Assembly (NCBI GenBank): GCA_913045445.1 | Contig: CAJWQP010000001.1 | Coordinates: 7,397 to 71,396 of the forward strand | Source: an uncultured Nitrospina sp. | Lineage (GTDB): Bacteria > Nitrospinota > Nitrospinia > Nitrospinales > VA-1 | Length of the DNA stretch: 64,000 nucleotides | Direction of reading: 5' to 3' | Shown: positions 1 to 64,000 of the stretch, in pieces | Layout of the letters: each line of letters begins with the position of its first letter | Numbering within the stretch: the stretch's first letter is position 1 | Made by a program: the position numbers and the translations under genes | Notes under the pieces: model-generated | What the model was told of the DNA's origin: nothing | Database searches by the model: none | What the model saw: only the letters and a program-made list of their open reading frames with translations

Positions 1-70
1 AGGCGGGGGTAAGGCTGGCTCATCTGCTTAACAGTAGACTGAATTAACTCATTCGCAAAGGGAGAAACCG

Positions 71-790
71 GTGGTTGAAGAAAACCCATTATTTTTTAAA
101 CAATTGCTATCCGGAGTGGATGTAGGAAAGTCGGATTCTTCCGCTCAACAAATGGCAAACTTCATTTACCTGATTGGAGATAAAAATACACGCGAGTGCG
201 TGATAGTCGATCCTGCATGGGATATTGATGGGATACTCAAAGTTATTGAAGGTGAGGAAATGACGCTTAAAGGTTCCCTGGTAACTCATTACCACCCCGA
301 CCATGTTGGCGGGAGTATCTTTGGCATGAACATCAAAGGACTCGCGGAATTGATGGAGAAAAGTCCCGCTCCCGTTTATGTAAATAAACATGAGGCAGAT
401 GGATTAAAACAAGTGACAGGTCTTTCCGACACAGACCTGCGTTTGACGGATAGCGAAGAGAAGATCAAGGTAGGGGAGATCGATGTTACTTTTCTGCATA
501 CGCCGGGTCACACTCCGGGGTCGCAGTGTTTTCGGGTAGGAGATTACCTGGTTGCCGGAGACACCCTGTTTCTACAGGGGTGTGGTCGCGTGGATTTGCC
601 TGGAGGTGACAGCGAGGAAATGTACCATACACTGACTCGCCGACTCGCCAAGATTCAGGATGAAATCGTGCTTTATCCCGGACATAATTATGGCGGCAGG
701 CCGTTTGATGAGATGGGGAATGTTCGCGAAACCAATTCGTATTTACAAATCAATCGTTTGGAAGACTGGCTGGCGATCATGGGGGGCTAG
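71..790 (+). CDS. MBL-fold metallo-hydrolase (glyoxalase II-like)
   Basis: 239-aa ORF with a GTG start just after GGGAGA. It carries the HxHxDH metal motif in 'THYHPDHVGG', plus 'HTPGHTPG' and 'PGHNY'. Confidence 0.8.
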   Translation: MVEENPLFFKQLLSGVDVGKSDSSAQQMANFIYLIGDKNTRECVIVDPAWDIDGILKVIEGEEMTLKGSLVTHYHPDHVGGSIFGMNIKGLAELMEKSPAPVYVNKHEADGLKQVTGLSDTDLRLTDSEEKIKVGEIDVTFLHTPGHTPGSQCFRVGDYLVAGDTLFLQGCGRVDLPGGDSEEMYHTLTRRLAKIQDEIVLYPGHNYGGRPFDEMGNVRETNSYLQINRLEDWLAIMGG

Positions 791-961
791 TCAGGTTTCC
801 CGCTTAAATGTAACTTTTTTCTAGCAGTATTCTGACTTGCATCTTTCCGATAAATCTCATAGATTGTCGGCAGATTACGGAGCAGGGTGCCTGTAGCCAC
901 AGGTTTCCAGATAAATTATTCTCTATATCCTTAAACCACTTTTTTACGAGGTTTGATACAT

Positions 962-1633
962 ATGCGAACTATTTTATCCATGTTTGCCAAGTCGCCGTTC
1001 AAGCCGTTGGTGAGCCATATTGATTATGTCAATGAATGCGTCAACCAGATCGTTCCCCTGTTCGAAGCCTATAAATCAGGGGACCATAAAATGGTTGAGA
1101 CAATTTCAAAGTCAATAGAAAAGGCTGAGTACAAAGCCGACCAGATTAAAGATAATATTCGTCTCCACCTTCCGCAAAGTATTTTTCTTCCCGTGGATAA
1201 AAGAGATTTCATGCACCTTTTGTCAGCGCAGGATGATATCGCCGATGCTGTGGAAGATTTGACAGTTATCATGCGTTTGAAAAGTATTGATATCCCGGAA
1301 GAATTAATTGAACCCTTAATGGAACTGGTTCGGCACGTTGTGGAGACTGCGAATAAGGCGTGTAGCATGATTCGCGAATTGGAAGATTTACTGGAGTCCT
1401 CGTTTGGCGGGGCCGAAGCAGAGAAAATTGAAAAAATGGCCCAAGACCTGGGAACTTCCGAGTGGGAAGCAGATAAAAAACAGTTTTTGATAGCTAAAAA
1501 ATTATTTTCCATGGATGATAAACTTAATGCCGCTGAACTGATTCTGCTCAACGAGTTGGTGAAAAAGCTTGGTGGTGTGGCTGATCAATCTGAAAAAATT
1601 GGTAAAACTCTTCGTATGTTTCTCTCCCGTTGA
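962..1633 (+). CDS. DUF47 / PhoU-like phosphate-transport regulator (TIGR00153-type), partner of Pit
   Basis: Helical ~220-aa protein immediately upstream of a PiT transporter, which is the classic DUF47-Pit pair. I prefer the ATG at 962 ('MRTILSMFAKSPF') over the TTG at 953. Confidence 0.7.
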   Translation: MRTILSMFAKSPFKPLVSHIDYVNECVNQIVPLFEAYKSGDHKMVETISKSIEKAEYKADQIKDNIRLHLPQSIFLPVDKRDFMHLLSAQDDIADAVEDLTVIMRLKSIDIPEELIEPLMELVRHVVETANKACSMIRELEDLLESSFGGAEAEKIEKMAQDLGTSEWEADKKQFLIAKKLFSMDDKLNAAELILLNELVKKLGGVADQSEKIGKTLRMFLSR

Positions 1634-1683
1634 TTGAATTTCTGCATCAGCACGATGACGATTAAATTATCCGAGAGGTTATT

Positions 1684-2934
1684 TTGGATTTAAATACTTT
1701 CTTGCTGGTCTTTGCCATCGCGGCCTGTATTTACATGGCCTGTAATATTGGGGCAAACGATGTCGCTAATGCGATGGGCACCAGTGTCGGCTCCGGTTCT
1801 CTCACCTTCAAGCAGGCTATTCTGATTGCCGCCGTTGCCGAATTTGCCGGGGCTTATCTTGTTGGCGGACATGTATCAGATACCATTCGCAAGGGAATGC
1901 TCGATCCCACGATCTTCGCAGACGATCCGATCCATCTGGTGTATGGGATGATAGGAGCGCTGATTGCTTCTGCTGTGTGGCTTAATCTAGCCAGTTACCT
2001 TGGCTGGCCTGTTTCGACCACTCATTCCATTGTCGGTGCCGTTGTTGGATTCGGTGTGATGGCTGGTGGACTGGACGCAGTAAGCTGGGGCAAGGTGGGG
2101 AAAGTTGTGATGAGTTGGGTCATTTCCCCGGCGATGGGAGGGTTATGCTCTTTTATTCTTTTCCGATTTATCACATATCAGATTTTCAGCAGACGCAATC
2201 CCTTGCTGTATGCGAAAAGATTGTTGCCTTACCTGGTTTTTATGGTGTGCATCATTCTTGCAAATGCCATGCTTTACAAAGGGTTAAAAAATCTTCACCT
2301 TGATCTTTCCTTTGTTCAGGCAATGGCTTATGCCATTCTTGTTGGCGTGGCAGGTTTTTTTCTCTCGAAGGTCATCGTGAAAAAAGTCCCAGACGTGCCA
2401 AAGAGAGAGATTCACAAACAACTGGAATCAACAGAAAAAATTTTTAAATACCTTCAAATCCTCACCGCGTTTTACATCGCCTTCGCTCACGGATCCAACG
2501 ATGTGGCCAACGCCGTGGGACCACTTGCCGCAGTCGTTGCCATTCTGAAAAATGGAACCGTGCAGATGAAAGTGGATATGCCTTCGTGGATTCTCGCTAT
2601 GGGCGGAGCCTGTATTGTTTTCGGACTCCTGATTTGGGGAAGGCGGGTGATGGAGACGATAGGAAACAAGATCACCGAAATCACCCCCTCGCGCGGATTT
2701 TGTGCCACCTTTGGCGCCGCTACCGTTGTCTTGGTTTGCTCAAAAATGGGATTGCCGGTTTCCACCACACACACCCTTGTGGGTTCGGTCATAGGCGTTG
2801 GGTTTGCCCGTGGCTTGCCTACACTCAACCTTGGGATTATCCAGGAGATTGTAACGTCCTGGCTGGCCACGGTTCCCTTCACTGCAGTACTCTCTGCTAT
2901 TTTATTTAAAATCCTACTGATTACCCTGGGCTGA
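1684..2934 (+). CDS. pit: Inorganic phosphate transporter, PiT family
   Basis: 416-aa polytopic protein with the duplicated PiT signature 'GANDVANAMGTSVGS' and 'GSNDVANAVGP'. TTG start after GAGAGG. Confidence 0.9.
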   Translation: MDLNTFLLVFAIAACIYMACNIGANDVANAMGTSVGSGSLTFKQAILIAAVAEFAGAYLVGGHVSDTIRKGMLDPTIFADDPIHLVYGMIGALIASAVWLNLASYLGWPVSTTHSIVGAVVGFGVMAGGLDAVSWGKVGKVVMSWVISPAMGGLCSFILFRFITYQIFSRRNPLLYAKRLLPYLVFMVCIILANAMLYKGLKNLHLDLSFVQAMAYAILVGVAGFFLSKVIVKKVPDVPKREIHKQLESTEKIFKYLQILTAFYIAFAHGSNDVANAVGPLAAVVAILKNGTVQMKVDMPSWILAMGGACIVFGLLIWGRRVMETIGNKITEITPSRGFCATFGAATVVLVCSKMGLPVSTTHTLVGSVIGVGFARGLPTLNLGIIQEIVTSWLATVPFTAVLSAILFKILLITLG

Positions 2935-2952
2935 CCAACACCACAGATTAAA

Positions 2953-3153
2953 ATGTTTTATAATGAGTCAGGGCGATTGAGAAGCATCCATGATTGGCAG
3001 GGGGGCGGGCTGTTGAAAGTGCTATGTTATCTGATTTTATTTTTCCTTTCCTTCCTTGTTTTTGAATCCATTTCAGTCATTGTTGCAGTGGGTGTTGCGT
3101 TGTTTGCCTTATATTATTTCACCGTAATAAAACCTTCCGGCAAACGACTTTAA
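2953..3153 (+). CDS. Small hypothetical membrane protein
   Basis: 66-aa ORF with one or two hydrophobic helices. I recognise no family, so it may not be expressed. Confidence 0.3.
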   Translation: MFYNESGRLRSIHDWQGGGLLKVLCYLILFFLSFLVFESISVIVAVGVALFALYYFTVIKPSGKRL

Positions 3154-3177
3154 TCCAGTAAAAAAGGATGGCGTTCC

Positions 3178-3981
3178 ATGTCAAAAATAGTATCCGGTCA
3201 GTTGCGTAAAATGACCCATGAGGCTGACACGCCTGTTAAGTATTTCCTGAGTCTGAACGATGAACGGTATCCGTTGACTCCCGAAGTGGGTCACCGTGTC
3301 AGCATGAAATTTACCGGAAAGATCACCTGTATCGAGTGCGGCCGCAGGATCAAGAAAACCTACAATCAGGGATATTGCTTTCCCTGCACACGGGATTTGC
3401 CGGAAAATGATATTTGCGGAGTGCGTCCGGAAAAGTGTCAGCACGACAAAGGGAATGAGGCCGACCGTGAATTCTATGAAAAGTATTGCAATATAGATCA
3501 CTTCGTTTATCTGTCACAGACTTCCGGGGTGAAAGTGGGAATAACCCGTCACTATAATATCCCAGGTCGTTGGATTGACCAGGGGGCGGTGAAAGCATTG
3601 ATCATTGCCAAAGTTCCCCGGCGGATTTTATCGGGGCAGATCGAGGTGGTTCTGGCTAAGAAGATTTCCGACCGGACCAATTGGCGGAAAATGATTTTTG
3701 GGCAGATTGAGGATGTTGATTTCCCCGCGATGCGGGAGCAAATGATAGCAAGCATTCCAGAGGACCTTAGGAAATATGCTTTGCAAGGGGAGAAGGTTCA
3801 GTCCTTCACCTATCCTGTCGAGTCTGTTCCGGAAAAAATAAAAAGCCACAACTTGGATAAGGAGAATGAGTTTGTCGAGAAGCTTACCGGTATTAAAGGC
3901 CAGTACCTGATATTTGAAAACCGGGTGATCAACCTGCGAAAATACGCAGGCTACCATATTGAATTTGCATTTGAGGAGTGA
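3178..3981 (+). CDS. DUF2797-like Cys-rich protein
   Basis: 267 aa with 'CIECGRRIKKTYNQGYCFPC' and 'CGVRPEKCQHD...HFVYLSQTSGVKVGITR', which matches my recollection of the DUF2797 pattern. Confidence 0.6.
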   Translation: MSKIVSGQLRKMTHEADTPVKYFLSLNDERYPLTPEVGHRVSMKFTGKITCIECGRRIKKTYNQGYCFPCTRDLPENDICGVRPEKCQHDKGNEADREFYEKYCNIDHFVYLSQTSGVKVGITRHYNIPGRWIDQGAVKALIIAKVPRRILSGQIEVVLAKKISDRTNWRKMIFGQIEDVDFPAMREQMIASIPEDLRKYALQGEKVQSFTYPVESVPEKIKSHNLDKENEFVEKLTGIKGQYLIFENRVINLRKYAGYHIEFAFEE

Positions 3982-4022
3982 GAAGAAATGCTTGCTCCCT
4001 TTTTAGGGGGAGCTTCAATGAA

Positions 4023-4080
4023 CCCCTCTTTTCAAAGAGGCCTGTCCAGAGCAAAGCGTGGGAGGTTGGGGTGGTTTAAA
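4023..4080 (+). repeat. Intergenic repeat family 1, copy A (full length ~58 bp)
   Basis: 'CCCCTCTTTTCAAAGAGGCCTGTCCAGAGCAAAGCGTGGGAGGTTGGGGTGGTTTAAA'. It aligns nearly end to end with 7016-7073 and starts with the hairpin CCTCTTT/AAAGAGG. Confidence 0.8.
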
Positions 4081-4094
4081 GGTTTGCAACGAAA

Positions 4095-4136
4095 CAAAAA
4101 AAGCCACACCCGACCAACGCCGGGTGTGGCTTTTTT
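4095..4136. terminator. Bidirectional intrinsic terminator between DUF2797 gene (+) and desaturase (-)
   Basis: An 11-bp stem AGCCACACCCG/CGGGTGTGGCT flanked by an A-run upstream and a T-run downstream. Confidence 0.8.
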
Positions 4137-4153
4137 GTAAAGCGTTTAACGGG

Positions 4154-5050
4154 TTAGGCGGCTAACTTGACTATTTCCCCTTCAAAAGCAGAATCGGTTG
4201 AAGTCGGGTTTGAAGTGGGGCTCACCTTGGCAATCTTGATATTTTTCGCCAGCCCCAGTTTCTTGAGAGTCCAGATAGCCATCCAGGTCATGTCAATTTC
4301 TCCGGGACGCAGGCCATGTTTTGCAGATTTTGCAAAAGCGTGATGGTTGTTGTGCCAGCCTTCGCCGTAAGCGATGATGGCCACCCACCAGCAGTTGGTT
4401 GCCAGATCATCTTTCAGTTGAAAGTTTTTATAGCCGAAAGCATGGGCCGCGCTGTTAACAAACCAGGTGCCATGATAAACCACTACCAGGCGCAGGAATA
4501 TTCCCCACACCACCCAGGGTAACCCGCCAATAGCCAGAAAAATAAATCCAAGAATAAACTGGTTTTTAATATAATGGTTTTCTAGGAACTGGTAGAACTT
4601 GTTGTCCGTAAGATCTTTCGTGTAGCTTTGAATTACTTTTGGGTCGTCAAACTCAGGATTTTTATAGAGCATCCATCCGAGATGTGCCCACCAGAGACTG
4701 TCTTTGGCGCTATGCGGGTCCCGGTCTGTATCCGATCCTGCATGATGCATCCGGTGATGGGCTATCCACTTGATAGGTCCGTTCTGGCAGGCCAGTGATC
4801 CGATAAACACAATTGTGTTTGCCAGCCATTGGGGAATATCCATACCCCTGTGTGCCAGATATCTGTGATAACCGAAACAGATGCCGATGGAAGCCGTCAG
4901 CCAGTGCATAAATAAAAACAGGCCCACTGCGCTCCAGGAGAATGCAAATGGAAATAAGGCCAATAAAGCGCCAACATGCAAGAAGATGAAAAAACCAGCT
5001 ATTTCCTTGTTAAACGTGAGTTTGGGTTTTACGCGGGTAAGTGTTGGCAT
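4154..5050 (-). CDS. Membrane fatty-acid (acyl-CoA/acyl-lipid delta-9-type) desaturase
   Basis: Three histidine boxes ('HRYLAHR', 'HRMHHAGSD', 'HNNHHAF') and N-terminal transmembrane helices. Confidence 0.85.
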   Translation of the reverse strand: MPTLTRVKPKLTFNKEIAGFFIFLHVGALLALFPFAFSWSAVGLFLFMHWLTASIGICFGYHRYLAHRGMDIPQWLANTIVFIGSLACQNGPIKWIAHHRMHHAGSDTDRDPHSAKDSLWWAHLGWMLYKNPEFDDPKVIQSYTKDLTDNKFYQFLENHYIKNQFILGFIFLAIGGLPWVVWGIFLRLVVVYHGTWFVNSAAHAFGYKNFQLKDDLATNCWWVAIIAYGEGWHNNHHAFAKSAKHGLRPGEIDMTWMAIWTLKKLGLAKNIKIAKVSPTSNPTSTDSAFEGEIVKLAA

Positions 5051-5129
5051 AGACTCTTTTTTCCAATAGGTTATTAAATTTGTCGTTTACTTCTACTTGT
5101 GACTATACTAACCCTGAATATGGAAATCC

Positions 5130-5147
5130 TATGTAAAAGTTATGTAA
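5130..5147. promoter_or_regulatory. Direct repeat TATGTAA-N4-TATGTAA (11-bp phasing), candidate OmpR-family binding site
   Basis: An exact 7-mer occurs at 5130-5136 and 5141-5147, in the divergent desaturase / histidine kinase (HK)-response regulator (RR) intergenic region. Confidence 0.35.
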
Positions 5148-5208
5148 TATTAGGAGATAGGGAGATTTGGCCACATCTGAAGATGTCACCTGAAATAGAG
5201 ATTCCAAT

Positions 5209-6198
5209 ATGAATCGACTACGAGCATTATTTCACCCGATATTCGTTTTTATAGGGGTGCAGGTTGCCTGGATAGGCTTGATGGCGGTCTGGATATACTG
5301 GTATGTTAAAAACAGCCAGAATCTGGCTGAGTTTGCGCAAAACCTTCCGCCCGAACTTCTGGAATCGGACCTCAACTGGGTCGTCCTGCTGGAGGGCGGG
5401 GTGTTGATGTTCATGATTCTCGCCGGGGTTTACGTGATATTCGTCTATTGGAATAAACAGGCCCGGTTGAACCAGCTTCAGAGCAACTTTGTTTCCAGCG
5501 TGTCGCACGAATTGAAATCGCCACTGGCATCCATTCAGCTTTATCTGGAAACGCTCAAGTATCAGGAGGTATCGCCGGAAGAGACACGCGATTTTGTGGA
5601 AACCATGCTGGTCGATACAGGGCGCTTATCAGATCTGATCGACAATATTCTGGAATCCAGTAAGTCCGACCCCAAAAGCATGCAACTCCAGTTCACTACA
5701 GTGGACATTGTGGCATTTTTGCGGGAAACGATAGAGCATCATAAAAGACTGTTTGAAGACAAGCACTGCGAGGTCAAGCTCAACATGGAGACTCAACCCA
5801 AAGTCAGCATGGACATGCGGGCCATACGCATGGTGTTTAATAACCTGATCGTGAATGCCCTGCGATATTCGTCTGCGGGTTCGTCCCTCACCATTCAAGT
5901 ACAGCAGGATGAGGATTTTTGTAATATTGACTTTATAGATCAGGGATTCGGATTCGATAAAAAAGATTTGAAAAGAGTTTTTAAGAAATTTTATCGCGTG
6001 CAGAATCAGGAAACCCAGAATATTGAAGGAGCCGGGCTGGGCTTGTATATCTCCCAGCAAATTGTTAAAAGCCATAAAGGAAAAATCAGCGCGTCCAGCG
6101 AAGGCCGGGGAAAAGGAGCCTGCTTCACCGTCAGTTTGCCGCTGGCTACTTCTCTCAGCGAAACCAGGCCTGAAGAAACTACCGAAGAAGGGAATTGA
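5209..6198 (+). CDS. Sensor histidine kinase (two TM helices, short loop, no recognisable sensor domain)
   Basis: Hydrophobic helices lie at about aa 9-32 and 57-80 and are followed directly by the H-box 'SHELKSPL'. ATPase boxes are 'NLIVNALRYS', 'DQGFGF' and 'GAGLGL'. Confidence 0.85.
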   Translation: MNRLRALFHPIFVFIGVQVAWIGLMAVWIYWYVKNSQNLAEFAQNLPPELLESDLNWVVLLEGGVLMFMILAGVYVIFVYWNKQARLNQLQSNFVSSVSHELKSPLASIQLYLETLKYQEVSPEETRDFVETMLVDTGRLSDLIDNILESSKSDPKSMQLQFTTVDIVAFLRETIEHHKRLFEDKHCEVKLNMETQPKVSMDMRAIRMVFNNLIVNALRYSSAGSSLTIQVQQDEDFCNIDFIDQGFGFDKKDLKRVFKKFYRVQNQETQNIEGAGLGLYISQQIVKSHKGKISASSEGRGKGACFTVSLPLATSLSETRPEETTEEGN

Positions 6199-6911
6199 TT
6201 GTGCCGGAATCGAGCAGAATATTATTAGTTGAAGATGATCCTCATCTGGCGAAAGGGCTTCTGTTTAACCTGGAGCGGGAAGGGTACGAGGTTTTCTTGG
6301 TCGATAACGGAGTGTCGGCGCTCGATCAATTGCGGGGAAAAGATTTCGATCTGATCATCCTCGACCTCATGCTCCCTAAAATGGGTGGACTCGAAGTGGC
6401 TCGCACCATTCGCGAAACCAACATGCGCTTTCCCATCCTCATGCTCACCGCGAAGTCCTCAGACAAGGACCGGGAAATCGGATTGGAAGCGGGCGCCGAT
6501 GATTACCTGGCCAAACCGTTTCACTTGCCAGAACTTTTGTTGCGAGTGAAAGGTATCCTGCGGCGGTCGGAGTGGTACAAAGAGCCAGTGCACGATCAGG
6601 AGATTTACCGCTTCGGCGAAATGTGGATTAACTTTGGCACCGGACAGGCGCACGGTGTCGATGGCGAGTTTTATCTCACCACCAAAGAAGCCCTGGTCAT
6701 GAAACTGCTGGTCGAGCAGAAAGGCGATGTCGTCAGCAGAGAAGAATTGCTGGAAAAAGTCTGGGGCTACGATCCACAAACCGAGACACGAACCGTGGAT
6801 AACTTTATTTCCCGCCTGAGAAAATACTTTGAGAAAGAACCGCAGAATCCAACCCACATCATCACCCTCAGGGAAAAAGGTTATCAATTCAAATCTGATA
6901 AAGATGGATGA
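6195..6911 (+). CDS. OmpR/PhoB-family response regulator
   Basis: Receiver motifs 'ILLVEDD', 'LIILDLMLP' and 'KPF', plus a winged-helix C-terminus 'RTVDNFISRLRKYF'. The start overlaps the HK stop (TTG 6195 or GTG 6201). Confidence 0.9.
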   Translation: MIVPESSRILLVEDDPHLAKGLLFNLEREGYEVFLVDNGVSALDQLRGKDFDLIILDLMLPKMGGLEVARTIRETNMRFPILMLTAKSSDKDREIGLEAGADDYLAKPFHLPELLLRVKGILRRSEWYKEPVHDQEIYRFGEMWINFGTGQAHGVDGEFYLTTKEALVMKLLVEQKGDVVSREELLEKVWGYDPQTETRTVDNFISRLRKYFEKEPQNPTHIITLREKGYQFKSDKDG

Positions 6912-7015
6912 CCTTAACAAATGCAACTACTGAAATAGTGTGGTCAAGGGAGAGTTTGCGCCCTTTGCTTGTTAGTATGATGAAAATTAGGCTTGTCTAA
7001 CTGATGGAGGCTTGG

Positions 7016-7073
7016 CCCTCTTTCCAAAGAGGTCTGTCCAGAGCGAAGCATGGGAGGCTGGGGTGATTTAAAA
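7016..7073 (+). repeat. Intergenic repeat family 1, copy B (full length)
   Basis: 'CCCTCTTTCCAAAGAGGTCTGTCCAGAGCGAAGCATGGGAGGCTGGGGTGATTTAAAA'. Near-identical to copy A apart from a few transitions. Confidence 0.8.
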
Positions 7074-7122
7074 CTTCTTGTGCCCAGCTCTCAATCCTTT
7101 GATATACCTAAGTTAGTTCCGT

Positions 7123-7818
7123 CTACAATTTCCAGTGTGCAATTTCTTCTGCCAGTTGGTTGTCGAAGCGTTCTACAGAAACGGGGTTGATGAACGGGCA
7201 CTCGCCAATTACCGGTACTCCAGATAATTCGTGAATCAGGTTGGCTTGTCCCTTTTCCACATCGTTGAGAGGGTTATTGTCCGAGCGATTTAAAATGACT
7301 CCCGCGATTTCGATTCCGGTAGACTGAGCCGTTTTCAGGGTGAGGAGAGTATGGTTGAGCGTGCCAAGCGTTAACCGGCTCACGATAATGAGCGGGAGGT
7401 CCATATCCCGTATGAGATCGGTTATGAAATAGTCGGGTTTCAGTGGGACCATGAGTCCTCCGACCCCTTCGACCAGTATCTGATCATGCCGGGTCTGGAG
7501 TTTCCTGAAATTTTCCAAGATGGAGTCAATGGCTATCGTTTGTCCGGTCATTCGTGCGGCTTGCAGTGGTGCGGCTGGTGGCTGGAGGCGGATGGGGCAG
7601 ACCTCTTCCAGCGCATCCTGATTGCCCGAAACCGCCAGCAGAAATTTGGCGTCGGAATTGGCTTCCGAACTACATTCAGGGTCAATTCCCGTCTCCATCG
7701 GCTTCATAACGCCCAAGTCCACTCTTCGTTTGTGGTAAAGGGCCAGGAGGCACGCGGTGACGACGGTTTTGCCGACACCGGTATCGGTTCCTGAAATAAA
7801 ATAGCCTTTCGATTTCAT
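7123..7818 (-). CDS. bioD: Dethiobiotin synthase
   Basis: 'GTDTGVGKT' P-loop, 'MKPMETG' and 'VEGVGG', with a typical length of 231 aa. Confidence 0.85.
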   Translation of the reverse strand: MKSKGYFISGTDTGVGKTVVTACLLALYHKRRVDLGVMKPMETGIDPECSSEANSDAKFLLAVSGNQDALEEVCPIRLQPPAAPLQAARMTGQTIAIDSILENFRKLQTRHDQILVEGVGGLMVPLKPDYFITDLIRDMDLPLIIVSRLTLGTLNHTLLTLKTAQSTGIEIAGVILNRSDNNPLNDVEKGQANLIHELSGVPVIGECPFINPVSVERFDNQLAEEIAHWKL

Positions 7819-7999
7819 AGTTTTCCCACCGGTGGGTTTTATGTCTCACACCGTTGCCACGCGTTTTTAAAAAATATGCTTCAGGACACTCTGTTTGCTT
7901 GCGGCTGCGCAGTTCGTTTTCTTCGGTAATATGACGTTGTCCGATTGTCCCATGTTCTCGCATATTTAGAAATTATTTTTTAGAGACTCATTGAGAGCA

Positions 8000-8028
8000 T
8001 TCCGGGAAAGATAAAGTTCTGATATAAT
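8000..8028 (+). promoter_or_regulatory. Candidate sigma70 promoter (extended -10)
   Basis: TGATATAAT at 8020-8028 with a weak -35 TTCCGG at 8000-8005 (17-bp spacer), about 50 nt upstream of the 8077 ORF. Confidence 0.3.
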
Positions 8029-8076
8029 AGGGCCGGTTCAGTCAGATTCTCCATATTGGGAAAGGTGCGATAGATC

Positions 8077-8367
8077 ATGGGTTCGGGAAAATTGGAAGTC
8101 ACATGTCCCTGCTGTGAAACTAAAATGCAGGTTGATAAAAAAACGGGCGAGGTTATCTGGAAAAAGGAGAAGGCGAAAGCCATGCCTTCCCTTTCCGATA
8201 TGGTGAAAGATCACAATGCCCATCAAAAGGAACAAGGGTCAATATTTAAGAAACGAAGTGAAGTGGAGAAAGATAGAAACCGCCTGCTGGAAGAGAAGTT
8301 CAAGGAAGCTCAGAAAAATGTGGACAAATCTGTAGATATTCCCCTTCGCGATATCGACCTGGATTAG
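8077..8367 (+). CDS. Hypothetical small protein with N-terminal CPCC motif and charged C-terminal half
   Basis: 96-aa ORF beginning 'MGSGKLEVTCPCCETKMQV'. I recognise no family. Confidence 0.45.
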   Translation: MGSGKLEVTCPCCETKMQVDKKTGEVIWKKEKAKAMPSLSDMVKDHNAHQKEQGSIFKKRSEVEKDRNRLLEEKFKEAQKNVDKSVDIPLRDIDLD

Positions 8368-8460
8368 TAGGGCAACTCCTGCCCTCCACTCATTAAAGCT
8401 TTGGGGTAGGCTGGACGGGCCTTCAGGTTTGCGAACAAGCAAGGCTAAAGCCTTGCCCTA
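8368..8460. repeat. Palindromic intergenic element bounded by TAGGGCAA / TTGCCCTA
   Basis: 8-bp terminal inverted repeats at 8368-8375 and 8453-8460, with internal hairpins AGGGCA/TGCCCT (8369-8385) and GCAAGGC-TAAA-GCCTTGC (8439-8456). It has no T-run, so it is not a classical terminator. Confidence 0.4.
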
Positions 8461-8470
8461 CCGCCGCTGG

Positions 8471-9235
8471 TTAATTTTCCACAACCATTCCATCGTAAGC
8501 CAGTTCTACGCCTTCGGGTAATTCTGCCGAAACCATTTCATGATCGAATTTATGATTGATGTGCGTGAAAATCGTGCGCCTGGGTTTAAGTTCTTCAACG
8601 GTGGCCAGGGCCTGGCTCAATGAAAAGTGAGTGGGGTGTGGGGCGAATCCGAGGGCATTGAGGATCAGGATATCCAAATCCTGCAACTGTTCCTTTGTTT
8701 CGTCGGGGATTCCACTGCAATCGGTTATATAGGCACAGTTATTGAGTTTGTAGCCCAGAATGGTCAATTCCCCATGAATGATATCGAGCGGCGTAACAGC
8801 GACCCCGCCGAGTGTAAACGTTTCACCATTAACAGGATGTAGCTTGAGCTTTGGCAACCCACCACCCATCTGTGTCGTTCCATTGAAGATGTAATCAAAC
8901 TTTGTCCGAATTTCATGAATAGTGCTTTCATTCGCATAGCACGGGATGACCAGATTATTGAAAAAGTTGAAGCTTCTCAATTCATCTATTCCGTGCACAT
9001 GGTCGGCATGATGATGAGTGTATAGAACCTGATTGATCTGGGTGATGTTGTTGGTCAGACACTGTTGCCTGAGGTCGGTCGACGTGTCAATGAGGAGATG
9101 GTTTCCGTTATTGCGGATAAGAATGGAGGAACGCAGGCGTTTGTTCCTGGGATCGGATGATGTGCAGACATCGCAGTCACAACATAGAGAGGGAACACCT
9201 GTGGATGTTCCTGATCCTAGAAAAAGGATATTCAT
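8471..9235 (-). CDS. MBL-fold metallo-hydrolase (PhnP-like)
   Basis: 'FLGSGTSTGVP', a Cys-rich 'CCDCDVC' insert and 'HHHADHVHG'. Confidence 0.75.
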   Translation of the reverse strand: MNILFLGSGTSTGVPSLCCDCDVCTSSDPRNKRLRSSILIRNNGNHLLIDTSTDLRQQCLTNNITQINQVLYTHHHADHVHGIDELRSFNFFNNLVIPCYANESTIHEIRTKFDYIFNGTTQMGGGLPKLKLHPVNGETFTLGGVAVTPLDIIHGELTILGYKLNNCAYITDCSGIPDETKEQLQDLDILILNALGFAPHPTHFSLSQALATVEELKPRRTIFTHINHKFDHEMVSAELPEGVELAYDGMVVEN

Positions 9236-9304
9236 TGATCCTAAAGGGATGCACCGACTCTCTTCAGAGTCGCCGGGGTTCTTGTTGGCTACAGTTCGAC
9301 ATTA

Positions 9305-10198
9305 TCAGTGACTGATATCGCAGAGAGAGTCGTTCTCCTCGCACGGATGAGTCTCGAACTGAATGGTTGAATGTTTAATATTAAACTTATCAGCCAGCAG
9401 ACTTTTGATTTCTTTCAAAGTTTTTTCAAACTGATTTGCCATACTATCATGAATCAGCGCATGAGTGCTCAACGCGTATATATTTGAGCAGATGCACCAA
9501 ATATGAAGTTCGTGAATATCCTAAACTGCCGGGATAGCCTGGAGTTCTTTTTTCACTTCAGATAGTGACACGCCCTTGGGCACCCCTTCCAGCAAAATTT
9601 GAAGCACTTCTGAAAGCACATTCCATGCTCCCCAAAACAACAGTGAGGAGATACCGGTAGCCAACAGCGGGTCCACGATATTCCATCCAGTGAACCAGAT
9701 GATAGCGCCTCCGATCAGAACACCCACAGAAGCGATGAGGTCGCCCAGAACGTGAAAAAAAGCGCTTTTAAGGTTCAGGGTCGTGCGTGTGTGCTGGAAC
9801 GGGTCTTTGAGATAGTAAATCACGATCAGGTTGGCTATCAGTCCAATAGCGGCAACTCCCATGACCATTTCACTGTTGACTGCCGGTGGGCTTTGGTAAC
9901 GCTGGAGAGCCTCGTATAAAATACCGCAGGCCATGAAAATGAACATGAAACCATTGACCACCGAGGCGAGGATCTCCATTCTATGGTAGCCATATGTTTT
10001 TTCACCATTGGATGGCCAGGCGCGCTATTTTAAGAGCGAATCAGCTCAAACTCAGTGACAGGACATCAGTGAGTATATGGGCCGCATCGCTCAACAGAGC
10101 CAGACTGTTAGGATACCTCCCACCACCTCAACACAGAGAATGCAAGAGGTGAGTACAACGGCCAGTTTCAAGCGTTTCTGAACCGTTTCGGAATCCAT
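9305..10198 (-). pseudogene. Cation diffusion facilitator (CzcD-like) pseudogene
   Basis: CDF signatures ('SLALLSDAAHILTDV', 'TYGYHRMEIL', 'HVLGDLIASVGV', 'DIHELHIW') are spread over three frames. There are frameshifts near 10105 and 10015-10025, an in-frame TGA near 10041, and an in-frame TAG at 9521-9523. Confidence 0.8.
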
Positions 10199-10534
10199 TG
10201 AACTTTTAGAATCTTTATCCACTTAAAACCATCTTTAATAGGTGTCTGGAAAAAAGTGGCTCCCTGAGAACAGAGGCTGTTTAAACACATGGCCAAAATT
10301 CATTGTAAATAACGGTCTTCCTTCCTGTCAAGGGAGCAGAAGAGGCAGGGCAGGTCTTTCAATACAACACCACTGAACCGACACCCCTCCAGCCTGTCTT
10401 TTAAACTCAGAGGAGTGGAGGCCAAGGTTTATTATAAGTAGAATCGATTAACATCGTATTTGTACCAGATTGGATAATTGTGATACATTGTGTTCCTTCA
10501 ACCGTAACTTTTTCGTAAAACTTAGGAGAATAAA

Positions 10535-11122
10535 ATGGCAACATTAGTTTCAAAACCTGCGCCCGATTTTGAAGCTCAGGCAGTAATGCCCGACGGTTCA
10601 TTCAAGCAAATAAAGCTTTCCGACTTTAAAGGAAAATATGTGGTTTTATTTTTCTATCCTCTTGATTTTACATTTGTCTGTCCCACAGAGATCATTGCGT
10701 TCAGTGACCAGCAGGGAGAGTTTGAGAAACGAAATACCCAGGTGCTGGGCGTTTCGATTGACAGTCATTTTTCCCATCTGGCCTGGAGGAATACTGATCG
10801 CAAAACAGGTGGATTGGGCGAGATAAAATATCCACTGGTTGCCGATCTCAATAAACAGATATGCAAAGATTACGACGTGCTGGCGGATATGGGAATCGCG
10901 TTTCGCGGACTATTCCTGATCGACAAAGACGGCGTGGTACAGCATCAGCTCGTCAACAACCTGCCTTTGGGCAGGAATATTGGCGAAGCTTTGCGTATGG
11001 TCGATGCACTGCAGTATCATGAAGAGCATGGCGAAGTGTGTCCCGCCAACTGGAAAGAGGGATCAGATGGGATGAAAGCCGACCCCAAAGGATCGCAGGA
11101 ATATTTCAATAAACACAATTAA
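10535..11122 (+). CDS. ahpC: Typical 2-Cys peroxiredoxin (AhpC/Tsa family)
   Basis: Peroxidatic Cys in 'FTFVCPTEI' and resolving Cys in 'EVCPANW'. 195 aa. Confidence 0.9.
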
Positions 11123-11180
11123 TTTGTAGCATTAAAGTTCTTTGGGTGGTTTGTCGGGCCCTCGAGCGAAATTTGAAAAT

Positions 11181-11214
11181 CCCACGGGCGGAAACGTCCG
11201 TGGGCCTTTTTTTT
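11181..11214 (+). terminator. Intrinsic terminator after the peroxiredoxin gene
   Basis: Stem CCCACGGGCG / CGTCCGTGGG with a GAAA loop, followed by a run of 8 T that ends at the surE ATG. Confidence 0.8.
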
Positions 11215-11970
11215 ATGATTGTTTTATGCAATGACGACGGTTTCAGTGCCGATGGAATCCGCACTATCTATAAAGAGCTATCCAGAATAGCCGAGGTGGT
11301 GATAGTCGCTCCAGAGACCGAGCAGAGCGCAATGGGTCATGCCATCACGTTGACCCAGCCGCTCAAAGTGCGCAAAGTGGTTGAAGGAGGGAAGTTCATG
11401 GGTTACGCCGTCAACGGAACCCCGGCAGACTGTATTAAAATTGCCACCACCGTACTTTTTGACCAGGCCCCTGAAATGGTGGTTTCAGGTGTCAACCTGG
11501 GAGGAAACCTGGGCACCTGCGCCATCTATTCCGGTACCGTATCCGCCGCAACTGAAGCCACGATAGAAGGAATTCCTGCCATAGCTGTATCTCTAAATAC
11601 CTTTGAGAATCCCAATTTTGCATTTGCTGCCGAATTTGGTGCCAGACTCGCAGGGATGGTTTTAGAGAAAGGTTTGCCAGAGGGAGTGGCGCTGAACGTG
11701 AATGTGCCCGCTGTTCCCCGGTCAGAAATCAAGGGAGTGGCTGTTACCCGGCAGGGAAAATCCCGCGTGGTGGAAACTTTCGATAAGCGGGTTGATCCCA
11801 GAAATAATACATACTACTGGATGGCCGGGGAGATGCGCTTTGATGAAGTCGATGATAAGGCAGATTGTTTTCAGGTTTCAAATAACCATATTTCTGTTAC
11901 GCCGATTCATTTTGATCTCACCAGTTATAAAACAATAGAGGAACTGAAAGGCTGGGATTTTTCTCTTTAG
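11215..11970 (+). CDS. surE: 5'/3'-nucleotidase SurE
   Basis: Begins 'MIVLCNDDGFSADGI', the canonical SurE N-terminus. The track ORF opens earlier, at GTG 11146, and reads through the terminator hairpin. Confidence 0.85.
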   Translation: MIVLCNDDGFSADGIRTIYKELSRIAEVVIVAPETEQSAMGHAITLTQPLKVRKVVEGGKFMGYAVNGTPADCIKIATTVLFDQAPEMVVSGVNLGGNLGTCAIYSGTVSAATEATIEGIPAIAVSLNTFENPNFAFAAEFGARLAGMVLEKGLPEGVALNVNVPAVPRSEIKGVAVTRQGKSRVVETFDKRVDPRNNTYYWMAGEMRFDEVDDKADCFQVSNNHISVTPIHFDLTSYKTIEELKGWDFSL

Positions 11971-12025
11971 TTTTGGGTTGATAATCATAAAGTGAGTTCC
12001 TCGTTTATGAGTCGGGCAACTACAA

Positions 12026-12070
12026 TAAAAAAAGGCCGATGAGCAAACGCTCATCGGCCTTTCTGTTTTT
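12026..12070. terminator. Bidirectional intrinsic terminator between surE (+) and pnp (-)
   Basis: Stem GGCCGATGAG / CTCATCGGCC with an A-run upstream and a T-rich tract downstream. Confidence 0.8.
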
Positions 12071-12093
12071 GTAGTAAAGAGGAATGCTCGTCT

Positions 12094-14193
12094 TTATACC
12101 TTGACTTCCGAAGTGCTGTCTTTCAAGGCTTCTTTTCGGCTGAGCTTTACTTTCCCCTGTTGGTCCACATCAATGACCTTCACTTTGATTTCATCACCTT
12201 CCGAGATTTCATCAGAGACGCTTTTGATACGTCTGTCGCAAATCTGGGAAATGTGAACGAGGCCATCCGTTCCCGGGAAGATTTCTACAAAGGCACCAAA
12301 GTCGACAATTTTCTTAACCTTGCCGAGATATACTTTGCCAATTTCCACTTCCTGGGTGAGATTGTCAATGTACTCGATGGCCTTGTCTGCCGCGGCCTGA
12401 TCAGACGATGCAATAGAAACCAGACCGCTGTCATCGATATCGATGCTGACGCCGGTTTTGTCGATGATTTCACGAATGACTTTGCCGCCTGGGCCAATGA
12501 TATCGCGAATCTTGTCGGTCGGTACTTTCATGGTGATGATTCTGGGAGCGTGCTTGGATAATTCAGCTCGCGGCTCATCCAGAGCTTTAGCCATTTCGCC
12601 CAGAATATGAAGTCGCCCTTCCTTTGCCTGTTGCATGGCCCTTCCCATCAAATCCTTATCCAGTCCGCCAATCTTGATATCCATTTGCAGGGCAGTGATT
12701 CCATCTTTTGTTCCTGCTACCTTGAAATCCATATCACCGAGATGATCTTCCGATCCCAGGATGTCAGACAGAATAGCGACATCATCACCCTCTTTGATAA
12801 GGCCCATGGCAATTCCCGCAACCGGGTTCGCTATGGGAACACCCGCATCCATCATGGCCAGTGAGCCGCCACATACAGAGGCCATCGAAGACGATCCGTT
12901 GGATTCCAGAATGTCAGAGACGATGCGGATGGTGTATGGGAACTTTTCTCTATCCGGCAGTACAGGAATCAGAGCACGTTCGGCCAGCATACCGTGACCA
13001 ATTTCTCTTCGTCCAGGACCTCCGATAAATTTGGTTTCCCCGGTACAGAAGGCGGGGAAGTTATAGTGCAGGTAAAAATGCCTGACGCCTTTGAACTCCA
13101 GTGTGTCAATGCGTTGTTCATCCGCGTTGGTGCCCAGAGTGGCGCTTACCAGTGCTTGTGTTTCTCCACGGGTGAAAACGGATGATCCGTGAACCCGGGG
13201 AAGGTAACCCATCTTGATGCTGATGGGACGCACTTCATTGAGAGCTCGTCCATCAACGCGCTTCTGGTTTTCTATAATCATTTTGCGCACGACATCTTTT
13301 TCCGCGTCATGAAACAGATTGCCAAGAGTTCCTTTAAGAGCATCATCGCCTTCCGGGTTGACCTCGGCATCCATGTCACTTTTAATTTCACTCACAGCAT
13401 TCGCTCGCTCATGTTTGCCAGTGATTTGCATGGCTTCATTGAGTTTTGAGCAAACGAGGCTATTGACCCGGTCTACAAGAGCGCCATCAATTTCTTCTTT
13501 CACCACGACCGCTTTTTCTTTATTGATTTTTTCTTTGAGCTGAATTTGCAGGTCGATCAGTTTTTTGATTCGCTCATGTCCAAACTCCAAAGCGGCCATC
13601 ATTTCATCTTCGCTGGCTTCCTTGGCGCCCGCTTCGACCATGACGATTCCATCTGCGGTTCCAGCCATGAGAAGTTGGATATCGCTTTCTTTACTTTCTT
13701 CATGGTTGGGATTAAATACGAAGTTGCCGTCAACTCGACCAATTCTTGCTCCCGCTATTGGGTTGTCAAAAGGTATATCAGAAATCATCAAAGCGGCAGA
13801 GGCGCCCGTCAAAGCAATGATGTCCGCAGGGTTGACCTGATCGTGGGAAATAACGAAGCAGACCAGTTGTGTTTCGTTACGGAAACCGTCCGGAAACAGT
13901 GGGCGGATAGGCCTGTCGATCAGTCGGCATGTAAGGGTTTCATAGTCGCTCGGTCGAGCTTCCCTTTTAAAGAATCCACCAGGGATTTTCCCGGCGGCGT
14001 AAGTTTTTTCCCTGTAATCTACTGTGAGAGGGAAAAAATCTATTCCCTCCCTTGGTTTTGGCGCCATAGTGGCCGCCACCAGTACCATGGTTTCACCTTG
14101 TGATACAACCACAGAACCCCCGGCTTGTCGTGCCAGATCGCCTGCTTCTAAAGATATAGTTTTCCCGTCAAGTTCTATTTCTACTCTTTCCAT
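12094..14193 (-). CDS. pnp: Polyribonucleotide nucleotidyltransferase (PNPase)
   Basis: 699 aa with two RNase PH domains followed by KH and S1 domains ('GKVYLGKVKKIVDFGAFVE'). Confidence 0.97.
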   Translation of the reverse strand: MERVEIELDGKTISLEAGDLARQAGGSVVVSQGETMVLVAATMAPKPREGIDFFPLTVDYREKTYAAGKIPGGFFKREARPSDYETLTCRLIDRPIRPLFPDGFRNETQLVCFVISHDQVNPADIIALTGASAALMISDIPFDNPIAGARIGRVDGNFVFNPNHEESKESDIQLLMAGTADGIVMVEAGAKEASEDEMMAALEFGHERIKKLIDLQIQLKEKINKEKAVVVKEEIDGALVDRVNSLVCSKLNEAMQITGKHERANAVSEIKSDMDAEVNPEGDDALKGTLGNLFHDAEKDVVRKMIIENQKRVDGRALNEVRPISIKMGYLPRVHGSSVFTRGETQALVSATLGTNADEQRIDTLEFKGVRHFYLHYNFPAFCTGETKFIGGPGRREIGHGMLAERALIPVLPDREKFPYTIRIVSDILESNGSSSMASVCGGSLAMMDAGVPIANPVAGIAMGLIKEGDDVAILSDILGSEDHLGDMDFKVAGTKDGITALQMDIKIGGLDKDLMGRAMQQAKEGRLHILGEMAKALDEPRAELSKHAPRIITMKVPTDKIRDIIGPGGKVIREIIDKTGVSIDIDDSGLVSIASSDQAAADKAIEYIDNLTQEVEIGKVYLGKVKKIVDFGAFVEIFPGTDGLVHISQICDRRIKSVSDEISEGDEIKVKVIDVDQQGKVKLSRKEALKDSTSEVKV

Positions 14194-14214
14194 TCAATTG
14201 TCTCCAAAAGTCGA

Positions 14215-14484
14215 TTAGCGTCTGATTCCCAGACGTGAAATGATTTGCTGATACCGGTTGACATCTTCTTTTCTAAGATGGTCCAGTAGTTTTCGTCGTC
14301 GGCTTACGATTTTTAGCAGTCCCTGTCTGGAATGATGGTCCTTGTTGTGGGATCTGAAGTGCTCGGTAAGATAGTTAAGCCGATTGGTTAAAAGTGCGAT
14401 TTGCACCTCCGACGAGCCGGTATCGCTGTCGTGCAGTTTATAATCGGAAATGACTGTTGTTTTCGCTTCCTTGGTAGATGACAT
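14215..14484 (-). CDS. rpsO: 30S ribosomal protein S15
   Basis: 89 aa with '[23 protein letters not shown]'. It lies immediately upstream of pnp. Confidence 0.97.
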
Positions 14485-14626
14485 TATCCTTATCCTCTTA
14501 GGTTAAAAGCAAGAGAACGATTGAAAAATGTTTTCGCAGGAGAACTATCGCCATGACACCCGCCTGAGGTTGTCATATAATTCTTCTGCGAAAACATTCC
14601 AATCACTTTTCTTGCTAAAAAATAGT

Positions 14627-15568
14627 TCAACACAATACACGTTTAGGTTTAAATACAATATCTTCCGGTGCCATGCCGGGCAGTGTGTCTTGATCGACCA
14701 CAGGTTCGACAACAGCGAGTATCTCGTTGTTGCCGCCAAAAACCCGGAAATAGTGTCCCGGTTCAAATCGGTCGGGAAGAGTCTCTATAAATGATTTTGA
14801 AAGTGCTACCCCATGGGAGATTGATTCGAGGTATTCCTCTTTCACGCGGATCGCCGGAAGAAAATTGAGCGCTTCTTCCCAGGGAATGAGCTTGCCAGGC
14901 AGGCTACCATCGTCTTTCGCGACTTCTAACGCTTCCAGACTCAGGGCACGTTCCAAATCGAACGGTCCAACCTGAGTTCGGGTCAGCCGGACCATATGCG
15001 CGTAACACCCCAACTTTCTACCAATATCATGGGACAGTGTGCGTATATAGGTTCCGGCGGAACAATGCACTTCAAATAAAACCTGAGTTCCTTCCTTCTT
15101 TATAAAATCAATTGAATAAACAACAATTTTTACGGGTTCTCTGACGATATTAATACCATTTCTGGCCAATTTGTAAAGAGGAATTCCATTTTTCTTTTTT
15201 GCGGAGTACATTGGGGGAACCTGGTCCTGTTCACCCATAAATGCTTGTAAAGCTTGTTTAATTTGATTTTCGGTGACGCTTGAAGGGTCGCCGGTGGCCA
15301 GAACCTTTCCTGTGGCGTCCTGAGTGTCTGTCTCAGACCCCAGTTCGAGTGTCGCGCGGTAAGTTTTTCGTAATGGCGATAAAAACTGGATTATACGGGT
15401 GGACCGATTGAGGCATATCGGAAGTACCCCCTCGGCCATAGGGTCAAGAGTTCCGATATGCCCGGCTTTTTTGATGCCGAGAATCTTTCTGACCGACCAG
15501 ACCATATCAAAGGATGTCGGCCCGACAGGCTTAAACAGGTTGATAATGCTATTCTGAATTGAAGTCAT
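14627..15568 (-). CDS. truB: tRNA pseudouridine(55) synthase
   Basis: Catalytic 'GHIGTLDPMAEGVLP' and a PUA-like C-terminus. Sits in the rbfA-truB-rpsO context. Confidence 0.93.
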   Translation of the reverse strand: MTSIQNSIINLFKPVGPTSFDMVWSVRKILGIKKAGHIGTLDPMAEGVLPICLNRSTRIIQFLSPLRKTYRATLELGSETDTQDATGKVLATGDPSSVTENQIKQALQAFMGEQDQVPPMYSAKKKNGIPLYKLARNGINIVREPVKIVVYSIDFIKKEGTQVLFEVHCSAGTYIRTLSHDIGRKLGCYAHMVRLTRTQVGPFDLERALSLEALEVAKDDGSLPGKLIPWEEALNFLPAIRVKEEYLESISHGVALSKSFIETLPDRFEPGHYFRVFGGNNEILAVVEPVVDQDTLPGMAPEDIVFKPKRVLC

Positions 15569-15893
15569 TGATAATTTTGTTTATTTTGGCAACATGCTCA
15601 GCCGTCCCGTCTAATATGAATTCCAATACCGGGATATACCGGAGAGAAAGCTTTTTCCCCAAGGCACCTCTGATGAATCCTGATGCACGGGTCAACCCCT
15701 CTATGGTGTCTTTTTGTTCCCGCTCAGTGCCAAAGACGCTGATATAAACTTTCGCGTGTTTTAAGTTATCGCTTAGATTTACTTTTGTCACCGTGGCAAA
15801 CCCGATTCGCGGGTCCTTCAAACCTCTTTGAATAAGAGCCGAGATTTCTTCCAGAAGCAGTTCTTGAACTCTCTCTGATCGCTTGAACCGCAT
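15549..15893 (-). CDS. rbfA: Ribosome-binding factor A
   Basis: 114 aa with 'RVQELLLEEISALIQRGLKDPRIGFATVT'. It follows infB. Confidence 0.9.
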   Translation of the reverse strand: MRFKRSERVQELLLEEISALIQRGLKDPRIGFATVTKVNLSDNLKHAKVYISVFGTEREQKDTIEGLTRASGFIRGALGKKLSLRYIPVLEFILDGTAEHVAKINKIINDFNSE

Positions 15894-15916
15894 GGTATTG
15901 TCCTTATAGACCCGGT

Positions 15917-16219
15917 TCAGTTCTGCTCTGGACTCATCCGGGTGATCCGCACCTGACAGTCTGTGATTTCCGCCAGATGCATGTTTTCAATAGCATCGAC
16001 CACTTTGCTCATTTGGCCTTCAAGATACTTTGAGTCTGAATTAACAGCCACGATTCCCATATGCAGACTCTGCCAGACATCCTGATCGCCTATCTCCGCC
16101 ACGGAAACATTAAAATTATTTTTGAGCCGGTCTTTAAGAGTACGGATGATCCGTCGTTTCCCCTTTAACGAATTGTTCCCATGGAGAAAAAATTTTATAG
16201 AACAACAGCCGACATGCAT
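15917..16219 (-). CDS. DUF503 (YlxP-like) protein
   Basis: 100 aa between infB and rbfA, which is the usual DUF503 position. Contains 'LKGKRRIIRTLKDRL'. Confidence 0.7.
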   Translation of the reverse strand: MHVGCCSIKFFLHGNNSLKGKRRIIRTLKDRLKNNFNVSVAEIGDQDVWQSLHMGIVAVNSDSKYLEGQMSKVVDAIENMHLAEITDCQVRITRMSPEQN

Positions 16220-16333
16220 ATGAAAACTCTTTATAGAAAACCAAGTTTTCAGGGAATTAGAATATCCGTACTACGATTGCTTATATCGCGTTTGTTGGAA
16301 GCAATTAGAAGGCGGTTGATGCTATCAATTCCG

Positions 16334-18658
16334 TCAATGGGGAATTTCTTCCATCACGAAAGGCTCTATGACATCTCCCTGCTTGATGTCCTGGTATTTA
16401 TCTAGAGAAATACCACAGTCATATCCTTGTTGAACTTCCTTAACGTCATCTTTGAAACGCCGGATGGACAGAACTCTTCCCTGATAAATCACAACGCTGT
16501 CGCGAATGAGTCTTGCTTCCGTATTGCGCTCTATCTTCCCCTGTGTCACATGGCTACCCGCGATCGAACCAACTTTTGGGATAGTAAATACTTCCCTGAC
16601 TTCGGCGCGGCCCATGATTATTTCCTTGAACTTTGGAGCCAACAAGCCTTCCAGAGCTTTCTTCATATCTTCAATGGCATCGTATATGATGCCGTACATT
16701 CTGATGTCCACTTTTTCGCGTGTGGCAAGAAAATCTGCCTTGTCTGTCGGCCGCACGTTGAATCCGATAATGATCGCGTTGGAGGCACTTGATAAAAGGA
16801 CATCCGATTCGTTGATCCCGCCAACTCCATCGTGGATAATTTTGATTCTGATTTCTGAGGTTTCCAGCTTGGTGAAAGCTTCCTGAACAGCGGAAATCGA
16901 ACCTTGTGTATCCGCTTTGATGATAAGATGGAGTTCCTTGATCTTACCTTCAACAATTTGCTGGTGAAGATCTTCCATGGTTACCCGCGCAGATTCCGCC
17001 AATTGCACTTCACGTCTTTGTTGGAGTCGCATATCACTGTACTGACGCGCTTTGCGTTCATCCCCCACGACATAAAACTTATCTCCCGGTTGCGGGACTT
17101 CAGGCATGCCCACGATTTCCACCGGTGTGGCGGGAGAGGCTTCCTTTATTTTAGATCCTTTGTCATCTATCAATGCTCGTACTTTGCCAAAAAAGGGTCC
17201 GACCACAAAAGGTTGGCCCACAGTTAATGTCCCTTTTTGCACAATCACCGTGGCAACCGGGCCTCTTCCTTTATCCAGTTTGGATTCAATAACTACGCCT
17301 TGTGGGCGCAGAGTCGGGTTCGCTTTCAGTTCCATGACCTCAGCTTGCAGGAGAATCAATTCCAGAAGGTGGTCGATCCCTGTTTTCTGCAATGCGGAAA
17401 CCTCAGTGAATATAGTTTGTCCGCCCCAGTCCTCAGGTAACAACCCCACTTCGGCCAGTTGCTTCTTTACCTCTTCGGGCTTGGCTCCGGGTTTATCAAC
17501 TTTGTTGATGGCAACCAGAATCGGTACGTTGCCAGCATGGGCATGGTCGATAGCTTCTTTGGTTTGAGGTTTTATTCCATCATCGGCGGCAACTACCAGA
17601 ATAACGATGTCCGTTACCTGCGCTCCACGAGCACGCATGGCAGTAAATGCTTCGTGACCAGGGGTGTCGAGGAAAGTGATGGACTGACCATTAATCGTTG
17701 CCCGGTAGGCACCTATGTGCTGAGTAATGCCACCTGCTTCTGAGTTTGTGAGACTGGTTTTTCTTATCGCATCGAGTAGTGATGTTTTTCCATGATCGAC
17801 ATGCCCCATGATAGTTACAATGGGGGGTCGCGGAATAATATCTTTTGGAGACTCTTCTTCCTCTTCTTCAAAATCAAGAACCGTCTTGTCCTTGATCATC
17901 TCAACTTCAAAGCCTCGCTGATCGGCTACCTTGGAAGCGACCTCAAAGCTGAGACTTTGGTTGATGGTAGTCATGACTCCCAGACTCATGAGTTCCTTGA
18001 TCACATCGTTTGGAGTACAACGCAAACTTTCAGCCAGGTCCCGGACCATGATGTTCTCCGGTAATTGAACAAGTTCAAAGCCTTCTTCTTCAATAACAGG
18101 CTGTTTTTCGGGTTCCGGTGTTACCGCAGGAGGTTTTTTTTCCGCCTTAACCGGTTTCGCAGGTTGTTTGGCTTTGGGTTTTTCTTTGACCGGAGTCGCT
18201 TTCTTTTCTTCTTCCTTGGGCTTTTCTTCGAGTTTTACAATTTTGAGCCCGGACTTTTTTCCCGCTTTGGCAGATTCCTTAGTGGCGACTTCTTTTCTGG
18301 TTGTTTCTGACTTTTTCTCGGTTTTCTTCGTGGTTGTTTTTACTGCTTTAGTCGCTTTCGCTTTTACCTTCGACTCTTCAGGGGTTTTTTTGCCAGTGGA
18401 GGCTTTCTTGGTAGTGGTTTTGGCCTTGGGAGCAGCCTTTTTCGCGGCAGTTTTCTTGGTGGTTGCTTTGGCCTTGGAAGTCGCCTTTTTGGACGATAGC
18501 TTAGGGTTGAAGAACTCGCGGATTTCATCCGCAGTCCCAGCGTCTATTGAGCTCATATAGTTTTTGACCGTATGCCCCTTCTTTTCCAGCGCATCCAGGA
18601 TCTGGTCGTTCTGAACATTGAGCTCCAAGGCCAGCTTATTAATGCGGATTTTACCCAA
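16334..18658 (-). CDS. infB: Translation initiation factor IF-2
   Basis: G-domain motifs 'GHVDHGKTSLLD', 'DTPGHEAF' and 'NKVD', with a Lys/Ala/Thr-rich N-terminal region. I prefer the TTG at 18658 preceded by GGAGG; the track ORF opens at 18670. Confidence 0.97.
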   Translation of the reverse strand: MGKIRINKLALELNVQNDQILDALEKKGHTVKNYMSSIDAGTADEIREFFNPKLSSKKATSKAKATTKKTAAKKAAPKAKTTTKKASTGKKTPEESKVKAKATKAVKTTTKKTEKKSETTRKEVATKESAKAGKKSGLKIVKLEEKPKEEEKKATPVKEKPKAKQPAKPVKAEKKPPAVTPEPEKQPVIEEEGFELVQLPENIMVRDLAESLRCTPNDVIKELMSLGVMTTINQSLSFEVASKVADQRGFEVEMIKDKTVLDFEEEEEESPKDIIPRPPIVTIMGHVDHGKTSLLDAIRKTSLTNSEAGGITQHIGAYRATINGQSITFLDTPGHEAFTAMRARGAQVTDIVILVVAADDGIKPQTKEAIDHAHAGNVPILVAINKVDKPGAKPEEVKKQLAEVGLLPEDWGGQTIFTEVSALQKTGIDHLLELILLQAEVMELKANPTLRPQGVVIESKLDKGRGPVATVIVQKGTLTVGQPFVVGPFFGKVRALIDDKGSKIKEASPATPVEIVGMPEVPQPGDKFYVVGDERKARQYSDMRLQQRREVQLAESARVTMEDLHQQIVEGKIKELHLIIKADTQGSISAVQEAFTKLETSEIRIKIIHDGVGGINESDVLLSSASNAIIIGFNVRPTDKADFLATREKVDIRMYGIIYDAIEDMKKALEGLLAPKFKEIIMGRAEVREVFTIPKVGSIAGSHVTQGKIERNTEARLIRDSVVIYQGRVLSIRRFKDDVKEVQQGYDCGISLDKYQDIKQGDVIEPFVMEEIPH

Positions 18659-18721
18659 AAAAACCTCCAAACCTATTAAGTTTTTGTAATTTGCCTATAA
18701 CATGATGCGTTCCTTTTAAGC

Positions 18722-20332
18722 TCAAACGCCATCCATATTTTCCATTTGTTTTTTTGTTGCTTCGATAACAGTTACTGCAGTTTCTTCGTCAATACCCTCA
18801 ATCTCAGTCAGCTCCTCTATTCGCGTTACCGAAAGTTCAGCCAGAGTTTCAAAGCCACTTTTCATAAGTAGTTCAATTATGGAAGAATCGACTTCAGACA
18901 GTTGGTCGACTGGAATTTCCTGTTCATCCTCGTCTTCTTCACCGTCATCAGTAAGGTCACTTTCAGCTTCTTCAGGGCCTCCGCTATCCGCTTTTTCTGG
19001 TTCCTCTCCAGTTTCTTCGGCGGTCGTTGCGGCTTCTTCTTCTATGTTCAAGGATGCTTCTTTGAGCTCTTCGGCGAATTTTAAAATAGCCTCAGCTTTT
19101 TTAGGTCCTATCCCCGGCAAGGAGGTCAACCCTTTCAAGCCTTGCTCTAAGACGTTGTCAGTGGTGACCACGTTGCCCTCGAACAGGATGGCGGTGATTT
19201 TTTCTCCCAGACCTTTAGCTCCTTTGACTTCTTCAAGAAAATTGACTCTAGTTGATGTCTGTTTTGTTGGCGAGAGCAACCCTGATGCATCTAACGCATT
19301 AGGCGCATCTGACTGTCCCTGAATATCAATCTTTAGCTTTACCAGTTTTGCGGCCAGTCGGACGTTTTGTCCCTTTTTTCCAATTGCGAGTGACATTTGA
19401 TCGTCCGCCACAATTATCGTCATATGTTTATCATCGTCATTTTTAATGATGCGTGAAATTTTTGCCGGACTCAGGGCGTTTCTTATAAATACTTCCGGGT
19501 CATCAGAGTATTCAACGATATCAATTTTTTCTCCGCGAAGCTCCTGGACAATTGCCTGGACTCGCATTCCTCTCATTCCAACACAGGCTCCAACAGCATC
19601 AACATCACGATCATTGGTTCTGACCGCTATTTTTGTTCTACCATTGGGCTCGCGTACGATTCCCATGATCTCTACCATTCCTTCGCTGATTTCGGGAACT
19701 TCCAGTTCAAACAGATTCTTTATGAGTCCCACATGTGTTCGGGAGAGGATGACCGTAGCATTCCGTGCGGACTTTCTAATATCAAGAATATATGCGCGAA
19801 TTCGGTCGCCTCGGCTGAATGCTTCCCGGAATACCTGTTCTCGTCGTGGGAGAATTCCTTCAGCCTTTCCTAGATCAACAATGATGTCTCCATGCTCGAA
19901 ACGCTGAACAATACCGTTGATCAGCTCTCCTTTTTTATCCTGATAATCGTTGTAAACAAGATCAATTTCAGCATCACGCACTTTTTGCATGATCACTTGT
20001 TTGGCAAGTTGTGCGGCGATTCGACCAAAGTTTTTTAACGGCAGTTGGACCAGTAATTTCTCTCCTACCTCTACTGTAGGACTGATTGCCTTGGCATCGT
20101 CAAGTGAAATTTCTTCATCGGGGAGGTTGACTTCCCCAACGATAGCTTTTTCGGCAAAGACTTCGACCTCGCCGGTTTCGGCGTTGAAATCGGTTTGAAG
20201 CGGGCCGTCCGTTTCCAGTTTTTTACGTGCGGCGGCCTCCATAGCACTTTTAAGGGCGTCGATTAGGATATCCTTGTCGATCCCCTTTTCTCTACAGAGC
20301 TGGTCAATGATTCCTAAAACTTCGTTGTTCAT
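18722..20332 (-). CDS. nusA: Transcription termination/antitermination factor NusA (long form with acidic/HhH C-terminus)
   Basis: 536 aa with N-terminal, S1 and two KH domains, then an acidic linker and C-terminal repeats. Confidence 0.97.
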   Translation of the reverse strand: MNNEVLGIIDQLCREKGIDKDILIDALKSAMEAAARKKLETDGPLQTDFNAETGEVEVFAEKAIVGEVNLPDEEISLDDAKAISPTVEVGEKLLVQLPLKNFGRIAAQLAKQVIMQKVRDAEIDLVYNDYQDKKGELINGIVQRFEHGDIIVDLGKAEGILPRREQVFREAFSRGDRIRAYILDIRKSARNATVILSRTHVGLIKNLFELEVPEISEGMVEIMGIVREPNGRTKIAVRTNDRDVDAVGACVGMRGMRVQAIVQELRGEKIDIVEYSDDPEVFIRNALSPAKISRIIKNDDDKHMTIIVADDQMSLAIGKKGQNVRLAAKLVKLKIDIQGQSDAPNALDASGLLSPTKQTSTRVNFLEEVKGAKGLGEKITAILFEGNVVTTDNVLEQGLKGLTSLPGIGPKKAEAILKFAEELKEASLNIEEEAATTAEETGEEPEKADSGGPEEAESDLTDDGEEDEDEQEIPVDQLSEVDSSIIELLMKSGFETLAELSVTRIEELTEIEGIDEETAVTVIEATKKQMENMDGV

Positions 20333-20352
20333 TTTTTATTAGAATTTACAAT

Positions 20353-20808
20353 TCAATAATTAAGTTTAGCTTGAGCAATCTTAGTCAACTGAATTTCTAA
20401 AACATTGCCACCATCTTCCAGAAACAGAACTCCACTGGTGAAGTCCTTGAGTGTACCCGAAAATTTTTTTCTCCCGTCAATGGGTGAAAAGGTTTTAACC
20501 AGAATCCGCTTTCCTTTGTTTCTTAAAAAATCCTGTTCTTTTTTAAGCGGTCGATCCAATCCGGGGGAAGAGACCTCCAGAATGTAAGGGTCGGAGATCA
20601 ATTCGTGGACTTCAATCAAGTCTTCTATCAACCGACTTAATTTTTGACAGTCGCCAATGGTTACTCCCTGGGTTTTATCGATGAATATCCGAAGGGTCCA
20701 GCTTTTTCCGACCTTCTTGTACTCGACATCAACCAAGTCGATATTATTTTCTCTGGCTATCGGCTCAATCAGCTCGGTAACAGCCTGATAAATAGAGGAC
20801 TTCCTCAT
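20353..20808 (-). CDS. rimP: Ribosome maturation factor RimP
   Basis: 151 aa directly upstream of nusA. Contains 'LEVSSPGLDRPL'. Confidence 0.9.
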   Translation of the reverse strand: MRKSSIYQAVTELIEPIARENNIDLVDVEYKKVGKSWTLRIFIDKTQGVTIGDCQKLSRLIEDLIEVHELISDPYILEVSSPGLDRPLKKEQDFLRNKGKRILVKTFSPIDGRKKFSGTLKDFTSGVLFLEDGGNVLEIQLTKIAQAKLNY

Positions 20809-20922
20809 GTTTCAGCAGTTATACTCATTTCGAAACTCTTGTTTTGGTCTCGACCAGAACGCCCATTAATTTGTAGGGGTCAGGATTTTGGAGCATGAGT
20901 GATTTTTTCCTGCAGTGTTCTG

Positions 20923-20958
20923 AAAAAACCAAAAAAAAATGCGGGGCTTAGCCCGCAT
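20923..20958 (-). terminator. Intrinsic terminator downstream of proS
   Basis: On the minus strand, the ATGCGGG/CCCGCAT stem is followed by a run of about 9 U and then GGUUUUUU. Confidence 0.75.
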
Positions 20959-21049
20959 TCCTAGCAGGACCTGAATTTTCGGCTAAATTCTACTAAAACG
21001 GGGCGGGAGTTGCAAGCGAAACTTTTTTCTTTATAGGGAGTTATCAGAA

Positions 21050-22759
21050 TTACAACTCAGCGAGAATCTCTGGAACTGTGGAGATTTCTTCCGGAAACGA
21101 GATGAGTTTCGACTCGCCCGTTTTTCTTGATTTCAGCTCTACTTTTCCTTCGTCAAGATTTTTTGGACCAATTATTATCTGTAGTGGGATGCCAAGTAGT
21201 TCCGCGTCCTTGAATTTTACACCCAGTCGGTCTGACCGATCATCGAGCAGGGTTTCCACACCCTGTTCCCAGAGAGTTTTATAGATTGTTTCTGCCGCCG
21301 AGCGAACTGCATCCACTTTAAAGTTAACTGGCAGGATAACCGCTTGAAAAGGGGCTAGTGGAAGTGGCCAGATTATTCCTTTTTCGTCATAGTTCTGTTC
21401 AATGGCGGCGGCGGCGGTCCGTCCGACACCTATACCATAACAACCCATGATCATGGGTTTCTCTTTACCCTGATCATCCAGATAGTGGGCTTTCATGGCT
21501 TCGCTGTATTTTGCTCCGAGTATGAAAATATGACCCACTTCGATACCCCGTTTGATTTTATATTTTCCAGAATCGCATTTGGGGCAACGGTCTCCCTCGT
21601 TGATGTCTCTGAGGTCACCCACTTTTTCGACCTTCAGGTCTCGTCCAAATTGAACGCCGGTCAAATGGGTATCGGCCTTGTTTGCTCCGGTGATGCCGTT
21701 GGACATATGCGTAATTTCTGTGTCGGCGAAAACTTTAAGTTGCGTGCCAACGGGTCCCAGGTATCCGCAAGGTACCCCGGTCTCTTTTGTGATGAGTTCT
21801 TCTGGTGCGGGATTGAGCCATTCACAATCGATCAGGTTTTTCAGTTTGACGGGGTTGATTTCCCGGTCGCCACGGACGAGCCCTGCAACCAGCCCTTGAT
21901 CAGTTTCAAAGACAATAGTTTTTATGAGTTTATCGGAAGACACATTGAGGAACTGAGTGACTTCTTCCACAGACTTCTTCCCGGGGGTGGAGACTTCTTT
22001 TATATCTTCTTCTGATGTTGACTCGCTGTTTGGTTTTGCGGCTCTGGCCTCAGCCTTTTCAAGATTAGAGGCATAATCGCATGAATCGCAGAATCCGATA
22101 CGGTCTTCGCCGGAGTCTGCAAGCACAACGAACTCATGGGAGAAACTTCCGCCTATAGTGCCGCTGTCTGCTTCCACCATTTTAAAGTCGAGGCCGCATC
22201 TTTCAAAGATTCGGGAATAGGCTTCGGCCATTTGTGAATAAGTTTCGCGTGTACTTTCCTCGGTGGTATGAAAGCTATAGGCATCTTTCATTGTAAATTC
22301 GCGACCACGCATGATGCCGAAACGCGGCCTGACTTCATCGCGGAATTTGGTTTGAATCTGGTACAGGGTGATGGGTAGTTGACGGTAGGAATGAACGTCA
22401 CGGCGTACTATGTCGGTGATGATTTCTTCGTGAGTCGGCCCATAGCAAAATTCGCGATCATGCCGGTCTTTTAAGCGTAAAAGTTCCTTTCCATAAAATT
22501 CCCAACGACCACTTTCTTCCCACAATTCGGCGGGCTGGACGCTGGGCAGGAACACTTCCTGTCCTCCTATCCGGTTCATTTCCTCTCGAACGATCTGTTC
22601 GACTTTCTTGAGCACTCGCAGTCCGAGTGGGAGGGTAGAATAGATACCGGCGGCCATTTGGCGGATCATCCCCGCGCGGACCATGAGTTTATGGCTGATC
22701 ACCTCAGCGTCTGCAGGTGACTCTTTCAGTGTGGGAATCAGTATTTTTGAGTAGTACAT
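21050..22759 (-). CDS. proS: Proline--tRNA ligase (bacterial type with editing insertion)
   Basis: 569 aa with class II motifs ('FRDEVRPRFGIMRGREF', 'GCYGIGVGR') and an INS domain. Confidence 0.97.
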   Translation of the reverse strand: MYYSKILIPTLKESPADAEVISHKLMVRAGMIRQMAAGIYSTLPLGLRVLKKVEQIVREEMNRIGGQEVFLPSVQPAELWEESGRWEFYGKELLRLKDRHDREFCYGPTHEEIITDIVRRDVHSYRQLPITLYQIQTKFRDEVRPRFGIMRGREFTMKDAYSFHTTEESTRETYSQMAEAYSRIFERCGLDFKMVEADSGTIGGSFSHEFVVLADSGEDRIGFCDSCDYASNLEKAEARAAKPNSESTSEEDIKEVSTPGKKSVEEVTQFLNVSSDKLIKTIVFETDQGLVAGLVRGDREINPVKLKNLIDCEWLNPAPEELITKETGVPCGYLGPVGTQLKVFADTEITHMSNGITGANKADTHLTGVQFGRDLKVEKVGDLRDINEGDRCPKCDSGKYKIKRGIEVGHIFILGAKYSEAMKAHYLDDQGKEKPMIMGCYGIGVGRTAAAAIEQNYDEKGIIWPLPLAPFQAVILPVNFKVDAVRSAAETIYKTLWEQGVETLLDDRSDRLGVKFKDAELLGIPLQIIIGPKNLDEGKVELKSRKTGESKLISFPEEISTVPEILAEL

Positions 22760-22854
22760 AATCGTAATCTTTCGTTATCTCCGGTTTCACTTGTTGCCGG
22801 ATTCTCGGAGGTTTCTTAATTAGCGTCAGGACCTTTTTTGGCGCAAGCGTGTAT

Positions 22855-24591
22855 TTAACTGTTAGACAGGAAGCGGTTGGCGAGTTCAATGTCTTCAGCA
22901 CGATGAATTTCCAGCCAGCCTTTGTGGATTTCCAAAAAATGGATCGCGTAACCTCTATCGATCATTTCCTGAATCAGGTCGGTGAGTTTGAATCGGGTGA
23001 TATCGTCCGATTCCTGAAACTTGCCATGGTAGTTTTTTGCGCAGTCTTCATAGGTTTGCAGAAACTGCTCCGCTCCTGTTTTGGTGAATTTTGCGAGACC
23101 TGTGAATTCGTGGGTGGCTGTTTCCGGATTCAGTTTGGAACCTATCTTGGAAATAATGTTTTCGCATACAAAGCTGATTTTTCTACGCGTGGGGTGATGT
23201 TTGTTTTTACTGATAACAAAATCCTGTACCTTGTTTTCTTCTGGCGCATGGTACTGAATAGTATTGTCCACTACAAGAACGATGTCTTCCTTGCAGGTGA
23301 GCAGTTTTGCCAATATGTGATCTTCGAGCAGGATGTCGGAATAGAGCATGATGAATCCGTTTGCCATCTTTTCCTGAGCGCCTATCAGGCTGTGTAGTTC
23401 GGAGCCTTTTTTATAATTTGTGTTTTCACGCAGGGTGACCCCTTCGGCTTTCATCTTGTCGCTAGCGTAGCCCGTGACCACGGTGATGTCTGCCAGGTTA
23501 TTGTTGTTGAGTGTGCTTGTTTGCCAGTTGAGAAGGGTTTTCCCCGCTATTTCCAGCATGGGTTTGGGTTTCCCGTTCAAGGCCGAGCCCAGTGTCGAGT
23601 CTTCTCCGGCGGCAGGAATAATGACGGGGATATTTGTGTTGTTTTCATCGAGCTTGTCTTTTTCTTTAACATCCAGAAATCCGACTGTTCTGAAAATTTC
23701 GCGGACGGGAGAACAAACTGGATCGACTTCGAATGACCGTTGGTTGAGGAGGATGGTGCGCGCAATTTCTTCCATCACCTTGTAGGCGCCTCTTAGCAAG
23801 TGGTTGGCGTATATGATGATGCGAAACCCGGCTGTCCGCAGTTCGTCCTCGGTCATTGTGTTATAGGTTGTCGGCACACACACCATGGGTTTATCAATTT
23901 TCATTTCCTGTATCATTTTCTGGTAGCGTTCAGCGAACTCCATGATTTGGGCTGGATCTTTTTCTTTGGAGTGGATCATCACTCCATCGGCTCCTGCTTC
24001 CAGGTAGGTTCGTGCTCTACTGAGCGCATCATCGACACTTTTCCCGGCGATCAGGCTTTCCAGTCGGGCGATGATCATAAAGTCGTTCGATATCTGAATA
24101 CTTTTCCCTCGGCGGATCTTCTGGGCAAATACTTCAGGCTCCTGAAGGGTTTGCTGGACACCGGCCTCAAGGCTGTTTCGCTTGGGAAAAACTTTGTCTT
24201 CTATGATGACGGCGGAAACTCCTGCTCGCTCAAGTTTGGTCACCATGTATTCAAAACTATTCGCGTCGCCTCCAGTGTCACCATCGACAATCATTGGCTT
24301 ATGAGTGACGGCCAGAATTTCATTGATCGATTGAAGTCTTGAGTCAAAGCTGATCACTTCTATGTCGGGATGTCCTTTGGAGGCGGAGTCGGTAAGACTG
24401 CTTTCCCATATTGCATCGAATTCTCTTTGGACGGATAATTCATCGGCTTGCCCTTCGACCCGTGTGTTATTAGCAATGATACCGCTCAGTCCGTTATGGG
24501 CTTCCAGTACGCGCACTGTTTTCCCGTCATCAAGAATCGCTTTTAATCTGGCGCGACGTGCTTCGGGAAGGATGTTGTTCAATAAGGTCAT
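22855..24591 (-). CDS. pepM: Phosphoenolpyruvate mutase fused to a LicC/PntC-like nucleotidyltransferase
   Basis: The N-terminal ~290 aa belong to the isocitrate-lyase/PEP-mutase superfamily and carry the PepM-diagnostic 'EDKVFPKRNS' (EDKx5NS). The C-terminal ~280 aa begin 'VIIPAAGEDSTLG...KPKPMLEIAGKTLL', a nucleotidyltransferase fold. Confidence 0.85.
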   Translation of the reverse strand: MTLLNNILPEARRARLKAILDDGKTVRVLEAHNGLSGIIANNTRVEGQADELSVQREFDAIWESSLTDSASKGHPDIEVISFDSRLQSINEILAVTHKPMIVDGDTGGDANSFEYMVTKLERAGVSAVIIEDKVFPKRNSLEAGVQQTLQEPEVFAQKIRRGKSIQISNDFMIIARLESLIAGKSVDDALSRARTYLEAGADGVMIHSKEKDPAQIMEFAERYQKMIQEMKIDKPMVCVPTTYNTMTEDELRTAGFRIIIYANHLLRGAYKVMEEIARTILLNQRSFEVDPVCSPVREIFRTVGFLDVKEKDKLDENNTNIPVIIPAAGEDSTLGSALNGKPKPMLEIAGKTLLNWQTSTLNNNNLADITVVTGYASDKMKAEGVTLRENTNYKKGSELHSLIGAQEKMANGFIMLYSDILLEDHILAKLLTCKEDIVLVVDNTIQYHAPEENKVQDFVISKNKHHPTRRKISFVCENIISKIGSKLNPETATHEFTGLAKFTKTGAEQFLQTYEDCAKNYHGKFQESDDITRFKLTDLIQEMIDRGYAIHFLEIHKGWLEIHRAEDIELANRFLSNS

Positions 24592-24593
24592 GT

Positions 24594-24893
24594 TCAGTTT
24601 CCTATGTTGCTGTCAGGCTCAAGACGCTCTCTAATCCATGAGGGCAGGTAAATATCTTCCATGTCGAATTTTTTCAGGGTTTGGAGAATGACTTCATTCT
24701 GCTCTTCGATTGATAGAAGGTTATCAAGAATTATCATCTTTTTACCTTTTACTTTGCAATAGCCACTTTGAATCATAATCTCCGGATCAAACAAACTGTC
24801 GGTCACTATCTCAATTGAAAGCTTGTTTGCGGCTTCTTTCAGATCTTCCAGTTGGGATAGCGGATCCATCACAGGCACCGGATTGATTGTCAA
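24594..24893 (-). CDS. Hypothetical 99-aa protein, translationally coupled to pepM fusion
   Basis: Its TGA stop lies 2 nt before the pepM ATG, and an AGGA sits inside its 3' end. I recognise no family. Confidence 0.5.
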   Translation of the reverse strand: MTINPVPVMDPLSQLEDLKEAANKLSIEIVTDSLFDPEIMIQSGYCKVKGKKMIILDNLLSIEEQNEVILQTLKKFDMEDIYLPSWIRERLEPDSNIGN

Positions 24894-24916
24894 TTTTTCA
24901 AGACCGGCAGGGCTGG

Positions 24917-26284
24917 TTAATTAATAATTCGCATTATGTCATTGTAGAAGGCGAACACCATCAGACTGATCAACATGAACAGCCCCACCTGTTGCGCGCG
25001 TTCCCGGTTCATCTCGCTCACAGGCCGTCCTTTGATCATCTCTATCAGGAAAAAGAAAATATGTCCTCCATCGAGAATGGGGATTGGGAGTAGATTGATC
25101 AGCCCCAAGTTGATGCTTAACAGGGCTGTGAGCCTGATGAATTCGCTAAAACCCTGTTCGGCTTGTTCTCCGTAAATTTGAAAGATCAGGATGGGGCCGC
25201 CAATCTGGTCTGCCGGGATTGAACCGAAGATCATTTTCTGGACGCTGATCGCGATCAAAGAGGTCATTTTCCAGGTTTCTTTGATGGATCGCACGATGGA
25301 ACCCAACAGGCCGTATTGCTCGAGCACCATTTTACCGCTCATTCCTACACCGATTTCTCCGATCTTTAATTCCTTACCCTCGCTGTCCCTAACTATTTTG
25401 GGTGTAGTGGTGAGGGGAACCAGAATTTCGGTGCCGTTGCGTCCGATTTTAAAAACCAGTGGCACTCCAGGTTCATCCACAGCGGCAGGTCTAAGATCTG
25501 TCCAGCCGAATATAGGAGTGTTTCCCACGGCCATGATGCGGTCATTGAGTTGAAGTCCAGCTTTTTCGGCGGCACTGCCTTTTTTGATATAGGTGATGGT
25601 ATTTACCAGCGGGGTGATGCCGATGAGACCCACTTGCTGACTGTCACCAAAAGGATCTTTGATCTCCTCCGCTATTGGAGTGATTTTAATATTTACAATT
25701 TGACCAGACTGACGCTCTACCTGAAAATCGAGTTCTTTGCCGGGTGAGTGGTAAACCTTGTTTTGCAACTCGTCCCAGAGCCGGATCGATTTTCCTCCGA
25801 CGGCAATAATCTGATCACCTGTCTGAAGTCCAGCCACCTGGGCGGGTGAATTTTCCTTTACGGTGCCGATGACAGGACTGAGGGCTTCCACCCCGCCCAT
25901 ATAGACAAATATATAAATCGCCAATGCGAACAGAATATTGAAAAGTGGACCGGCAAAAGCTATGAGGAGACGGTGTGACGGCAGAGCGGCTGAAAATGAA
26001 CCTTCTTCATTTGTTTCTTCATCCAGTTCCTCTCCTTTCATTTTGACGTAGCCGCCTAATGGGATGGCGGCAACGATATATTCGGTTTCACCTCGTGTCG
26101 TGCCAAATATTTTTTTTCCGAATCCGATTGAGAATTTTTCAACAACAACACCGCATCTGCGGGCGGCAAGAAAATGGCCCAACTCGTGAACAAAGATGAG
26201 CGCGGCCAGGCCAATCAGAAATGCTAGCATCTTACCGCCAAAGGCGGCTACTGCACTTAAGGATAGTGTGGAGAGTTCAAACAT
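24917..26284 (-). CDS. rseP: RIP metalloprotease RseP (site-2 protease)
   Basis: 'HELGHF' zinc motif, two PDZ domains, and a C-terminal membrane domain with 'NLLPIPILDGG'. Confidence 0.9.
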   Translation of the reverse strand: MFELSTLSLSAVAAFGGKMLAFLIGLAALIFVHELGHFLAARRCGVVVEKFSIGFGKKIFGTTRGETEYIVAAIPLGGYVKMKGEELDEETNEEGSFSAALPSHRLLIAFAGPLFNILFALAIYIFVYMGGVEALSPVIGTVKENSPAQVAGLQTGDQIIAVGGKSIRLWDELQNKVYHSPGKELDFQVERQSGQIVNIKITPIAEEIKDPFGDSQQVGLIGITPLVNTITYIKKGSAAEKAGLQLNDRIMAVGNTPIFGWTDLRPAAVDEPGVPLVFKIGRNGTEILVPLTTTPKIVRDSEGKELKIGEIGVGMSGKMVLEQYGLLGSIVRSIKETWKMTSLIAISVQKMIFGSIPADQIGGPILIFQIYGEQAEQGFSEFIRLTALLSINLGLINLLPIPILDGGHIFFFLIEMIKGRPVSEMNRERAQQVGLFMLISLMVFAFYNDIMRIIN

Positions 26285-26317
26285 GAATAGAGGTCACCGT
26301 TAAAGTTGGGGTCACCG

Positions 26318-26974
26318 TTAGGGGGTGGGCATGAAATCCTGAATTTCTACCCCCGCAGGGACTTGAAAATCAAAAGTACTTTCCGCTATTTCTTCGTTGA
26401 TGCGGATGTCGCTAAAACTGATATCTGTTTTATTACCTAATTTATCATACACGCTGGCCCCGGTAATTTGGTAGTTTTTTTTATTCGTCCGCAGGACCAT
26501 ACGACTTAAATTACTGTCTTCTTCTTTTGGAATGAAGACGACGGTTATCTCATTTTCTCCAGGTATAACCTGGGCAATGTTGAAGGTGTCTGTCAGTTTC
26601 CCTCTTCCTGCCAGAAACAGGGCTGGGGTGTTGGAGGAATATATGTTTTCTACAGGCATCCTTGTGGCCTGGCCTTCTTCGGGCAGGTAGAGCCATAAAG
26701 TTTTTTGATTGCTGATAAGGACCTGAGGGTCTGGAGAGTTGTATGCCCATTTCATTTTTCCGGGTTTTTTGATCTGGACGATTCCTTTGGTGGTTTCTAC
26801 CCGGTTCATCATTTTGACAAAGGCTTTTTGTTCGAAGGTTGCTTTGAATGTCTGGAGGGATTCATAATTTTTCTGGATCGCATCGACAGTGGCTTGTTCG
26901 TTGCTGGTAGACCAGGCCTGATTGGTCCAGCCAAGAAACAATAAACATGTGAGCAATTTGATATGTTTTCTCAA
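26318..26974 (-). CDS. lolA: LolA-like outer-membrane lipoprotein carrier
   Basis: Signal peptide followed by 'FKATFEQKAF...KPGKMKWAYNSPDPQVLISNQKTLWLY', which fits the LolA pattern. Confidence 0.7.
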   Translation of the reverse strand: MRKHIKLLTCLLFLGWTNQAWSTSNEQATVDAIQKNYESLQTFKATFEQKAFVKMMNRVETTKGIVQIKKPGKMKWAYNSPDPQVLISNQKTLWLYLPEEGQATRMPVENIYSSNTPALFLAGRGKLTDTFNIAQVIPGENEITVVFIPKEEDSNLSRMVLRTNKKNYQITGASVYDKLGNKTDISFSDIRINEEIAESTFDFQVPAGVEIQDFMPTP

Positions 26975-27006
26975 TGGGATACCTTGTTAGAATATTTGGT
27001 GTCAGT

Positions 27007-27627
27007 TCAGAGCTTTTTGTGCTTCACGGCCCTGCCGCCCAAAATTATTTTTTTTTCAGCGATGAGCTTGATGGCTTTTGGATAAAGAATATGCTCCTGT
27101 TCAAGTATGCGCTGGGTCAGAGACTCTTCATCGTCATGATCGAAAACGGGAACGGCGGTTTGCATGATTATGGGTCCGCTGTCAATTCCTTCGTCAACGA
27201 AGTGGACAGTGCATCCAGAAAACTTAACCCCATAATCAATGGCTTGTTTTTGGGCATCCAGGCCGGGAAAAGCCGGAAGCAGGGAAGGGTGAATGTTTAC
27301 GATTCTGCTTGCAAAAGTCTGAATGAACTCCCCACCCAGAATGCGCATATAGCCGGCGAGGCAAATAAGGTCAACGGACCTTTCTTTTAATTTATCTATC
27401 ACGGCTTTGTCGAATGCTTTTCTGTCGGGGCTGGCGGCTGGATCGATGAAAACTGTTTCGATTCCATGCTTTTCGGCTCGCTTCAGGGCCGGGGCATCCT
27501 TCACATTGCTGATTACGATTGACAGTTGAATATCTGGTGCGTCCTGCTCAATGCTGTCGATTATAGCTTGTAGATTAGAACCGCGACCGGAAACGAGCAC
27601 AGCTAACTTGAATTTTTTCAATGACAT
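27007..27627 (-). CDS. purN: Phosphoribosylglycinamide formyltransferase
   Basis: 'VLVSGRGSNLQA' and 'NIHPSLLPAFPG'. 206 aa. Confidence 0.93.
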   Translation of the reverse strand: MSLKKFKLAVLVSGRGSNLQAIIDSIEQDAPDIQLSIVISNVKDAPALKRAEKHGIETVFIDPAASPDRKAFDKAVIDKLKERSVDLICLAGYMRILGGEFIQTFASRIVNIHPSLLPAFPGLDAQKQAIDYGVKFSGCTVHFVDEGIDSGPIIMQTAVPVFDHDDEESLTQRILEQEHILYPKAIKLIAEKKIILGGRAVKHKKL

Positions 27628-27652
27628 TCAGGTATTCCGAGAATATTATGTT

Positions 27653-27686
27653 CCCCATGCTTCGCTCTGGGCAGGACTCTTCCTGG
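27653..27686 (-). repeat. Intergenic repeat family 1, copy C (partial, inverted)
   Basis: The reverse complement reads 'CCAGGAAGAGTCCTGCCCAGAGCGAAGCATGGGG' and matches the core of copies A and B. Confidence 0.65.
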
Positions 27687-27886
27687 GTCGAAGCACCAGA
27701 GTATTCATATCATTGAGAGCTTAACATTTCCCGTACAACAGTACAAACTGTTCAAGACAAAGGTCGATAGTGGTTTTTGGAGATTGGCCTGTTTTGGGAA
27801 TGAATCATTTTGTTAAATAAAAATGAAATAATTCGACCCATTAACGAATCTACAAGAGTGTGGGATTTATTCCACCCCTTTGTACG

Positions 27887-27932
27887 TCCGCCTGTCTTGT
27901 GGGTACCTCCCTTGGCAGGCGGATTTTTTTTT
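27887..27932 (+). terminator. Orphan intrinsic terminator (no upstream + strand gene)
   Basis: Stem TCCGCCTG / CAGGCGGA with a 21-nt loop, followed by a run of 9 T. Confidence 0.6.
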
Positions 27933-27943
27933 AAATTCCTCAG

Positions 27944-28238
27944 CTACTGTGATTCAAAATCATCTGGCAAAATAGCTGTTTTTCTACGAAAATGATTGTA
28001 CGGCTGGATAGGGCGCAATCCACCATATTCTTTACGCCAGCGGATCAATGTTTGTTCTGCTATACCCAGCTTTTTTGCTGCCTCCAACTGGGTCAAGCCT
28101 TTGGATTCAAAAACCTCTGCTTCTCGAAGCTTTACAATGATTTGCTCCGGGCTAAATCGCTTCCTACCCATAATCCCCCCCCTTATCAAATAGTTTTTAT
28201 AAGTTTAACACTTGGCATAGATCTAAGGGGTCGGGTCA
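27944..28238 (-). mobile_element. IS3-family insertion sequence remnant (5' end with truncated orfA)
   Basis: From the ATG at 28171, 'MGRKRFSPEQIIVKLREAEV...EQTLIRWRKEYGGL' matches the IS3-family OrfA HTH. Similarity is lost after about aa 55. A candidate terminal repeat starting TGACCCGACCCC (minus strand) ends at 28238. Confidence 0.7.
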
Positions 28239-28254
28239 GTGACAGAAAAAGGCC

Positions 28255-28896
28255 TGCCCGGCGCGGTTTAGGCCTTGCTGGAAAAGGGGCCGACCCGAAT
28301 GTACGCAACAGAAAGGGGTGGACTGCGTTGACCCATGCGGCGAAATATAATCAGGTGGAAAGTGGGCGGGTGCTGATTGCCAGTGGAGCAAAAATTGATT
28401 CAAGAACAAAAATAATGCAACGCCTCTTATTCGATCTCTGCGGAAAAGGGACATGAGTCTTTCACTCGGATGCTGGTTGAAAGTGGTGCGGATGTTAATG
28501 CGAGGAGTAAAAACAGCACAACCCCGTTGATAATTGCGTCTGTCAGAGGTCGTGTTGAAATCATTAGTTTGCTTGTGAAAAAGGGAGCAAAGGTTGATGG
28601 TGTGTTGAATAACGGGTCAACTGCGCTGATGGTTGCCGCAGAGAGGGGCCATTACGAAGCAGTCAAGGCTTTGTTGAAGCATGGGGCTGATCCTGAAATA
28701 ACCAGTCAAAAGGGGTGGACGACACTCATGGTGGCTGTTGCCGGTGGTAACCTCAAGGCCACTCGCCTGATTCTGGATCAGGGGGGGTGACGCTCAAGCC
28801 AAGAGCAAAAGTGGCTGGACCGCTCTGAAAGTCGCCGCTCAAGCCAAGCACCAGAGCATAGTCAATATCCTTCTGCAATCTGGTGTCAAAGATTAA
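28255..28896 (+). pseudogene. Ankyrin-repeat protein pseudogene (5'-truncated, at least 3 frameshifts)
   Basis: About six ANK repeats ('GADPNVRNRKGWTALTHAA', 'GADVNARSKNSTTPLIIAS', 'GAKVDGVLNNGSTALMVAA', 'GADPEITSQKGWTTLMVAV', 'SGWTALKVAA') are spread over three frames. Frame shifts occur near 28410-28440 and at the G7 run 28781-28787. Confidence 0.75.
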
Positions 28897-28974
28897 CAGT
28901 TTTTCTCAGATAAATACAGACTCAGGCGATCCGTTTTTTGTTGAATGATTTTTTGAAGCTGCGCTCGGTAAATA

Positions 28975-31167
28975 TTATTGTTGTTGTGCGCTGATCAGGG
29001 TTTTGAGAAGCCCTATGTTTTGGGTGTGTCCTGATTTATGGGCATGGATGTGTCCGCGAATGGGTCTTCCCAGCAGGTAAAAATCCCCGAGTATGTCTAA
29101 AATTTTATGCCGGGGAAACTCATTTTCAAATCGTAACTGAGTGTTGATGACTTTGCCGTCACCAAGTAATATGAAATTGTCCAGTTTGCCGCCCGAGGCG
29201 AACCCCATTTTTGTTAGTTGCGCGACATCCTGCATGAATCCAAATGTACGTGCGGGAGCAATTTCTTTTTTGAAGCTTTCCTCATCTTTATACTCGAAGG
29301 TGTGGTCCATAACTCCTATCGGAGCAGGATATTCCATGTGGTAGCTCACCTTGAACGTATCGCAAGGTTCAATGCTGATATGAGGTTCTCCATTTTCTTT
29401 GGACCCGAAGGTATAGGTCTTGTCGATGATGAGTTCCTGATAAAATTCATCTTGATCTTCAAACTCCCCGTCCTCTATTAATTCACAGAAGTCCTTTGCC
29501 GAACCATCCATGACCGGAACCTCATCTCCTATTTTTATAAGCAGGTTGGTTATGCGATACATGTGAAGAACAGCCATTATATGTTCTATGGTGGCAACGC
29601 TGGACCTTCCTTTTCGCAGTGAGGTGGAATAATCGGTGGACATGATGTTTTCAATGCGAGCCGGAATGGTTTGTCCGCTGGAGATGTCACCAAAGATAAT
29701 ACCGCTCCCCGGTGGAAGAGGTTGCAGGATCAGGCCTGTTTTGATTCCGAGGTGGAGTCCGCTTCCGCACAACACCATACTCCGCTTGAGAGTTCTTTGA
29801 GGAAAACTGTGGTTATCGTCTTTAGACTCCTTGCTGGGGAATTTGATTCCGTGAGTTTCTATTTTCTCCATGAACATGTCTTTGTCGACTTTCAGGGCCT
29901 TGCTTGTTTTCCTGGCATCCCAGTTGTTCTTTTTCAGGTGATGCAGGAGGTAATCTTTTTCCCAGTGTTGCTCGGCTTCTTTGAGTGACTCGAACTTTTC
30001 GAGGTTCACGGTTTTAAACTGGTCTTCTGCCTGTCTGATTTCTGGAGGAATTTCACTGAGAGAAATATTTTCTCTTGAAGGCGCTGTTGCAATGATGCGA
30101 TCGAGAACTGAGCGAAGCTCTCTAATGTTTCCCGGCCAACTGTAACGGCATAAGGCATCCAGCGCCGCTGAATCTACTTGAGGAGCGGACAGTCCATCCT
30201 TCTGCGCAATTTCTTCAAGATAATCACGGGTCATCATCGGAATATTGGATGAGTTTTCTCGCAAGGGAGGGATATGGATAGTGCTATCTCTGAAAGTTTT
30301 CAGCAGATCGGTGTTGAATTGGCCGTTTTTTGCCAGTTCATGGAGGTCTTTAGAAGATGAGATATACAGGCGCGAGGGTAAAAGTTGTTTTGTTCCCGCT
30401 TGCATGGCATTGAATAATTTTTCCTGCATCACTTTAGTGAGTGCGTCTACATTATCCAGAAATATTATTCGCGATGTGCCAGTGGTTGACTTTGTATTGG
30501 AGTTTTTGTTCTCACTTGCACGGCCTTTTTTTGATCCTGGGAACAAAGAGGATTGGATTTCATGCATTCGTCTTGCGGCGCAATTGATTTTTATGAAGGG
30601 AAGTCTGCTTTGGGGACTCTGATTGTGTATGGCTTGAGCGATGAATTCTTTGCCTGTCCCCGCTTCGCCTAGAAGGAGTATGGGATTGTTAGATTGTGAA
30701 TGGGTTTTGATGGCTTTTTTTATTTCCACCAATGCGGCGAAGCCCATTGGCGCTTCATTGCTATTAGTTAAATGATTATCTGATTTTGCTGAAAAATTCT
30801 TTTTTACTTTGAAGACGCTCTGTACGGACTGGGTCAGGAGGTCCATCGAAAATGGCTTTTCGATGAAGTCATAAGCCCCAAGTTTTGTCGCCTTGACCGC
30901 AGTATCGATAGTGCCGTGCCCGGACATGATAAGCACTTCGATGTTAGGGTGATAGGTTTTAACCGTTTTTAAAACTTCTATTCCATCCATGCCCGGAAGC
31001 CAGATATCAAGCAAAAGCAGGTCGGGTGGATCTGACTGAATTATGTCCAGTGCATCGAGTCCGTCATCGGCCACAGAGACATCGTAGCCTTCATCTGCCA
31101 GAATTCCTCTGAGGGAGCTTACGATGTTTTTTTCATCATCAACAATTAAAATTCGTTCTTGAGGCAA
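28975..31167 (-). CDS. lpxC: Fusion protein: receiver domain + degenerate sigma54-type AAA+ + Fis-like HTH + UDP-3-O-acyl-GlcNAc deacetylase (LpxC)
   Basis: Uninterrupted 730-aa ORF. REC motifs are 'IVDDE', 'LLLLDIW' and 'KPF'. The AAA+ module has 'GEAGTGKE' and 'WPGNIRELRS' but lacks GAFTGA, and Walker B reads 'FLDNVD'. The LpxC part runs from 'QRTLKRSMVLCGSGLHLG' and includes 'ATIEHI', 'ARTFGF', 'RHKILDILGDF' and 'HKSGH'. Confidence 0.85.
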   Translation of the reverse strand: MPQERILIVDDEKNIVSSLRGILADEGYDVSVADDGLDALDIIQSDPPDLLLLDIWLPGMDGIEVLKTVKTYHPNIEVLIMSGHGTIDTAVKATKLGAYDFIEKPFSMDLLTQSVQSVFKVKKNFSAKSDNHLTNSNEAPMGFAALVEIKKAIKTHSQSNNPILLLGEAGTGKEFIAQAIHNQSPQSRLPFIKINCAARRMHEIQSSLFPGSKKGRASENKNSNTKSTTGTSRIIFLDNVDALTKVMQEKLFNAMQAGTKQLLPSRLYISSSKDLHELAKNGQFNTDLLKTFRDSTIHIPPLRENSSNIPMMTRDYLEEIAQKDGLSAPQVDSAALDALCRYSWPGNIRELRSVLDRIIATAPSRENISLSEIPPEIRQAEDQFKTVNLEKFESLKEAEQHWEKDYLLHHLKKNNWDARKTSKALKVDKDMFMEKIETHGIKFPSKESKDDNHSFPQRTLKRSMVLCGSGLHLGIKTGLILQPLPPGSGIIFGDISSGQTIPARIENIMSTDYSTSLRKGRSSVATIEHIMAVLHMYRITNLLIKIGDEVPVMDGSAKDFCELIEDGEFEDQDEFYQELIIDKTYTFGSKENGEPHISIEPCDTFKVSYHMEYPAPIGVMDHTFEYKDEESFKKEIAPARTFGFMQDVAQLTKMGFASGGKLDNFILLGDGKVINTQLRFENEFPRHKILDILGDFYLLGRPIRGHIHAHKSGHTQNIGLLKTLISAQQQ

Positions 31168-31204
31168 TTCTTTCTCCAGATCACGGGGGTTCAGGTATGT
31201 CGCG

Positions 31205-31834
31205 TTATTTTGCGAATTCTAAATAGAAAATACGCTCTCCTGCATTGATAAATTTTTTTTCGTATTTGGTTTTTGGAACGCCTTCTTTTTGCAGAAGGAA
31301 TGTGCCTGATCCGCTTTTATTTTTCAGCGTTGGTTCATTTTCAAAAAATTCCAGAATCTCCAGGGCATAGGATTCAAAATCTGTGGCGATATGAATTTCC
31401 CCGCCCGGCTTTAATTTTTCGGACAGAGTTTTGATGAAGGCTGGTTTAATAAGTCTGCGTTTATGATGCCTTTTTTTAGGCCATGGATCAGGAAAGTTTA
31501 TATAAACCCGACTCAGTTCCTGATCATTAAACAAGAGAGGTGTTTTCTCTTTCGCATCGCCATATACGATACGGGTATTATTGACCTGATACTTGTCTAT
31601 CCGGGAGATAACTTTGCGGATGCCTTTATGATAGAAATCCATGCCGATAAAATTTTCATCGGGTTCGCGGATTCCCATTTCTATCAGAAAATTTCCAACG
31701 CCAAACCCGATCTCCAGATTCAGGGGATTGCTGTTGCCAAAAACTTCTTCCCAGTCGGGCCTTGAATCGATATCGAGAAAGTTAACATTGCTCTCAGCTA
31801 TTTCGTCAAATGAGATAAGATTTTTAAAGGACAT
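31205..31834 (-). CDS. trmB: tRNA (guanine46-N7)-methyltransferase
   Basis: 209 aa with 'LEIGFGVGNFL' and 'FPDPWPKKRHHKRR'. Confidence 0.9.
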   Translation of the reverse strand: MSFKNLISFDEIAESNVNFLDIDSRPDWEEVFGNSNPLNLEIGFGVGNFLIEMGIREPDENFIGMDFYHKGIRKVISRIDKYQVNNTRIVYGDAKEKTPLLFNDQELSRVYINFPDPWPKKRHHKRRLIKPAFIKTLSEKLKPGGEIHIATDFESYALEILEFFENEPTLKNKSGSGTFLLQKEGVPKTKYEKKFINAGERIFYLEFAK

Positions 31835-31842
31835 GGAGATGG

Positions 31843-32328
31843 TTACTCTTCATCCTCTTCTGAATCTTCGTGGATGGTCGTCACACGAATAACTTCATAT
31901 TCCACCTTTTGCTCTGGCAGAGAAATAATGATTTCATCCCCTACCTGTTTTCCCATGAGAGCTCTTCCAATAGGCGAAGCGGCTGAGATTTTTCCAGCAT
32001 CGGGATCAACATCTTCGGGGAAGACCAGTCGATATTTTTTTTCCTTCCCTGTGTCAAGGTCATTCAGGAACAGAGTGCTGCCTAGTCCAGAACGGTCTTT
32101 TGGAATCCTTTCTAAATCCAGCGAGGTGACATCGCTTATTCTTTTTTGCAGTAGTGATATTCTCGCCTGAAGAAATGTTTGCCTTTCTTTTGCCGCTTTG
32201 TATTCGGCGTTTTCACTCAGGTCACCATGTTCCCTGGCAATTTTTAACGCCTCTGGAATATCGACCTGCAATTCCTTTTGGGAATCCGCAAGTTGCTTGT
32301 CGAGTTTTTTCAGGATGGTCTGCTTCAT
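31843..32328 (-). CDS. greA: Transcription elongation factor GreA
   Basis: Contains 'DLSENAEYKAAKERQ' and 'ISAASPIGRALMGKQVGD'. I prefer the ATG at 32328 after GGAGAG; the track ORF opens at TTG 32343. Confidence 0.93.
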   Translation of the reverse strand: MKQTILKKLDKQLADSQKELQVDIPEALKIAREHGDLSENAEYKAAKERQTFLQARISLLQKRISDVTSLDLERIPKDRSGLGSTLFLNDLDTGKEKKYRLVFPEDVDPDAGKISAASPIGRALMGKQVGDEIIISLPEQKVEYEVIRVTTIHEDSEEDEE

Positions 32329-32745
32329 GCAGGCTCTCTCCAATCAAATAATTCTGTTACTGGGATGCGATGAATCTCACCACATGTTTCAAGGATATTC
32401 TAGAAGACCCTTTTGTCTTCCGCAAGAATAAGATTAGATGTTTTCAATTTCAAGTGTATGTTCAGGTTTAAGTACTTTTTCACTTAAATATTTAACTCAT
32501 CAATTGTTCCGCTACCCCAAAATATTAATTTTATGGGATTGTCCGGGTTGGTTTTCATGCCAGGGTTTTTCTTAGCGAAGTGCTTCTGCGGTTATTTCGA
32601 ATTATTTTAAAATTAGTTTGGTTTATGGGGCAATAGCTCTTTATTTGGATAGATATACAGGGTAACCCCATTCTAAATAAATGGCTTAGTGTCTAATTCG
32701 ATTATATTGTTATGGCTCCGACCATATTCCCAGATAACTCAACTG

Positions 32746-32765
32746 CCCATTGTATCCCATTGTAT
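32746..32765 (+). repeat. Perfect tandem duplication CCCATTGTAT x2
   Basis: The 10-mer occurs at 32746-32755 and 32756-32765, inside a ~550-bp AT-rich non-coding region. Confidence 0.9.
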
Positions 32766-32891
32766 CAGGTGCCGGATTATTTTTTCTTTAAAAACTTGTC
32801 CTATTTGGAGTATAAATACTTGACGAATAAGGTGATAGACGGACAATAACTGCTTGGTCACATTTTAGGGGGTGGTCTGTACTGTTACAGA

Positions 32892-33134
32892 GTGCGGAAA
32901 ATTTTTCTGTTTGGTGAGAGGAAGCACTTGAGAGACAAACTGTTAACTTTATTGGAACAAAAGGGTGGTCTTCCGCCGTTGCCCGATGTTTTGTTAAAAT
33001 TAGAAAACCATATTAACGATCCCAATAGTGACCTGGAAAGTGTTGCTGGTTTAATTCAAACCGACCCGGTTATGCAGGGGAGGTTGATTAAGTTGGCCAA
33101 TAGTGTGTTTTCTGCTTCGTTAAAAATGGAATGA
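32892..33134 (+). pseudogene. HDOD-domain protein, N-terminal fragment only
   Basis: 'LPPLPDVLLKLENHINDPNSDLESVAGLIQTDPVMQGRLIKLANSVF' matches the start of an HDOD domain. The ORF stops after 80 aa and no continuation exists in any frame. Confidence 0.55.
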
Positions 33135-33202
33135 CCAAGTGCTCTGGCCTCAACCCCACCATCGTTAGAACCCTCGACTATAAAAATGATTTCTGTGTCC
33201 AT
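33122..33202 (-). pseudogene. HicB-like (UPF0150-type) antitoxin N-terminal remnant
   Basis: 'MDTEIIFIVEGSNDGGVEARALGHSIF' resembles the N-terminus of small HicB-like proteins. It collides head-on with the HDOD fragment. The call is from memory only. Confidence 0.3.
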
Positions 33203-33341
33203 AGAAATTCTCCACTGTTTTAATAGTGATATCCTATCACGAGTGTTGAAAATTAGAAAACTTGTTCGTTTGTTCAATGGGGCCAGTGGCGAGTGAGGAT
33301 GAAATAACTTCCCCTGCATAGCAGATTTAAGTTAAAAGTTT

Positions 33342-34340
33342 TTATGGCAATGAAGCTTCTTCTTCTGATTTTGGAGATAAAGGCTCCAGTGGGAAGAAAT
33401 TTCTCAGCAATATAAAAACATATCCGGTTCCCGCCAGGGGTAATAGGTAGCACAGGTGCTGGACCAGAGCCAGTGCCAGTGCTTGTTCGGGCGCTATGCC
33501 AAGATACTGGTAAATGAAAAATACAGTTGCTTCATAAACCCCCAGGTTGCCGGGAGCCAGGGGAACCAGGGTGGTTAAATTTAGCGCGGCCAGTATGAGG
33601 AGGACACTCCAGACTGGCAGGTCCACGCCGAAACTCTTCTGTACTCCCCAGATGGCAGTTGCCTCACACAGCTTCATTCCGTAAGCCAGAAACACGCCAT
33701 AAAAAAAAGTCCGCAGGTTGCGGAGTCCTTCCAGCTGATGGCCCCATCTTGATACAAAGTGGATTATCTTTTCCTTGAGCGTTCTGTTGTGACCGGGGTC
33801 CGATTCCTTGTAATCGTGAAAGCGGTGCGCCAAATACAAAAGAACGCACAGGAACAAAAAAACAATCATGACTAATCCAATGATCCCCTGTTTCATGAGA
33901 GGGGGCAGAGGGGTGAGGCTGGCTACAATGAGCAGGACGGTCAACTTGGCTATCCCTTCGCAGAGTTGGTCCAGCGACATCACAGAGAGAGCGGCGGAAT
34001 GACCAACGTGTTCTCTTTTGGCGAGTAGAAAAACGCCCATGGCATGTCCGCCGGGAAACGGGAGTGTGTTCATCGCGGTACACATCAACGCGTTGATCTC
34101 GAACATTCGCTTGAATGAAACAATAAGTTTTCCAGGAAGAAACAACACCCATTGCTCGGCCCATAAGAAGAAGATGGAGAAATGCCCGGCGACACCCAGC
34201 AACAGCCATAGGGGGTGTGCCTGCCTGATTTCGTTCCACGCGCGTTCTATTTCGATGCCGCGGAAGCACAGGTAGAGCAGGTAGGTGGCTATAACCCAGG
34301 CAATCAATAATAGAGTTTTCTTTTTTCTCAGGTTAAGCAT
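33342..34340 (-). CDS. UPF0104 / lysylphosphatidylglycerol-synthase-TM-like (flippase-like) membrane protein
   Basis: 332-aa polytopic protein with a basic N-terminus ('MLNLRKKK') and about 8 TM helices. Confidence 0.65.
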   Translation of the reverse strand: MLNLRKKKTLLLIAWVIATYLLYLCFRGIEIERAWNEIRQAHPLWLLLGVAGHFSIFFLWAEQWVLFLPGKLIVSFKRMFEINALMCTAMNTLPFPGGHAMGVFLLAKREHVGHSAALSVMSLDQLCEGIAKLTVLLIVASLTPLPPLMKQGIIGLVMIVFLFLCVLLYLAHRFHDYKESDPGHNRTLKEKIIHFVSRWGHQLEGLRNLRTFFYGVFLAYGMKLCEATAIWGVQKSFGVDLPVWSVLLILAALNLTTLVPLAPGNLGVYEATVFFIYQYLGIAPEQALALALVQHLCYLLPLAGTGYVFILLRNFFPLEPLSPKSEEEASLP

Positions 34341-34397
34341 TTTTCAAACGGAATTCTTGCACTAGTTGTTTTTATAGTTTACCCATTCACAGGTAAG

Positions 34398-35408
34398 CTA
34401 CATTTTTATCACGACTTTATTTTCATAATAGGCCGATTCCAGAGCGGACTGTGTCTCATCTAATGACCTGACAGAGGTGATGAGTTTCCCCAACTGCTCA
34501 TGATGCTTTGCTAAAAATCCCAGCGCCGGCTGGAAGGGTCCGCACCTTGATCCTTGTATGCCTATTTCATCGACCACAAGTTTTGTTATGTTGAGTCCGT
34601 GTTCGGGCAGTCCGCAGGTGGTTTTTACGCTGATGGTGCCGCGTGGCCGCACCAGTTGCGAAGCTTGCACCAGACCTTCCGTTGACCCTGTGGCATCAAC
34701 TACGATGTCGGCACCGAGTCCGTGAGTCAAATTTTTAATTTGCGCGTCGGCAGACTCTGGTGAAAATGCATGTGCGGCTCCGTAACTGGTGGCTCGCTTC
34801 CGTTTGGCTTCACTTCTGGATACCGCGATCACTTGTGCGCCTTTAAGCGCGGCAACGAAAACGATGAGTATACCCAGTCTGCCGGGTCCTAACACAACAA
34901 CGGTTTCACCATTATTGATATGAGTCATTTCAAAAGTTTGAATCGCCGCCGCGAGGGGTTCGGCGAGTGTGGCGGTGAGAGAGTCCACTGTCTCAGGGAT
35001 TTCGTGCAGGGTTCCACCGGCGACAGAGACTTCTTCCGCGAACGCTCCATCATGGTTGATGATTCCGGTAACATTTCTTTTCAGGCAATGGTTGGGCATG
35101 TCCAGTTCGCAGGCTCTGCAAGGTTTTTCCATTTCATAAGCTATGCAGGTATTATTGATTTCGGCGACAACCCGCTTACCGATCCATTGGGTATCCATAG
35201 CGTTGCCGAGCAATTTTACCGTTCCCGCGAACTCGTGTCCGCAAACCAGGGGAAGGGCAACAGGATAGTCGCCAGAAAAGAGAGCGAGGTCGGTCCCGCA
35301 TATCCCTGCTGTTTCAACAGCGATGACGGCTTCATTTGCGTTTGGGGTTAACGACTCCAGATTAGCGATTTGAATGGTTCTCGGAGCTGAGAGTTGAGCG
35401 GATTTCAT
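34398..35408 (-). CDS. Zinc-dependent medium-chain alcohol/polyol dehydrogenase
   Basis: 'GICGTDLALFSG', 'CGHEFAGTV' and a Rossmann 'VLGPGRLG'. Confidence 0.85.
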   Translation of the reverse strand: MKSAQLSAPRTIQIANLESLTPNANEAVIAVETAGICGTDLALFSGDYPVALPLVCGHEFAGTVKLLGNAMDTQWIGKRVVAEINNTCIAYEMEKPCRACELDMPNHCLKRNVTGIINHDGAFAEEVSVAGGTLHEIPETVDSLTATLAEPLAAAIQTFEMTHINNGETVVVLGPGRLGILIVFVAALKGAQVIAVSRSEAKRKRATSYGAAHAFSPESADAQIKNLTHGLGADIVVDATGSTEGLVQASQLVRPRGTISVKTTCGLPEHGLNITKLVVDEIGIQGSRCGPFQPALGFLAKHHEQLGKLITSVRSLDETQSALESAYYENKVVIKM

Positions 35409-35498
35409 GAAGCTTACCGGCGTGTCATCCTGAGCTTGTGGTATTTAACCATTGCCTTCATGCCCCGGAGGGGTATGGCGAAGGGTCTCGTGTTTGTT

Positions 35499-36260
35499 TT
35501 ATTTTTTCTTTTTATTTTTTTCCTGCCACACAATGAGCCAGTGTTGTAGCAACTTCAGTGGCTGAACGCCTTGGAATTTTCTGCGTTTGAATTTGGGAGT
35601 CTGGTCGTGTTGTATTTTCGCGATGACCGTGGCACCGACAGCTTCTTCGATCACTGCCCCACGCTGGGCATGCTCAAGTTTCTTTGACCTGCACTGGTCG
35701 CGAAACGCTACCACCAGACGGCAGTCGAGCGGCCTGTCTTCATATATCGTGCAAGCGTGGTCGTCATCCAGAAACGGACAGGGTTGGTTGATGACCAGGC
35801 GGTGCCAGTCGATTTGCTCCAGACTCTTGTTGGAACGAATCGCATCACGCACCCGGTTGATCGTGCGTTGCGCCCGTTCGATAACTTCATTGAGGTCGAT
35901 TTCGTTTTCCTTGACACGATTTAATATGCCGTCCCATTCAACCTGCGTCGCGGCGACACCGGTATGACAGCAATGACCGCATCCTCTTTCACACTTAAGG
36001 GGGGGGATATTTTTGTACGAGCGGTCCAGCAGTTGCCAGAATTTTCTTAAAGGTGTCGTTCCTTCAGCTCGCGCTGATTTGACAGAGTCCTCGGCTAAAA
36101 TCGCGTAAGAATCCTGGATATCTTCATCGCTGAACTTTCGTTGAAGGTAATCACCTAATTCTGCGGAATTCGTCATCCCCTCGATGAACAGTCCGTTTAC
36201 GTCACTTTTGAGTGCCATGATTAAATGCCGGGTTTGATATTTTGGGGTAAAGATTAGCAT
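35499..36260 (-). CDS. YkgJ-family Cys-cluster (CxxCxxCC-type zinc/iron-chelating) protein
   Basis: 'CERGCGHCC' and 'CPFLDDDHACTIYEDRPLDCR'. The real start may be the ATG at 36218 ('MALKSDV'). Confidence 0.7.
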   Translation of the reverse strand: MLIFTPKYQTRHLIMALKSDVNGLFIEGMTNSAELGDYLQRKFSDEDIQDSYAILAEDSVKSARAEGTTPLRKFWQLLDRSYKNIPPLKCERGCGHCCHTGVAATQVEWDGILNRVKENEIDLNEVIERAQRTINRVRDAIRSNKSLEQIDWHRLVINQPCPFLDDDHACTIYEDRPLDCRLVVAFRDQCRSKKLEHAQRGAVIEEAVGATVIAKIQHDQTPKFKRRKFQGVQPLKLLQHWLIVWQEKNKKKK

Positions 36261-36313
36261 TTCATAAGCGGGAATGCGATATCTTAAGTTTAGACTATGG
36301 AGAAAGGAGGGGA

Positions 36314-36715
36314 TTATTCTTTTGATTTGGCAACGTATTTCACCTGCAACTCGTAGATGAGTTGCTCGAGAAGTTTCTTTTCATCATCCGTAAGGTTATC
36401 TTTAGTTTTTTCCCGCAACATGATGAGCATGTCTATGGTTTGTTGAACGGCGGGAAGATTGATTTCCTTTTTTCCCGTGGTGGGGTCTGGCATATCACCC
36501 AGATGGTAAAAGGCAGACGATGTGAGCGACATGACAAAAGTTGAAAAATCGATTTGGAAAGCTTCGGCCTGTTCTCCGTCGGAAGGCTCTTTCTGCTCCT
36601 GCGAACCTTCTGTGTCCTTATCCTCTACGGAAGAGGCTTCATCTTCCGAAATTTGGGAAGACCGCTTGTCTTTAATAACAAAACCTTCGCCTTCAGCTTT
36701 ATCGTCTTTGCTCAT
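36314..36715 (-). CDS. DUF1844 protein
   Basis: An acidic N-terminus followed by 'FSTFVMSLTSSAFYHLG', the typical DUF1844 core. Confidence 0.7.
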   Translation of the reverse strand: MSKDDKAEGEGFVIKDKRSSQISEDEASSVEDKDTEGSQEQKEPSDGEQAEAFQIDFSTFVMSLTSSAFYHLGDMPDPTTGKKEINLPAVQQTIDMLIMLREKTKDNLTDDEKKLLEQLIYELQVKYVAKSKE

Positions 36716-36740
36716 AGGATTTTGATTCCAAGATAAGTGT

Positions 36741-36986
36741 TTATTCTTTTTCCTGTCCGATCAGCAGTCGCACAGATATTCCCAGCACAATCATGATGAG
36801 TCCGAGCATGAGAGAAAGATATCCATCTCCCTCAATGAATTCCATGTAAGACTTCCCAACGATGGGCCATTGCCGGACGATGCCCACGACAGCGAAAATC
36901 GTTCCCAGCGCAGTAAGGAACCTTTTCATCCAAAGAACACTGCGCTCTCCCGCTTCTTCATCGGTTTCATTTTCCATCAGAAACAA
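36741..36986 (-). CDS. Small hypothetical membrane protein
   Basis: 81 aa with two predicted TM helices. I recognise no family. Confidence 0.4.
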   Translation of the reverse strand: MFLMENETDEEAGERSVLWMKRFLTALGTIFAVVGIVRQWPIVGKSYMEFIEGDGYLSLMLGLIMIVLGISVRLLIGQEKE

Positions 36987-37191
36987 ATCCTCGGATCAGA
37001 TTGGGCTATTTGACATGCGGCCAGCGGAAAACCCGGAAAACCAAAGTTGCTTCCACGCAAATTTTACGTAAGAAATGCCGTCACCTCAAGCAAAAAATAT
37101 CGGTAGTTCAAGTAATAAATGACGGTACCTTGCAGAACGAGGAAATTATGTCAAAATGTAAGTGTTTTTGATATTACGGGGATACCTGCTT

Positions 37192-38055
37192 ATGTTCAGA
37201 GTTTCGTGTTTTATATTTTTATGTCTTATGTTCCTGGTTTCATGTTCTGCCCAACGCATGGCGGCGCAGTTGGCTTTTCCTCTGGTGCAGGGCCAGTACA
37301 AGGCAATGCAGGAGGAAGCTGATCTTGGCCTCGCCGCGAAGGCCATCCCATCTAATTTGAAAATGATGGAAGGGTTGCTCAAGGGTGACGAGAGCAGTAC
37401 GCCTATCCTGAATAACCTGGCAGAAGGTTTTTGCAGTTACTCTTTCAGCTTTATTGAAGACAGTAATCCCGAAAGAGCATCGGCTTTGTATCAGAGGGGA
37501 AGGGGGTACGCCGTACGATCCCTTGCCGAAAGTTCTGGTGTCAAGGATCTGCTGACGTTGACCGGGGAGGAATTTCAATTTGTCTTGAAGGGGATGAATG
37601 CAAACGATCTTCCCGCATTGTTTTGGCTGGGGCAGTGTTGGTCCGGCTGGCTCATGCTCAACCTCGGTAGTCCGGAAACGTTTGCCGATATCTCACGCGT
37701 GGAGTGGTTGATGAAGCGGACGGCTGAGCTGGATGAAGATTACCATTATGCAGGACCTCATCTAGCTCTGGGAGGATTTTACGGAAGCAGAACAAAAATG
37801 CTCGGCGGGGACCCGGAAAAAGCCCGATATCATTTTGAACGGAACCTGGAATTGAACCAACGAAAGTTTTTACTCACCCAGTTGATATATGCCAGGACCT
37901 ACGCTGTTCAGTCACAAGACAAAGAATTGTTTGGACGCCTGCTCAAAGAAATTTTGGACTCCTCTTCCAATGCACTGCCCGAACAACGACTGGCAAACGA
38001 AGTGGCTAAACAAAAAGCGCGAAAACTACTGGATATGGCAGATGAATTATTCTAA
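37192..38055 (+). CDS. TRAP-transporter TatT-component family (TPR-like) lipoprotein
   Basis: Lipobox 'FLVSC'. Contains 'LKGDESSTPILNNLAEGFCSYSFSFIED', 'LFWLGQCWSGW', 'GPHLALGGFY', 'GGDPEKARYHFERNLEL' and 'RLANEVAKQKARKLL', which fit the TatT pattern. Confidence 0.7.
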   Translation: MFRVSCFIFLCLMFLVSCSAQRMAAQLAFPLVQGQYKAMQEEADLGLAAKAIPSNLKMMEGLLKGDESSTPILNNLAEGFCSYSFSFIEDSNPERASALYQRGRGYAVRSLAESSGVKDLLTLTGEEFQFVLKGMNANDLPALFWLGQCWSGWLMLNLGSPETFADISRVEWLMKRTAELDEDYHYAGPHLALGGFYGSRTKMLGGDPEKARYHFERNLELNQRKFLLTQLIYARTYAVQSQDKELFGRLLKEILDSSSNALPEQRLANEVAKQKARKLLDMADELF

Positions 38056-39043
38056 ACGGTTGCTGGTTATACTGACGGTAGTGTTTTTTCTTGTCGGCAA
38101 TGCGGGGCAGGTGTTCGCAGGAGATACCGAGATTATCAAATTTGCCACACTCGCTCCCGAAGGAACTGCATGGATGAAAGAGATGCACGCCCTGGCGGAT
38201 GAAGTGAAGCAAGTGACCGGCGGCGCGGTGAAGTTTAAATTTTATCCCGGCGGTGTTTCAGGCGATGAAAAAGATGTGATACGAAAAATGCGTATAGGTC
38301 AACTGCACGGTGCCGGGTTTACCGGTGTCGGACTCGGCGAAATTTTGCCTGAGGTGCGAGTTCTGGATATTCCCTTCCTTTTTGAAACAGACGAGCAGAT
38401 CAATAAAATATACGATTTGTTGAACGATCACTTCGTCAAACAATACGACAAGAAAGGTTACGTGCTTCTCGGCTGGGTTCCGGTCGGCTGGGTTCATATA
38501 TTCTCAGCAGGGAAAATTGAGTCTGTGGGTGATCTGGCGAAATCCAAGCCCTGGATGTGGGAAGGCGATCCACTGGTCCAGGAAGCCTACTCGGCGATGA
38601 ATGTGAAGCCTGTGCCGCTGTCCGTGACCGATGTCCTTATGTCGCTCCAGACGGGAATGATAGATACCGTCTACGGTTCATCACAGGCTGTGCTGGCGTT
38701 GCAATGGTTCACGCGAGTAAAACACATGATCGACATCAGGATGGGTTATGCAACGGGCGGAGTATTGGTTTCCAAGCGAAAATTTAAAAAACTTTCCAGC
38801 GAACACCAGAAAGCTCTTCTCAACGTGAGTAAAAAACGTTTGCAAATTCTCGCAGGGAAAATACAGGTGGACAATAAACGTTCTGTAGATGTTATGGTTA
38901 AAAACGGTGTCCAGGTGATTCCGGTCGCATCCAATGCCGAAAGGGAAAAATTTCGTAAAGCCGGAACTCTGGCCAGAAAGAATCTCACAGGGCAATTGTT
39001 TTCAAAGGAAATCCTTCAACAGGTATTGTCGCACCTGCAATAA
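38042..39043 (+). CDS. TRAP-transporter substrate-binding protein (DctP/TatP-like)
   Basis: The ATG at 38042 gives a signal peptide 'MNYSKRLLVILTVVFFLVGNAGQVFAG'. It has a DctP-like fold and overlaps the TatT stop by 14 nt. Confidence 0.8.
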   Translation: MNYSKRLLVILTVVFFLVGNAGQVFAGDTEIIKFATLAPEGTAWMKEMHALADEVKQVTGGAVKFKFYPGGVSGDEKDVIRKMRIGQLHGAGFTGVGLGEILPEVRVLDIPFLFETDEQINKIYDLLNDHFVKQYDKKGYVLLGWVPVGWVHIFSAGKIESVGDLAKSKPWMWEGDPLVQEAYSAMNVKPVPLSVTDVLMSLQTGMIDTVYGSSQAVLALQWFTRVKHMIDIRMGYATGGVLVSKRKFKKLSSEHQKALLNVSKKRLQILAGKIQVDNKRSVDVMVKNGVQVIPVASNAEREKFRKAGTLARKNLTGQLFSKEILQQVLSHLQ

Positions 39044-39195
39044 CTGCCCCTGTGTTTTCTTCATTAACAAAAATTAACGAACCTTTTTCTAATACGAGCA
39101 TCCTACAGTTATCTAGGCTCTGATGGGTCTAAGCCTCTGAAGAGCTTAAACAGGTTTCAATTCGCTAGGTTGAAACCGAGTAATTCCCCCTCTTG

Positions 39196-39224
39196 GGGCC
39201 GTCCGTCAGGGCGGCCCTTTTTTT
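39196..39224 (+). terminator. Intrinsic terminator after the TRAP SBP gene
   Basis: Stem GGGCCG / CGGCCC followed by a run of 7 T. It overlaps the stop of the convergent AMP-binding gene. Confidence 0.6.
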
Positions 39225-40869
39225 ATTCTCTGGAAACTTTTCCAATAGCCCACTCGGCGAGTTGTTCACGGAAGATTTTGGCATTGTGGCGGATGTCTAC
39301 CGGGAACTCCGGATGGATCAGGATATCCTTAACTTGGCGAGTATGCGCATATTGGCCCCCCAATTCCGATAATTCTTTTATCAACTCACCATGTGAGGAA
39401 TCACCAGACGATTCGCCAGAGTTTTCAAGCTCGATGATGATAGCCGGTTTCTGTTGGCCAGCTGTTCCCACACCCACCAGGGCAGATCGTTTTACCCTGG
39501 AGTGAGTATTGAAAACCCCTTCACATTGAATGGTGAACAGAGTGCCTTTAGCGGTTTGAACGCGCTGGCTTTTCCTGCCGCAAAACCACAGGCGGTTTTG
39601 TTCATCGAGATAACCGACATCGCCCATGCGATGCCAGAAAGAATTTTCAGCGTCCTCAATTTTCGCCAGTCGGGTGGCTTCTTCACGATTGAAATAACAA
39701 CGGGTCACCCACGGACCTTTCACGGCGATTTCCCCAATCTTTCCCTGCGGTAGTTCCAGCGCATCATTCCATTGGGGAATCGGGTCATCGGTGATGCTTA
39801 TGATTTTAAGTTCAATCCCAGGGACGACATGGCCCACACAAGTGCCTTGTCCTTTTTGAGTTTTTTTGAAGGTGTCTGCCAGAACCTCTTTGCGTTCCAT
39901 GGTAGCGACTGGAAGCGATTCTGTTGCGCCGTAAGGAGTATGAATTTCCGATTCAGGTTCGAGAATGCGATCAAACCGTTCGAGCAGCGAACCGGGAACA
40001 GGAGCGCCCGCCATCAGAATACGCTTAATGGAAGGCAGTCTGCGATTATGTTTCAGGCAATGCCGACTCACCGTATCCCATAGCGCGGGTGATCCGAATG
40101 CGCTGGTTACATTTTGCGCGGTAGCGGTTTGTAAAATCATTTCCGGATTAACTTTAGCTGGACGTGTGAAATCCATTTCCGGGAGGATGGATGTCATCCC
40201 GATCCCTACTCCAAACAAGGCGAACAAGGGGAAGGTGGGGAGGTCAATTTCACCGGGTTGTATACCATAGGAGGAGCGTAGTGTATCCAATTGACGCAGG
40301 AACATTCCGTGCGTATACAAGACCCCTTTGGGAGACCCGGTACTTCCGCTGGTGAACAGGATGGCCGCCGGGTCGTCCTTAAAAGTCTCGACAAAATTGG
40401 GATTGGACTCAGCCAGCCTGCGTACGTCGTCAAGAGTTTTTCCTCCCCAGAACCAGCGAGAACCTACCGTAATTCTCTGGCGCACACTTTGGAAGGGTTT
40501 GCGAAAAACCCGTGATATTGAGTGAGCTAGTGGGATAGCTACCATTCCCTTCGGTTGGGATTCTTCAACGCACTGCAGGACATTTTTTCTGCCCAGTCCG
40601 GGGTCAATCAGGATCGGTACCGTTCCGGCCTTGAACAGGGCGAAGGCGATAGAAATAAAATCAATTCCGAAAGGAACCAGAAGCAGAACGCGATCCCCTT
40701 TCTTCAATCCGTACTGATTGAGCCCAGATGCGATGCGAGAGCTTTCGTCATTCAGTTCCGCAAAAGAAATAGAAACGCTCGTGTGGGGCACGACAATCGC
40801 CCTGCGATTTGGAAAATCCCTCGCCGCATTTTCCAGAGAGACGGCTATGTTGTGGCACTTCGGTTCCAT
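39223..40869 (-). CDS. AMP-dependent synthetase/ligase (acyl-CoA synthetase-like)
   Basis: Adenylation motifs 'LFTSGSTGSPKG' and 'YGATE'. 548 aa. Confidence 0.85.
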   Translation of the reverse strand: MEPKCHNIAVSLENAARDFPNRRAIVVPHTSVSISFAELNDESSRIASGLNQYGLKKGDRVLLLVPFGIDFISIAFALFKAGTVPILIDPGLGRKNVLQCVEESQPKGMVAIPLAHSISRVFRKPFQSVRQRITVGSRWFWGGKTLDDVRRLAESNPNFVETFKDDPAAILFTSGSTGSPKGVLYTHGMFLRQLDTLRSSYGIQPGEIDLPTFPLFALFGVGIGMTSILPEMDFTRPAKVNPEMILQTATAQNVTSAFGSPALWDTVSRHCLKHNRRLPSIKRILMAGAPVPGSLLERFDRILEPESEIHTPYGATESLPVATMERKEVLADTFKKTQKGQGTCVGHVVPGIELKIISITDDPIPQWNDALELPQGKIGEIAVKGPWVTRCYFNREEATRLAKIEDAENSFWHRMGDVGYLDEQNRLWFCGRKSQRVQTAKGTLFTIQCEGVFNTHSRVKRSALVGVGTAGQQKPAIIIELENSGESSGDSSHGELIKELSELGGQYAHTRQVKDILIHPEFPVDIRHNAKIFREQLAEWAIGKVSRE

Positions 40870-40875
40870 ATCTAA

Positions 40876-41622
40876 TCACGGCAGGTCCAAGGTCGCCTTG
40901 ACCATGGGAACCGTCACTTTCTTTTTTTGGATATAGGATTCCTGGTTGATCTTGGTGATCGTGTGCTTGATCGACATGAAATCTCTGGGAATGCGAGTGA
41001 GGAGATAGTCGATTATCTTGTCCGGGATGACCAGTCCGACATCTTTTGCCAGTTTGGTGATTATTTTAGCAGTTGTTTTGTCATCAATGGGTTTCAGTTC
41101 TGCAGACATACCCCATTGAAAGCGAGAGGTTAGATAGCTCTCGGTACCTTCCAGGTTTGCCGGGTTAAGATTTCCTGCGAACGCGATTTTTTTCCCCTTT
41201 TCAACAAGAGTGTTGAAGATGAGGTAAAGTTTTTCCTGAGAAGCACGTTGTCCGGCGATATGGTCCACCGCATCGAGCAGAAACAGATCGACGTTGGAAA
41301 GAATGGATACGAATTCGCCCGAAGAGCCGTTAGCATTTTCATCTGTTTTTTGGATGAAATCAGCTCCATGAACGTACAGAGCTTTTTCACCCATAGAGGC
41401 AGACTGATTGCCAATAGAGATAAGAAGGTGGGTTTTGCCAAGGTTTCTGCCGCCGAAAAGATAGAGTGTGTTGAAGGGAGAAGGTTCCTCACCGCAGAAC
41501 TGGCGGGCGGCATCGAAGGCAATTTTTGAACCCTCCGAAACCACGAAATTGGAAAACATATATTCAGGCCGTGAAGGAAAATCAAGAATGAGCTGACGCG
41601 CCAGGCGTTCCTTTTCAGACAT
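40876..41622 (-). CDS. DnaA-related AAA+ protein (Hda-like)
   Basis: 248 aa, equivalent to DnaA domain III only. Contains Walker A 'GGRNLGKTHLL', 'LLDAVDHIAG', 'LTSRFQWGM' and a C-terminal 'KKVTVPMVKATL', following the Hda layout. Confidence 0.7.
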   Translation of the reverse strand: MSEKERLARQLILDFPSRPEYMFSNFVVSEGSKIAFDAARQFCGEEPSPFNTLYLFGGRNLGKTHLLISIGNQSASMGEKALYVHGADFIQKTDENANGSSGEFVSILSNVDLFLLDAVDHIAGQRASQEKLYLIFNTLVEKGKKIAFAGNLNPANLEGTESYLTSRFQWGMSAELKPIDDKTTAKIITKLAKDVGLVIPDKIIDYLLTRIPRDFMSIKHTITKINQESYIQKKKVTVPMVKATLDLP

Positions 41623-41687
41623 GGCCTGTTCGATTCGCAGGCAGGGGAGGAGAGCTTTGCATCAATATAAAGGGGGTAATGTTTTGT

Positions 41688-41760
41688 TCGTCTTTGCGAG
41701 CGAAGCGAAGCAATCCAGAGTTCTGGATCGCCACGCTGTTTATAACGGCTCGCGATGACG
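41688..41760. repeat. Palindromic intergenic element (family 2, GCGAGCGAAGCGAAGC type)
   Basis: Imperfect terminal inverted repeats CGTCTTTGCGAGCG / CGGCTCGCGATGACG with an inner hairpin ATCCAGA-GT-TCTGGAT. It is followed by TAGGGCAAC, the same 9-mer found at 8368. Confidence 0.55.
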
Positions 41761-41781
41761 CTAGGGCAACCAAAGACAGAA

Positions 41782-42246
41782 TCATTTTGGTCCTATTTGA
41801 ACTTCAACGTCGGATCCGAGCCATGTTGATTGAATGATTACGGTACAGACCGAGCCTTCTTTTTGATAATTTAAAATCTTCCCATCATGTGCCATTGAAT
41901 TGACCAGGGTCCATCCCTGATTGGTCATTTCATTCTGGTAGAATTCGACAGTATCTATCAGGTTTTCGCTGGTACTGAAAAACAGGCGCCCCACCTTGAT
42001 GGCACCGCTCCCCGACTCATACACAAATGTTTTAGACTGATCTCTTTCTGAATCCTTGGGGACAGGCACATCTGTGAAGGGGTGAGCCAGATTAATAGGT
42101 TCAGGCGGCGGCGTTTCATTTTCTAAATTTTCTAACGTGGTACATCCGCCGAAAAATACAAGAAGCAACAGACTGATAACGCAGGCCAAAATTGATGATC
42201 GGTTTTCTTTAACTGTTTTCAAAAAGAGTCCTCCCAAAATAGACAA
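41782..42246 (-). CDS. Hypothetical lipoprotein
   Basis: Signal peptide with lipobox 'FFGGC'. 154 aa. Confidence 0.5.
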   Translation of the reverse strand: MSILGGLFLKTVKENRSSILACVISLLLLVFFGGCTTLENLENETPPPEPINLAHPFTDVPVPKDSERDQSKTFVYESGSGAIKVGRLFFSTSENLIDTVEFYQNEMTNQGWTLVNSMAHDGKILNYQKEGSVCTVIIQSTWLGSDVEVQIGPK

Positions 42247-42409
42247 CTGTCAGGCCAAGTAGCATCAAGGCAAATCCGAGGATTCGTAGAATCCGATCTG
42301 GAATTTCACCAATTTTTTGAGCAAAATTTTTAACCTGGGAAGGAGCACAGAAATAAGGAATGCCTTCGAAGATCATCATCAATCCCAGGGCGGAAAGAAA
42401 CAGACCCAT
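42209..42409 (-). CDS. DUF2065 (YjeT-like) small membrane protein
   Basis: 66 aa with 'LMMIFEGIPYFCAP' and two TM helices. Confidence 0.6.
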   Translation of the reverse strand: MGLFLSALGLMMIFEGIPYFCAPSQVKNFAQKIGEIPDRILRILGFALMLLGLTVVYFGRTLFENS

Positions 42410-42827
42410 GAACGTAAGCGGTTGGTAGAAGAAAATTGTGGAAAACGGGGCCGCCGAGCTACAGTTTCAGGTCTTGGCAGGAATCCCGGTTCGGGGTTCG
42501 AAGCAGTTGGCGAGTCCTAAGGCTCATCGTGTATTCCTGCCACAAACCCTGATGTTGTAGTAGATTATCATGAATCCGTCAGGCAGAGTCAATAAATATT
42601 TAGGTGACCGGGAATAGAGGTTGTCATGGAAGAATTTGCCGTTATATAATGAAAACACAAATTATTTTGACGATATTGTCCGATAAATATAAGACATTCC
42701 GTATAGATTTTTCCGGTGTTGTCCAAATCATCTTCATGTGACCGCCATTAAATTTAACAAGTGAAATTAAGCGTTTCCAGTGATCAAGTCTGGAAATGAA
42801 TATTCAAGCGATTAGCGAGGTTTTCTA

Positions 42828-44351
42828 ATGAATTGTAAAGTTGTCAAGGTAGTATTTTCCTGGTTTCTGGTGATGGGTATATGTTTTCCTCTTTCCATGG
42901 AAACGGGGGATGTTTCCGGATCATTGACAGGACAGGCTTGGGCCTTGAGTTCTGAATCGATGCCGCTGACGAGTAACATATTCGTTGATATAGCAAAGCA
43001 ACAGAATCCGGCAGTAGTCAATGTCAGTATGAGCTCCAAGGCAAAAAAGGCCAGCCCGCGTCGACAGACTCCTCCGGCTCCTCCGGGATTGCCAAGAGAT
43101 CCGAGAGCACCGGGAGGGCCAGGGCAGAAAGATCCATTTCGTGATTTCTACGACAAGTTTTTTGACAAGCGACCTGATAATCAGCCAAAGCGTGGAACGG
43201 GTTCAGGGTTCATCATTGATCCGGAAGGATATATCTTGACCAACGTCCACGTTGTTGACGGGGCCGAAGAGATTCTTGTCAACCTGGAAGATGAAAATGA
43301 AGATGAAAAGGAATACAGCGCAACGTTGATCGGTTCCGACTCTAAAACCGACATTGCCTTGATCAAGATCACCAGAGAAAATGGAGACAACACACCATTC
43401 CCATACTTGCGTATGGGGGACTCCGATAAACTGGAAGTTGGCGAATGGGTGATGGCAATTGGAAATCCATTTGGATTAAGCCATACCGTAACCGTGGGCG
43501 TGGTCAGCGCGAAAGACAGAAGCATTGGTGCCGGACCCTATGACGAATTCATCCAGACAGATGCCTCCATCAACCCCGGTAACAGCGGTGGTCCGTTGAT
43601 CAATATCAAGGGGCAGGTTATTGGAATGAATACAGCAATCATATCGGGCAATACCGGCGGAAATGTTGGAATTGGTTTTGCCATTCCGATCAATGTAGCC
43701 AAGTCTATTTTGACGGACCTGCGAGAAAAAGGAAAAGTCACACGCGGGTGGCTGGGCGTGATGATTCAAAAAGTCACACCAGAACTGGCTAAATCATTTT
43801 CATTGAAGGATAACAAGGGGGCATTGGTGGGAGACGTTATTCCCAACGGACCAGCCTCCAAGGCAGGAATCAAGCGTGGGGATGTGATTGTTGAATTCAA
43901 CGGGCATTACGTATCTGATATGGAAGAACTGCCTAAAATCGTAGCAAACACAACGCCGGATTCTAATGTCGATGTGGAAGTGATTCGGGGCGGGAAATCG
44001 TTGACCCTGAATGTTCATATCGAGGTTCTTAAAGATGGTGAGGAAAAAGTGGCGCAAGCTCAGGTGGCAGATCCGCTGGGCATGCAGGCGCAGGACATAA
44101 CTCCCGAACTGGCACAGAGCCTGGGTTTGGATACCGAGGAAGGTGTGTTGGTGTCTGATGTGACAGCGGGGCAACCCGCCGCCGATGCCGGTATCAGGCG
44201 CGGTGATGTGATTTCAGAAATTGATCGCAAACCGATTGCGAATACGGCAGATTATAACCGTGCGATTGGAAATATAAAGGCAGGTCGCACGGTACTGTTC
44301 CTTATTCGCAGAGGGGGGACGACCATATACATAGCCGTTAAGGTGAAATAG
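42828..44351 (+). CDS. Do/DegP/DegQ-family periplasmic serine endoprotease (2 PDZ)
   Basis: Signal peptide, catalytic 'TNVHVV', 'DIALIK' and 'GNSGGPL', and two PDZ domains. Confidence 0.9.
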   Translation: MNCKVVKVVFSWFLVMGICFPLSMETGDVSGSLTGQAWALSSESMPLTSNIFVDIAKQQNPAVVNVSMSSKAKKASPRRQTPPAPPGLPRDPRAPGGPGQKDPFRDFYDKFFDKRPDNQPKRGTGSGFIIDPEGYILTNVHVVDGAEEILVNLEDENEDEKEYSATLIGSDSKTDIALIKITRENGDNTPFPYLRMGDSDKLEVGEWVMAIGNPFGLSHTVTVGVVSAKDRSIGAGPYDEFIQTDASINPGNSGGPLINIKGQVIGMNTAIISGNTGGNVGIGFAIPINVAKSILTDLREKGKVTRGWLGVMIQKVTPELAKSFSLKDNKGALVGDVIPNGPASKAGIKRGDVIVEFNGHYVSDMEELPKIVANTTPDSNVDVEVIRGGKSLTLNVHIEVLKDGEEKVAQAQVADPLGMQAQDITPELAQSLGLDTEEGVLVSDVTAGQPAADAGIRRGDVISEIDRKPIANTADYNRAIGNIKAGRTVLFLIRRGGTTIYIAVKVK

Positions 44352-44482
44352 CCACTGGCCGTGGAGGCAATATGTCGAAGCGTTAGCTGGCAAACGCTAA
44401 CGATTTGGCACGAAATAGGGTTTTGCTTTGTCCTCGTTCCAATGCTCCAGCGTGGGAACGAAGAGGAAAGTTATCAATTTTC

Positions 44483-44524
44483 AGACGGCAGGCCGAGAGG
44501 CTTGCCGTCTTTCGTTTTCTTCTT
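44483..44524 (+). terminator. Intrinsic terminator between the two HtrA paralogues
   Basis: A 12-bp stem AGACGGCAGGCC / GGCTTGCCGTCT with a GAGA loop, followed by a T-rich tract. Confidence 0.8.
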
Positions 44525-44527
44525 CAT

Positions 44528-45901
44528 ATGAACCATTCCCGATTTATCATAACGATACTCGCCCTCATCACCTTTGCCTGTGGAGCTGTTCCCCTGTGGG
44601 CAGAGGGCAGTGACCGTCGCACTCCTGTAGTCAAGGTGGTGGAAATGGCGGGACCGGCGGTAGTCAATATCAACACTGAAGAGGTTGTACCCGCAATGCG
44701 AAACCCGTTCAGGGATTCGCGCAATCCTTTCTTTGACCAGTTTTTCCAGCAACTGTTTCCGCGTTTGAATAATAACCGCCGAAGTCTGGGATCCGGAGTG
44801 ATTATTCATCCAGATGGATACATCCTCACTAACGAACATGTTGTTTCCAGAGCGACCCGCATTAAAGTTACACTCATAGATAAACGGGAGTTTGATGCTC
44901 ATCTTGTGGGAGCCGATATCAAATCGGATCTTGCAGTTATTAAAATAGACAGTGAAGAACATCTGCCTCACGTTGCTTTGGGGCGGTCAGATGACCTGAT
45001 GACCGGAGAAACAGTCATAGCCATCGGGAATCCTTTCGGTCTGCGACACACGGTGACGACTGGAATTATCAGCGCATTGCACCGGAGTATTCAGGGTGAC
45101 AAAAAAAGGGTTTACCGGGACTTTATTCAGTTGGATGCCTCGATCAATCCGGGTAACAGTGGAGGTCCTCTCCTCAATATTAATGGTTCACTGATTGGGA
45201 TCAACACAGCTATTTTTCAGAAAGCCGAGGGGATTGGATTTGCCATTCCCATTGATAAGGCCAAGCGCATTGTCGATGACCTTATCCGTTACGGCAAGGT
45301 GCGGCGCGGGTGGCTGGGCGTATCTGTGCAGGACATGTCTAAAGAAATGCTCCGTTTCTTTCATCTCGACCGGGTTACAGGCGTGGTCGTTGTGCGGGTT
45401 ATGAAAGGAAGCCCGGGTGCCAAAGCCGGACTGAAACAGGGAGATGTTATTTTGTCCCTGGAGAATAATGAGGTCAGTGATAAATCTGATTACTCCGAAC
45501 GAGTTTCCACCTACCCTGTGGGAAACACCATACGATTAAAAATATTACGAGATGGGGCAAAGCATTCAGTGTCCTTGAAAGTTTCGTTTCTGCCTGTCAA
45601 GCTGGTCGAAGAGTATACAAAAACCTGGTTGGGATTCAATGTGTCGATGATTGAAAAATCATCGTTGCGAAGATATCGCCTGGCAACTGATCAGGGAGTG
45701 GTCGTGACGGGGGTGATACCGGGCAGTGCCGGAGGAAAAATCGGGATACAGCCGGGAGATGTTATCCGGCAGGTCAATCAGGCGAGAATTAGAAATGAAC
45801 GGGATTTTAAAGCCGCTATGGTAGAGGCGGCGGGGCGCGATAGTGTGCTTCTTCTGGTGCAAAGGGGGCAGAACGGATATTACGTAACGCTTGAACCCTG
45901 A
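44528..45901 (+). CDS. Second HtrA/DegQ-family serine protease (2 PDZ)
   Basis: The ATG at 44528 gives a signal peptide 'MNHSRFIITILALITFACGAVPLWA'. Contains 'TNEHVV', 'DLAVIK' and 'GNSGGPL'. Confidence 0.9.
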   Translation: MNHSRFIITILALITFACGAVPLWAEGSDRRTPVVKVVEMAGPAVVNINTEEVVPAMRNPFRDSRNPFFDQFFQQLFPRLNNNRRSLGSGVIIHPDGYILTNEHVVSRATRIKVTLIDKREFDAHLVGADIKSDLAVIKIDSEEHLPHVALGRSDDLMTGETVIAIGNPFGLRHTVTTGIISALHRSIQGDKKRVYRDFIQLDASINPGNSGGPLLNINGSLIGINTAIFQKAEGIGFAIPIDKAKRIVDDLIRYGKVRRGWLGVSVQDMSKEMLRFFHLDRVTGVVVVRVMKGSPGAKAGLKQGDVILSLENNEVSDKSDYSERVSTYPVGNTIRLKILRDGAKHSVSLKVSFLPVKLVEEYTKTWLGFNVSMIEKSSLRRYRLATDQGVVVTGVIPGSAGGKIGIQPGDVIRQVNQARIRNERDFKAAMVEAAGRDSVLLLVQRGQNGYYVTLEP

Positions 45902-45908
45902 GCGCCAG

Positions 45909-46361
45909 TCACCCGGACCACAAGAGGGAATTACGCAGGCCCATATCGGTGCTACGGAGGCGAACGCATAAGATACTTCCAGTATTTTTCATTACCACTA
46001 CTCCTATACGGGGTTTCTGTTTAAACAGGCTCAGTATGTCTTCCCGGCAAAACTCCAGGCCCCTGGGTTTTGATATAGTACGGGCAGTCGCAGAACGGGG
46101 AGAATCGTCAAACAGGCAAAATTCCCAGAAAACCTCATGGTGCATAATCTTTGCCAGAGAGATAGGATCTTTTTTGACCGGGTTGGTAACAATAATTTCT
46201 ACCAGCCCTTCGAGTAGAACATAGAAACATTCTCCAGGACTGTTTTCCGCAAAAACAACTGCGTCCGCTCCAATGGTTCGCTCTTCACCCACCCATTGAA
46301 TGGTTGAGAGGTCTTCATCATTGAGTCCGGCGAACATTTTGACCTTGGATAATTCCTGCAT
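45909..46361 (-). CDS. Cyclic-nucleotide-binding domain protein
   Basis: Stand-alone cNMP-binding fold with 'FAGLNDEDL' and 'DDSPRSATART'. Confidence 0.7.
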   Translation of the reverse strand: MQELSKVKMFAGLNDEDLSTIQWVGEERTIGADAVVFAENSPGECFYVLLEGLVEIIVTNPVKKDPISLAKIMHHEVFWEFCLFDDSPRSATARTISKPRGLEFCREDILSLFKQKPRIGVVVMKNTGSILCVRLRSTDMGLRNSLLWSG

Positions 46362-46437
46362 GGCAAATTCCTTCCGCAAAAACGGTCAGTCGGTATATGA
46401 TAGGTTGCCGTATGGATATGGTGTGGCAATTATATAA

Positions 46438-48483
<2,046 letters not shown>

Positions 48484-48517
48484 ATAAACAGTAAAGGGTA
48501 AAAATCAAACACGGATG

Positions 48518-48542
48518 CCTGCCCAGGGCGAAGCATGGGGGA
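48518..48542 (+). repeat. Intergenic repeat family 1, copy D (core only)
   Basis: 'CCTGCCCAGGGCGAAGCATGGGGGA', located 35 nt after the ligA stop. Confidence 0.55.
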
Positions 48543-48637
48543 CATAGATACGCTGGTGGTTTCAATATCGGTTTTCGACCCAAAGAAGTTTTTATCCTGT
48601 AGTCCCTGCAGTGGGACCTATGAGTTCTTGTCAGGTT

Positions 48638-49420
48638 TTATTGTTTCTTCGCGTTTTGCCAGTGGTGTTCCATGTCTTCGAGGGAGGTTTCTTTGAGGGT
48701 CTTGCCTTGTTTTGCCACTTCCTGTTCTATGTGTTGAAAGCGTTTTATGAATTTGTTGTTGGTGGACCTTAGAGCCTCTTCGGCATCAATCTTTTTAAAT
48801 TTGGCGATATTGACGAGGACAAAAAGGATGTCTCCCAGTTCGCTTTGAATATCGGTATCTTTCCCTTCCAGTACGGCTGATTTAAATTCGGCGATTTCTT
48901 CATCGAGTTTGTCGAAGACATCACTTATTTCATCCCAGTCGAAACCTTCTTTCGCCGCTTTCTTTTGAAGTTTTTGTGCTTTGAGTAAACTTGGAAGCTG
49001 TTTCGGTACACTGTCGAGGATGGAGGGGTGGTTTGAGTGAGTTTTTTCTTCCTTCTTGATTTCTTCCCATCGCTCGATAACCTGGTCGGGTGTATTGATC
49101 TGTCCTTCTTTAAATACATGCGGGTGACGCCGCACCATCTTTTCTTTTAGGTTGTCAAGCACGTCCTTGATATCAAACTCATTGCTCTTGCTGGAAATCT
49201 TTGAGTGAAATAATATCTGATATAGCAGGTCACCCAGTTCGTCTTTGATTTGATCGGGATCGTTTGTGTCCAGTGCTTCCAGAACTTCATAAGTTTCTTC
49301 AACCAGATAGGGTTTCAGGGATTCCCGGGTTTGAACATTATCCCAGGGGCATCCATTTTCCCCCATAAGGGTATCTACAATTTCGATCAGTTTGCGGAAG
49401 GATTCGGTGGCGTCGCTCAT
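48638..49420 (-). CDS. mazG: Nucleoside triphosphate pyrophosphohydrolase MazG
   Basis: Tandem MazG domains with 'CPWD', 'EETYEVLEA' and 'ELGDLL' occurring twice. Confidence 0.9.
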   Translation of the reverse strand: MSDATESFRKLIEIVDTLMGENGCPWDNVQTRESLKPYLVEETYEVLEALDTNDPDQIKDELGDLLYQILFHSKISSKSNEFDIKDVLDNLKEKMVRRHPHVFKEGQINTPDQVIERWEEIKKEEKTHSNHPSILDSVPKQLPSLLKAQKLQKKAAKEGFDWDEISDVFDKLDEEIAEFKSAVLEGKDTDIQSELGDILFVLVNIAKFKKIDAEEALRSTNNKFIKRFQHIEQEVAKQGKTLKETSLEDMEHHWQNAKKQ

Positions 49421-49447
49421 GAGTGACAGGTCCTTTGGTGAATAGAA

Positions 49448-50072
49448 TTATTTCTTTTTAGCTTCGTCTTCTTCTTTAAGTTGTTCGTAGGGCAGGAATT
49501 CTTTTTGCGCTTCTTCCTCCCGCTCTTGTTCCCGATGTGTTTGCCCTATCAGTTTGGTTGGCATGTCCACTAAAGATTGCTTGAGATGTTTCATGGCTTC
49601 ATCGTAGCGTTTTTGTCTCAAGTAGAGGTCGCCCAGGTTGGCAGACACCAGATGGAATGATAATTGGACTAGATTAGCGTTTTTTTTAATATGCTTCTGC
49701 TTTTCATAATGGCCCAGTGTCATCTCCAGGTGACCAATATTGTTGAGCACCATTGGAAATGTCGGGTTGAGCGCCAGACTTTTTTTCATAAGCTTCAAGT
49801 GCTTTGTCATACTCCTTCAATTCGACATACACCATTCCTACATTGTTATGAGCGTAAAAATTTCTGGGTTCCCTGCGTGCTATTTCAAGAAGGATTTTTA
49901 AGGCCTTTTCGTTTTCTCCTTCCAGACTGAGCTTGGCGGCTTTGAACATCAAGCGGGAACTTTCCTGTTCATTTGCCAGAGCCAGGTTTGGGGTTGTCAG
50001 GATCAAGGCGAGGCCTAGCACAGGCAGTACTATTTTTCTTGAAAAATTTATGAAGATATGGAATTGAATCAT
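49448..50072 (-). pseudogene. Secreted TPR-repeat protein split by a 1-nt frameshift in an A7 run
   Basis: The N-terminal ORF (signal peptide plus TPR) and the C-terminal ORF (TPR 'LALNPTFPMVLNNIGHL') join if the A7 run at 49780-49786 is read as A6. Confidence 0.6.
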
Positions 50073-50091
50073 TGTTGCTTCTCCATGGGGG

Positions 50092-51234
50092 TTATATGAA
50101 TTCCAAGATAACAGAGTTTGCCAGGAATAGGCCTTTTTTTGAGAGACGTAGTTGGCCTTGTTCGATAGTGATCAATTCTTTTTCTTTCAGAGAGGCAATG
50201 ACATCTCCATATATCGCTCTGATGGAAGTTTGAAACCGATCTTCAAATTTCATGATGCTGATGCCTTTTAGCATTCTTAACCCCAGCATGAGAGTTTCAC
50301 CCATTGCCTGTCGGGGTCTAAGTGACTCGCTAAACTCAACCGCAGTATGTTTCTTGTTTATTTCACGGATGTAGTTTGCTGGTAGATTAGTATTTTTGGA
50401 GCGGATTCCGTTCATATAAAAAGATGCTCCTGCCCCCAGCCCCAGTGTGTTTGAGTTTTGCCAGTAGGTTATATTGTGCTTGCATTCTTTTCCCGGTCGC
50501 GCGAAGTTTGATATCTCATAGTGGTGGAATCCATTCTCTTTAAGGAAATCTATAGTTCGTTTGAATAATTCCAGCTGGTGGTCCTCATCGGGCATAACGA
50601 GTTTTCCGCTGGATTGGAGTTTTCCGAAAGAGGTTTCCTTTTCGATGGTCAGGTTGTAGGTGGACAGATGCTCAGGGTTTTTGACCAGAGCCTGGCGCAG
50701 GTTATTTTCCCACCCGTCAAGCGTCTGGTTCGGGATGGCAAACATGAGATCCAGGGAAAGGTTGCTGAATCCGGATTCCCGGGCCCGGTCAACAGTGCAA
50801 TGTATTTCTTCAACCCCGTGCGCCCGGTCGAGCAGTTTTAGTTCTTCCTCATCAAACGATTGCACTCCAATACTGATCCTATTGTATCCTGCCTGCCGAA
50901 TTGATTTCAATTGATCTGAGCCTATTGTCGCCGGATTGGCTTCAAGTGTTATTTCAGCATCCTCTGCAATGTTAAATTGTTTTTTGCATTCTTCAAGAAT
51001 TCGCGCCAATTGAGTGGCAGAGAGGGTCGTGGGTGTTCCACCGCCCAGAAAAATGCTGTTCACCGTTCCGGCAGAGGAAAACTTTTGTGAGTAATGAGTC
51101 ATTTCCTTAATCAAGGCAGAAACGTAAGTTTCCATTTCATCGCGCTTGATGGGATGCGAATTAAAATCGCAGTAACCGCATTTGTGTATGCAGTAAGGTA
51201 CATGGATGTAAAGCCCAAAGGATTGCTCGTTCAT
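50092..51234 (-). CDS. hemW: Radical SAM heme chaperone HemW (HemN-like)
   Basis: 'YIHVPYCIHKCGYCDF' (CxxxCxxC) and a HemN C-terminal domain. 380 aa. Confidence 0.9.
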   Translation of the reverse strand: MNEQSFGLYIHVPYCIHKCGYCDFNSHPIKRDEMETYVSALIKEMTHYSQKFSSAGTVNSIFLGGGTPTTLSATQLARILEECKKQFNIAEDAEITLEANPATIGSDQLKSIRQAGYNRISIGVQSFDEEELKLLDRAHGVEEIHCTVDRARESGFSNLSLDLMFAIPNQTLDGWENNLRQALVKNPEHLSTYNLTIEKETSFGKLQSSGKLVMPDEDHQLELFKRTIDFLKENGFHHYEISNFARPGKECKHNITYWQNSNTLGLGAGASFYMNGIRSKNTNLPANYIREINKKHTAVEFSESLRPRQAMGETLMLGLRMLKGISIMKFEDRFQTSIRAIYGDVIASLKEKELITIEQGQLRLSKKGLFLANSVILEFI

Positions 51235-51596
51235 TTTCTCATTGTATCAGTATTGACAATTGTAAATTCATGAAATTAAATATTCGCCTACGCTGAAGGT
51301 GTGAACTATAATATAAACATAACTTATTGAGTTTATTTTGCTAAGGTGAGCCAGAAGGGGGTAGGGTTGTTAAAACCGCATGCTTGAGTAACCATTGATG
51401 TAAATCAAAAATTTTGCATAGCCGCAGTAATGAGATCATTACATGGGTAGCTGGTTAACTGGAAAAGATACAGAAGCAGTGGGTTTCTGGGATTGATTCC
51501 CCGAGACAAGTTCGGTAAGGGGTTGCCTGGGTCGAAGAGAGGCTTGAGAATAACGATGAGATTGCGAACCTGTGCCTGAGTTATCCCGAGTTTGCT

Positions 51597-52059
51597 GTGC
51601 TCTTTCTTGAATGGAGACATTCACCCAGAGTTTGCAAGGAATGGTTCGAAACCGTACACGATGCGGCGGTTTTCCTGAAAAATGTTGATTCTGAGTTGCG
51701 TATTACCGATTATCTTGCAGAAGCGGTATCGTCTGAGGGAAATTCGCATAGGGCGATGGAACTGTTCGAAGATGCTTTGGAACTGGCTGAAAAAGTAGGG
51801 CAGGATGTGATGGTTGTCAAGCTTCTTGACAAGCTGGCTCGCTATCAGTCGGGGTTGGGAAATCCCAGGCAGGCGGCAGAATATCTTGAACAATCTCTGG
51901 AAAATAAGTCTGGTGATGGAAAAAACAGGGGACATGAGGAACGCGATCAAAAATGCCGAATCCACAATGAAGATATATAAAAAATTCAATCACCCGAATA
52001 GCAGGGTTGTTGCAGGGCAACTGCAGACTTGGAAGGGCTCTATGGCCAGGACTAAATGA
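51597..52059 (+). pseudogene. TPR-like protein, apparently frameshifted/decayed
   Basis: Two overlapping frames each carry TPR-like helices, switching frame near 51900-51915. There is no convincing N-terminus, and the 360-bp upstream region is non-coding. Confidence 0.35.
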
Positions 52060-52357
52060 GAGAACTATTAATCGAGTCCGTGTTGTGAGTGCGGCTATAG
52101 ACTTTTCTTAACTTAAAGCGATTATTTTTTGCTAAATTATCCGTTAAGTTCAGGAAAGGGTATAATGGCCCAGTCTTTAATTCATGCTGACAGGGCACGG
52201 TTTTTCATTTGAAGGATTGTGCATCCAAAGCTTTTAATCAAAATACTTAAGCACTTCTTGTTATCAGCAGACCTGGGGGCTACTAAGCCGGACTTACCCG
52301 GAGTGATGCAAAAACAATGTGAAAGTCATAAAACATTAAATTACTCAGTCACTCAAA

Positions 52358-53272
52358 TTGTCATTGAAAAAGGAAGAAAAGTTTAAATCAGGTTATGCCG
52401 CGATTGTCGGCAAGCCCAATGTGGGGAAATCTACGCTCCTTAATCGGCTTGTCATGAAGAAGATTGCGGCTATCTCGAACAAACCTCAGACGACCAGAAA
52501 CAAAATTACAGGTGTGGTTCATTTTCCTGGAGGGCAGATCATCCTGCTGGATACTCCGGGAATCCATCAAGCTTCATCACAGCTCAATCGCCTTATGGTG
52601 AAGGCTTCCCTCAGTACCTATAATGATGTAGATATTATTTTGTTCGTCATCGATGCGAAGCAGGGATTTACCGAGAATGATATTTTTGTGATGGGTACGC
52701 TGGAAAATGTGAAGTCTCCGAAACTTCTTATTATTAATAAGCTGGACCTTGTGGCCAAACCCGACTTGCTGGGATTAATTGCCGAAGCTAACGCGAAATC
52801 AATTTTTGATGAAATTATTCCCGTGTCGGCTCTACGCTCAGATGGCCTGGAAGATCTTGGGCATACGATTCTTGGTTACCTGCCGGAAGGTCCACAATAT
52901 TTTCCTGAGGATATGATAACGGATTGCTCTGAGGAATTTCTGGTCGAGGAAATTGTAAGAGAAAAGATCATGCAACGAACGCGTATGGAAATTCCCTATG
53001 CTGTTGCGGTAGTGGTTGAAGGAATGAGCGAGGGGCATGGAAATGTCTGGGTGATTGATGCGCTGATCATTGTTGAAAAACAATCGCAGAAAAAAATTCT
53101 GATCGGCGCAAAAGGGGCTATGCTCAAAAAACTTGGGAAGCCGGCACGGGAGGAAATTGAGAAGCGTTTTGGCTGTAAAGTGTATTTAAACCTTTTTGTG
53201 AAGGTGAAAAATAACTGGAGAGAAGATGGTCGAAGTCTCCGCGAACTTGGATATCTGCATGATTCAAATTAA
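52358..53272 (+). CDS. era: GTPase Era
   Basis: 'GKPNVGKSTLLN', 'DTPG' and 'NKLD', plus a KH domain. TTG start. Confidence 0.95.
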   Translation: MSLKKEEKFKSGYAAIVGKPNVGKSTLLNRLVMKKIAAISNKPQTTRNKITGVVHFPGGQIILLDTPGIHQASSQLNRLMVKASLSTYNDVDIILFVIDAKQGFTENDIFVMGTLENVKSPKLLIINKLDLVAKPDLLGLIAEANAKSIFDEIIPVSALRSDGLEDLGHTILGYLPEGPQYFPEDMITDCSEEFLVEEIVREKIMQRTRMEIPYAVAVVVEGMSEGHGNVWVIDALIIVEKQSQKKILIGAKGAMLKKLGKPAREEIEKRFGCKVYLNLFVKVKNNWREDGRSLRELGYLHDSN

Positions 53273-54023
53273 AACGAATGAGGATATAGAGACGATGCGC
53301 GAGTCTGCCAGACTCGCGGCGAAAGTTCTTTTGATGATCGAGCCTTATATAAAACCTGGGGTCACGACCAATCGGTTGAATGACCTTTGCCATGACTATA
53401 TTCTCTCTCATGGCGCGGTACCCTCTCCCCTGAACTATAAGGGGTTTCCCAAGAGCATCTGTTCTTCCATTAATGAGGAAATATGTCACGGCATCCCATC
53501 AGAACGAAAACTGCGTAATGGTGATGTGATCAACCTGGACATCACAACTTATCTGAATGGTTTTCACGGTGATACGAGTAAAACATTTTTTGTGGGCTCA
53601 CCACGAAAAAAAATCAGCCGTCTGGTCGAAACCTGTCGGGAGTCTTTGCAGAAGGCTATTGAAGTGGTGCGTCCGGGGGCCAGTCTGGGTGATATAGGCG
53701 CAACTATTCAAAATCTTGCTGAGTCGAGGGGCTATTCCGTTGTCCGCGAGTTCTGTGGGCACGGGATCGGACGCAGCTTTCATGAAGACCCGCAAGTCCT
53801 TCATCTTGGGAATTTTGGAGAGGGCATTGAGTTGAAAAAGGGAATGGTTTTTACCATTGAGCCGATGATAAATGAAGGGGGAGCCGCTTTAAAAGTTTTA
53901 TCCGATAAATGGACTGCAGTGACTCAGGACGGTTTGGTTTCCGCGCAATTTGAGCACACTCTTGCTGTGGTTGAAGGTGGATGCGAGGTTTTAACTCGCC
54001 TGGAAGGCCAAACCAACTTTTAA
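53259..54023 (+). CDS. map: Type I methionyl aminopeptidase
   Basis: The start 'MIQIKTNEDIE' overlaps the era 3' end. Metal ligands lie in 'DVINLDIT', 'GDTSKTF', 'FCGHGIG' and 'FTIEP'. Confidence 0.95.
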   Translation: MIQIKTNEDIETMRESARLAAKVLLMIEPYIKPGVTTNRLNDLCHDYILSHGAVPSPLNYKGFPKSICSSINEEICHGIPSERKLRNGDVINLDITTYLNGFHGDTSKTFFVGSPRKKISRLVETCRESLQKAIEVVRPGASLGDIGATIQNLAESRGYSVVREFCGHGIGRSFHEDPQVLHLGNFGEGIELKKGMVFTIEPMINEGGAALKVLSDKWTAVTQDGLVSAQFEHTLAVVEGGCEVLTRLEGQTNF

Positions 54024-54197
54024 TACTTCTCCGCCCAGCCCAGCCCTTTTCATTTTTAAGCGACAAAGATATCAATATCTTGCAGGCTTAAAATTAAAGA
54101 AATCCAAAATTGATAGGCCGTGCTTTTTTTTAAATAAAATGGTAATTCAATCTATAATGCTCATTTAAGAATCTGAAATTCAGGAGACCTTACTGCT

Positions 54198-54695
54198 ATG
54201 GCAAAGAGTTGTTCGTTTGATATTGTGTCCGAGGTGGATATGGCCGAAGTGCAAAACGCGGTTAATCAGGCTGTGATGGAAATTCGTCAGCGCTACGATT
54301 TTAAGGGGAGCAAGAGCGAGATCAAGTTGGAACCGAAGGAGTGTCAACTGGTACTTATTTCTGATGATGAGTTTAAGTTGAAGGCGGTTGTTGATATTTT
54401 GCAAGGCAAATTAGTGCGTCGCAAGGTTTCTCTCAAGGCCCTTGACTATGGCATGGTTGAACAGGCTGGGGGGAATATGGTTAGACAGGTTGTCAAGCTC
54501 CAGCAGGGCATACCACAGGATAAAGGTAAAGAGATTGTGAAGTTTTTAAAGACAGTGGGCGTTAAAGTCCAGGGGCAGATTATGGACGATCAGGTGAGGG
54601 TGAGTGGGAAAAGCAGAGATGATTTGCAGACCACCATTGCCGCACTGAAGGAAAAAGACTTTGATATAGAGATGAGTTTTAGCAATTATCGATGA
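54198..54695 (+). CDS. yajQ: YajQ-family (UPF0234) nucleotide/c-di-GMP-binding protein
   Basis: 165 aa beginning '[33 protein letters not shown]'. Confidence 0.9.
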
Positions 54696-54835
54696 GCACC
54701 TGTTTGTTCCTGAACATCTTAGATGATTAATAGTTTTAAAGATTCTTTCATGAGTACCTAGCTTTGGGTTTGCATGGCTGTAACAGGTACTCAAGAGGTC
54801 ACGAAAAAAAATAGGTTAGCTTTGTCTTGAGGTTG

Positions 54836-55399
54836 TCATATTTGAGTCACTTGAGTTAAAACTTCTCTGACACGAAAAATGCCGCGTCCATCTATGAGAT
54901 TTTTCCCTTTCAAACTCATCGCTTCCAGTTCAGGTTTTTCCCACTCAAGAGCTTTCTTGAATTTTTCAGCATCGTAGTCAGTGCCTAATCCCAAATTAAC
55001 CACAGCCCCTGATTTTTCTACAAAGCGAGCCTTTGTTTGCTGGTGCTCTACCTGATTAATGACCAGAGCGGGAGTTCCCACGGCAATAGCCTAATGAGGC
55101 GTTACGCCCCCAGCACAAACTGCTGCATCGTGTTCCCATAAAAATTGGGCCATGTTGGTTACCGGGCCGGGGAGGCTTAATGTTTTGAATTAAGATGCGA
55201 GGTTTTTTAGCTCAGGTGCGTTGATGGAGCTGTGTCCGATAAGAATGATCAGCTTGAGTTGAGGTTTTCCCTTACTCCTTTTAACCAGAATATTGAACTC
55301 AGCCAGTATTGTGAGGTTGAGCAAAACACTCATGGTTCCCAAAAGGACCCTGTAGGGGGTATGGACCTGAGAAACAAAAGGTCTCAACGAATTTCGCAT
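54836..55399 (-). pseudogene. PseG/MurG-like glycosyltransferase-28-type remnant (C-terminal half, two in-frame stops)
   Basis: The single frame reads '...LIILIGHSS...NLAS*FKTLSLPGPVTNMAQFLWEHDAAVCAGGVTPH*AIAVGTPALVINQVEHQQ...'. The stops are TAA at 55190-55192 and TAG at 55091-55093, and the N-terminal half is missing. Confidence 0.55.
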
Positions 55400-55427
55400 T
55401 CGTCAGGAATGGGCGGGAACCGATCAA

Positions 55428-56105
55428 TCAGTCTTTTGCTGGTGTGTATTTGAACTGGCAAATGGTTCCAAGTTTTGCGAACAGGTTGGTCAGCTTCAAA
55501 TCCACATAATCCTTTCGCGCATCCCACTGAATCTTATCAAACTCGCAAGCGGTCTGGATATAATCGACTCTGCCAAAGCGGATAAAAAACTGGGCGAACC
55601 AGCACTTTTTCATTTTGAAGTTCCATTCTGTTGCATCGGCTATTTTTGTGCTGGGCATAAAATGTTCCCAAGTAAAATTATCATCAAAAGATTTTTGGCC
55701 CGCTTCAACGAATGCCTTGAACGGATTATCAGATTTTTTTTCTTCTGCGATGGCTTTATCCATGTCTGACTTCATCCAGCCACGGAGGGCCTGGGTAATA
55801 AATTTCCGGGCACGATCGATTCGGATATTGTAATCATCAAGAACATTGTGAGATGTGTACATAAACAAACCTATGATGGTCAGTCTTTGCGTTGCGGGTT
55901 CCAGCTTTTCGCCATCTTCGTAGTCCCATAGCTTGACAAATAGTTCGGAGATTTTTTCTTTATCAATGACAACCTCTTCTGTTTCCAGATGCTCCAGAAT
56001 GGGGTCTAAATGCGCCGTGGCTTTTTTAGCGAAATCGGAGTCTGCGGCTGTTGCGCTTTCTTTATTTTCAGTCATGTTCAAGTTTTCCAAGTGGATAGGT
56101 TGCAA
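55428..56105 (-). CDS. ATC-hydrolase-family (L-2-amino-thiazoline-4-carboxylate hydrolase-like) protein
   Basis: The C-terminal 'CWFAQFFIRFGRVDYIQTACEFD' resembles the PF14196 core. The call is from memory only. Confidence 0.45.
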   Translation of the reverse strand: MQPIHLENLNMTENKESATAADSDFAKKATAHLDPILEHLETEEVVIDKEKISELFVKLWDYEDGEKLEPATQRLTIIGLFMYTSHNVLDDYNIRIDRARKFITQALRGWMKSDMDKAIAEEKKSDNPFKAFVEAGQKSFDDNFTWEHFMPSTKIADATEWNFKMKKCWFAQFFIRFGRVDYIQTACEFDKIQWDARKDYVDLKLTNLFAKLGTICQFKYTPAKD

Positions 56106-56346
56106 AAAACTTTGAATGGCGGGAGATCCTGTTTCCTGACCTTACAATAGCCAATCTTGAACGCAATTGATTCGGATTTTGGTTCGGAATATCTTGACTC
56201 CACATTCTTTCAATAGTTCACAGAAAATAGCATATTGTGGGGTATCTGTTCAAGATTATTGCGGATATCCAGAATCTGGCCTCCCAGACTGGTGGGACAA
56301 AGCAATCTCGTATATAATACGGGCCAATCTCATTCTCTCTACACTA

Positions 56347-57456
56347 ATGAAACAGGATTTATTCGACATAGTAGTTATTGGGGCTGGAGTCATCGGTCAC
56401 AGCATCGCTTTCAGGCTAAAACAAAGCAAACCAGAGCTTCGCTTGGCTGTTTTGGGCGATCCGATGAGTTCGCTCATGGCATCCCGCGCCGCCGCCGGTA
56501 TGCTGGCCCCATTTTGCGAATGCGACAAAGCGGACCGCTTTTTCGGGTTTTGCAGGGAATCCCTTGAAAAATATCCGGGATTTATCGAGGAGCTATCCTC
56601 GGTGAGTGGTGTTTCCATCCATCTTTCCATGAAGGGTTCTCTCATGCCGTCTTCGTCTTTTGGCGGCGATTGGGAAGAGCAGATTCGTTTTTTTCGGGAA
56701 GAAAATATTCCTCATGAAATCTGGTCACCTGACAGGCGTCGAGAACAAGCTCCTGCTCTGGCCGACTCATGCGGTGAGGTCATCTGGGTGGGGGAAGGGC
56801 AGGTCAATAACCGGGAAATGCACGATGCTCTTGTTATGGCGTCTCAGAAACTAGGAGTGGAGATTCTGGAAAAGAATGTGACTGGATTCCTTCATGACTC
56901 CTCCACCGTTGAGGCGGCGGTTACAGATGCGGGAGAAGTTCGAGGACGTCAGTTTGTTCTTGCCTCTGGAAGCTGGTCTTCCCAGTTGGGGAATATTCTT
57001 GATGTGTCCCTGCCATTGAAGCCGATAAAGGGCCAGATGTGTCGCTTGAAACTGGAAGATGACCGGCTTGATTATACGGTCCATGGCCTGCTGACTTATA
57101 TTGCGCCCTGGAAAGGCAAAGGCTTTGTGTTGGGTTCCACTATGGAAGACAGAGGGTTTGACCCAGCGATAGAAGATGAGGCGATTCGTGACCTAATCCA
57201 TCGAGCAGCACAAGTGGTGCCTTGCCTGGAGGATGCTCCGTTGATTGAGAGTTGGGCCGGGTTTCGTCCGGCCGCTGAAGATTTGATGCCCGTGATGGGT
57301 AAGAGCTCTCGCTATGGAAATCTCTTTTACTCGACCGGACATTATCGAAATGGAATATTACAAACTCCGCATCAGGCGGATTATACAGCTGAGACAATTC
57401 TGGAAACTTTGGCCGATGAAATATCCGAATTTTCTCCACAACGTTATAATCTATAG
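56347..57456 (+). CDS. thiO: FAD-dependent glycine/D-amino-acid oxidase (ThiO-like)
   Basis: The ATG at 56347 gives 'MKQDLFDIVVIGAGVIGHSIAF', a dinucleotide-binding fold. The C-terminus 'GHYRNGILQTP' is typical of the DAO family. Confidence 0.7.
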   Translation: MKQDLFDIVVIGAGVIGHSIAFRLKQSKPELRLAVLGDPMSSLMASRAAAGMLAPFCECDKADRFFGFCRESLEKYPGFIEELSSVSGVSIHLSMKGSLMPSSSFGGDWEEQIRFFREENIPHEIWSPDRRREQAPALADSCGEVIWVGEGQVNNREMHDALVMASQKLGVEILEKNVTGFLHDSSTVEAAVTDAGEVRGRQFVLASGSWSSQLGNILDVSLPLKPIKGQMCRLKLEDDRLDYTVHGLLTYIAPWKGKGFVLGSTMEDRGFDPAIEDEAIRDLIHRAAQVVPCLEDAPLIESWAGFRPAAEDLMPVMGKSSRYGNLFYSTGHYRNGILQTPHQADYTAETILETLADEISEFSPQRYNL

Positions 57457-57476
57457 CCCACTCGCAACTACCATTC

Positions 57477-58838
57477 ATGCACAATAATCCCGGCAAAGAT
57501 CAGGGCCTGGATCGCGACTTCAGAAATATCTGGCATCCATGCACTCAGATGAAGGACCATGAATCGGTCCCGCCTCTGCATATTGAAAGGGGGGAGGGGA
57601 TTTACCTCGTGGACAAGGATGGGAAGCGATATATGGATGTTATATCGTCCTGGTGGGTCAATTTATTCGGTCACAATCATCCGCGACTCAATAAGGCGTT
57701 GATCGATCAGGCGAGTCGAATGGCGCATGTGTTGTTTGCCGGGGTCACACACACTCCTGCTATTGACCTGGCAGAGTCGCTGGTCAAACTCACTCCACCC
57801 AACTTGACACGGGTATTTTTTTCAGACAACGGTTCAACTTCAGTTGAGGTGGCGCTCAAGATGAGCCTTCAATACTGGCGGCAGACCGGACAGGCGCAAC
57901 GCACGCGGTTCATTCATCTTACCGATAGCTATCATGGCGAAACACTGGGTGCCTTGTCTGTGTGTGGAATAAATCTGTTCCGTGAAAAATTTGAGAACGT
58001 GCTCATGGAAAATATAGAGGTGGCAGGGCCGGATTGCTATCGATGTCCGCTGGGATTCAAGCGTGAGAGTTGCGAGGCTGAATGCTTCGAGCCCATGGAA
58101 AAAGCGCTTGAGGAAAACAGGGAAACGATTGCCGGAGTGATCGTCGAACCTCTGGTGCAGGGAGCGGCAGGGATGAAAATGTATCCTCCTGTTTATCTGG
58201 AAAAACTGGAAAAGGCCTGTGATAATTTTAAAACACATACAATTTATGATGAAGTGGCAGTTGCATTTGGAAGAACGGGATCACTTTTTGTCTGTGGGGA
58301 ATATGAATTGAAACCTACCTTCCTTTGTTTATCAAAGGGTATCACCTCAGGATACCTGCCTCTTGCGGCAACCCTGGCAAGCGAGGAAATTTATCAGGCG
58401 TTTTATGATGAACCGGCATCTATGAAATTATTTATTCATAGCCATAGTTATTCGGCGAATCCGTTAGCCTGTGCCTGCGCTAACGAAACTCTGACATTGC
58501 TGACGGAAAATAAATTTTTGTCAGGCCTGAAACCAAAAATTGAATTGATAAAAGAAATGGGCAACAAAACACGTGAACTTAAATGGTGTGGTGAGTTCAG
58601 GCAAATAGGGATGATCGCCGCTATAGAATTGGTGCGCAATAAACAGAGTAAGGAGACGTTCCCTCAGGAGGAGCGTGTGGGGTATAAAATTTATCTTGAG
58701 GGATTGAAAAGGGGAATTCTAATGCGTCCACTGGGGAATGTTATTTATTTTATTCCGCCTCTGGTAATCACAGATAATGAAATCGAAACCATGATCAACA
58801 CAGCCTGTGAAAGCATTCAGGCTGTGCTGGGTGAATAA
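57477..58838 (+). CDS. bioA: Adenosylmethionine-8-amino-7-oxononanoate aminotransferase
   Basis: 453-aa class III aminotransferase with 'IWHPCTQM', 'DEVAVAFGRTG' and 'LSKGITSGYLPL'. Confidence 0.88.
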   Translation: MHNNPGKDQGLDRDFRNIWHPCTQMKDHESVPPLHIERGEGIYLVDKDGKRYMDVISSWWVNLFGHNHPRLNKALIDQASRMAHVLFAGVTHTPAIDLAESLVKLTPPNLTRVFFSDNGSTSVEVALKMSLQYWRQTGQAQRTRFIHLTDSYHGETLGALSVCGINLFREKFENVLMENIEVAGPDCYRCPLGFKRESCEAECFEPMEKALEENRETIAGVIVEPLVQGAAGMKMYPPVYLEKLEKACDNFKTHTIYDEVAVAFGRTGSLFVCGEYELKPTFLCLSKGITSGYLPLAATLASEEIYQAFYDEPASMKLFIHSHSYSANPLACACANETLTLLTENKFLSGLKPKIELIKEMGNKTRELKWCGEFRQIGMIAAIELVRNKQSKETFPQEERVGYKIYLEGLKRGILMRPLGNVIYFIPPLVITDNEIETMINTACESIQAVLGE

Positions 58839-58860
58839 TCTTAAAAGAGAGGATCGTTTA

Positions 58861-59229
58861 ATGTACGAAGTGACAGTCAAAACTGGATTTTCGGCCGCAC
58901 ATCAGCTCCGCTATTACGATGGTAAATATGAAAACCTGCACGGGCATAACTGGACGGCTATCGTGACTGTGGAAACAAAGAAACTGGATGAGATAGGCCT
59001 GGGGGTCGACTTTGTTGTTCTTAAGAAAAATGTTGAAGAGATTTTGACTCACCTGGATTATAAAAATATTAATGAGGTCCCGCCTTTTGATAAGCAGAAT
59101 CCTTCTGCAGAAAATATTGCCAAATGGTTATTCGATGAGTTGGCTCGACAAATAAATGGTGATAATGCTCGACTGAAACGAGTCGAGATTAAAGAATTTG
59201 ATCACTGTGGCGCGGCTTATTTTGAATAA
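58861..59229 (+). CDS. queD: 6-carboxy-5,6,7,8-tetrahydropterin synthase
   Basis: The ATG at 58861 follows AGAGAGGA. Contains 'FSAAHQL' and 'LHGHNW'. 122 aa. Confidence 0.9.
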   Translation: MYEVTVKTGFSAAHQLRYYDGKYENLHGHNWTAIVTVETKKLDEIGLGVDFVVLKKNVEEILTHLDYKNINEVPPFDKQNPSAENIAKWLFDELARQINGDNARLKRVEIKEFDHCGAAYFE

Positions 59230-59389
59230 AAACGCCTTAAATTGAGATAAAAAAGCTAGTTCAGAGGGGCGATAGTTTTTGCTTTTGTTTGCGGGATCAC
59301 GATAAGTCTGAAAAAAATATTTTTTTTAATTGTATGTTTACGGAATTTTAGCAGTCAACATGCTGAGCAGATTTACCAGCGTTCCGGAT

Positions 59390-60484
59390 TTATTCCACTG
59401 GGATAGTGAGAACAATTCCTCCCATCACATCGTTTAATTTAAAATCACTTTTTGGGCTCTTTGGGTGCGTGTTGTGGCAAGACACGCACGCGGCACTTAC
59501 TGCGAAGTCTGGATAGAGAGCCTGGAAATATTTTTTTCCGCCAAGTTTTGAAACAACTATGAACGGTCTTACTGGATTGCGCACCACATTTTCCAATCCC
59601 TTGCGTTCAAACTCGTTGGCGGCTCCGTTGTGACTGTTAATGGGCCATAGACTGATCAGTTTGAAATCGAATCCCAGTTGCTTTTCTATGATCAGGTCCG
59701 AAGCATTCAAAAGAAACTGTGCCGGTAGCAGGAGGGCATTTTCCTCCCACCAGTGCTCAGAAGCAAAAGCGATATTCTTATTTTGCAGGCGGTTAACAAT
59801 ATACTTTGAATACACGGTTCGGTCAGATTCCAATACGGCATGGAGGTAGTCGGCGACCACTTCTGGTGCAATCAGTGGGTCCTCAGCATTTTTGCCATTG
59901 TCATCTATAGGGAAAGTGATTACGATTCCACCCATGACATCCCCCAGTTTGAAATCCCTTTTCGGACTATTGGGGTGTTTGTTATGGCAGGACGCACAGG
60001 CCTCTGTCACTGCCAGATCGGGATAAACAGCGGTGAATACTTTCCTTCCTTTTAAAGAAATGATGGCGGTTTGGATTTTGGTAGGATCTTTCAACACCGT
60101 TTGTAGTGCCGATTCTTCGAATTTTGATTTAGGTTTGTTGTTCACGTTAATCGGCCACAGGCTGGTCAGCCGATAATCCATATCCAGTCCCTTTTCTTTG
60201 ATCATATGAGAAGAAAACGCAAGGAACTGAGCGGGCAGAGGCAGAGTATTTTCATTCTTCCAGTTTTCGGAAGCTTTCAATGAGATAGTGACTGCCAGTC
60301 TTTCTACAATTACTTCTGAGTAGATGGTTCTGTTGGCTTCAATAATAGAATGGATGGAATCTGCGGCTCGGGAGGCTGGAATGCCTGAAATCTTTTCAGA
60401 AGGATTCGCCGGAACTGGCTCAGCAAAAAAGCAGGAAATCAAAATCAGCGCTATAAGAGGAAAAGCGATTAATACTTTGCGCAT
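59390..60484 (-). CDS. Secreted di-heme protein: two tandem DUF3365 (Tll0287-like) modules, each with C-terminal CxxCH
   Basis: Signal peptide 'MRKVLIAFPLIALILISCFF'. An internal duplication ends in 'CASCHNKHPNSPKRDFKLGDVMGGIVITFPI' and 'CVSCHNTHPKSPKSDFKLNDVMGGIVLTIPV'. The track ORF opens at 60697, but its first 71 aa look non-protein-like. Confidence 0.75.
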   Translation of the reverse strand: MRKVLIAFPLIALILISCFFAEPVPANPSEKISGIPASRAADSIHSIIEANRTIYSEVIVERLAVTISLKASENWKNENTLPLPAQFLAFSSHMIKEKGLDMDYRLTSLWPINVNNKPKSKFEESALQTVLKDPTKIQTAIISLKGRKVFTAVYPDLAVTEACASCHNKHPNSPKRDFKLGDVMGGIVITFPIDDNGKNAEDPLIAPEVVADYLHAVLESDRTVYSKYIVNRLQNKNIAFASEHWWEENALLLPAQFLLNASDLIIEKQLGFDFKLISLWPINSHNGAANEFERKGLENVVRNPVRPFIVVSKLGGKKYFQALYPDFAVSAACVSCHNTHPKSPKSDFKLNDVMGGIVLTIPVE

Positions 60485-60727
60485 AAGACTCTCCATGAGA
60501 AAACTCAGCTTCAACAGAATGGTCAGAAAACAGAAAGGCCATCCGAAGCGGATGACCGGTCCTCTGCTTTGACTAAAAGTCAAAAGTTTCCAGCGACTTG
60601 CCCTCCCTGTCACACGCACGGCTGAAAATCTATCAAACCACGCTCTCCAAATTTGGACCCGATAGCAGCTTTTGTCAATAGTTTCCTTGAAATTCATTTT
60701 TGGTTCATATTGTGGAAGGGCTGTGCC

Positions 60728-60756
60728 TTGTTTCTACAAAAGGGAGTCCCTATAAT
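60728..60756 (+). promoter_or_regulatory. Candidate sigma70 promoter for the Kef-type antiporter
   Basis: TTGTTT-N17-TATAAT, about 80 nt upstream of the ATG at 60835. Confidence 0.45.
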
Positions 60757-60834
60757 GATGACCAGCAATTATATCCGGGGATATTATCTGTGAATATCCC
60801 AAATCACATTTTTAAACTTTTAAATAATATTTGA

Positions 60835-62841
60835 ATGATTGATCACCTGATCAAAGACCTTGCCCTCCTGCTACTTGTTTCTCTCCCTATAAATATTGTT
60901 TTTCATCGGATCAAGCTTCCATCCATCATGGGGTTTATCATAGCCGGCGTAATTATAGGTCCGCACGGTCTTCTGTTAATAGATGACCTGGCGTCCGTCG
61001 AGCAACTTGCAGAGATTGGCGTGATCCTGCTTTTGTTTGTGATCGGTCTTGAGTTTTCCCTGAGTAACGTCTTGAAAAATGTTGTTCGTATTACCGGGGT
61101 GGGTGGTCTGCAGATTGGATTGACCGCTCTGGCGGTTTACATGATTGGGGTGGGTATCCAAATGCCGTTCAATGAGGCGGTTGTATTCGGATTGTTGACT
61201 GCTTTGAGTAGTACGGCGGTTGTTCTTAAAATGATTACGGACAGGGCTGAAATAGATACTCCGCATGGACAGGCTTGTATCGGGGTTTTGCTGTTTCAGG
61301 ATTTATTTGTTGTTCCATTGATGCTGATTATTCCCTTGCTTTCAGGGGCGGAAAGTTATTCAGCAATGGATTTTGTTGGCGCTATGTTCAAATCCATTGC
61401 GGCGGTGGGAGCAATTTTCTGGTTGTCTCGCATGCTAGTGCCAAAACTGCTGGAATTAATCGCCAGACTGGGAAGCAAAGAGCATCTCACTTTACTGGTT
61501 ATCTTGATCGTTCTAGGCACGGGGTGGGCTTCTCACGAGGTGGGACTCACTGTAGCCATGGGAGCGTTTATTGCGGGACTTATTCTTTCTGAGTCGGAAT
61601 ACAACCATCAAATCATAGTAGAGTTTCTGCCGCTGAAGGATTATTTCGTCAGTATATTTTTTATATCGCTAGGCATGTTGCTCCATCTGGATATGTTTTT
61701 AAATTCTTTCTTCATGTATCTTGGTTGGGCCGTTGCGTTAATTGGTGTGAAATTTTTAATGGCGTTTCTGGCATCGGCGTTACTCCGCAATTCGTTCCGT
61801 ATTTCATTTGTTGTTGGCTTGCGTCTGGCGCAGATCGGTGAGTTTTCCCTGATACTTGCCGCGTTGGCGTTAGAACAGAAAATATTTTCCGATGTTCAGT
61901 ATCAGTCTTTTTTAATCGTTTCCATTATCAGCTTGTTGGCGGCTCCCGTGTTGATTCAGATATCCTCCCTCCTTTCGATTCGCCTTTTTGCCAAACTGGG
62001 GACAGAGTCTGCTCCTACAGAAGAATCCACTCAGCCTCTTTCTCAACACGTTATCGTTGCCGGGTACAGCCTGATTGGACGCACGCTTTCACGTGTTCTT
62101 AAAGAAGCTAACATTTCCTCCGTTATTCTAGAATTGGACGGCGAGGCTATCAAGCATGCATTGACAGAGAAAATGACCGCTATATACGGCGATGCAACGC
62201 ACAGGGATATATTGATGCGTGCTGGAATCAGCAGGGCTAAGATGATTGTTTTTGCGTTGCCCGATAATATTGTCACCCAACAGGGAATCATGCTGGCTCG
62301 TCGACTTAATCCTGACATTTATATACTCGTTCGTACCCGCTTCGCTTCGCAAGTGGAAGAATTAAAAAATGCCGGTGCCGATCAGGTTATTCCAGAAGAG
62401 TTTGAAACGTCTATAGAAATCTTTTCTCGAGTACTCCGGGAATACCGGGTTCCTACAAATGTCATTGAACAGCAGGTAGAGCTGGCGCGACTGGAAGGTT
62501 ACAGTATGTTTCGTGGCTTGTCGCTTTCCATTGAGAGTATGAAGAAATTCTCTACTTTCCTTACCGCAAGCCTTACTCAATCCTTTCAAGTCCTCAACGA
62601 TTCGTGGTGCAATCAGCAGACCCTGGGCGATTTGCAATTGAGTAGAAAAACAGGGGGCAGGATCATAGCCGTTGTCAGGACTAACGATGTTCACGCAAAC
62701 CCCGGGGATGACTTTGATTTAACTGCTGGCGACATAATCGTTTTATTTGGACGTCACGCACAACTAGACCAGTCTCTTAGGGTTTTGCAGTCTGGATATC
62801 AAAGTGAAGAAGGAAAGGACACGGTTGAAGAAAAGAGTTGA
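60835..62841 (+). CDS. CPA2-family monovalent cation:proton antiporter with TrkA-N and TrkA-C domains (KefB/C-like)
   Basis: A membrane domain of about 12 TM helices, a Rossmann 'VIVAGYSLIGRTL', and a C-terminal TrkA-C. Confidence 0.9.
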   Translation: MIDHLIKDLALLLLVSLPINIVFHRIKLPSIMGFIIAGVIIGPHGLLLIDDLASVEQLAEIGVILLLFVIGLEFSLSNVLKNVVRITGVGGLQIGLTALAVYMIGVGIQMPFNEAVVFGLLTALSSTAVVLKMITDRAEIDTPHGQACIGVLLFQDLFVVPLMLIIPLLSGAESYSAMDFVGAMFKSIAAVGAIFWLSRMLVPKLLELIARLGSKEHLTLLVILIVLGTGWASHEVGLTVAMGAFIAGLILSESEYNHQIIVEFLPLKDYFVSIFFISLGMLLHLDMFLNSFFMYLGWAVALIGVKFLMAFLASALLRNSFRISFVVGLRLAQIGEFSLILAALALEQKIFSDVQYQSFLIVSIISLLAAPVLIQISSLLSIRLFAKLGTESAPTEESTQPLSQHVIVAGYSLIGRTLSRVLKEANISSVILELDGEAIKHALTEKMTAIYGDATHRDILMRAGISRAKMIVFALPDNIVTQQGIMLARRLNPDIYILVRTRFASQVEELKNAGADQVIPEEFETSIEIFSRVLREYRVPTNVIEQQVELARLEGYSMFRGLSLSIESMKKFSTFLTASLTQSFQVLNDSWCNQQTLGDLQLSRKTGGRIIAVVRTNDVHANPGDDFDLTAGDIIVLFGRHAQLDQSLRVLQSGYQSEEGKDTVEEKS

Positions 62842-62844
62842 TGG

Positions 62845-63816
62845 TCAGCCTGGCAGGATATGAGTTCCTGTCTGGCCTTCAATAGCGGGAAGCAGATTAT
62901 AGAGACCGGCGATGATGGATTCCTTTCCTCCTTTTTGTACGAAATCAATAGCGGCTTCAACCTTGGGTTTCATGCTTCCTTCAAGAAAGTGACCTTCTTC
63001 TAAATAAGTTTTCATTTCTGAAACTGTCGCTTTTTTGATTTCCTGTTGACCGGGTTTGTTGAAATTCAAATAAACGAAGTCAACTTCAGTCAATACCACA
63101 AAATAATCCGCTTCCACTTCCCTTGCCAGCAATGCGCTGGTCTTGTCCTTGTCTATCACCGCTTCGACCCCTTGAAGAACGCCACTTTTATTGCGAATTA
63201 CCGGGATACCTCCACCTCCACCGCCAATCGCTACGAACCCTAACTTCAGGATGTCGTGGAAAATATTCTTTTCAATAATTTCCAGTGGAGCAGGTGAGGG
63301 GACCACCCTTCGATATCCACGGCCCGCGTCTTCAATCATTGCCCACCCGCGTTCCTGTTTCAGAGTTTCTGCTTCTTCTTTAGAATAAAAGACTCCTATT
63401 GGTTTTGTCGGGTAGTCAAAAGCGGGGTCATCAGGGTCAACCAATACCTGTGTGATGATTGAAAAAGCTCGTTTGCGAATACCATGTTTTGCGCAGATGT
63501 TGTCGAAAACGTTTTGCAGGATGTAGCCAATTCTTCCCTGGCTGTCCGCGACGCACACATCCAGAGTGACTTGCCGGGGGAAAAAATCTTTAGTCAATTC
63601 CTGTTGAAGAAAAATTTGACCCACTTGCGGTCCGTTACCGTGGGAGATGATTATGTGTTCATATCCCTTTTCGATTAACTCAACCAGTTGCTCCATACTT
63701 TTGCGTGCAACCTGGAATTCTTCTTTTTGGTGAGTGTGTGCTTCTCCCTTAACATTTAGCGCGTTACCGCCGAAAGCTATTAGTACTTTTGAATTTTTAA
63801 TGGAGGAAGTATTCAC
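62845..63816 (-). CDS. arcC: Carbamate kinase
   Basis: 'IAFGGNAL', 'SHGNGPQVG' and 'GGGGGIPV'. 323 aa. It converges on the kef stop with a 3-bp gap. Confidence 0.9.
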   Translation of the reverse strand: MNTSSIKNSKVLIAFGGNALNVKGEAHTHQKEEFQVARKSMEQLVELIEKGYEHIIISHGNGPQVGQIFLQQELTKDFFPRQVTLDVCVADSQGRIGYILQNVFDNICAKHGIRKRAFSIITQVLVDPDDPAFDYPTKPIGVFYSKEEAETLKQERGWAMIEDAGRGYRRVVPSPAPLEIIEKNIFHDILKLGFVAIGGGGGGIPVIRNKSGVLQGVEAVIDKDKTSALLAREVEADYFVVLTEVDFVYLNFNKPGQQEIKKATVSEMKTYLEEGHFLEGSMKPKVEAAIDFVQKGGKESIIAGLYNLLPAIEGQTGTHILPG

Positions 63817-64000
63817 CTTTGAGATTATTTACGGATTAACAGTTAGATTATTTATGCTTACGATGCCAATATATATGATTATTCAGAAAATAAGAATTTA
63901 AAATATGAAACTAGACGAAGATGCAAATTGAATAAATTCCCAGTAGGGTGATTTATCAAAAATCGGGTTAAAATTGGTGGATGAATGTAATTAATGATAC

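What the first reader, a model, noticed from the sequence alone, without database searches (positions are those of the whole stretch)
22855..24591. PEP mutase-nucleotidyltransferase fusion embedded in a housekeeping operon with no coupling enzyme in the window
The N-terminal half carries the EDKx5NS signature ('EDKVFPKRNS'), which distinguishes true PEP mutases from other isocitrate-lyase-superfamily enzymes. The C-terminal half is a LicC/PntC-like nucleotidyltransferase ('VIIPAAGEDSTLG...KPKPMLEIAGKTLL').

The PepM equilibrium strongly favours PEP. Phosphonate pathways therefore normally encode a pulling enzyme next to pepM, usually phosphonopyruvate decarboxylase followed by an AEP transaminase or a dehydrogenase.

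Here the gene sits between rseP/orf99 and proS, inside a ~15-kb co-directional array of translation and envelope genes. I see no TPP-dependent decarboxylase, phosphonate-type aminotransferase or phosphonate transferase anywhere in the window.

PepM plus a cytidylyltransferase implies nucleotide-activated phosphonate, and so phosphonate-decorated lipid or glycan. The position next to rseP and lolA is suggestive of the envelope. The missing partner steps are the open question.
Basis: partly seen in the sequence, partly recalled or inferred. Interest (0 to 1): 0.6.

Follow-up and report, generated by a model that had tools for sequence, protein, structure and literature searches.

The report
Scattered aminoethylphosphonate pathway in Nitrospinales
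The gene is a genuine PEP mutase fused to a LicC/PntC-like domain. Its "missing" partner enzymes are encoded elsewhere in this marine nitrite-oxidiser genome, so it is an ordinary aminoethylphosphonate pathway with an unusually scattered, vertically inherited layout.

Summary
A 578-aa ORF on the minus strand (22855-24591) is a true PEP mutase: TIGR02320 scores 353.6 bits against a cut-off of 319.55, and EDKVFPKRNS is present. It is fused to a PF12804 LicC-like domain. This is the commonest published PepM architecture (Rice 2019), so the fusion itself is not new.

The "missing partners" exist, unlinked, in the same 2.3-Mb Nitrospinaceae MAG:
- a two-subunit phosphonopyruvate decarboxylase on contig C111;
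- an AepZ-type AEP aminotransferase on contig C3.

The order orf99-pepM-proS is conserved in all 8 other genomes checked, from four families of the order. In two independent lineages pepM is cleanly deleted from this locus, and the decarboxylase and aminotransferase are missing too.

No LicD was found. Two CDP-alcohol phosphotransferase paralogues track pepM. One has the full catalytic motif. The other sits in an Spt/GNAT/SDR ceramide-like operon. A related genus has such a transferase next to its AEP aminotransferase. An AEP-lipid is therefore the likeliest product, but this is inferred.

One caveat is new. The fused domain lacks the GXG(T/S)R arginine. All 15 PepM-fused representatives sampled lack the motif, against 39 of 54 stand-alone homologues that keep it. 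Its cytidylyltransferase activity is unproven.

Verdict: a new member of a known kind, of moderate interest.

The parts
22855..24591 (-). pepM-NT gene: 578-aa fusion of PEP mutase and a LicC/PntC-like nucleotidyltransferase-fold domain
   Evidence: ORF listing and translation; Pfam and NCBIfam scans
23686..24546 (-). PEP mutase domain (residues 16-302)
   Evidence: TIGR02320 scores 353.6 bits, above its 319.55 cut-off. The own-genome hit at C1:31082-31942 corresponds to window 23686-24546. Best solved-structure matches are the PEP mutases 5UNC and 1M1B.
24172..24201 (-). EDKVFPKRNS, the PepM-specific EDKx5NS motif (residues 131-140)
   Evidence: The motif definition is from Rice 2019. It is identical in all 8 other Nitrospinales orthologues aligned.
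24427..24471 (-). Lineage-specific insertion of about 14 residues in the PepM domain (roughly residues 41-55, NNTRVEGQADELSV)
   Evidence: Present in all Nitrospinales orthologues. Absent from the G001 PepMs and from PDB PepMs (alignments).
22858..23634 (-). LicC/PntC-like nucleotidyltransferase-fold domain (residues 320-578)
   Evidence: PF12804 at 33.9 bits. LicC 1JYK is the best solved-structure match, E 4e-6. The 50%-identity library holds 2516 homologues at E<=0.001, both PepM-fused and stand-alone.
23554..23613 (-). Non-canonical nucleotide-binding loop AAGEDSTLGSALNGKPKPML (residues 327-346). The second Gly of GXG(T/S)R is Asp and the Arg is Thr; the PK lysine is kept.
   Evidence: HMMER alignment to LicC; alignments; motif census; consensus and mutant data from Rice 2019
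24594..24893 (-). orf99: small conserved ORF of unknown function whose stop codon lies 2 nt before the pepM start
   Evidence: Sequence. No Pfam or NCBIfam hit. Conserved upstream of pepM in 8 of 8 genomes. Kept in G008, which has lost pepM, so it is not pathway-specific.
24917..26284 (-). rseP (M50 site-2 protease), upstream neighbour
21050..22759 (-). proS, downstream neighbour, 95 nt after the pepM stop
20935..20962 (-). The strongest terminator-like hairpin on this strand (11-bp stem followed by a T-run), between proS and rimP. It is the probable 3' end of a lolA-rseP-orf99-pepM-proS transcription unit.
   Evidence: This is a consensus scan only; transcription was not tested.

Best explanation
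The gene encodes the first enzyme of a complete but genomically scattered 2-aminoethylphosphonate (AEP) pathway. The pathway is an ancestral, vertically inherited trait of the order Nitrospinales.

Proposed steps:
1. The N-terminal domain isomerises PEP to phosphonopyruvate. That it is a PepM is shown by sequence.
2. The unfavourable equilibrium is pulled by a two-subunit TPP-dependent phosphonopyruvate decarboxylase encoded on another contig (C111:1021-2062). This is inferred from homology and from co-occurrence and co-loss with pepM.
3. An AepZ-type class-V aminotransferase (C3:26157-27323) converts phosphonoacetaldehyde to AEP. The basis is the same.
4. The fused C-terminal LicC/PntC-like domain is the only member of that subfamily in the genome, so it most likely makes CMP-AEP. 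Its G-loop lacks the conserved arginine, so this step is the weakest (about 55%).
5. A CDP-alcohol-phosphotransferase-family membrane enzyme transfers AEP to a lipid alcohol, giving a phosphonolipid. The best candidate is the 297-aa protein on C94, which has the full catalytic motif. A 293-aa paralogue closes an Spt / GNAT / NDUFA9-like SDR ceramide-type operon on C123, which suggests a ceramide-AEP in some lineages. This step is inferred (about 50%).

pepM is probably co-transcribed with lolA, rseP, orf99 and proS, because of the tight spacing and because the only strong terminator follows proS. That would make it constitutively expressed like a housekeeping gene.
For: PepM identity:
- TIGR02320 scores above its cut-off.
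- EDKx5NS is present, and the equivalents of Mytilus D58, D85, D87, E114, K120, N122, S123, R159 and H190 are conserved in the alignment to 1M1B.

Partner enzymes:
- Decarboxylase: 182 + 127 bits to the Ppd model across two adjacent ORFs. The best solved-structure match is 9IZ3_B, 'putative phosphonopyruvate decarboxylase beta subunit', 131 bits. Both subunits are 41% identical to a fused Ppd that lies directly next to pepM in genome G001.
- Aminotransferase: TIGR03301 scores 360.2 against a cut-off of 360.8. The best solved-structure match is the aminotransferase domain of Tde1415, 242 bits.
- No phosphonatase is present, so the aminotransferase is not half of a catabolic PhnW-PhnX pair.

Phyletic pattern in 120 genomes of the phylum:
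- True PepM is in 89 genomes; 86 of these also have the decarboxylase.
- AepZ orthologues at 56% identity or more are in nearly all of them.
- Genome G054 (97% complete) and genus g14 (G008, G009) lack all three genes. In G054 rseP abuts proS. In G008 orf99 abuts proS. These are two independent clean deletions.
- Most other 'PepM-negative' genomes of the order simply lack this locus in the assembly.

Conserved locus and scatter:
- orf99-pepM-proS is conserved in 8 of 8 genomes from four families.
- In closed genomes the three genes lie 20 kb to 1.4 Mb apart.

Transfer step:
- LicD is absent.
- Orthologues of the C94_297 and C123_293 transferases are absent from G054, G008 and G009 and present in most PepM-positive genomes.
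- In genus g10 a CDP-OH transferase gene overlaps the AEP aminotransferase gene and lies near a fused Ppd.
- Published precedent: the Burkholderiales 'CDP-OH' phosphonolipid clusters, and the sphingophosphonolipid producer Bacteriovorax stolpii, whose Ppm is fused to PF12804.
Against: - HMM scores cannot separate the decarboxylase from sulfopyruvate decarboxylase ComDE. Both score alike and below cut-off.
- The aminotransferase sits 0.6 bit under its curated cut-off.
- Three genomes of family f7 have homologues of the decarboxylase (51-53% identity) and/or the aminotransferase (45% identity) but no PepM hit.
- The fused NT domain lacks the GXG(T/S)R arginine, whose mutation cut Tde-PntC activity to under 10%. 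In relatives even the PK lysine can be lost: G020 and both G001 copies.
- C123_293 and all 120 of its homologues have Gly in place of the fourth Asp of the CDP-alcohol phosphotransferase motif.
- Three PepM-positive genomes of genus g16 and G055 have neither transferase paralogue.
- The genome is a 151-contig MAG, so assigning the short contigs C111, C94 and C123 to this organism rests on binning. Orthologues in closed relatives (G073, G037) do support it.
- No expression or chemical data could be obtained.
Confidence: 0.72

Rival explanations
1. The pathway exists as described, but the fused NT-like domain is not a cytidylyltransferase. It would be a non-catalytic domain that binds nucleotide or has a regulatory or scaffolding role, or an enzyme with another substrate. 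AEP would then be activated by a different nucleotidyltransferase, or not activated at all.
For: - GXG(T/S)R is 'GEDST' here.
- In 50%-identity representatives, 0 of 15 PepM-fused domains keep GxGxR and only 5 of 15 keep PK. Among stand-alone homologues of about 250 aa, 39 of 54 keep GxGxR and 48 of 54 keep PK.
- Within Nitrospinales the loop residues vary (EDS, EDP, RAP, SAP, DTS), and the Lys is lost in G020.
- In the three experimentally studied clusters (O. uli, A. rimae, T. denticola), the characterised PntC is a separate gene that coexists with a ppm-fused domain. The Burkholderiales clusters likewise carry two 'PntCs'.
- The genome has 13 other NT-fold genes.
Against: - The domain is under purifying selection: 56-69% identity across families, against 69-75% for the PepM domain.
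- It keeps AAG, the PK lysine and the invariant acidic residues of YSD and GWxE.
- No second member of this subfamily exists in the genome.
- A lipid route through a CDP-alcohol-type transferase chemically requires CMP-AEP.
Confidence: 0.35
2. The phosphonate ends up on a glycan, LPS or protein rather than on a lipid. This would be a phosphonoglycan or phosphonoglycoprotein, as in Bacteroides fragilis or Prochlorococcus SB.
For: - About half of PepM pathways are thought to decorate glycans or lipids.
- The gene sits in an operon with the envelope genes lolA and rseP, near lpxC.
- The CDP-OH link is by association only.
Against: - No LicD-type transferase is present in a genome that is 95.7% complete.
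- CDP-alcohol transferase paralogues track pepM.
- In genus g10 such a transferase is directly adjacent to the AEP aminotransferase.
- The neighbours rseP and lolA stay in place when pepM is lost.
Confidence: 0.2
3. pepM is an orphan. The unlinked decarboxylase is a sulfopyruvate decarboxylase and the aminotransferase is a general class-V enzyme. The apparent co-loss reflects general genome reduction. Phosphonopyruvate would be consumed by some other, unknown enzyme, or PepM would work in reverse.
For: - The ComDE and Ppd HMMs score equally.
- G054 is a reduced 1.7-Mb genome.
- Family f7 has the decarboxylase and the aminotransferase without PepM.
Against: - Genus g14 is not reduced (2.3-3.0 Mb at 71-79% completeness), yet lacks all three genes.
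- The SDR gene beside the decarboxylase survives in the PepM-negative genomes while the decarboxylase is gone.
- The best solved-structure matches are a Ppd beta subunit and the AEP aminotransferase of Tde1415.
- The subunits are 41% identical to a pepM-adjacent Ppd.
Confidence: 0.08

Closest known systems
Ppm fused to a PF12804 (MobA-like NTP transferase) domain, the commonest PEP mutase architecture (Rice et al. 2019, Nat Commun 10:3698, PMC6697681). One example is the Bacteriovorax stolpii cluster GCF 761 (Li & Horsman 2022, PMC8942020).
   Same: Same two-domain order, PepM then PF12804, with the EDKx5NS motif. The same AEP logic applies (Ppm, Ppd, AEP aminotransferase). B. stolpii makes a sphingophosphonolipid, which parallels the ceramide-type operon found here.
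   Different: Published examples are gene clusters. Here pepM sits alone between rseP/orf99 and proS, and Ppd and the aminotransferase are 20 kb to more than 1 Mb away. The layout is conserved across a whole order. The Nitrospinales PepM also carries an insertion of about 14 residues.
PntC cytidylyltransferases Tde1415 (PDB 6PD1/6PD2) and Ari1348, and S. pneumoniae LicC (1JYK)
   Same: The nucleotidyltransferase family is the same (PF12804 above its gathering score; LicC is the best solved-structure match). The PK lysine and conserved acidic residues are present.
   Different: These enzymes carry GXG(T/S)R with a functionally important Arg15. The domain here reads GEDST. They are not fused to Ppm: Tde1415 is fused to the aminotransferase and Ari1348 is stand-alone. 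phmmer does not retrieve Tde1415 with the NT domain at E<=1.
Burkholderiales 'CDP-OH' phosphonolipid gene-cluster families (Group 1 phosphonolipids; Yu et al. 2013; Li & Horsman 2022)
   Same: Ppm-NT fusion, Ppd, AEP aminotransferase and CDP-alcohol-phosphatidyltransferase-family genes occur together, pointing to a phosphonolipid.
   Different: Those are seven-gene clusters with a second stand-alone PntC and an alpha-ketoglutarate dioxygenase (for 1-hydroxy-AEP). Neither was found here, and the genes are dispersed. No product has been characterised in either case.
Fom1 of fosfomycin biosynthesis (cytidylyltransferase-PepM fusion)
   Same: PepM is fused to a cytidylyltransferase that acts on a later pathway intermediate. 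This shows such fusions can be bifunctional.
   Different: The Fom1 domain is N-terminal, belongs to PF01467 and acts on hydroxyethylphosphonate. It serves an antibiotic pathway, not an envelope one.

Membership tests
PEP mutase (PepM/Ppm, TIGR02320) | Scores above the curated equivalog cut-off and better than sister families of the isocitrate-lyase superfamily | tested here: met
   353.6 bits against a cut-off of 319.55. Phosphonopyruvate hydrolase scores 161, methylisocitrate lyase 106 and carboxy-PEP mutase 50, all far below their own cut-offs.
PEP mutase (PepM/Ppm, TIGR02320) | EDKxxxxxNS motif | tested here: met
   EDKVFPKRNS at residues 131-140.
PEP mutase (PepM/Ppm, TIGR02320) | Mg2+ and substrate residues of the Mytilus enzyme (D58, D85, D87, E114, K120, N122, S123, R159, H190; S46-G47-L48) | tested here: met
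   The alignment to 1M1B gives D76, D103/D105, E131, K137, N139, S140, R176 and H207 as conserved. Only G47 differs: the S-G-L triplet reads S-S-L. The residue roles come from my own knowledge of the Mytilus structures.
PEP mutase (PepM/Ppm, TIGR02320) | Catalyses PEP to phosphonopyruvate | not testable with these tools
   Needs an enzyme assay.
LicC/PntC-type cytidylyltransferase (PF12804) | Pfam family membership and LicC-like sequence | tested here: met
   PF12804 scores 33.9 bits against a gathering score of 27. LicC 1JYK is the best solved-structure match, E 4e-6.
LicC/PntC-type cytidylyltransferase (PF12804) | GXG(T/S)R part of the GXG(T/S)RX4-8PK signature (Arg15 of Tde-PntC; the Ala mutant keeps under 10% activity) | tested here: not met
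   The loop reads AAG-E-D-S-T, so the second Gly is Asp and the Arg is Thr. 0 of 15 PepM-fused representatives keep the motif.
LicC/PntC-type cytidylyltransferase (PF12804) | Terminal PK lysine of the signature (Lys25) | tested here: met
   KPK343PML. Invariant in 34 close orthologues, but lost in G020 and in both G001 fusions.
LicC/PntC-type cytidylyltransferase (PF12804) | Predicted fold superposes on LicC/PntC | tested here: inconclusive
   The AlphaFold2 model from a shallow alignment (34 sequences, 72-100% identity) had mean pLDDT 53, and under 50 across the NT domain. No fold search was run on it.
LicC/PntC-type cytidylyltransferase (PF12804) | CTP + AEP gives CMP-AEP | not testable with these tools
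   Needs an enzyme assay. According to Rice 2019, the PntCs characterised so far are the non-fused ones.
Canonical AEP biosynthetic gene cluster (Ppm-Ppd-AEPT) | Phosphonopyruvate decarboxylase encoded in the genome | tested here: met
   A split alpha/beta pair at C111:1021-2062 scores 182 + 127 bits to TIGR03297, although the ComDE models score alike. The best solved-structure match is a split Ppd beta subunit. It is co-lost with pepM.
Canonical AEP biosynthetic gene cluster (Ppm-Ppd-AEPT) | AEP aminotransferase encoded in the genome | tested here: met
   C3:26157-27323 scores 360.2 on TIGR03301 against a cut-off of 360.8, i.e. at the threshold. The best solved-structure match is the Tde1415 aminotransferase domain. 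It is co-lost with pepM.
Canonical AEP biosynthetic gene cluster (Ppm-Ppd-AEPT) | The genes are clustered next to pepM | tested here: not met
   They lie on different contigs here, and 20 kb to 1.4 Mb apart in closed relatives. pepM is flanked by orf99/rseP and proS in 8 of 8 genomes.
CDP-alcohol phosphotransferase (PF01066) as the AEP-transferring enzyme | DxxDGxxARx8GxxxDxxxD motif | tested here: met
   C94_297 has DNVDGNLARVRGETSRMGRFLDSLTD, the complete motif. C123_293 and all 120 of its homologues have Gly at the last Asp position.
CDP-alcohol phosphotransferase (PF01066) as the AEP-transferring enzyme | Uses CMP-AEP as donor | not testable with these tools
   Only association is available: the phyletic pattern and adjacency to the AEP aminotransferase in genus g10.

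The most novel reading that the evidence does not exclude
This reading has two linked parts.

(1) Nitrospinales are globally abundant marine nitrite oxidisers. They would make AEP-headgroup lipids as a core, constitutively expressed envelope component: diacylglycerol-AEP and, where the Spt/GNAT/SDR operon is present, ceramide-AEP. That would make them an unrecognised dark-ocean source of phosphonates.

(2) The Ppm-fused PF12804 domain is found on about a third of all PEP mutases and is assumed to be a PntC. It would instead be a distinct subfamily that has lost the canonical GXG(T/S)R (and often the PK) signature. It would then work differently from PntC, for example as a regulatory nucleotide sensor or with an alternative catalytic arrangement.
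Probability: 0.35. Interest if true: 0.65.

Novelty: new member of a known kind. Interest (0 to 1): 0.45.

Why it matters
Genome mining for phosphonates assumes that pepM is clustered with its coupling enzyme, and it classifies pathways by the pepM neighbourhood. Here a whole bacterial order carries a complete AEP pathway whose genes are scattered, with pepM embedded in a housekeeping operon. Neighbourhood-based surveys would score it as an 'orphan' or 'unclassified' pepM.

Nitrospinota are the main nitrite oxidisers of the ocean. A constitutive phosphonolipid in them would add a mesopelagic source to the marine phosphonate budget and give a possible lipid biomarker.

Separately, the degenerate nucleotide-binding signature of PepM-fused NT domains questions a widely used annotation ('PntC fused to Ppm'). 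It is cheap to test biochemically.

Tried and rejected
- Structure prediction of the full protein. Only close orthologues were allowed into the alignment, and the model was poor (mean pLDDT 53, NT domain under 50). No fold search was run.
- LicD-type transferase: none in the genome.
- A second, stand-alone PntC of the same subfamily: none by tblastn. The other 13 PF12804-like hits are generic NT-fold proteins.
- The SDR gene next to the decarboxylase as a pathway member: rejected, because it is kept at 67-68% identity in genomes that lost pepM.
It is present in PepM-negative genus g14 and absent from PepM-positive G073.
- orf99 as a pathway member: rejected, because it is retained in G008 after the loss of pepM.
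- A pepM remnant in the G008 rseP-orf99 gap: none. The gap holds a small lipoprotein-like ORF on the opposite strand.
- Literature searches for Nitrospina, Nitrospinae or Nitrospinota together with phosphonate, pepM, sphingolipid or polar lipids found nothing that describes this pathway.
- Source names for relatives' proteins: none were available.
- A catabolic reading of the aminotransferase (PhnW-PhnX): no phosphonatase is present.
Full report
**Observation.** The reported interval holds one 578-aa ORF on the minus strand (22855-24591). Both quoted motifs are present: EDKVFPKRNS at residues 131-140 and VIIPAAGEDSTLG...KPKPML at residues 323-346. Pfam finds PEP_mutase (residues 17-281, 181 bits) and NTP_transf_3 (residues 324-443, 33.9 bits). 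The NCBIfam equivalog TIGR02320 'phosphoenolpyruvate mutase' scores 353.6 bits, above its 319.55 cut-off. Phosphonopyruvate hydrolase, methylisocitrate lyase and carboxy-PEP mutase score 161, 106 and 50 bits, far below theirs. The best solved-structure matches are PEP mutases (5UNC, 1M1B). In the alignment to the Mytilus enzyme, the equivalents of D58, D85, D87, E114, K120, N122, S123, R159 and H190 are all conserved; only G47 is Ser. It is a true PepM.

**Organism and context.** The window is contig C1:7397-71396 of a 2.3-Mb, 151-contig genome that is 95.7% complete. Close homologues come from Candidatus Nitromaritima, Nitrospina sp. and Nitrospinaceae/Nitrospinales MAGs. On the same strand lie truB, rbfA, infB, nusA, rimP, proS | pepM | orf99, rseP, lolA and a purN-like gene.
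- The orf99 stop codon is 2 nt from the pepM start codon.
- proS starts 95 nt after pepM.
- The only strong terminator-like hairpin on this strand follows proS, at 20935-20962.
- lolA-rseP-orf99-pepM-proS is therefore a plausible single transcript.

**The fusion is known.** Rice et al. 2019 (PMC6697681) found that about 60% of all EDKx5NS-bearing Ppm enzymes are fused to a nucleotidyltransferase domain, and 33% to PF12804 as here. The architecture is the commonest form of the enzyme.

**The 'missing' partners.** A whole-genome search with the phosphonopyruvate decarboxylase model finds two adjacent ORFs on contig C111 (1565-2062 alpha, 1021-1581 beta). Together they cover the model at 127 + 182 bits. 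HMM scores cannot separate them from sulfopyruvate decarboxylase ComDE. Two other lines favour Ppd:
- The best solved-structure match of the beta subunit is 9IZ3_B, deposited as a putative phosphonopyruvate decarboxylase beta subunit (131 bits).
- Both subunits are 41% identical to a fused Ppd that lies directly beside pepM in genome G001, from another order of the phylum.

An AepZ-type AEP aminotransferase lies at C3:26157-27323. It scores 360.2 bits on TIGR03301, against a cut-off of 360.8. Its best solved-structure match is the aminotransferase domain of T. denticola Tde1415, followed by PhnW enzymes. No phosphonatase is present, so it is not part of a catabolic pair. An earlier first-stage note on that other window had flagged the same aminotransferase as an orphan. 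The two 'orphans' explain each other.

**Comparative test across 120 genomes of the phylum.**
- True PepM occurs in 89 genomes: 85 over the cut-off plus 4 fragments. Almost all belong to the four families of the same order, and almost all sit in open frames of about 575-690 aa, i.e. fused.
- 86 of these 89 also carry the decarboxylase.
- Nearly all carry an AepZ orthologue at 56% identity or more.
- Families f6, f8 and f9 lack all three genes.
- Within the order there are two independent losses. G054 (97% complete) and genus g14 (G008, G009) lack PepM, the decarboxylase and the AepZ orthologue; only paralogues of about 27% identity remain.
- At the locus itself, G054 has rseP followed directly by proS. 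G008 has rseP, a small opposite-strand ORF, orf99, then proS. These are clean deletions of pepM.
- The other PepM-negative genomes of the order that I checked are assembly gaps. proS is missing (G040, G035, G036), cut by a contig end (G105, G038) or only 743 nt from a contig end (G065).
- orf99-pepM-proS is conserved in all 8 genomes sampled from four families. The wider order, from the LpxC-fusion gene to nusA, is the same in a relative at 72% identity.
- In closed genomes the three pathway genes lie 20 kb to 1.4 Mb apart.

The arrangement is therefore ancestral, vertically inherited and truly dispersed. It is not a recent insertion.

Two exceptions remain:
- Family f7 has the decarboxylase and/or the aminotransferase (51-53% and 45% identity) with no PepM hit. 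This is unexplained.
- Genus g10 and G039 carry a fused Ppd instead of the split type.

**The nucleotidyltransferase-like domain.** LicC (1JYK) is its best solved-structure match (E 4e-6). The family signature is GXG(T/S)RX4-8PK. In Tde-PntC, Ala substitution of Arg15, Lys25 or Lys153 leaves under 10% activity. Here the loop reads AAGEDSTLGSALNGKPKPML. The second Gly is Asp, the Arg is Thr, and the PK lysine is kept.

A search of the 50%-identity representative library gave 2516 homologues. Among those aligned over the loop:

| Class | n | GxGxR kept | PK kept |
|---|---|---|---|
| PepM-fused domains | 15 | 0 | 5 |
| Stand-alone proteins of about 250 aa | 54 | 39 | 48 |

Within Nitrospinales the residues after AAG vary (EDS, EDP, RAP, SAP, DTS), and the Lys is lost in G020 and in both G001 fusions.

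Even so, the domain is under purifying selection: 56-69% identity across families, against 69-75% for the PepM domain. It keeps the acidic residues of YSD and GWxE. No second member of the subfamily exists in this genome.

Rice et al. note that the PntCs they characterised (Oul593, Ari1348, Tde1415) are separate genes in clusters that also carry a ppm-fused domain. The Burkholderiales clusters also have two. As far as I could find, the activity of a Ppm-fused PF12804 domain has not been tested. I therefore treat 'AEP cytidylyltransferase' as the most likely function (about 55%) but not an established one. A structure prediction with the shallow alignment allowed to me was too poor to use (mean pLDDT 53).

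**Where the phosphonate goes.** LicD is absent. The genome has five CDP-alcohol phosphotransferase-family genes.
- One is PssA and is present in every genome tested.
- Two paralogues of about 295 aa, C94_297 and C123_293, have orthologues in most PepM-positive genomes but none in G054, G008 or G009.
- C94_297 has the complete DxxDGxxARx8GxxxDxxxD motif and follows a B12-binding radical SAM gene.
- C123_293 closes a four-gene operon: an Spt-like alpha-oxoamine synthase, a 373-aa GNAT-like protein, an NDUFA9/epimerase-type SDR, then the transferase. The full-length Spt-like orthologue scores 443 bits to serine palmitoyltransferase, against 377 for the BioF/Kbl family. The operon is conserved in G073 and G037.
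- This matches the Spt/bCerS/CerR ceramide cluster. That bCerS is a GNAT-family enzyme is my own recollection of Stankeviciute et al. 2022.
- C123_293 and all 120 of its homologues have Gly at the fourth Asp of the motif, so its chemistry is uncertain.
- The GNAT gene is absent from G054, G008, G009 and also from PepM-positive G024. A ceramide acceptor would therefore be lineage-specific.
- In genus g10 a further CDP-OH transferase gene overlaps the AEP aminotransferase gene, next to a B12 radical SAM gene, methyltransferases and a fused Ppd. This is direct gene-neighbour evidence in the same family.
- Published precedents are the Burkholderiales 'CDP-OH' phosphonolipid clusters and the sphingophosphonolipid of Bacteriovorax stolpii, whose Ppm is fused to PF12804.

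A CPT/EPT-type reaction that gives a C-P lipid head group needs CMP-AEP as donor. That in turn argues for an active cytidylyltransferase somewhere in the cell. All of this is inference. No chemistry is available, and I found no paper on phosphonates or sphingolipids in Nitrospinota.

**Rejected pathway candidates.** The SDR beside the decarboxylase, the 219-aa ORF after the aminotransferase, and orf99 all persist in genomes that lost pepM or are absent from genomes that have it.

**Verdict.**
It is a true PepM with a LicC-like domain and a probable envelope product.
- The central puzzle dissolves, because the coupling enzyme and the aminotransferase are encoded elsewhere.
- What remains of interest is threefold: the dispersed, order-wide, housekeeping-embedded layout; the prediction of AEP lipids in the ocean's main nitrite oxidisers; and the degenerate catalytic signature of PepM-fused NT domains.
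- Classification: a new member of a known kind, of moderate interest.

Noticed in passing
window 28975-31167 (-): One 730-aa ORF fuses an NtrC-type receiver domain and a sigma-54 AAA+ module (with lid) to LpxC (residues 457-725); no DNA-binding domain was detected by Pfam. It is the only LpxC in the genome. The same fusion is present in relatives at about 56-63% identity.
   Followed up: partly
window about 24427-24471 (-), residues about 41-55 of the PepM domain: All Nitrospinales PepM orthologues carry an insertion of about 14 residues after GLSGII. They also read S-S-L where other PepMs read S-G-L. Both features are absent from the G001 PepMs and from solved PepM structures.
   Followed up: partly
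G000 contig C111 (L005) 1021-5736: The split Ppd lies downstream of an SDR epimerase-like gene and pyruvate phosphate dikinase, a PEP-forming enzyme, all on one strand. The SDR-Ppd adjacency recurs in G037, but the SDR is kept in genomes that lost the pathway.
   Followed up: partly
L044 (G078:C1:670000-689999) 8091-15894: Genus g10 has a second phosphonate cluster. It holds a fused Ppd plus a methyltransferase and, on the other strand, a B12 radical SAM gene, a TylF-type methyltransferase, a CDP-OH transferase, a class-V aminotransferase, and further on an LPG_synthase_TM protein. This suggests a methylated AEP-type lipid head group.
   Followed up: partly
G000 contig C123 (L027) 3100-3981 and its 120 homologues: This is a CDP-alcohol phosphotransferase subfamily restricted to Nitrospinota-like sequences, in which the fourth Asp of the catalytic motif is always Gly. 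It always closes an Spt/GNAT/SDR ceramide-like operon.
   Followed up: partly
G000 contig C112 (L025) 97-2838: Two adjacent proteins of 442 and 411 aa have a C-terminal CDP-OH transferase domain (full motif) behind an N-terminal region of about 200 aa. The region looks like a degenerate nucleotidyltransferase, an IPCT/DIPPS-like architecture. They lie downstream of a TonB-like gene and are poorly conserved in relatives.
   Followed up: no
Genomes G108, G109, G110 (family f7): These genomes have homologues of the split decarboxylase (51-53% identity; G108, G110) and of the aminotransferase (45% identity; G108, G109), but no PepM-family hit at all, even in the 92%-complete genome G108. This is unexplained.
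   Followed up: no
L030 (G008:C182) 7404-8205: In the genome that lost pepM, the gap between rseP and orf99 holds a small opposite-strand ORF with a lipoprotein-like signal sequence (MRIAAIAALFLLTAC...).
   Followed up: no

Follow-up and report, generated by a model that had tools for sequence, protein, structure and literature searches.

Lipid A synthesis is committed, and tightly regulated, at the step catalysed by LpxC, an enzyme that is also a major target for antibiotics. A 2025 review (PMC12444477) describes control of LpxC through proteolysis, by FtsH/LapB in enterobacteria and possibly by Lon in some alpha-proteobacteria, through localisation, by a LapB homologue in Neisseria, and through transcriptional effects that are indirect. 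Two-component regulators have also been tied to lpxC. Deletion of ntrYX in R. sphaeroides raises lpxC mRNA 8.8-fold and increases LPS (PMC7240162), and in D. vulgaris the DNA-binding response regulator DVU2934 has as its target lpxC with a predicted sigma54 promoter (PMC3333781). In beta-proteobacteria a periplasmic DUF4390 protein, PlrP, is encoded 5′ of ntrY (PMC13001219). In the literature searched we found no paper describing an NtrX–LpxC fusion and no description of any response regulator with an LpxC output.

Here we analyse such a fusion, encoded in a 64-kb stretch of DNA from an uncultured Nitrospina sp. (the window, taken at its full length). The gene (28975–31167, on the minus strand, as are all features given below) is a single open reading frame of 730 aa comprising a receiver (REC) domain, a degenerate sigma54-type AAA+ module, a Fis-like helical remnant and a complete LpxC. 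This layout is the one proposed in the original prediction, all of whose motif strings, including LLLLDIWLPGMDG, SSLFPGSKKGRASENKNSNTKSTTG and QRTLKRSMVLCGSGLHLG, are present in the translation. The frame opens with TTG (31165–31167), 5 nt from a GGAGA Shine–Dalgarno sequence (31173–31177), and closes with a stop codon at 28975–28977; just 37 nt separate the gene from the stop codon of trmB. Pfam models for Response_reg, Sigma54_activat and LpxC match the protein but HTH_8 does not. On its sequence, the encoded protein is NtrX::LpxC.

The fusion gene is real and is found phylum-wide in marine nitrite-oxidising Nitrospinota. An identical 730-aa protein is present in Tara/JGI data, 99%-identical proteins occur in numerous assemblies, and more than 120 full-length fusions with 57–100% identity come from independent assemblies, some on contigs of 3.3, 3.25 and 2.86 Mb. 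The closed Nitrospinota genome CP048620.1 carries the fusion uninterrupted, and more divergent fusions share 38–48% identity. The suggestion that the architecture is undescribed holds for the literature searched, but it is no rarity, being shared by hundreds of database entries that carry just the label LpxC.

The REC domain (aa 6–115; 30823–31152) is intact, as had been proposed, matching PF00072 with 111 bits against a cut-off of 30.2 (E 3.8e-32). Its acidic pocket D10/D11 (IVDDE), phospho-acceptor D54 (31006–31008; LLLLDIWLPGMDG), S82 (MSGHG) and K104 (KPF) are conserved at close to 100% in every fusion class (302 fusions), and mean pairwise identity is 0.80 for REC versus 0.49 for the AAA+ module. 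The receiver also carries the NtrX signature W56, G83–H84 and E103 (W at D+2, S-G-H-G and E-K-P), common to 67–69 of the 69 receivers encoded beside ntrY; the corresponding residues of NtrC paralogues are I/V, A, Q and P. The top NCBIfam model for the N-terminal part is that for NtrX (NF051870), albeit with a score of 272 bits, below its cut-off of 600. Brucella NtrX provides both the top PDB sequence match (5m7n, aa 6–440, E 5e-58) and the top Foldseek matches (5m7p, 5m7n and 5m7o), with NtrC1 also matched. Judged by these comparisons, the N-terminal half is an NtrX orthologue, an identity that the original prediction missed, along with the NtrY partner. The linker that follows (aa 116–145; 30733–30822) comprises an α5 extension and then a disordered stretch (AF2 helix at 108–128, pLDDT below 50 at 126–141), with a mean pairwise identity of 0.26.

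The NtrC/NtrX-type AAA+ module with its lid (aa 146–383; 30019–30732), delimited by Pfam, motif census and structure matches, is degenerate. Sigma54_activat (PF00158) matches aa 146–293 (E 2.5e-23; 83 bits against a cut-off of 20.2) and AAA_lid_14 matches aa 303–383 (E 1.7e-17), and WPGNIRELRS is present. The Walker A motif GEAGTGKE (aa 167–174; 30646–30669) is kept, with G167, G170, G172 and K173 of GxxGxGK found in 110/110 full-length fusions. The place of the GAFTGA L1 loop is taken by a hypervariable K/S/N-rich stretch (aa 208–232, including SSLFPGSKKGRASENKNSNTKSTTG; 30472–30546) that is gapped and variable in alignment A1, with a mean identity of 0.26 and pLDDT below 50 at 213–230. Walker B is degenerate (IFLDNVD, aa 235–241; 30445–30465): among the 110 fusions the Glu position is occupied by N in 91, by G in 12 and by E in none, and the Asp position by S in 65 and D in 38, whereas unfused controls keep Asp in 78 and Glu in 77 of 84. 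The sensor I Asn is replaced by S or T in the fusions (SSSK in the window) and the arginine fingers R285 and R291 are missing; both features persist in unfused controls. No GAFTGA-like motif or Walker B DE (hhhDE) was found in any of 144 fused proteins, as against GAFTGA in 43 and hhhDE in 49 of 59 unfused relatives. The module is a pseudo-ATPase with an intact P-loop and, lacking the Walker B Glu, arginine fingers and GAFTGA, cannot remodel sigma54 holoenzyme. With GAFTGA and the hydrolysis residues gone and only the P-loop and fold kept, a role as a bacterial enhancer-binding protein (sigma54 activator) was rejected, as the original prediction had anticipated.

Between this module and LpxC lies a Fis/NtrX-type three-helix remnant (aa 393–445; 29833–29991), with AF2 helices at 395–413, 418–425 and 429–438. 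The segment, for which a Fis-type HTH had been proposed (aa ~400–445), is alignable with the Brucella NtrX HTH, and an HMM of the family derived from it matches canonical NtrC-family HTHs (E 1e-9 to 1e-14). Pfam HTH_8, however, matches neither the window protein nor the segment (aa ~393–445) alone at E ≤ 10. The remnant may serve in dimerisation or bind DNA weakly. It is cleanly deleted in a ~665-aa class of the same clade, and sister lineages have reduced fusions of the REC-AAA-LpxC, REC-HTH-LpxC and REC-LpxC classes, whose LpxC parts are 50–63% identical to that of the window protein versus 34–41% for stand-alone LpxCs. By this comparison the AAA+ module and HTH are dispensable and, since the receiver is kept in every reduced form, REC-to-LpxC is the conserved unit. 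Phosphorylation-driven oligomerisation through AAA+, the mechanism first suggested, cannot then be the core of the system, because there are sister lineages from which AAA+, HTH or both have gone.

A short flexible linker (aa 446–456; 29800–29832), with pLDDT below 50 at 445–452 and a length of 7–14 aa among full-length fusions, leads into LpxC strand 1. The LpxC domain (aa 457–725; 28993–29799) is complete: PF03331 is matched over positions 1–267 of 268 (E 9.5e-79, 265 bits), TIGR00325 scores 222 bits against a cut-off of 187.25, and QRTLKRSMVLCGSGLHLG, earlier likened to the E. coli LpxC N-terminus, is present. E528/H529 (ATIEHI; 29581–29586), H687–D695 (RHKILDILGDF; 29083–29109) and H714 (HKSGH; 29026–29028) were located on the sequence, and residue alignment shows the equivalents of E78/H79, T191/F192 (ARTFGF), H238/K239/D242/D246 and H265 to be identical to those of P. 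aeruginosa LpxC. The zinc ligands H79, H238 and D242 and catalytic residues E78, H265, T191, K239 and D246 (E. coli numbering) are thus all matched, upholding the claim of a full-length LpxC with every catalytic residue. Conservation of the nine catalytic or zinc-binding positions holds, with a single exception, throughout 302 fusions, the LpxC part is near-invariant in alignment A1, and TM-scores to solved LpxC structures are 0.72–0.80. The fused LpxC therefore looks catalytically intact, and no other LpxC was found in the 64-kb window. How the domains of the window protein are placed relative to one another is not confidently modelled by AF2 (pTM 0.42), and the disordered linkers in both AF2 models suggest flexible tethers.

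Further clues come from the surrounding genes. Directly upstream lie greA (31843–32343) and trmB (31205–31834), probably co-transcribed with the fusion and filling the place that ntrY has in deeper lineages; the greA-trmB-fusion order is common to five loci (L001, L004, L090, L091 and L092). Downstream are purN (27007–27627), lolA (26318–26974) and rseP (24917–26284). The purN-lolA-rseP order also follows the fusion in L004 and L006, and purN-lolA in L005, a synteny common to the ntrY-linked loci. In deeper Nitrospinota and Binatia-type relatives the fusion occupies the ntrX slot, right after (DUF4390-)ntrY. Six independent loci (L002, L003, L005, L006, L008 and L009) have ntrY (NtrY_N-HAMP-PAS-HisKA-HATPase_c) 10–71 nt upstream, strong backing for the proposed two-component control of LpxC; DUF4390 precedes ntrY in L005, L008 and L009, as the PlrP gene precedes ntrY, and the fusions of L006, L008 and L009 are 37–48% identical to the window protein. 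In L010, domain HMMs built for this analysis place a full REC-AAA-HTH-LpxC fusion ~60 nt past an ntrY match. No kinase gene adjoins the fusion in the window or in relatives at 57% identity or above, and the sole kinase that the window encodes has an OmpR-type regulator of its own as partner. With no kinase gene adjacent in this clade, the window receiver is a genomic orphan.

In other phyla (Acidobacteriota, Rokubacteria, Desulfobacterota and Thermoanaerobaculia) we found ten loci with an lpxC-DUF4390-ntrY-ntrX module, in which lpxC is stand-alone and NtrX is GAFTGA-positive in eight. Sigma54 −24/−12 elements lie 38–75 nt upstream of lpxC in 7/10 modules, against a background of 0.08 per 460 nt. 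As stand-alone lpxC with a sigma54-type promoter sits beside ntrYX in these phyla, it seems that the regulator became fused to its own target. Comparison of the classes indicates that fusion came first and was followed by loss of GAFTGA, the Walker B Glu and the arginine fingers, and that deletion of HTH, AAA+ or both in sister lineages led to REC-LpxC. This would be a rare evolutionary path, in which an activator becomes joined to what its own target gene encodes and then sheds the transcription machinery stepwise.

Taken together, these results make it reasonably probable that in NtrX::LpxC the enzyme is controlled post-translationally by phosphorylation of Asp54. An NtrY-type membrane kinase, paired in relatives with a periplasmic DUF4390/PlrP-like protein, would phosphorylate Asp54, and the phospho-receiver would then alter LpxC output post-translationally, most likely by relieving or imposing a block, either within the molecule or dependent on dimers, in the manner of CheB-type enzyme-output regulators. 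Lipid A flux would thus be tuned directly and not via transcription, with the pseudo-AAA+ module and helical remnant serving as a nucleotide-binding or dimerising spacer that is helpful yet dispensable. Phosphorylation probably activates LpxC, given the continuity with an ancestral sigma54-activated lpxC. In the window's clade the kinase, if still present, must act in trans, the gene being apart from ntrY and probably co-transcribed with greA-trmB. A broader proposal, that NtrY/NtrX is at root a sensor of LPS homeostasis and that in Nitrospinota, Binatia, Entotheonellia and allies the phospho-receiver switches LpxC catalysis directly, with pseudo-AAA+ as a nucleotide-binding or oligomerising spacer, is put forward more tentatively.

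The protein might instead be bifunctional without allosteric coupling, an NtrX-like, sigma70-type DNA-binding regulator with a constitutive LpxC expressed in cis. Alpha-proteobacterial NtrX does still regulate transcription without GAFTGA, and the aa 393–445 segment is kept in the window protein with moderate conservation (identity 0.56 where present), retains a K-x-x-L/F-x-x-K-I-x-x-H-x-I pattern resembling the Fis-type recognition helix and gives a weak HTH_8 match in the L006 fusion. We nevertheless consider this unlikely, since the window protein itself has no HTH_8 match even at E ≤ 10, the segment is deleted from the ~665-aa class and from REC-LpxC proteins, the Walker B DE kept by Brucella NtrX is never kept by fusions, and it is the receiver that every reduced form retains.

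Equally improbable, in our view, is that phosphorylation sets the amount of LpxC, the NtrX part being a phospho-switchable degron or adaptor-binding module that replaces the enterobacterial FtsH/LapB degron system. Such a reading draws on the proteolytic control of E. coli LpxC and, possibly through Lon, of LpxC in some alpha-proteobacteria (PMC12444477). The long disordered lysine-rich segments at 213–230 and 126–141 of the model could be protease entry sites, but a degron would be expected to show conservation, and these hypervariable loops do not. The window protein ends 16 residues past the His265 equivalent, which presumably leaves no room for a C-terminal FtsH degron like that of E. coli LpxC. 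The known cases of receiver-controlled proteolysis, to our knowledge, involve separate adaptor proteins, unlike a cis fusion.

A further alternative is that in the window's clade the N-terminal half is a signalling fossil which, once parted from ntrY, became an inert attachment to an LpxC that works constitutively. The lack of an adjacent kinase gene in every relative at 57% identity or above and the visible decay of the AAA+ module fit this, but the receiver is among the best-conserved parts in exactly this clade, and the near-invariance of D10, D11, D54, S82 and K104 would not be expected of a non-functional domain; we regard it as very unlikely. The joining of adjacent ntrX and lpxC by a lost stop codon, frameshift or mis-assembly has prior plausibility only and is ruled out for practical purposes, as the frameshifted long-read contigs that exist in the family (L007) split the fusion and do not create one, whilst the same open frame is uninterrupted in more than 300 proteins (37–100% identity) from independent assemblies and sources, including closed CP048620.1, with a conserved junction (...QRTLKRS...).

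Direct receiver control of LpxC is readily testable, since the protein is small, soluble-looking and assayable. The fusion suggests a direct, so far undescribed control of outer-membrane synthesis: a covalent receiver-LpxC would be a different solution, placing the enzyme itself under two-component control. The fusion is fixed throughout a phylum of marine nitrite oxidisers of global importance and common among soil bacteria of the Binatia type, would give the poorly understood NtrYX system a concrete, specific output, and links such scattered observations as lpxC up-regulation in ntrYX mutants and DVU2934 control of lpxC in Desulfovibrio. If the broader proposal on LPS homeostasis holds, the fusion would be a Rosetta stone for why lpxC ranks with the most deregulated genes of alpha-proteobacterial ntrYX mutants.

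Among known systems, NtrX of NtrY/NtrX is the best match in sequence and structure, sharing the REC-AAA+-HTH order and the receiver signature. Brucella and other alpha-proteobacterial NtrX proteins likewise have no GAFTGA loop, and the link to the cell envelope and lpxC expression (PMC7240162) is a shared theme. NtrX is encoded right after ntrY, as are fusions in deeper relatives but not that in the window. Only the fusion has a complete C-terminal LpxC, and its HTH is unseen by Pfam; Brucella NtrX keeps a Walker B motif (YLDEV), whereas the fusions have lost the Walker B Glu, arginine fingers and sensor I. Loss of AAA+ from NtrX is already known in beta-proteobacterial NtrX/PlrR (PMC13001219), a REC-HTH protein that the REC-HTH-LpxC class parallels, but PlrR has no enzyme. 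The lpxC-DUF4390-ntrY-ntrX modules and DVU2934, the latter likened by its lpxC target and predicted promoter, also tie a two-component regulator to lpxC, but through transcriptional control in trans by a GAFTGA-positive, ATPase-competent regulator, whereas here the regulator is joined to the enzyme and no longer has the sigma54 machinery.

Stand-alone LpxC (E. coli, P. aeruginosa and Aquifex aeolicus) has the same full-length domain, fold and catalytic and zinc-binding residues, but the fusion adds a regulator of ~455 aa at the N-terminus, has a short C-terminus, presumably without the enterobacterial FtsH degron of E. coli LpxC, and belongs to a distinct, always-fused sub-clade of LpxCs. LpxC-FabZ (PRK13188), a fusion of LpxC already known, demonstrates that the enzyme can bear a covalent partner, although there the partner is C-terminal and metabolic and here N-terminal and signalling; bifunctional LpxC-FabZ was rejected as an identity for the window protein, which matches PRK13188 only at positions 5–300 of 464 (198 bits against a cut-off of 465) and has no C-terminal FabZ. 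Finally, the methylesterase CheB, the GGDEF proteins PleD and WspR and the HD-GYP protein RpfG have a receiver, flexible linker and enzyme in exactly the order of the reduced REC-LpxC relatives, and a phosphorylation switch of catalysis would be expected for the fusion as for them, but their output domains are unrelated to LpxC, and the window protein keeps a vestigial AAA+/HTH between receiver and enzyme.

The fusion gene occupies positions 28975..31167 on the minus strand as a single uninterrupted frame of 730 amino acids, with a TTG start codon, a GGAGA ribosome-binding site 5 nt upstream of it and only 37 nt separating it from the stop codon of trmB. Every string quoted in the original prediction is found in its translation, in which Pfam profiles detect Response_reg (aa 6–115, E 3.8e-32), Sigma54_activat (aa 146–293, E 2.5e-23), AAA_lid_14 (aa 303–383) and a full-length LpxC (aa 457–725, E 9.5e-79, profile positions 1–267 of 268). 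That the LpxC part is complete, as had been claimed, is borne out by a score of 222 bits against TIGR00325, the NCBIfam lpxC equivalog model (cut-off 187), and by a residue-level alignment in which the equivalents of E78/H79, T191/F192, H238/K239/D242/D246 and H265 are all identical to those of P. aeruginosa LpxC. The proposed Fis-type HTH fares less simply: Pfam HTH_8 has no match in the helical segment concerned, even when this is scanned in isolation at E <= 10, but the segment aligns with the Brucella NtrX HTH, a family HMM made from this segment finds canonical NtrC-family HTHs (E 1e-9 to 1e-14) and AF2 predicts a three-helix bundle at this position. A scan for promoters and terminators around the gene gave counts no different from shuffled sequence, and neither the 64-kb window nor any of the +/-10 kb flanks examined around the fusion genes of relatives contains a second lpxC.

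By sequence comparison, the N-terminal half of the fusion is an NtrX. NtrX is the best-scoring NCBIfam model for this half, and the best PDB sequence match (aa 6–440, E 5e-58) is full-length Brucella abortus NtrX (5m7n), which likewise lacks GAFTGA. The top Foldseek matches of the AF2 model are three NtrX structures (apo, ATP and ADP), followed by NtrC1, NtrC4 and LuxO, whilst the C-terminal part matches LpxC structures with TM 0.72–0.80. Receivers encoded directly after ntrY, the gene for the kinase partner of NtrX, carry W56 in 67 and G83, H84 and E103 in all of 69 loci from many phyla. The window receiver has the same four residues, the corresponding ones of NtrC paralogues being I/V, A, Q and P.

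The fusion recurs in related genomes. Among 5.8 billion proteins searched there are more than 120 full-length fusions (660–752 aa, 57–100% identity), all with the same Pfam set; they come from Tara, JGI, ENA, Logan and NCBI under the source names Nitrospinaceae, Nitrospina sp., Ca. Nitromaritima, Ca. Nitrohelix vancouverensis and Nitrospinota. Several of the contigs bearing them are long (3.31, 3.25 and 2.86 Mb), and a closed Nitrohelix genome (CP048620.1) has the same greA-trmB-fusion order as the window. The window's own protein is 99% identical to one from a Nitrospinaceae MAG and 80% identical to that of Ca. Nitromaritima, which places its source among uncultured marine Nitrospinaceae. In databases these proteins bear the plain name 'LpxC', with 'NtrX' used for a single one from JGI.

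We searched 1.84 billion cluster representatives exhaustively with HMMER and, together with custom domain HMMs, obtained 430 sequences that reveal a graded series of architectures. REC-AAA-HTH-LpxC is represented by 110 sequences (704–752 aa), REC-AAA-LpxC by 34 (650–712 aa, the AAA+ module being partly deleted in some), REC-HTH-LpxC by 19 (491–510 aa; source names Nitrospinota and Ca. Entotheonellia) and REC-LpxC by 149 of up to 483 aa, a count that includes truncated entries and of which 139 are at least 400 aa (Ca. Binatia, 'Deltaproteobacteria' and one Verrucomicrobiae). The LpxC parts of fusions of all classes are 50–63% identical to that of the window, compared with 34–41% for stand-alone LpxCs, those neighbouring ntrYX included (39% for P. 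aeruginosa LpxC), which argues that the fusion arose once and that domains were lost afterwards. REC and LpxC thus appear to be the conserved functional unit, with AAA+ and HTH dispensable. The original prediction had placed AAA+ oligomerisation at the core, a view that does not hold for a family in which the REC-to-LpxC pairing is what is conserved and the AAA+ module is deleted in the REC-HTH-LpxC and REC-LpxC classes.

Three apparent stand-alone LpxCs among the close matches were rejected as such. P0164 and P0248 come from contigs of ~900 bp and are probably truncated; P0175, the only one on a long contig, is a frameshifted REC-LpxC on an error-rich contig. On that long-read metagenome contig (L007, 5000–9200) there are many frameshifts, with ruvB and ntrY broken and REC in two frames, and these make the REC-LpxC gene look like a 292-aa stand-alone LpxC, a caution for architecture counts drawn from error-rich long-read assemblies.

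Conservation is distributed very unevenly along the protein. Mean pairwise identity in the fusion alignment is 0.80 for REC, 0.49 for AAA+, 0.26 for the GAFTGA region and 0.56 for the HTH-like segment, and LpxC is near-invariant. D10, D11, D54, S82 and K104 of REC are conserved at ~100% in every architecture class, and nine catalytic or zinc-binding positions of LpxC are kept across 302 fusions with one exception. Within the AAA+ module, the Walker A residues G167, G170, G172 and K173 are present in 110 of 110 fusions. The Walker B Glu position is occupied in the same 110 by N (91), G (12) and never E, the preceding Asp position by Ser (65) or Asp (38), and sensor II by Lys (74) or Arg (25); the sensor I Asn has become Ser or Thr and both arginine-finger positions are lost, whereas unfused control relatives retain D-E, A-T-N and both arginines. 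The losses of GAFTGA and of the Walker B Glu noted in the window protein prove to be family-wide: no GAFTGA-like motif and no hhhDE Walker B is found in any of 144 fused AAA+ modules, against 43 and 49, respectively, of 59 unfused relatives. These motif losses indicate a pseudo-ATPase that would be incapable of serving as a sigma54 activator and that may still bind nucleotide.

Further clues come from the location of the gene. Two REC-LpxC loci (L002 and L003) have an NtrY-type kinase gene (NtrY_N-HAMP-PAS-HisKA-HATPase_c) 20–40 nt upstream, and a Nitrospinota REC-HTH-LpxC locus (L005) has ntrY upstream with a DUF4390 gene before it. Full-length fusions that share 48% and 44% identity with the window protein follow DUF4390-ntrY in L008 and L009, custom domain HMMs place a full fusion directly after the ntrY match in L010, and in L006, from a deep-branching Nitrospinota MAG, a full 727-aa fusion comes right after ntrY and is followed by purM-purN-rhomboid-lolA-rseP-ispG-proS-rimP, the window's own downstream synteny. 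In these ntrY-linked relatives, therefore, the fusion takes the place that ntrX has in an ntrYX operon. The window, like every relative with at least 57% identity, has greA-trmB upstream instead of ntrY (L001, L004, L090, L091 and L092, the HTH-less class included). The sole histidine kinase gene of the window (5209–6198) was rejected as encoding a specific partner, being paired with its own OmpR-type regulator beside phosphate-transport genes, and the receiver is therefore a genomic orphan in the window's clade.

That kinase (329 aa, HisKA plus HATPase_c) is not an NtrY; with its OmpR-type regulator, a PhoU-like (DUF47) protein and a PHO4-family transporter (953–2934 and 5209–6911, plus strand) it probably makes up a phosphate-responsive two-component unit. 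Next to greA, the window retains the first ~61 codons of an HDOD-domain gene (32928–33110, plus strand), 62% identical to a 285-aa HDOD protein beside greA in L004; the rest is gone between greA and the LPG_synthase_TM gene. On the other side, a 1.35-kb insert (27630–28975) separates the fusion gene from purN and holds an 81-aa IS3-like transposase HTH fragment (27944–28189, minus strand) and a split ankyrin-repeat gene (27992–28456 and 28470–28790, plus strand). In L004 purN directly follows the fusion and L092 has ankyrin genes at the same spot, so that the gap looks like a variable insertion site. L090, a Nitrospinaceae-type relative, has a stand-alone 192-aa receiver-domain gene (11354–11932, minus strand) and an unannotated 464-aa ORF between the fusion and purN. 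A few genes downstream, after purN-lolA-rseP, a PEP mutase fused to a MobA-like nucleotidyltransferase (578 aa, 22855–24591, minus strand) is kept in L004, L090 and L092; its surroundings are rich in envelope genes (lolA, rseP), and it suggests phosphonate head-group or cell-surface phosphonate synthesis. Elsewhere in the window, two tandem DegP/HtrA-type serine protease genes (42828–45901, plus strand), each encoding Trypsin_2 and two PDZ domains, are periplasmic quality-control paralogues.

An arrangement from which the fusion could have arisen is seen in other phyla. We took 80 ntrY loci from named genomes among the matches listed in a genome-collection scan with an NtrY alignment, a list that includes no Nitrospinota genome; 10 of these 80 have a stand-alone lpxC on the same strand, ~1 kb upstream (L011, L013, L014, L020, L032, L033, L034, L036, L042 and L044, at about 3900–9600 in each). 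Their hosts are Ca. Acidoferrum, Rokubacteria, Syntrophales, Desulfobacula, 'Deltaproteobacteria' and Thermoanaerobaculia, and the lpxC-(DUF4390)-ntrY-ntrX order, with the DUF4390 gene between lpxC and ntrY in seven of the ten loci, thus extends over Acidobacteriota, Rokubacteria, Desulfobacterota/'Deltaproteobacteria', Syntrophales and Thermoanaerobaculia. The NtrX proteins of these loci have a Walker B reading LFLDEI and a recognisable HTH_8, eight of ten are GAFTGA-positive, and they score ~246 bits with Sigma54_activat against 83 for the window protein. In 7/10 loci a sigma54-type -24/-12 element (GG-N10-GC, agreeing with TGGCACGNNNNTTGCA at 9 or more of 12 positions) lies 38–75 nt upstream of where the LpxC domain starts, for which the binomial probability is ~1e-9 at a background of 0.082 elements per 460 nt; the same scan finds none upstream of the fused genes, the window's included. 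This agrees with published experiment: in D. vulgaris the DNA-binding response regulator DVU2934 targets an lpxC with a predicted sigma54 promoter, and in S. fumaroxidans lpxC adjoins the orthologous regulator operon (PMC3333781). The ten loci suggest that NtrYX-dependent, sigma54-driven transcription of lpxC is widespread outside Proteobacteria. The most economical scenario would start from an lpxC operon activated by sigma54 and NtrX, in which lpxC became joined to the 3' end of ntrX; the sigma54 machinery would then have decayed, with HTH and/or AAA+ lost in some lineages, and in the window's clade the fusion would have parted from ntrY.

In the AF2 model of the full protein the domains fold but pTM is 0.42, and we therefore claim no inter-domain geometry; stretches with pLDDT below 50 (aa 126–141, 213–230, 380–394 and 445–452) are flexible tethers. 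A REC-LpxC model reaches pLDDT 83.8 and pTM 0.69 with a disordered 25-aa linker, and from it, too, we claim no interface. Just after ARTFGF, confidence is markedly lower than in the rest of LpxC in both models (window protein aa 641–680, 29128–29247, minus strand; P0321 aa ~341–360), perhaps owing to a shallow alignment or to a mobile element. We take this stretch to be the Insert II/acyl-tunnel region, where regulation could naturally act.

As to function, the account we consider rather probable is that an NtrY-type kinase phosphorylates D54 and that the phospho-receiver acts on LpxC as a post-translational switch, as in CheB-type enzyme-output regulators, with the pseudo-AAA+ module and helical remnant serving as a spacer that binds nucleotide or dimerises. 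Phosphorylation would more likely activate LpxC than inhibit it, since the ancestral system activates lpxC. The original interpretation is right in substance, reframed here as an NtrX::LpxC with NtrY as partner and a REC-to-LpxC core. Two other readings seem improbable, each to the same degree: a DNA-binding regulator and an uncoupled enzyme sharing one bifunctional protein, and phosphorylation-controlled proteolysis of LpxC. That the N-terminus is a fossil in the window's clade is distinctly less likely again, given how highly the receiver is conserved. An assembly artefact or lost stop codon is ruled out, since closed genomes and over 300 proteins of independent origin share the same frame.

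Another known LpxC fusion is LpxC-FabZ, which has its own NCBIfam model. For a receiver-LpxC or NtrX-LpxC protein, as the original prediction supposed, there is no description in the full-text literature covered, which leaves out most subscription journals, and the fusion is apparently both widespread and undescribed. A 2025 JBC review on how lipid A is regulated considers NtrYX solely as a transcriptional influence with pleiotropic effects, and none of the terms fusion, fused and response regulator appears in its text (PMC12444477). In R. sphaeroides, deletion of ntrYX raises lpxC mRNA 8.8-fold and increases LPS, and lpxC has no NtrX site (PMC7240162); in beta-proteobacteria, an NtrX without AAA+ and DUF4390 (PlrP) as partner of NtrY are documented (PMC13001219). 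The fusion belongs with the enzyme-output response regulators, to which it adds a new and physiologically central output, LpxC.
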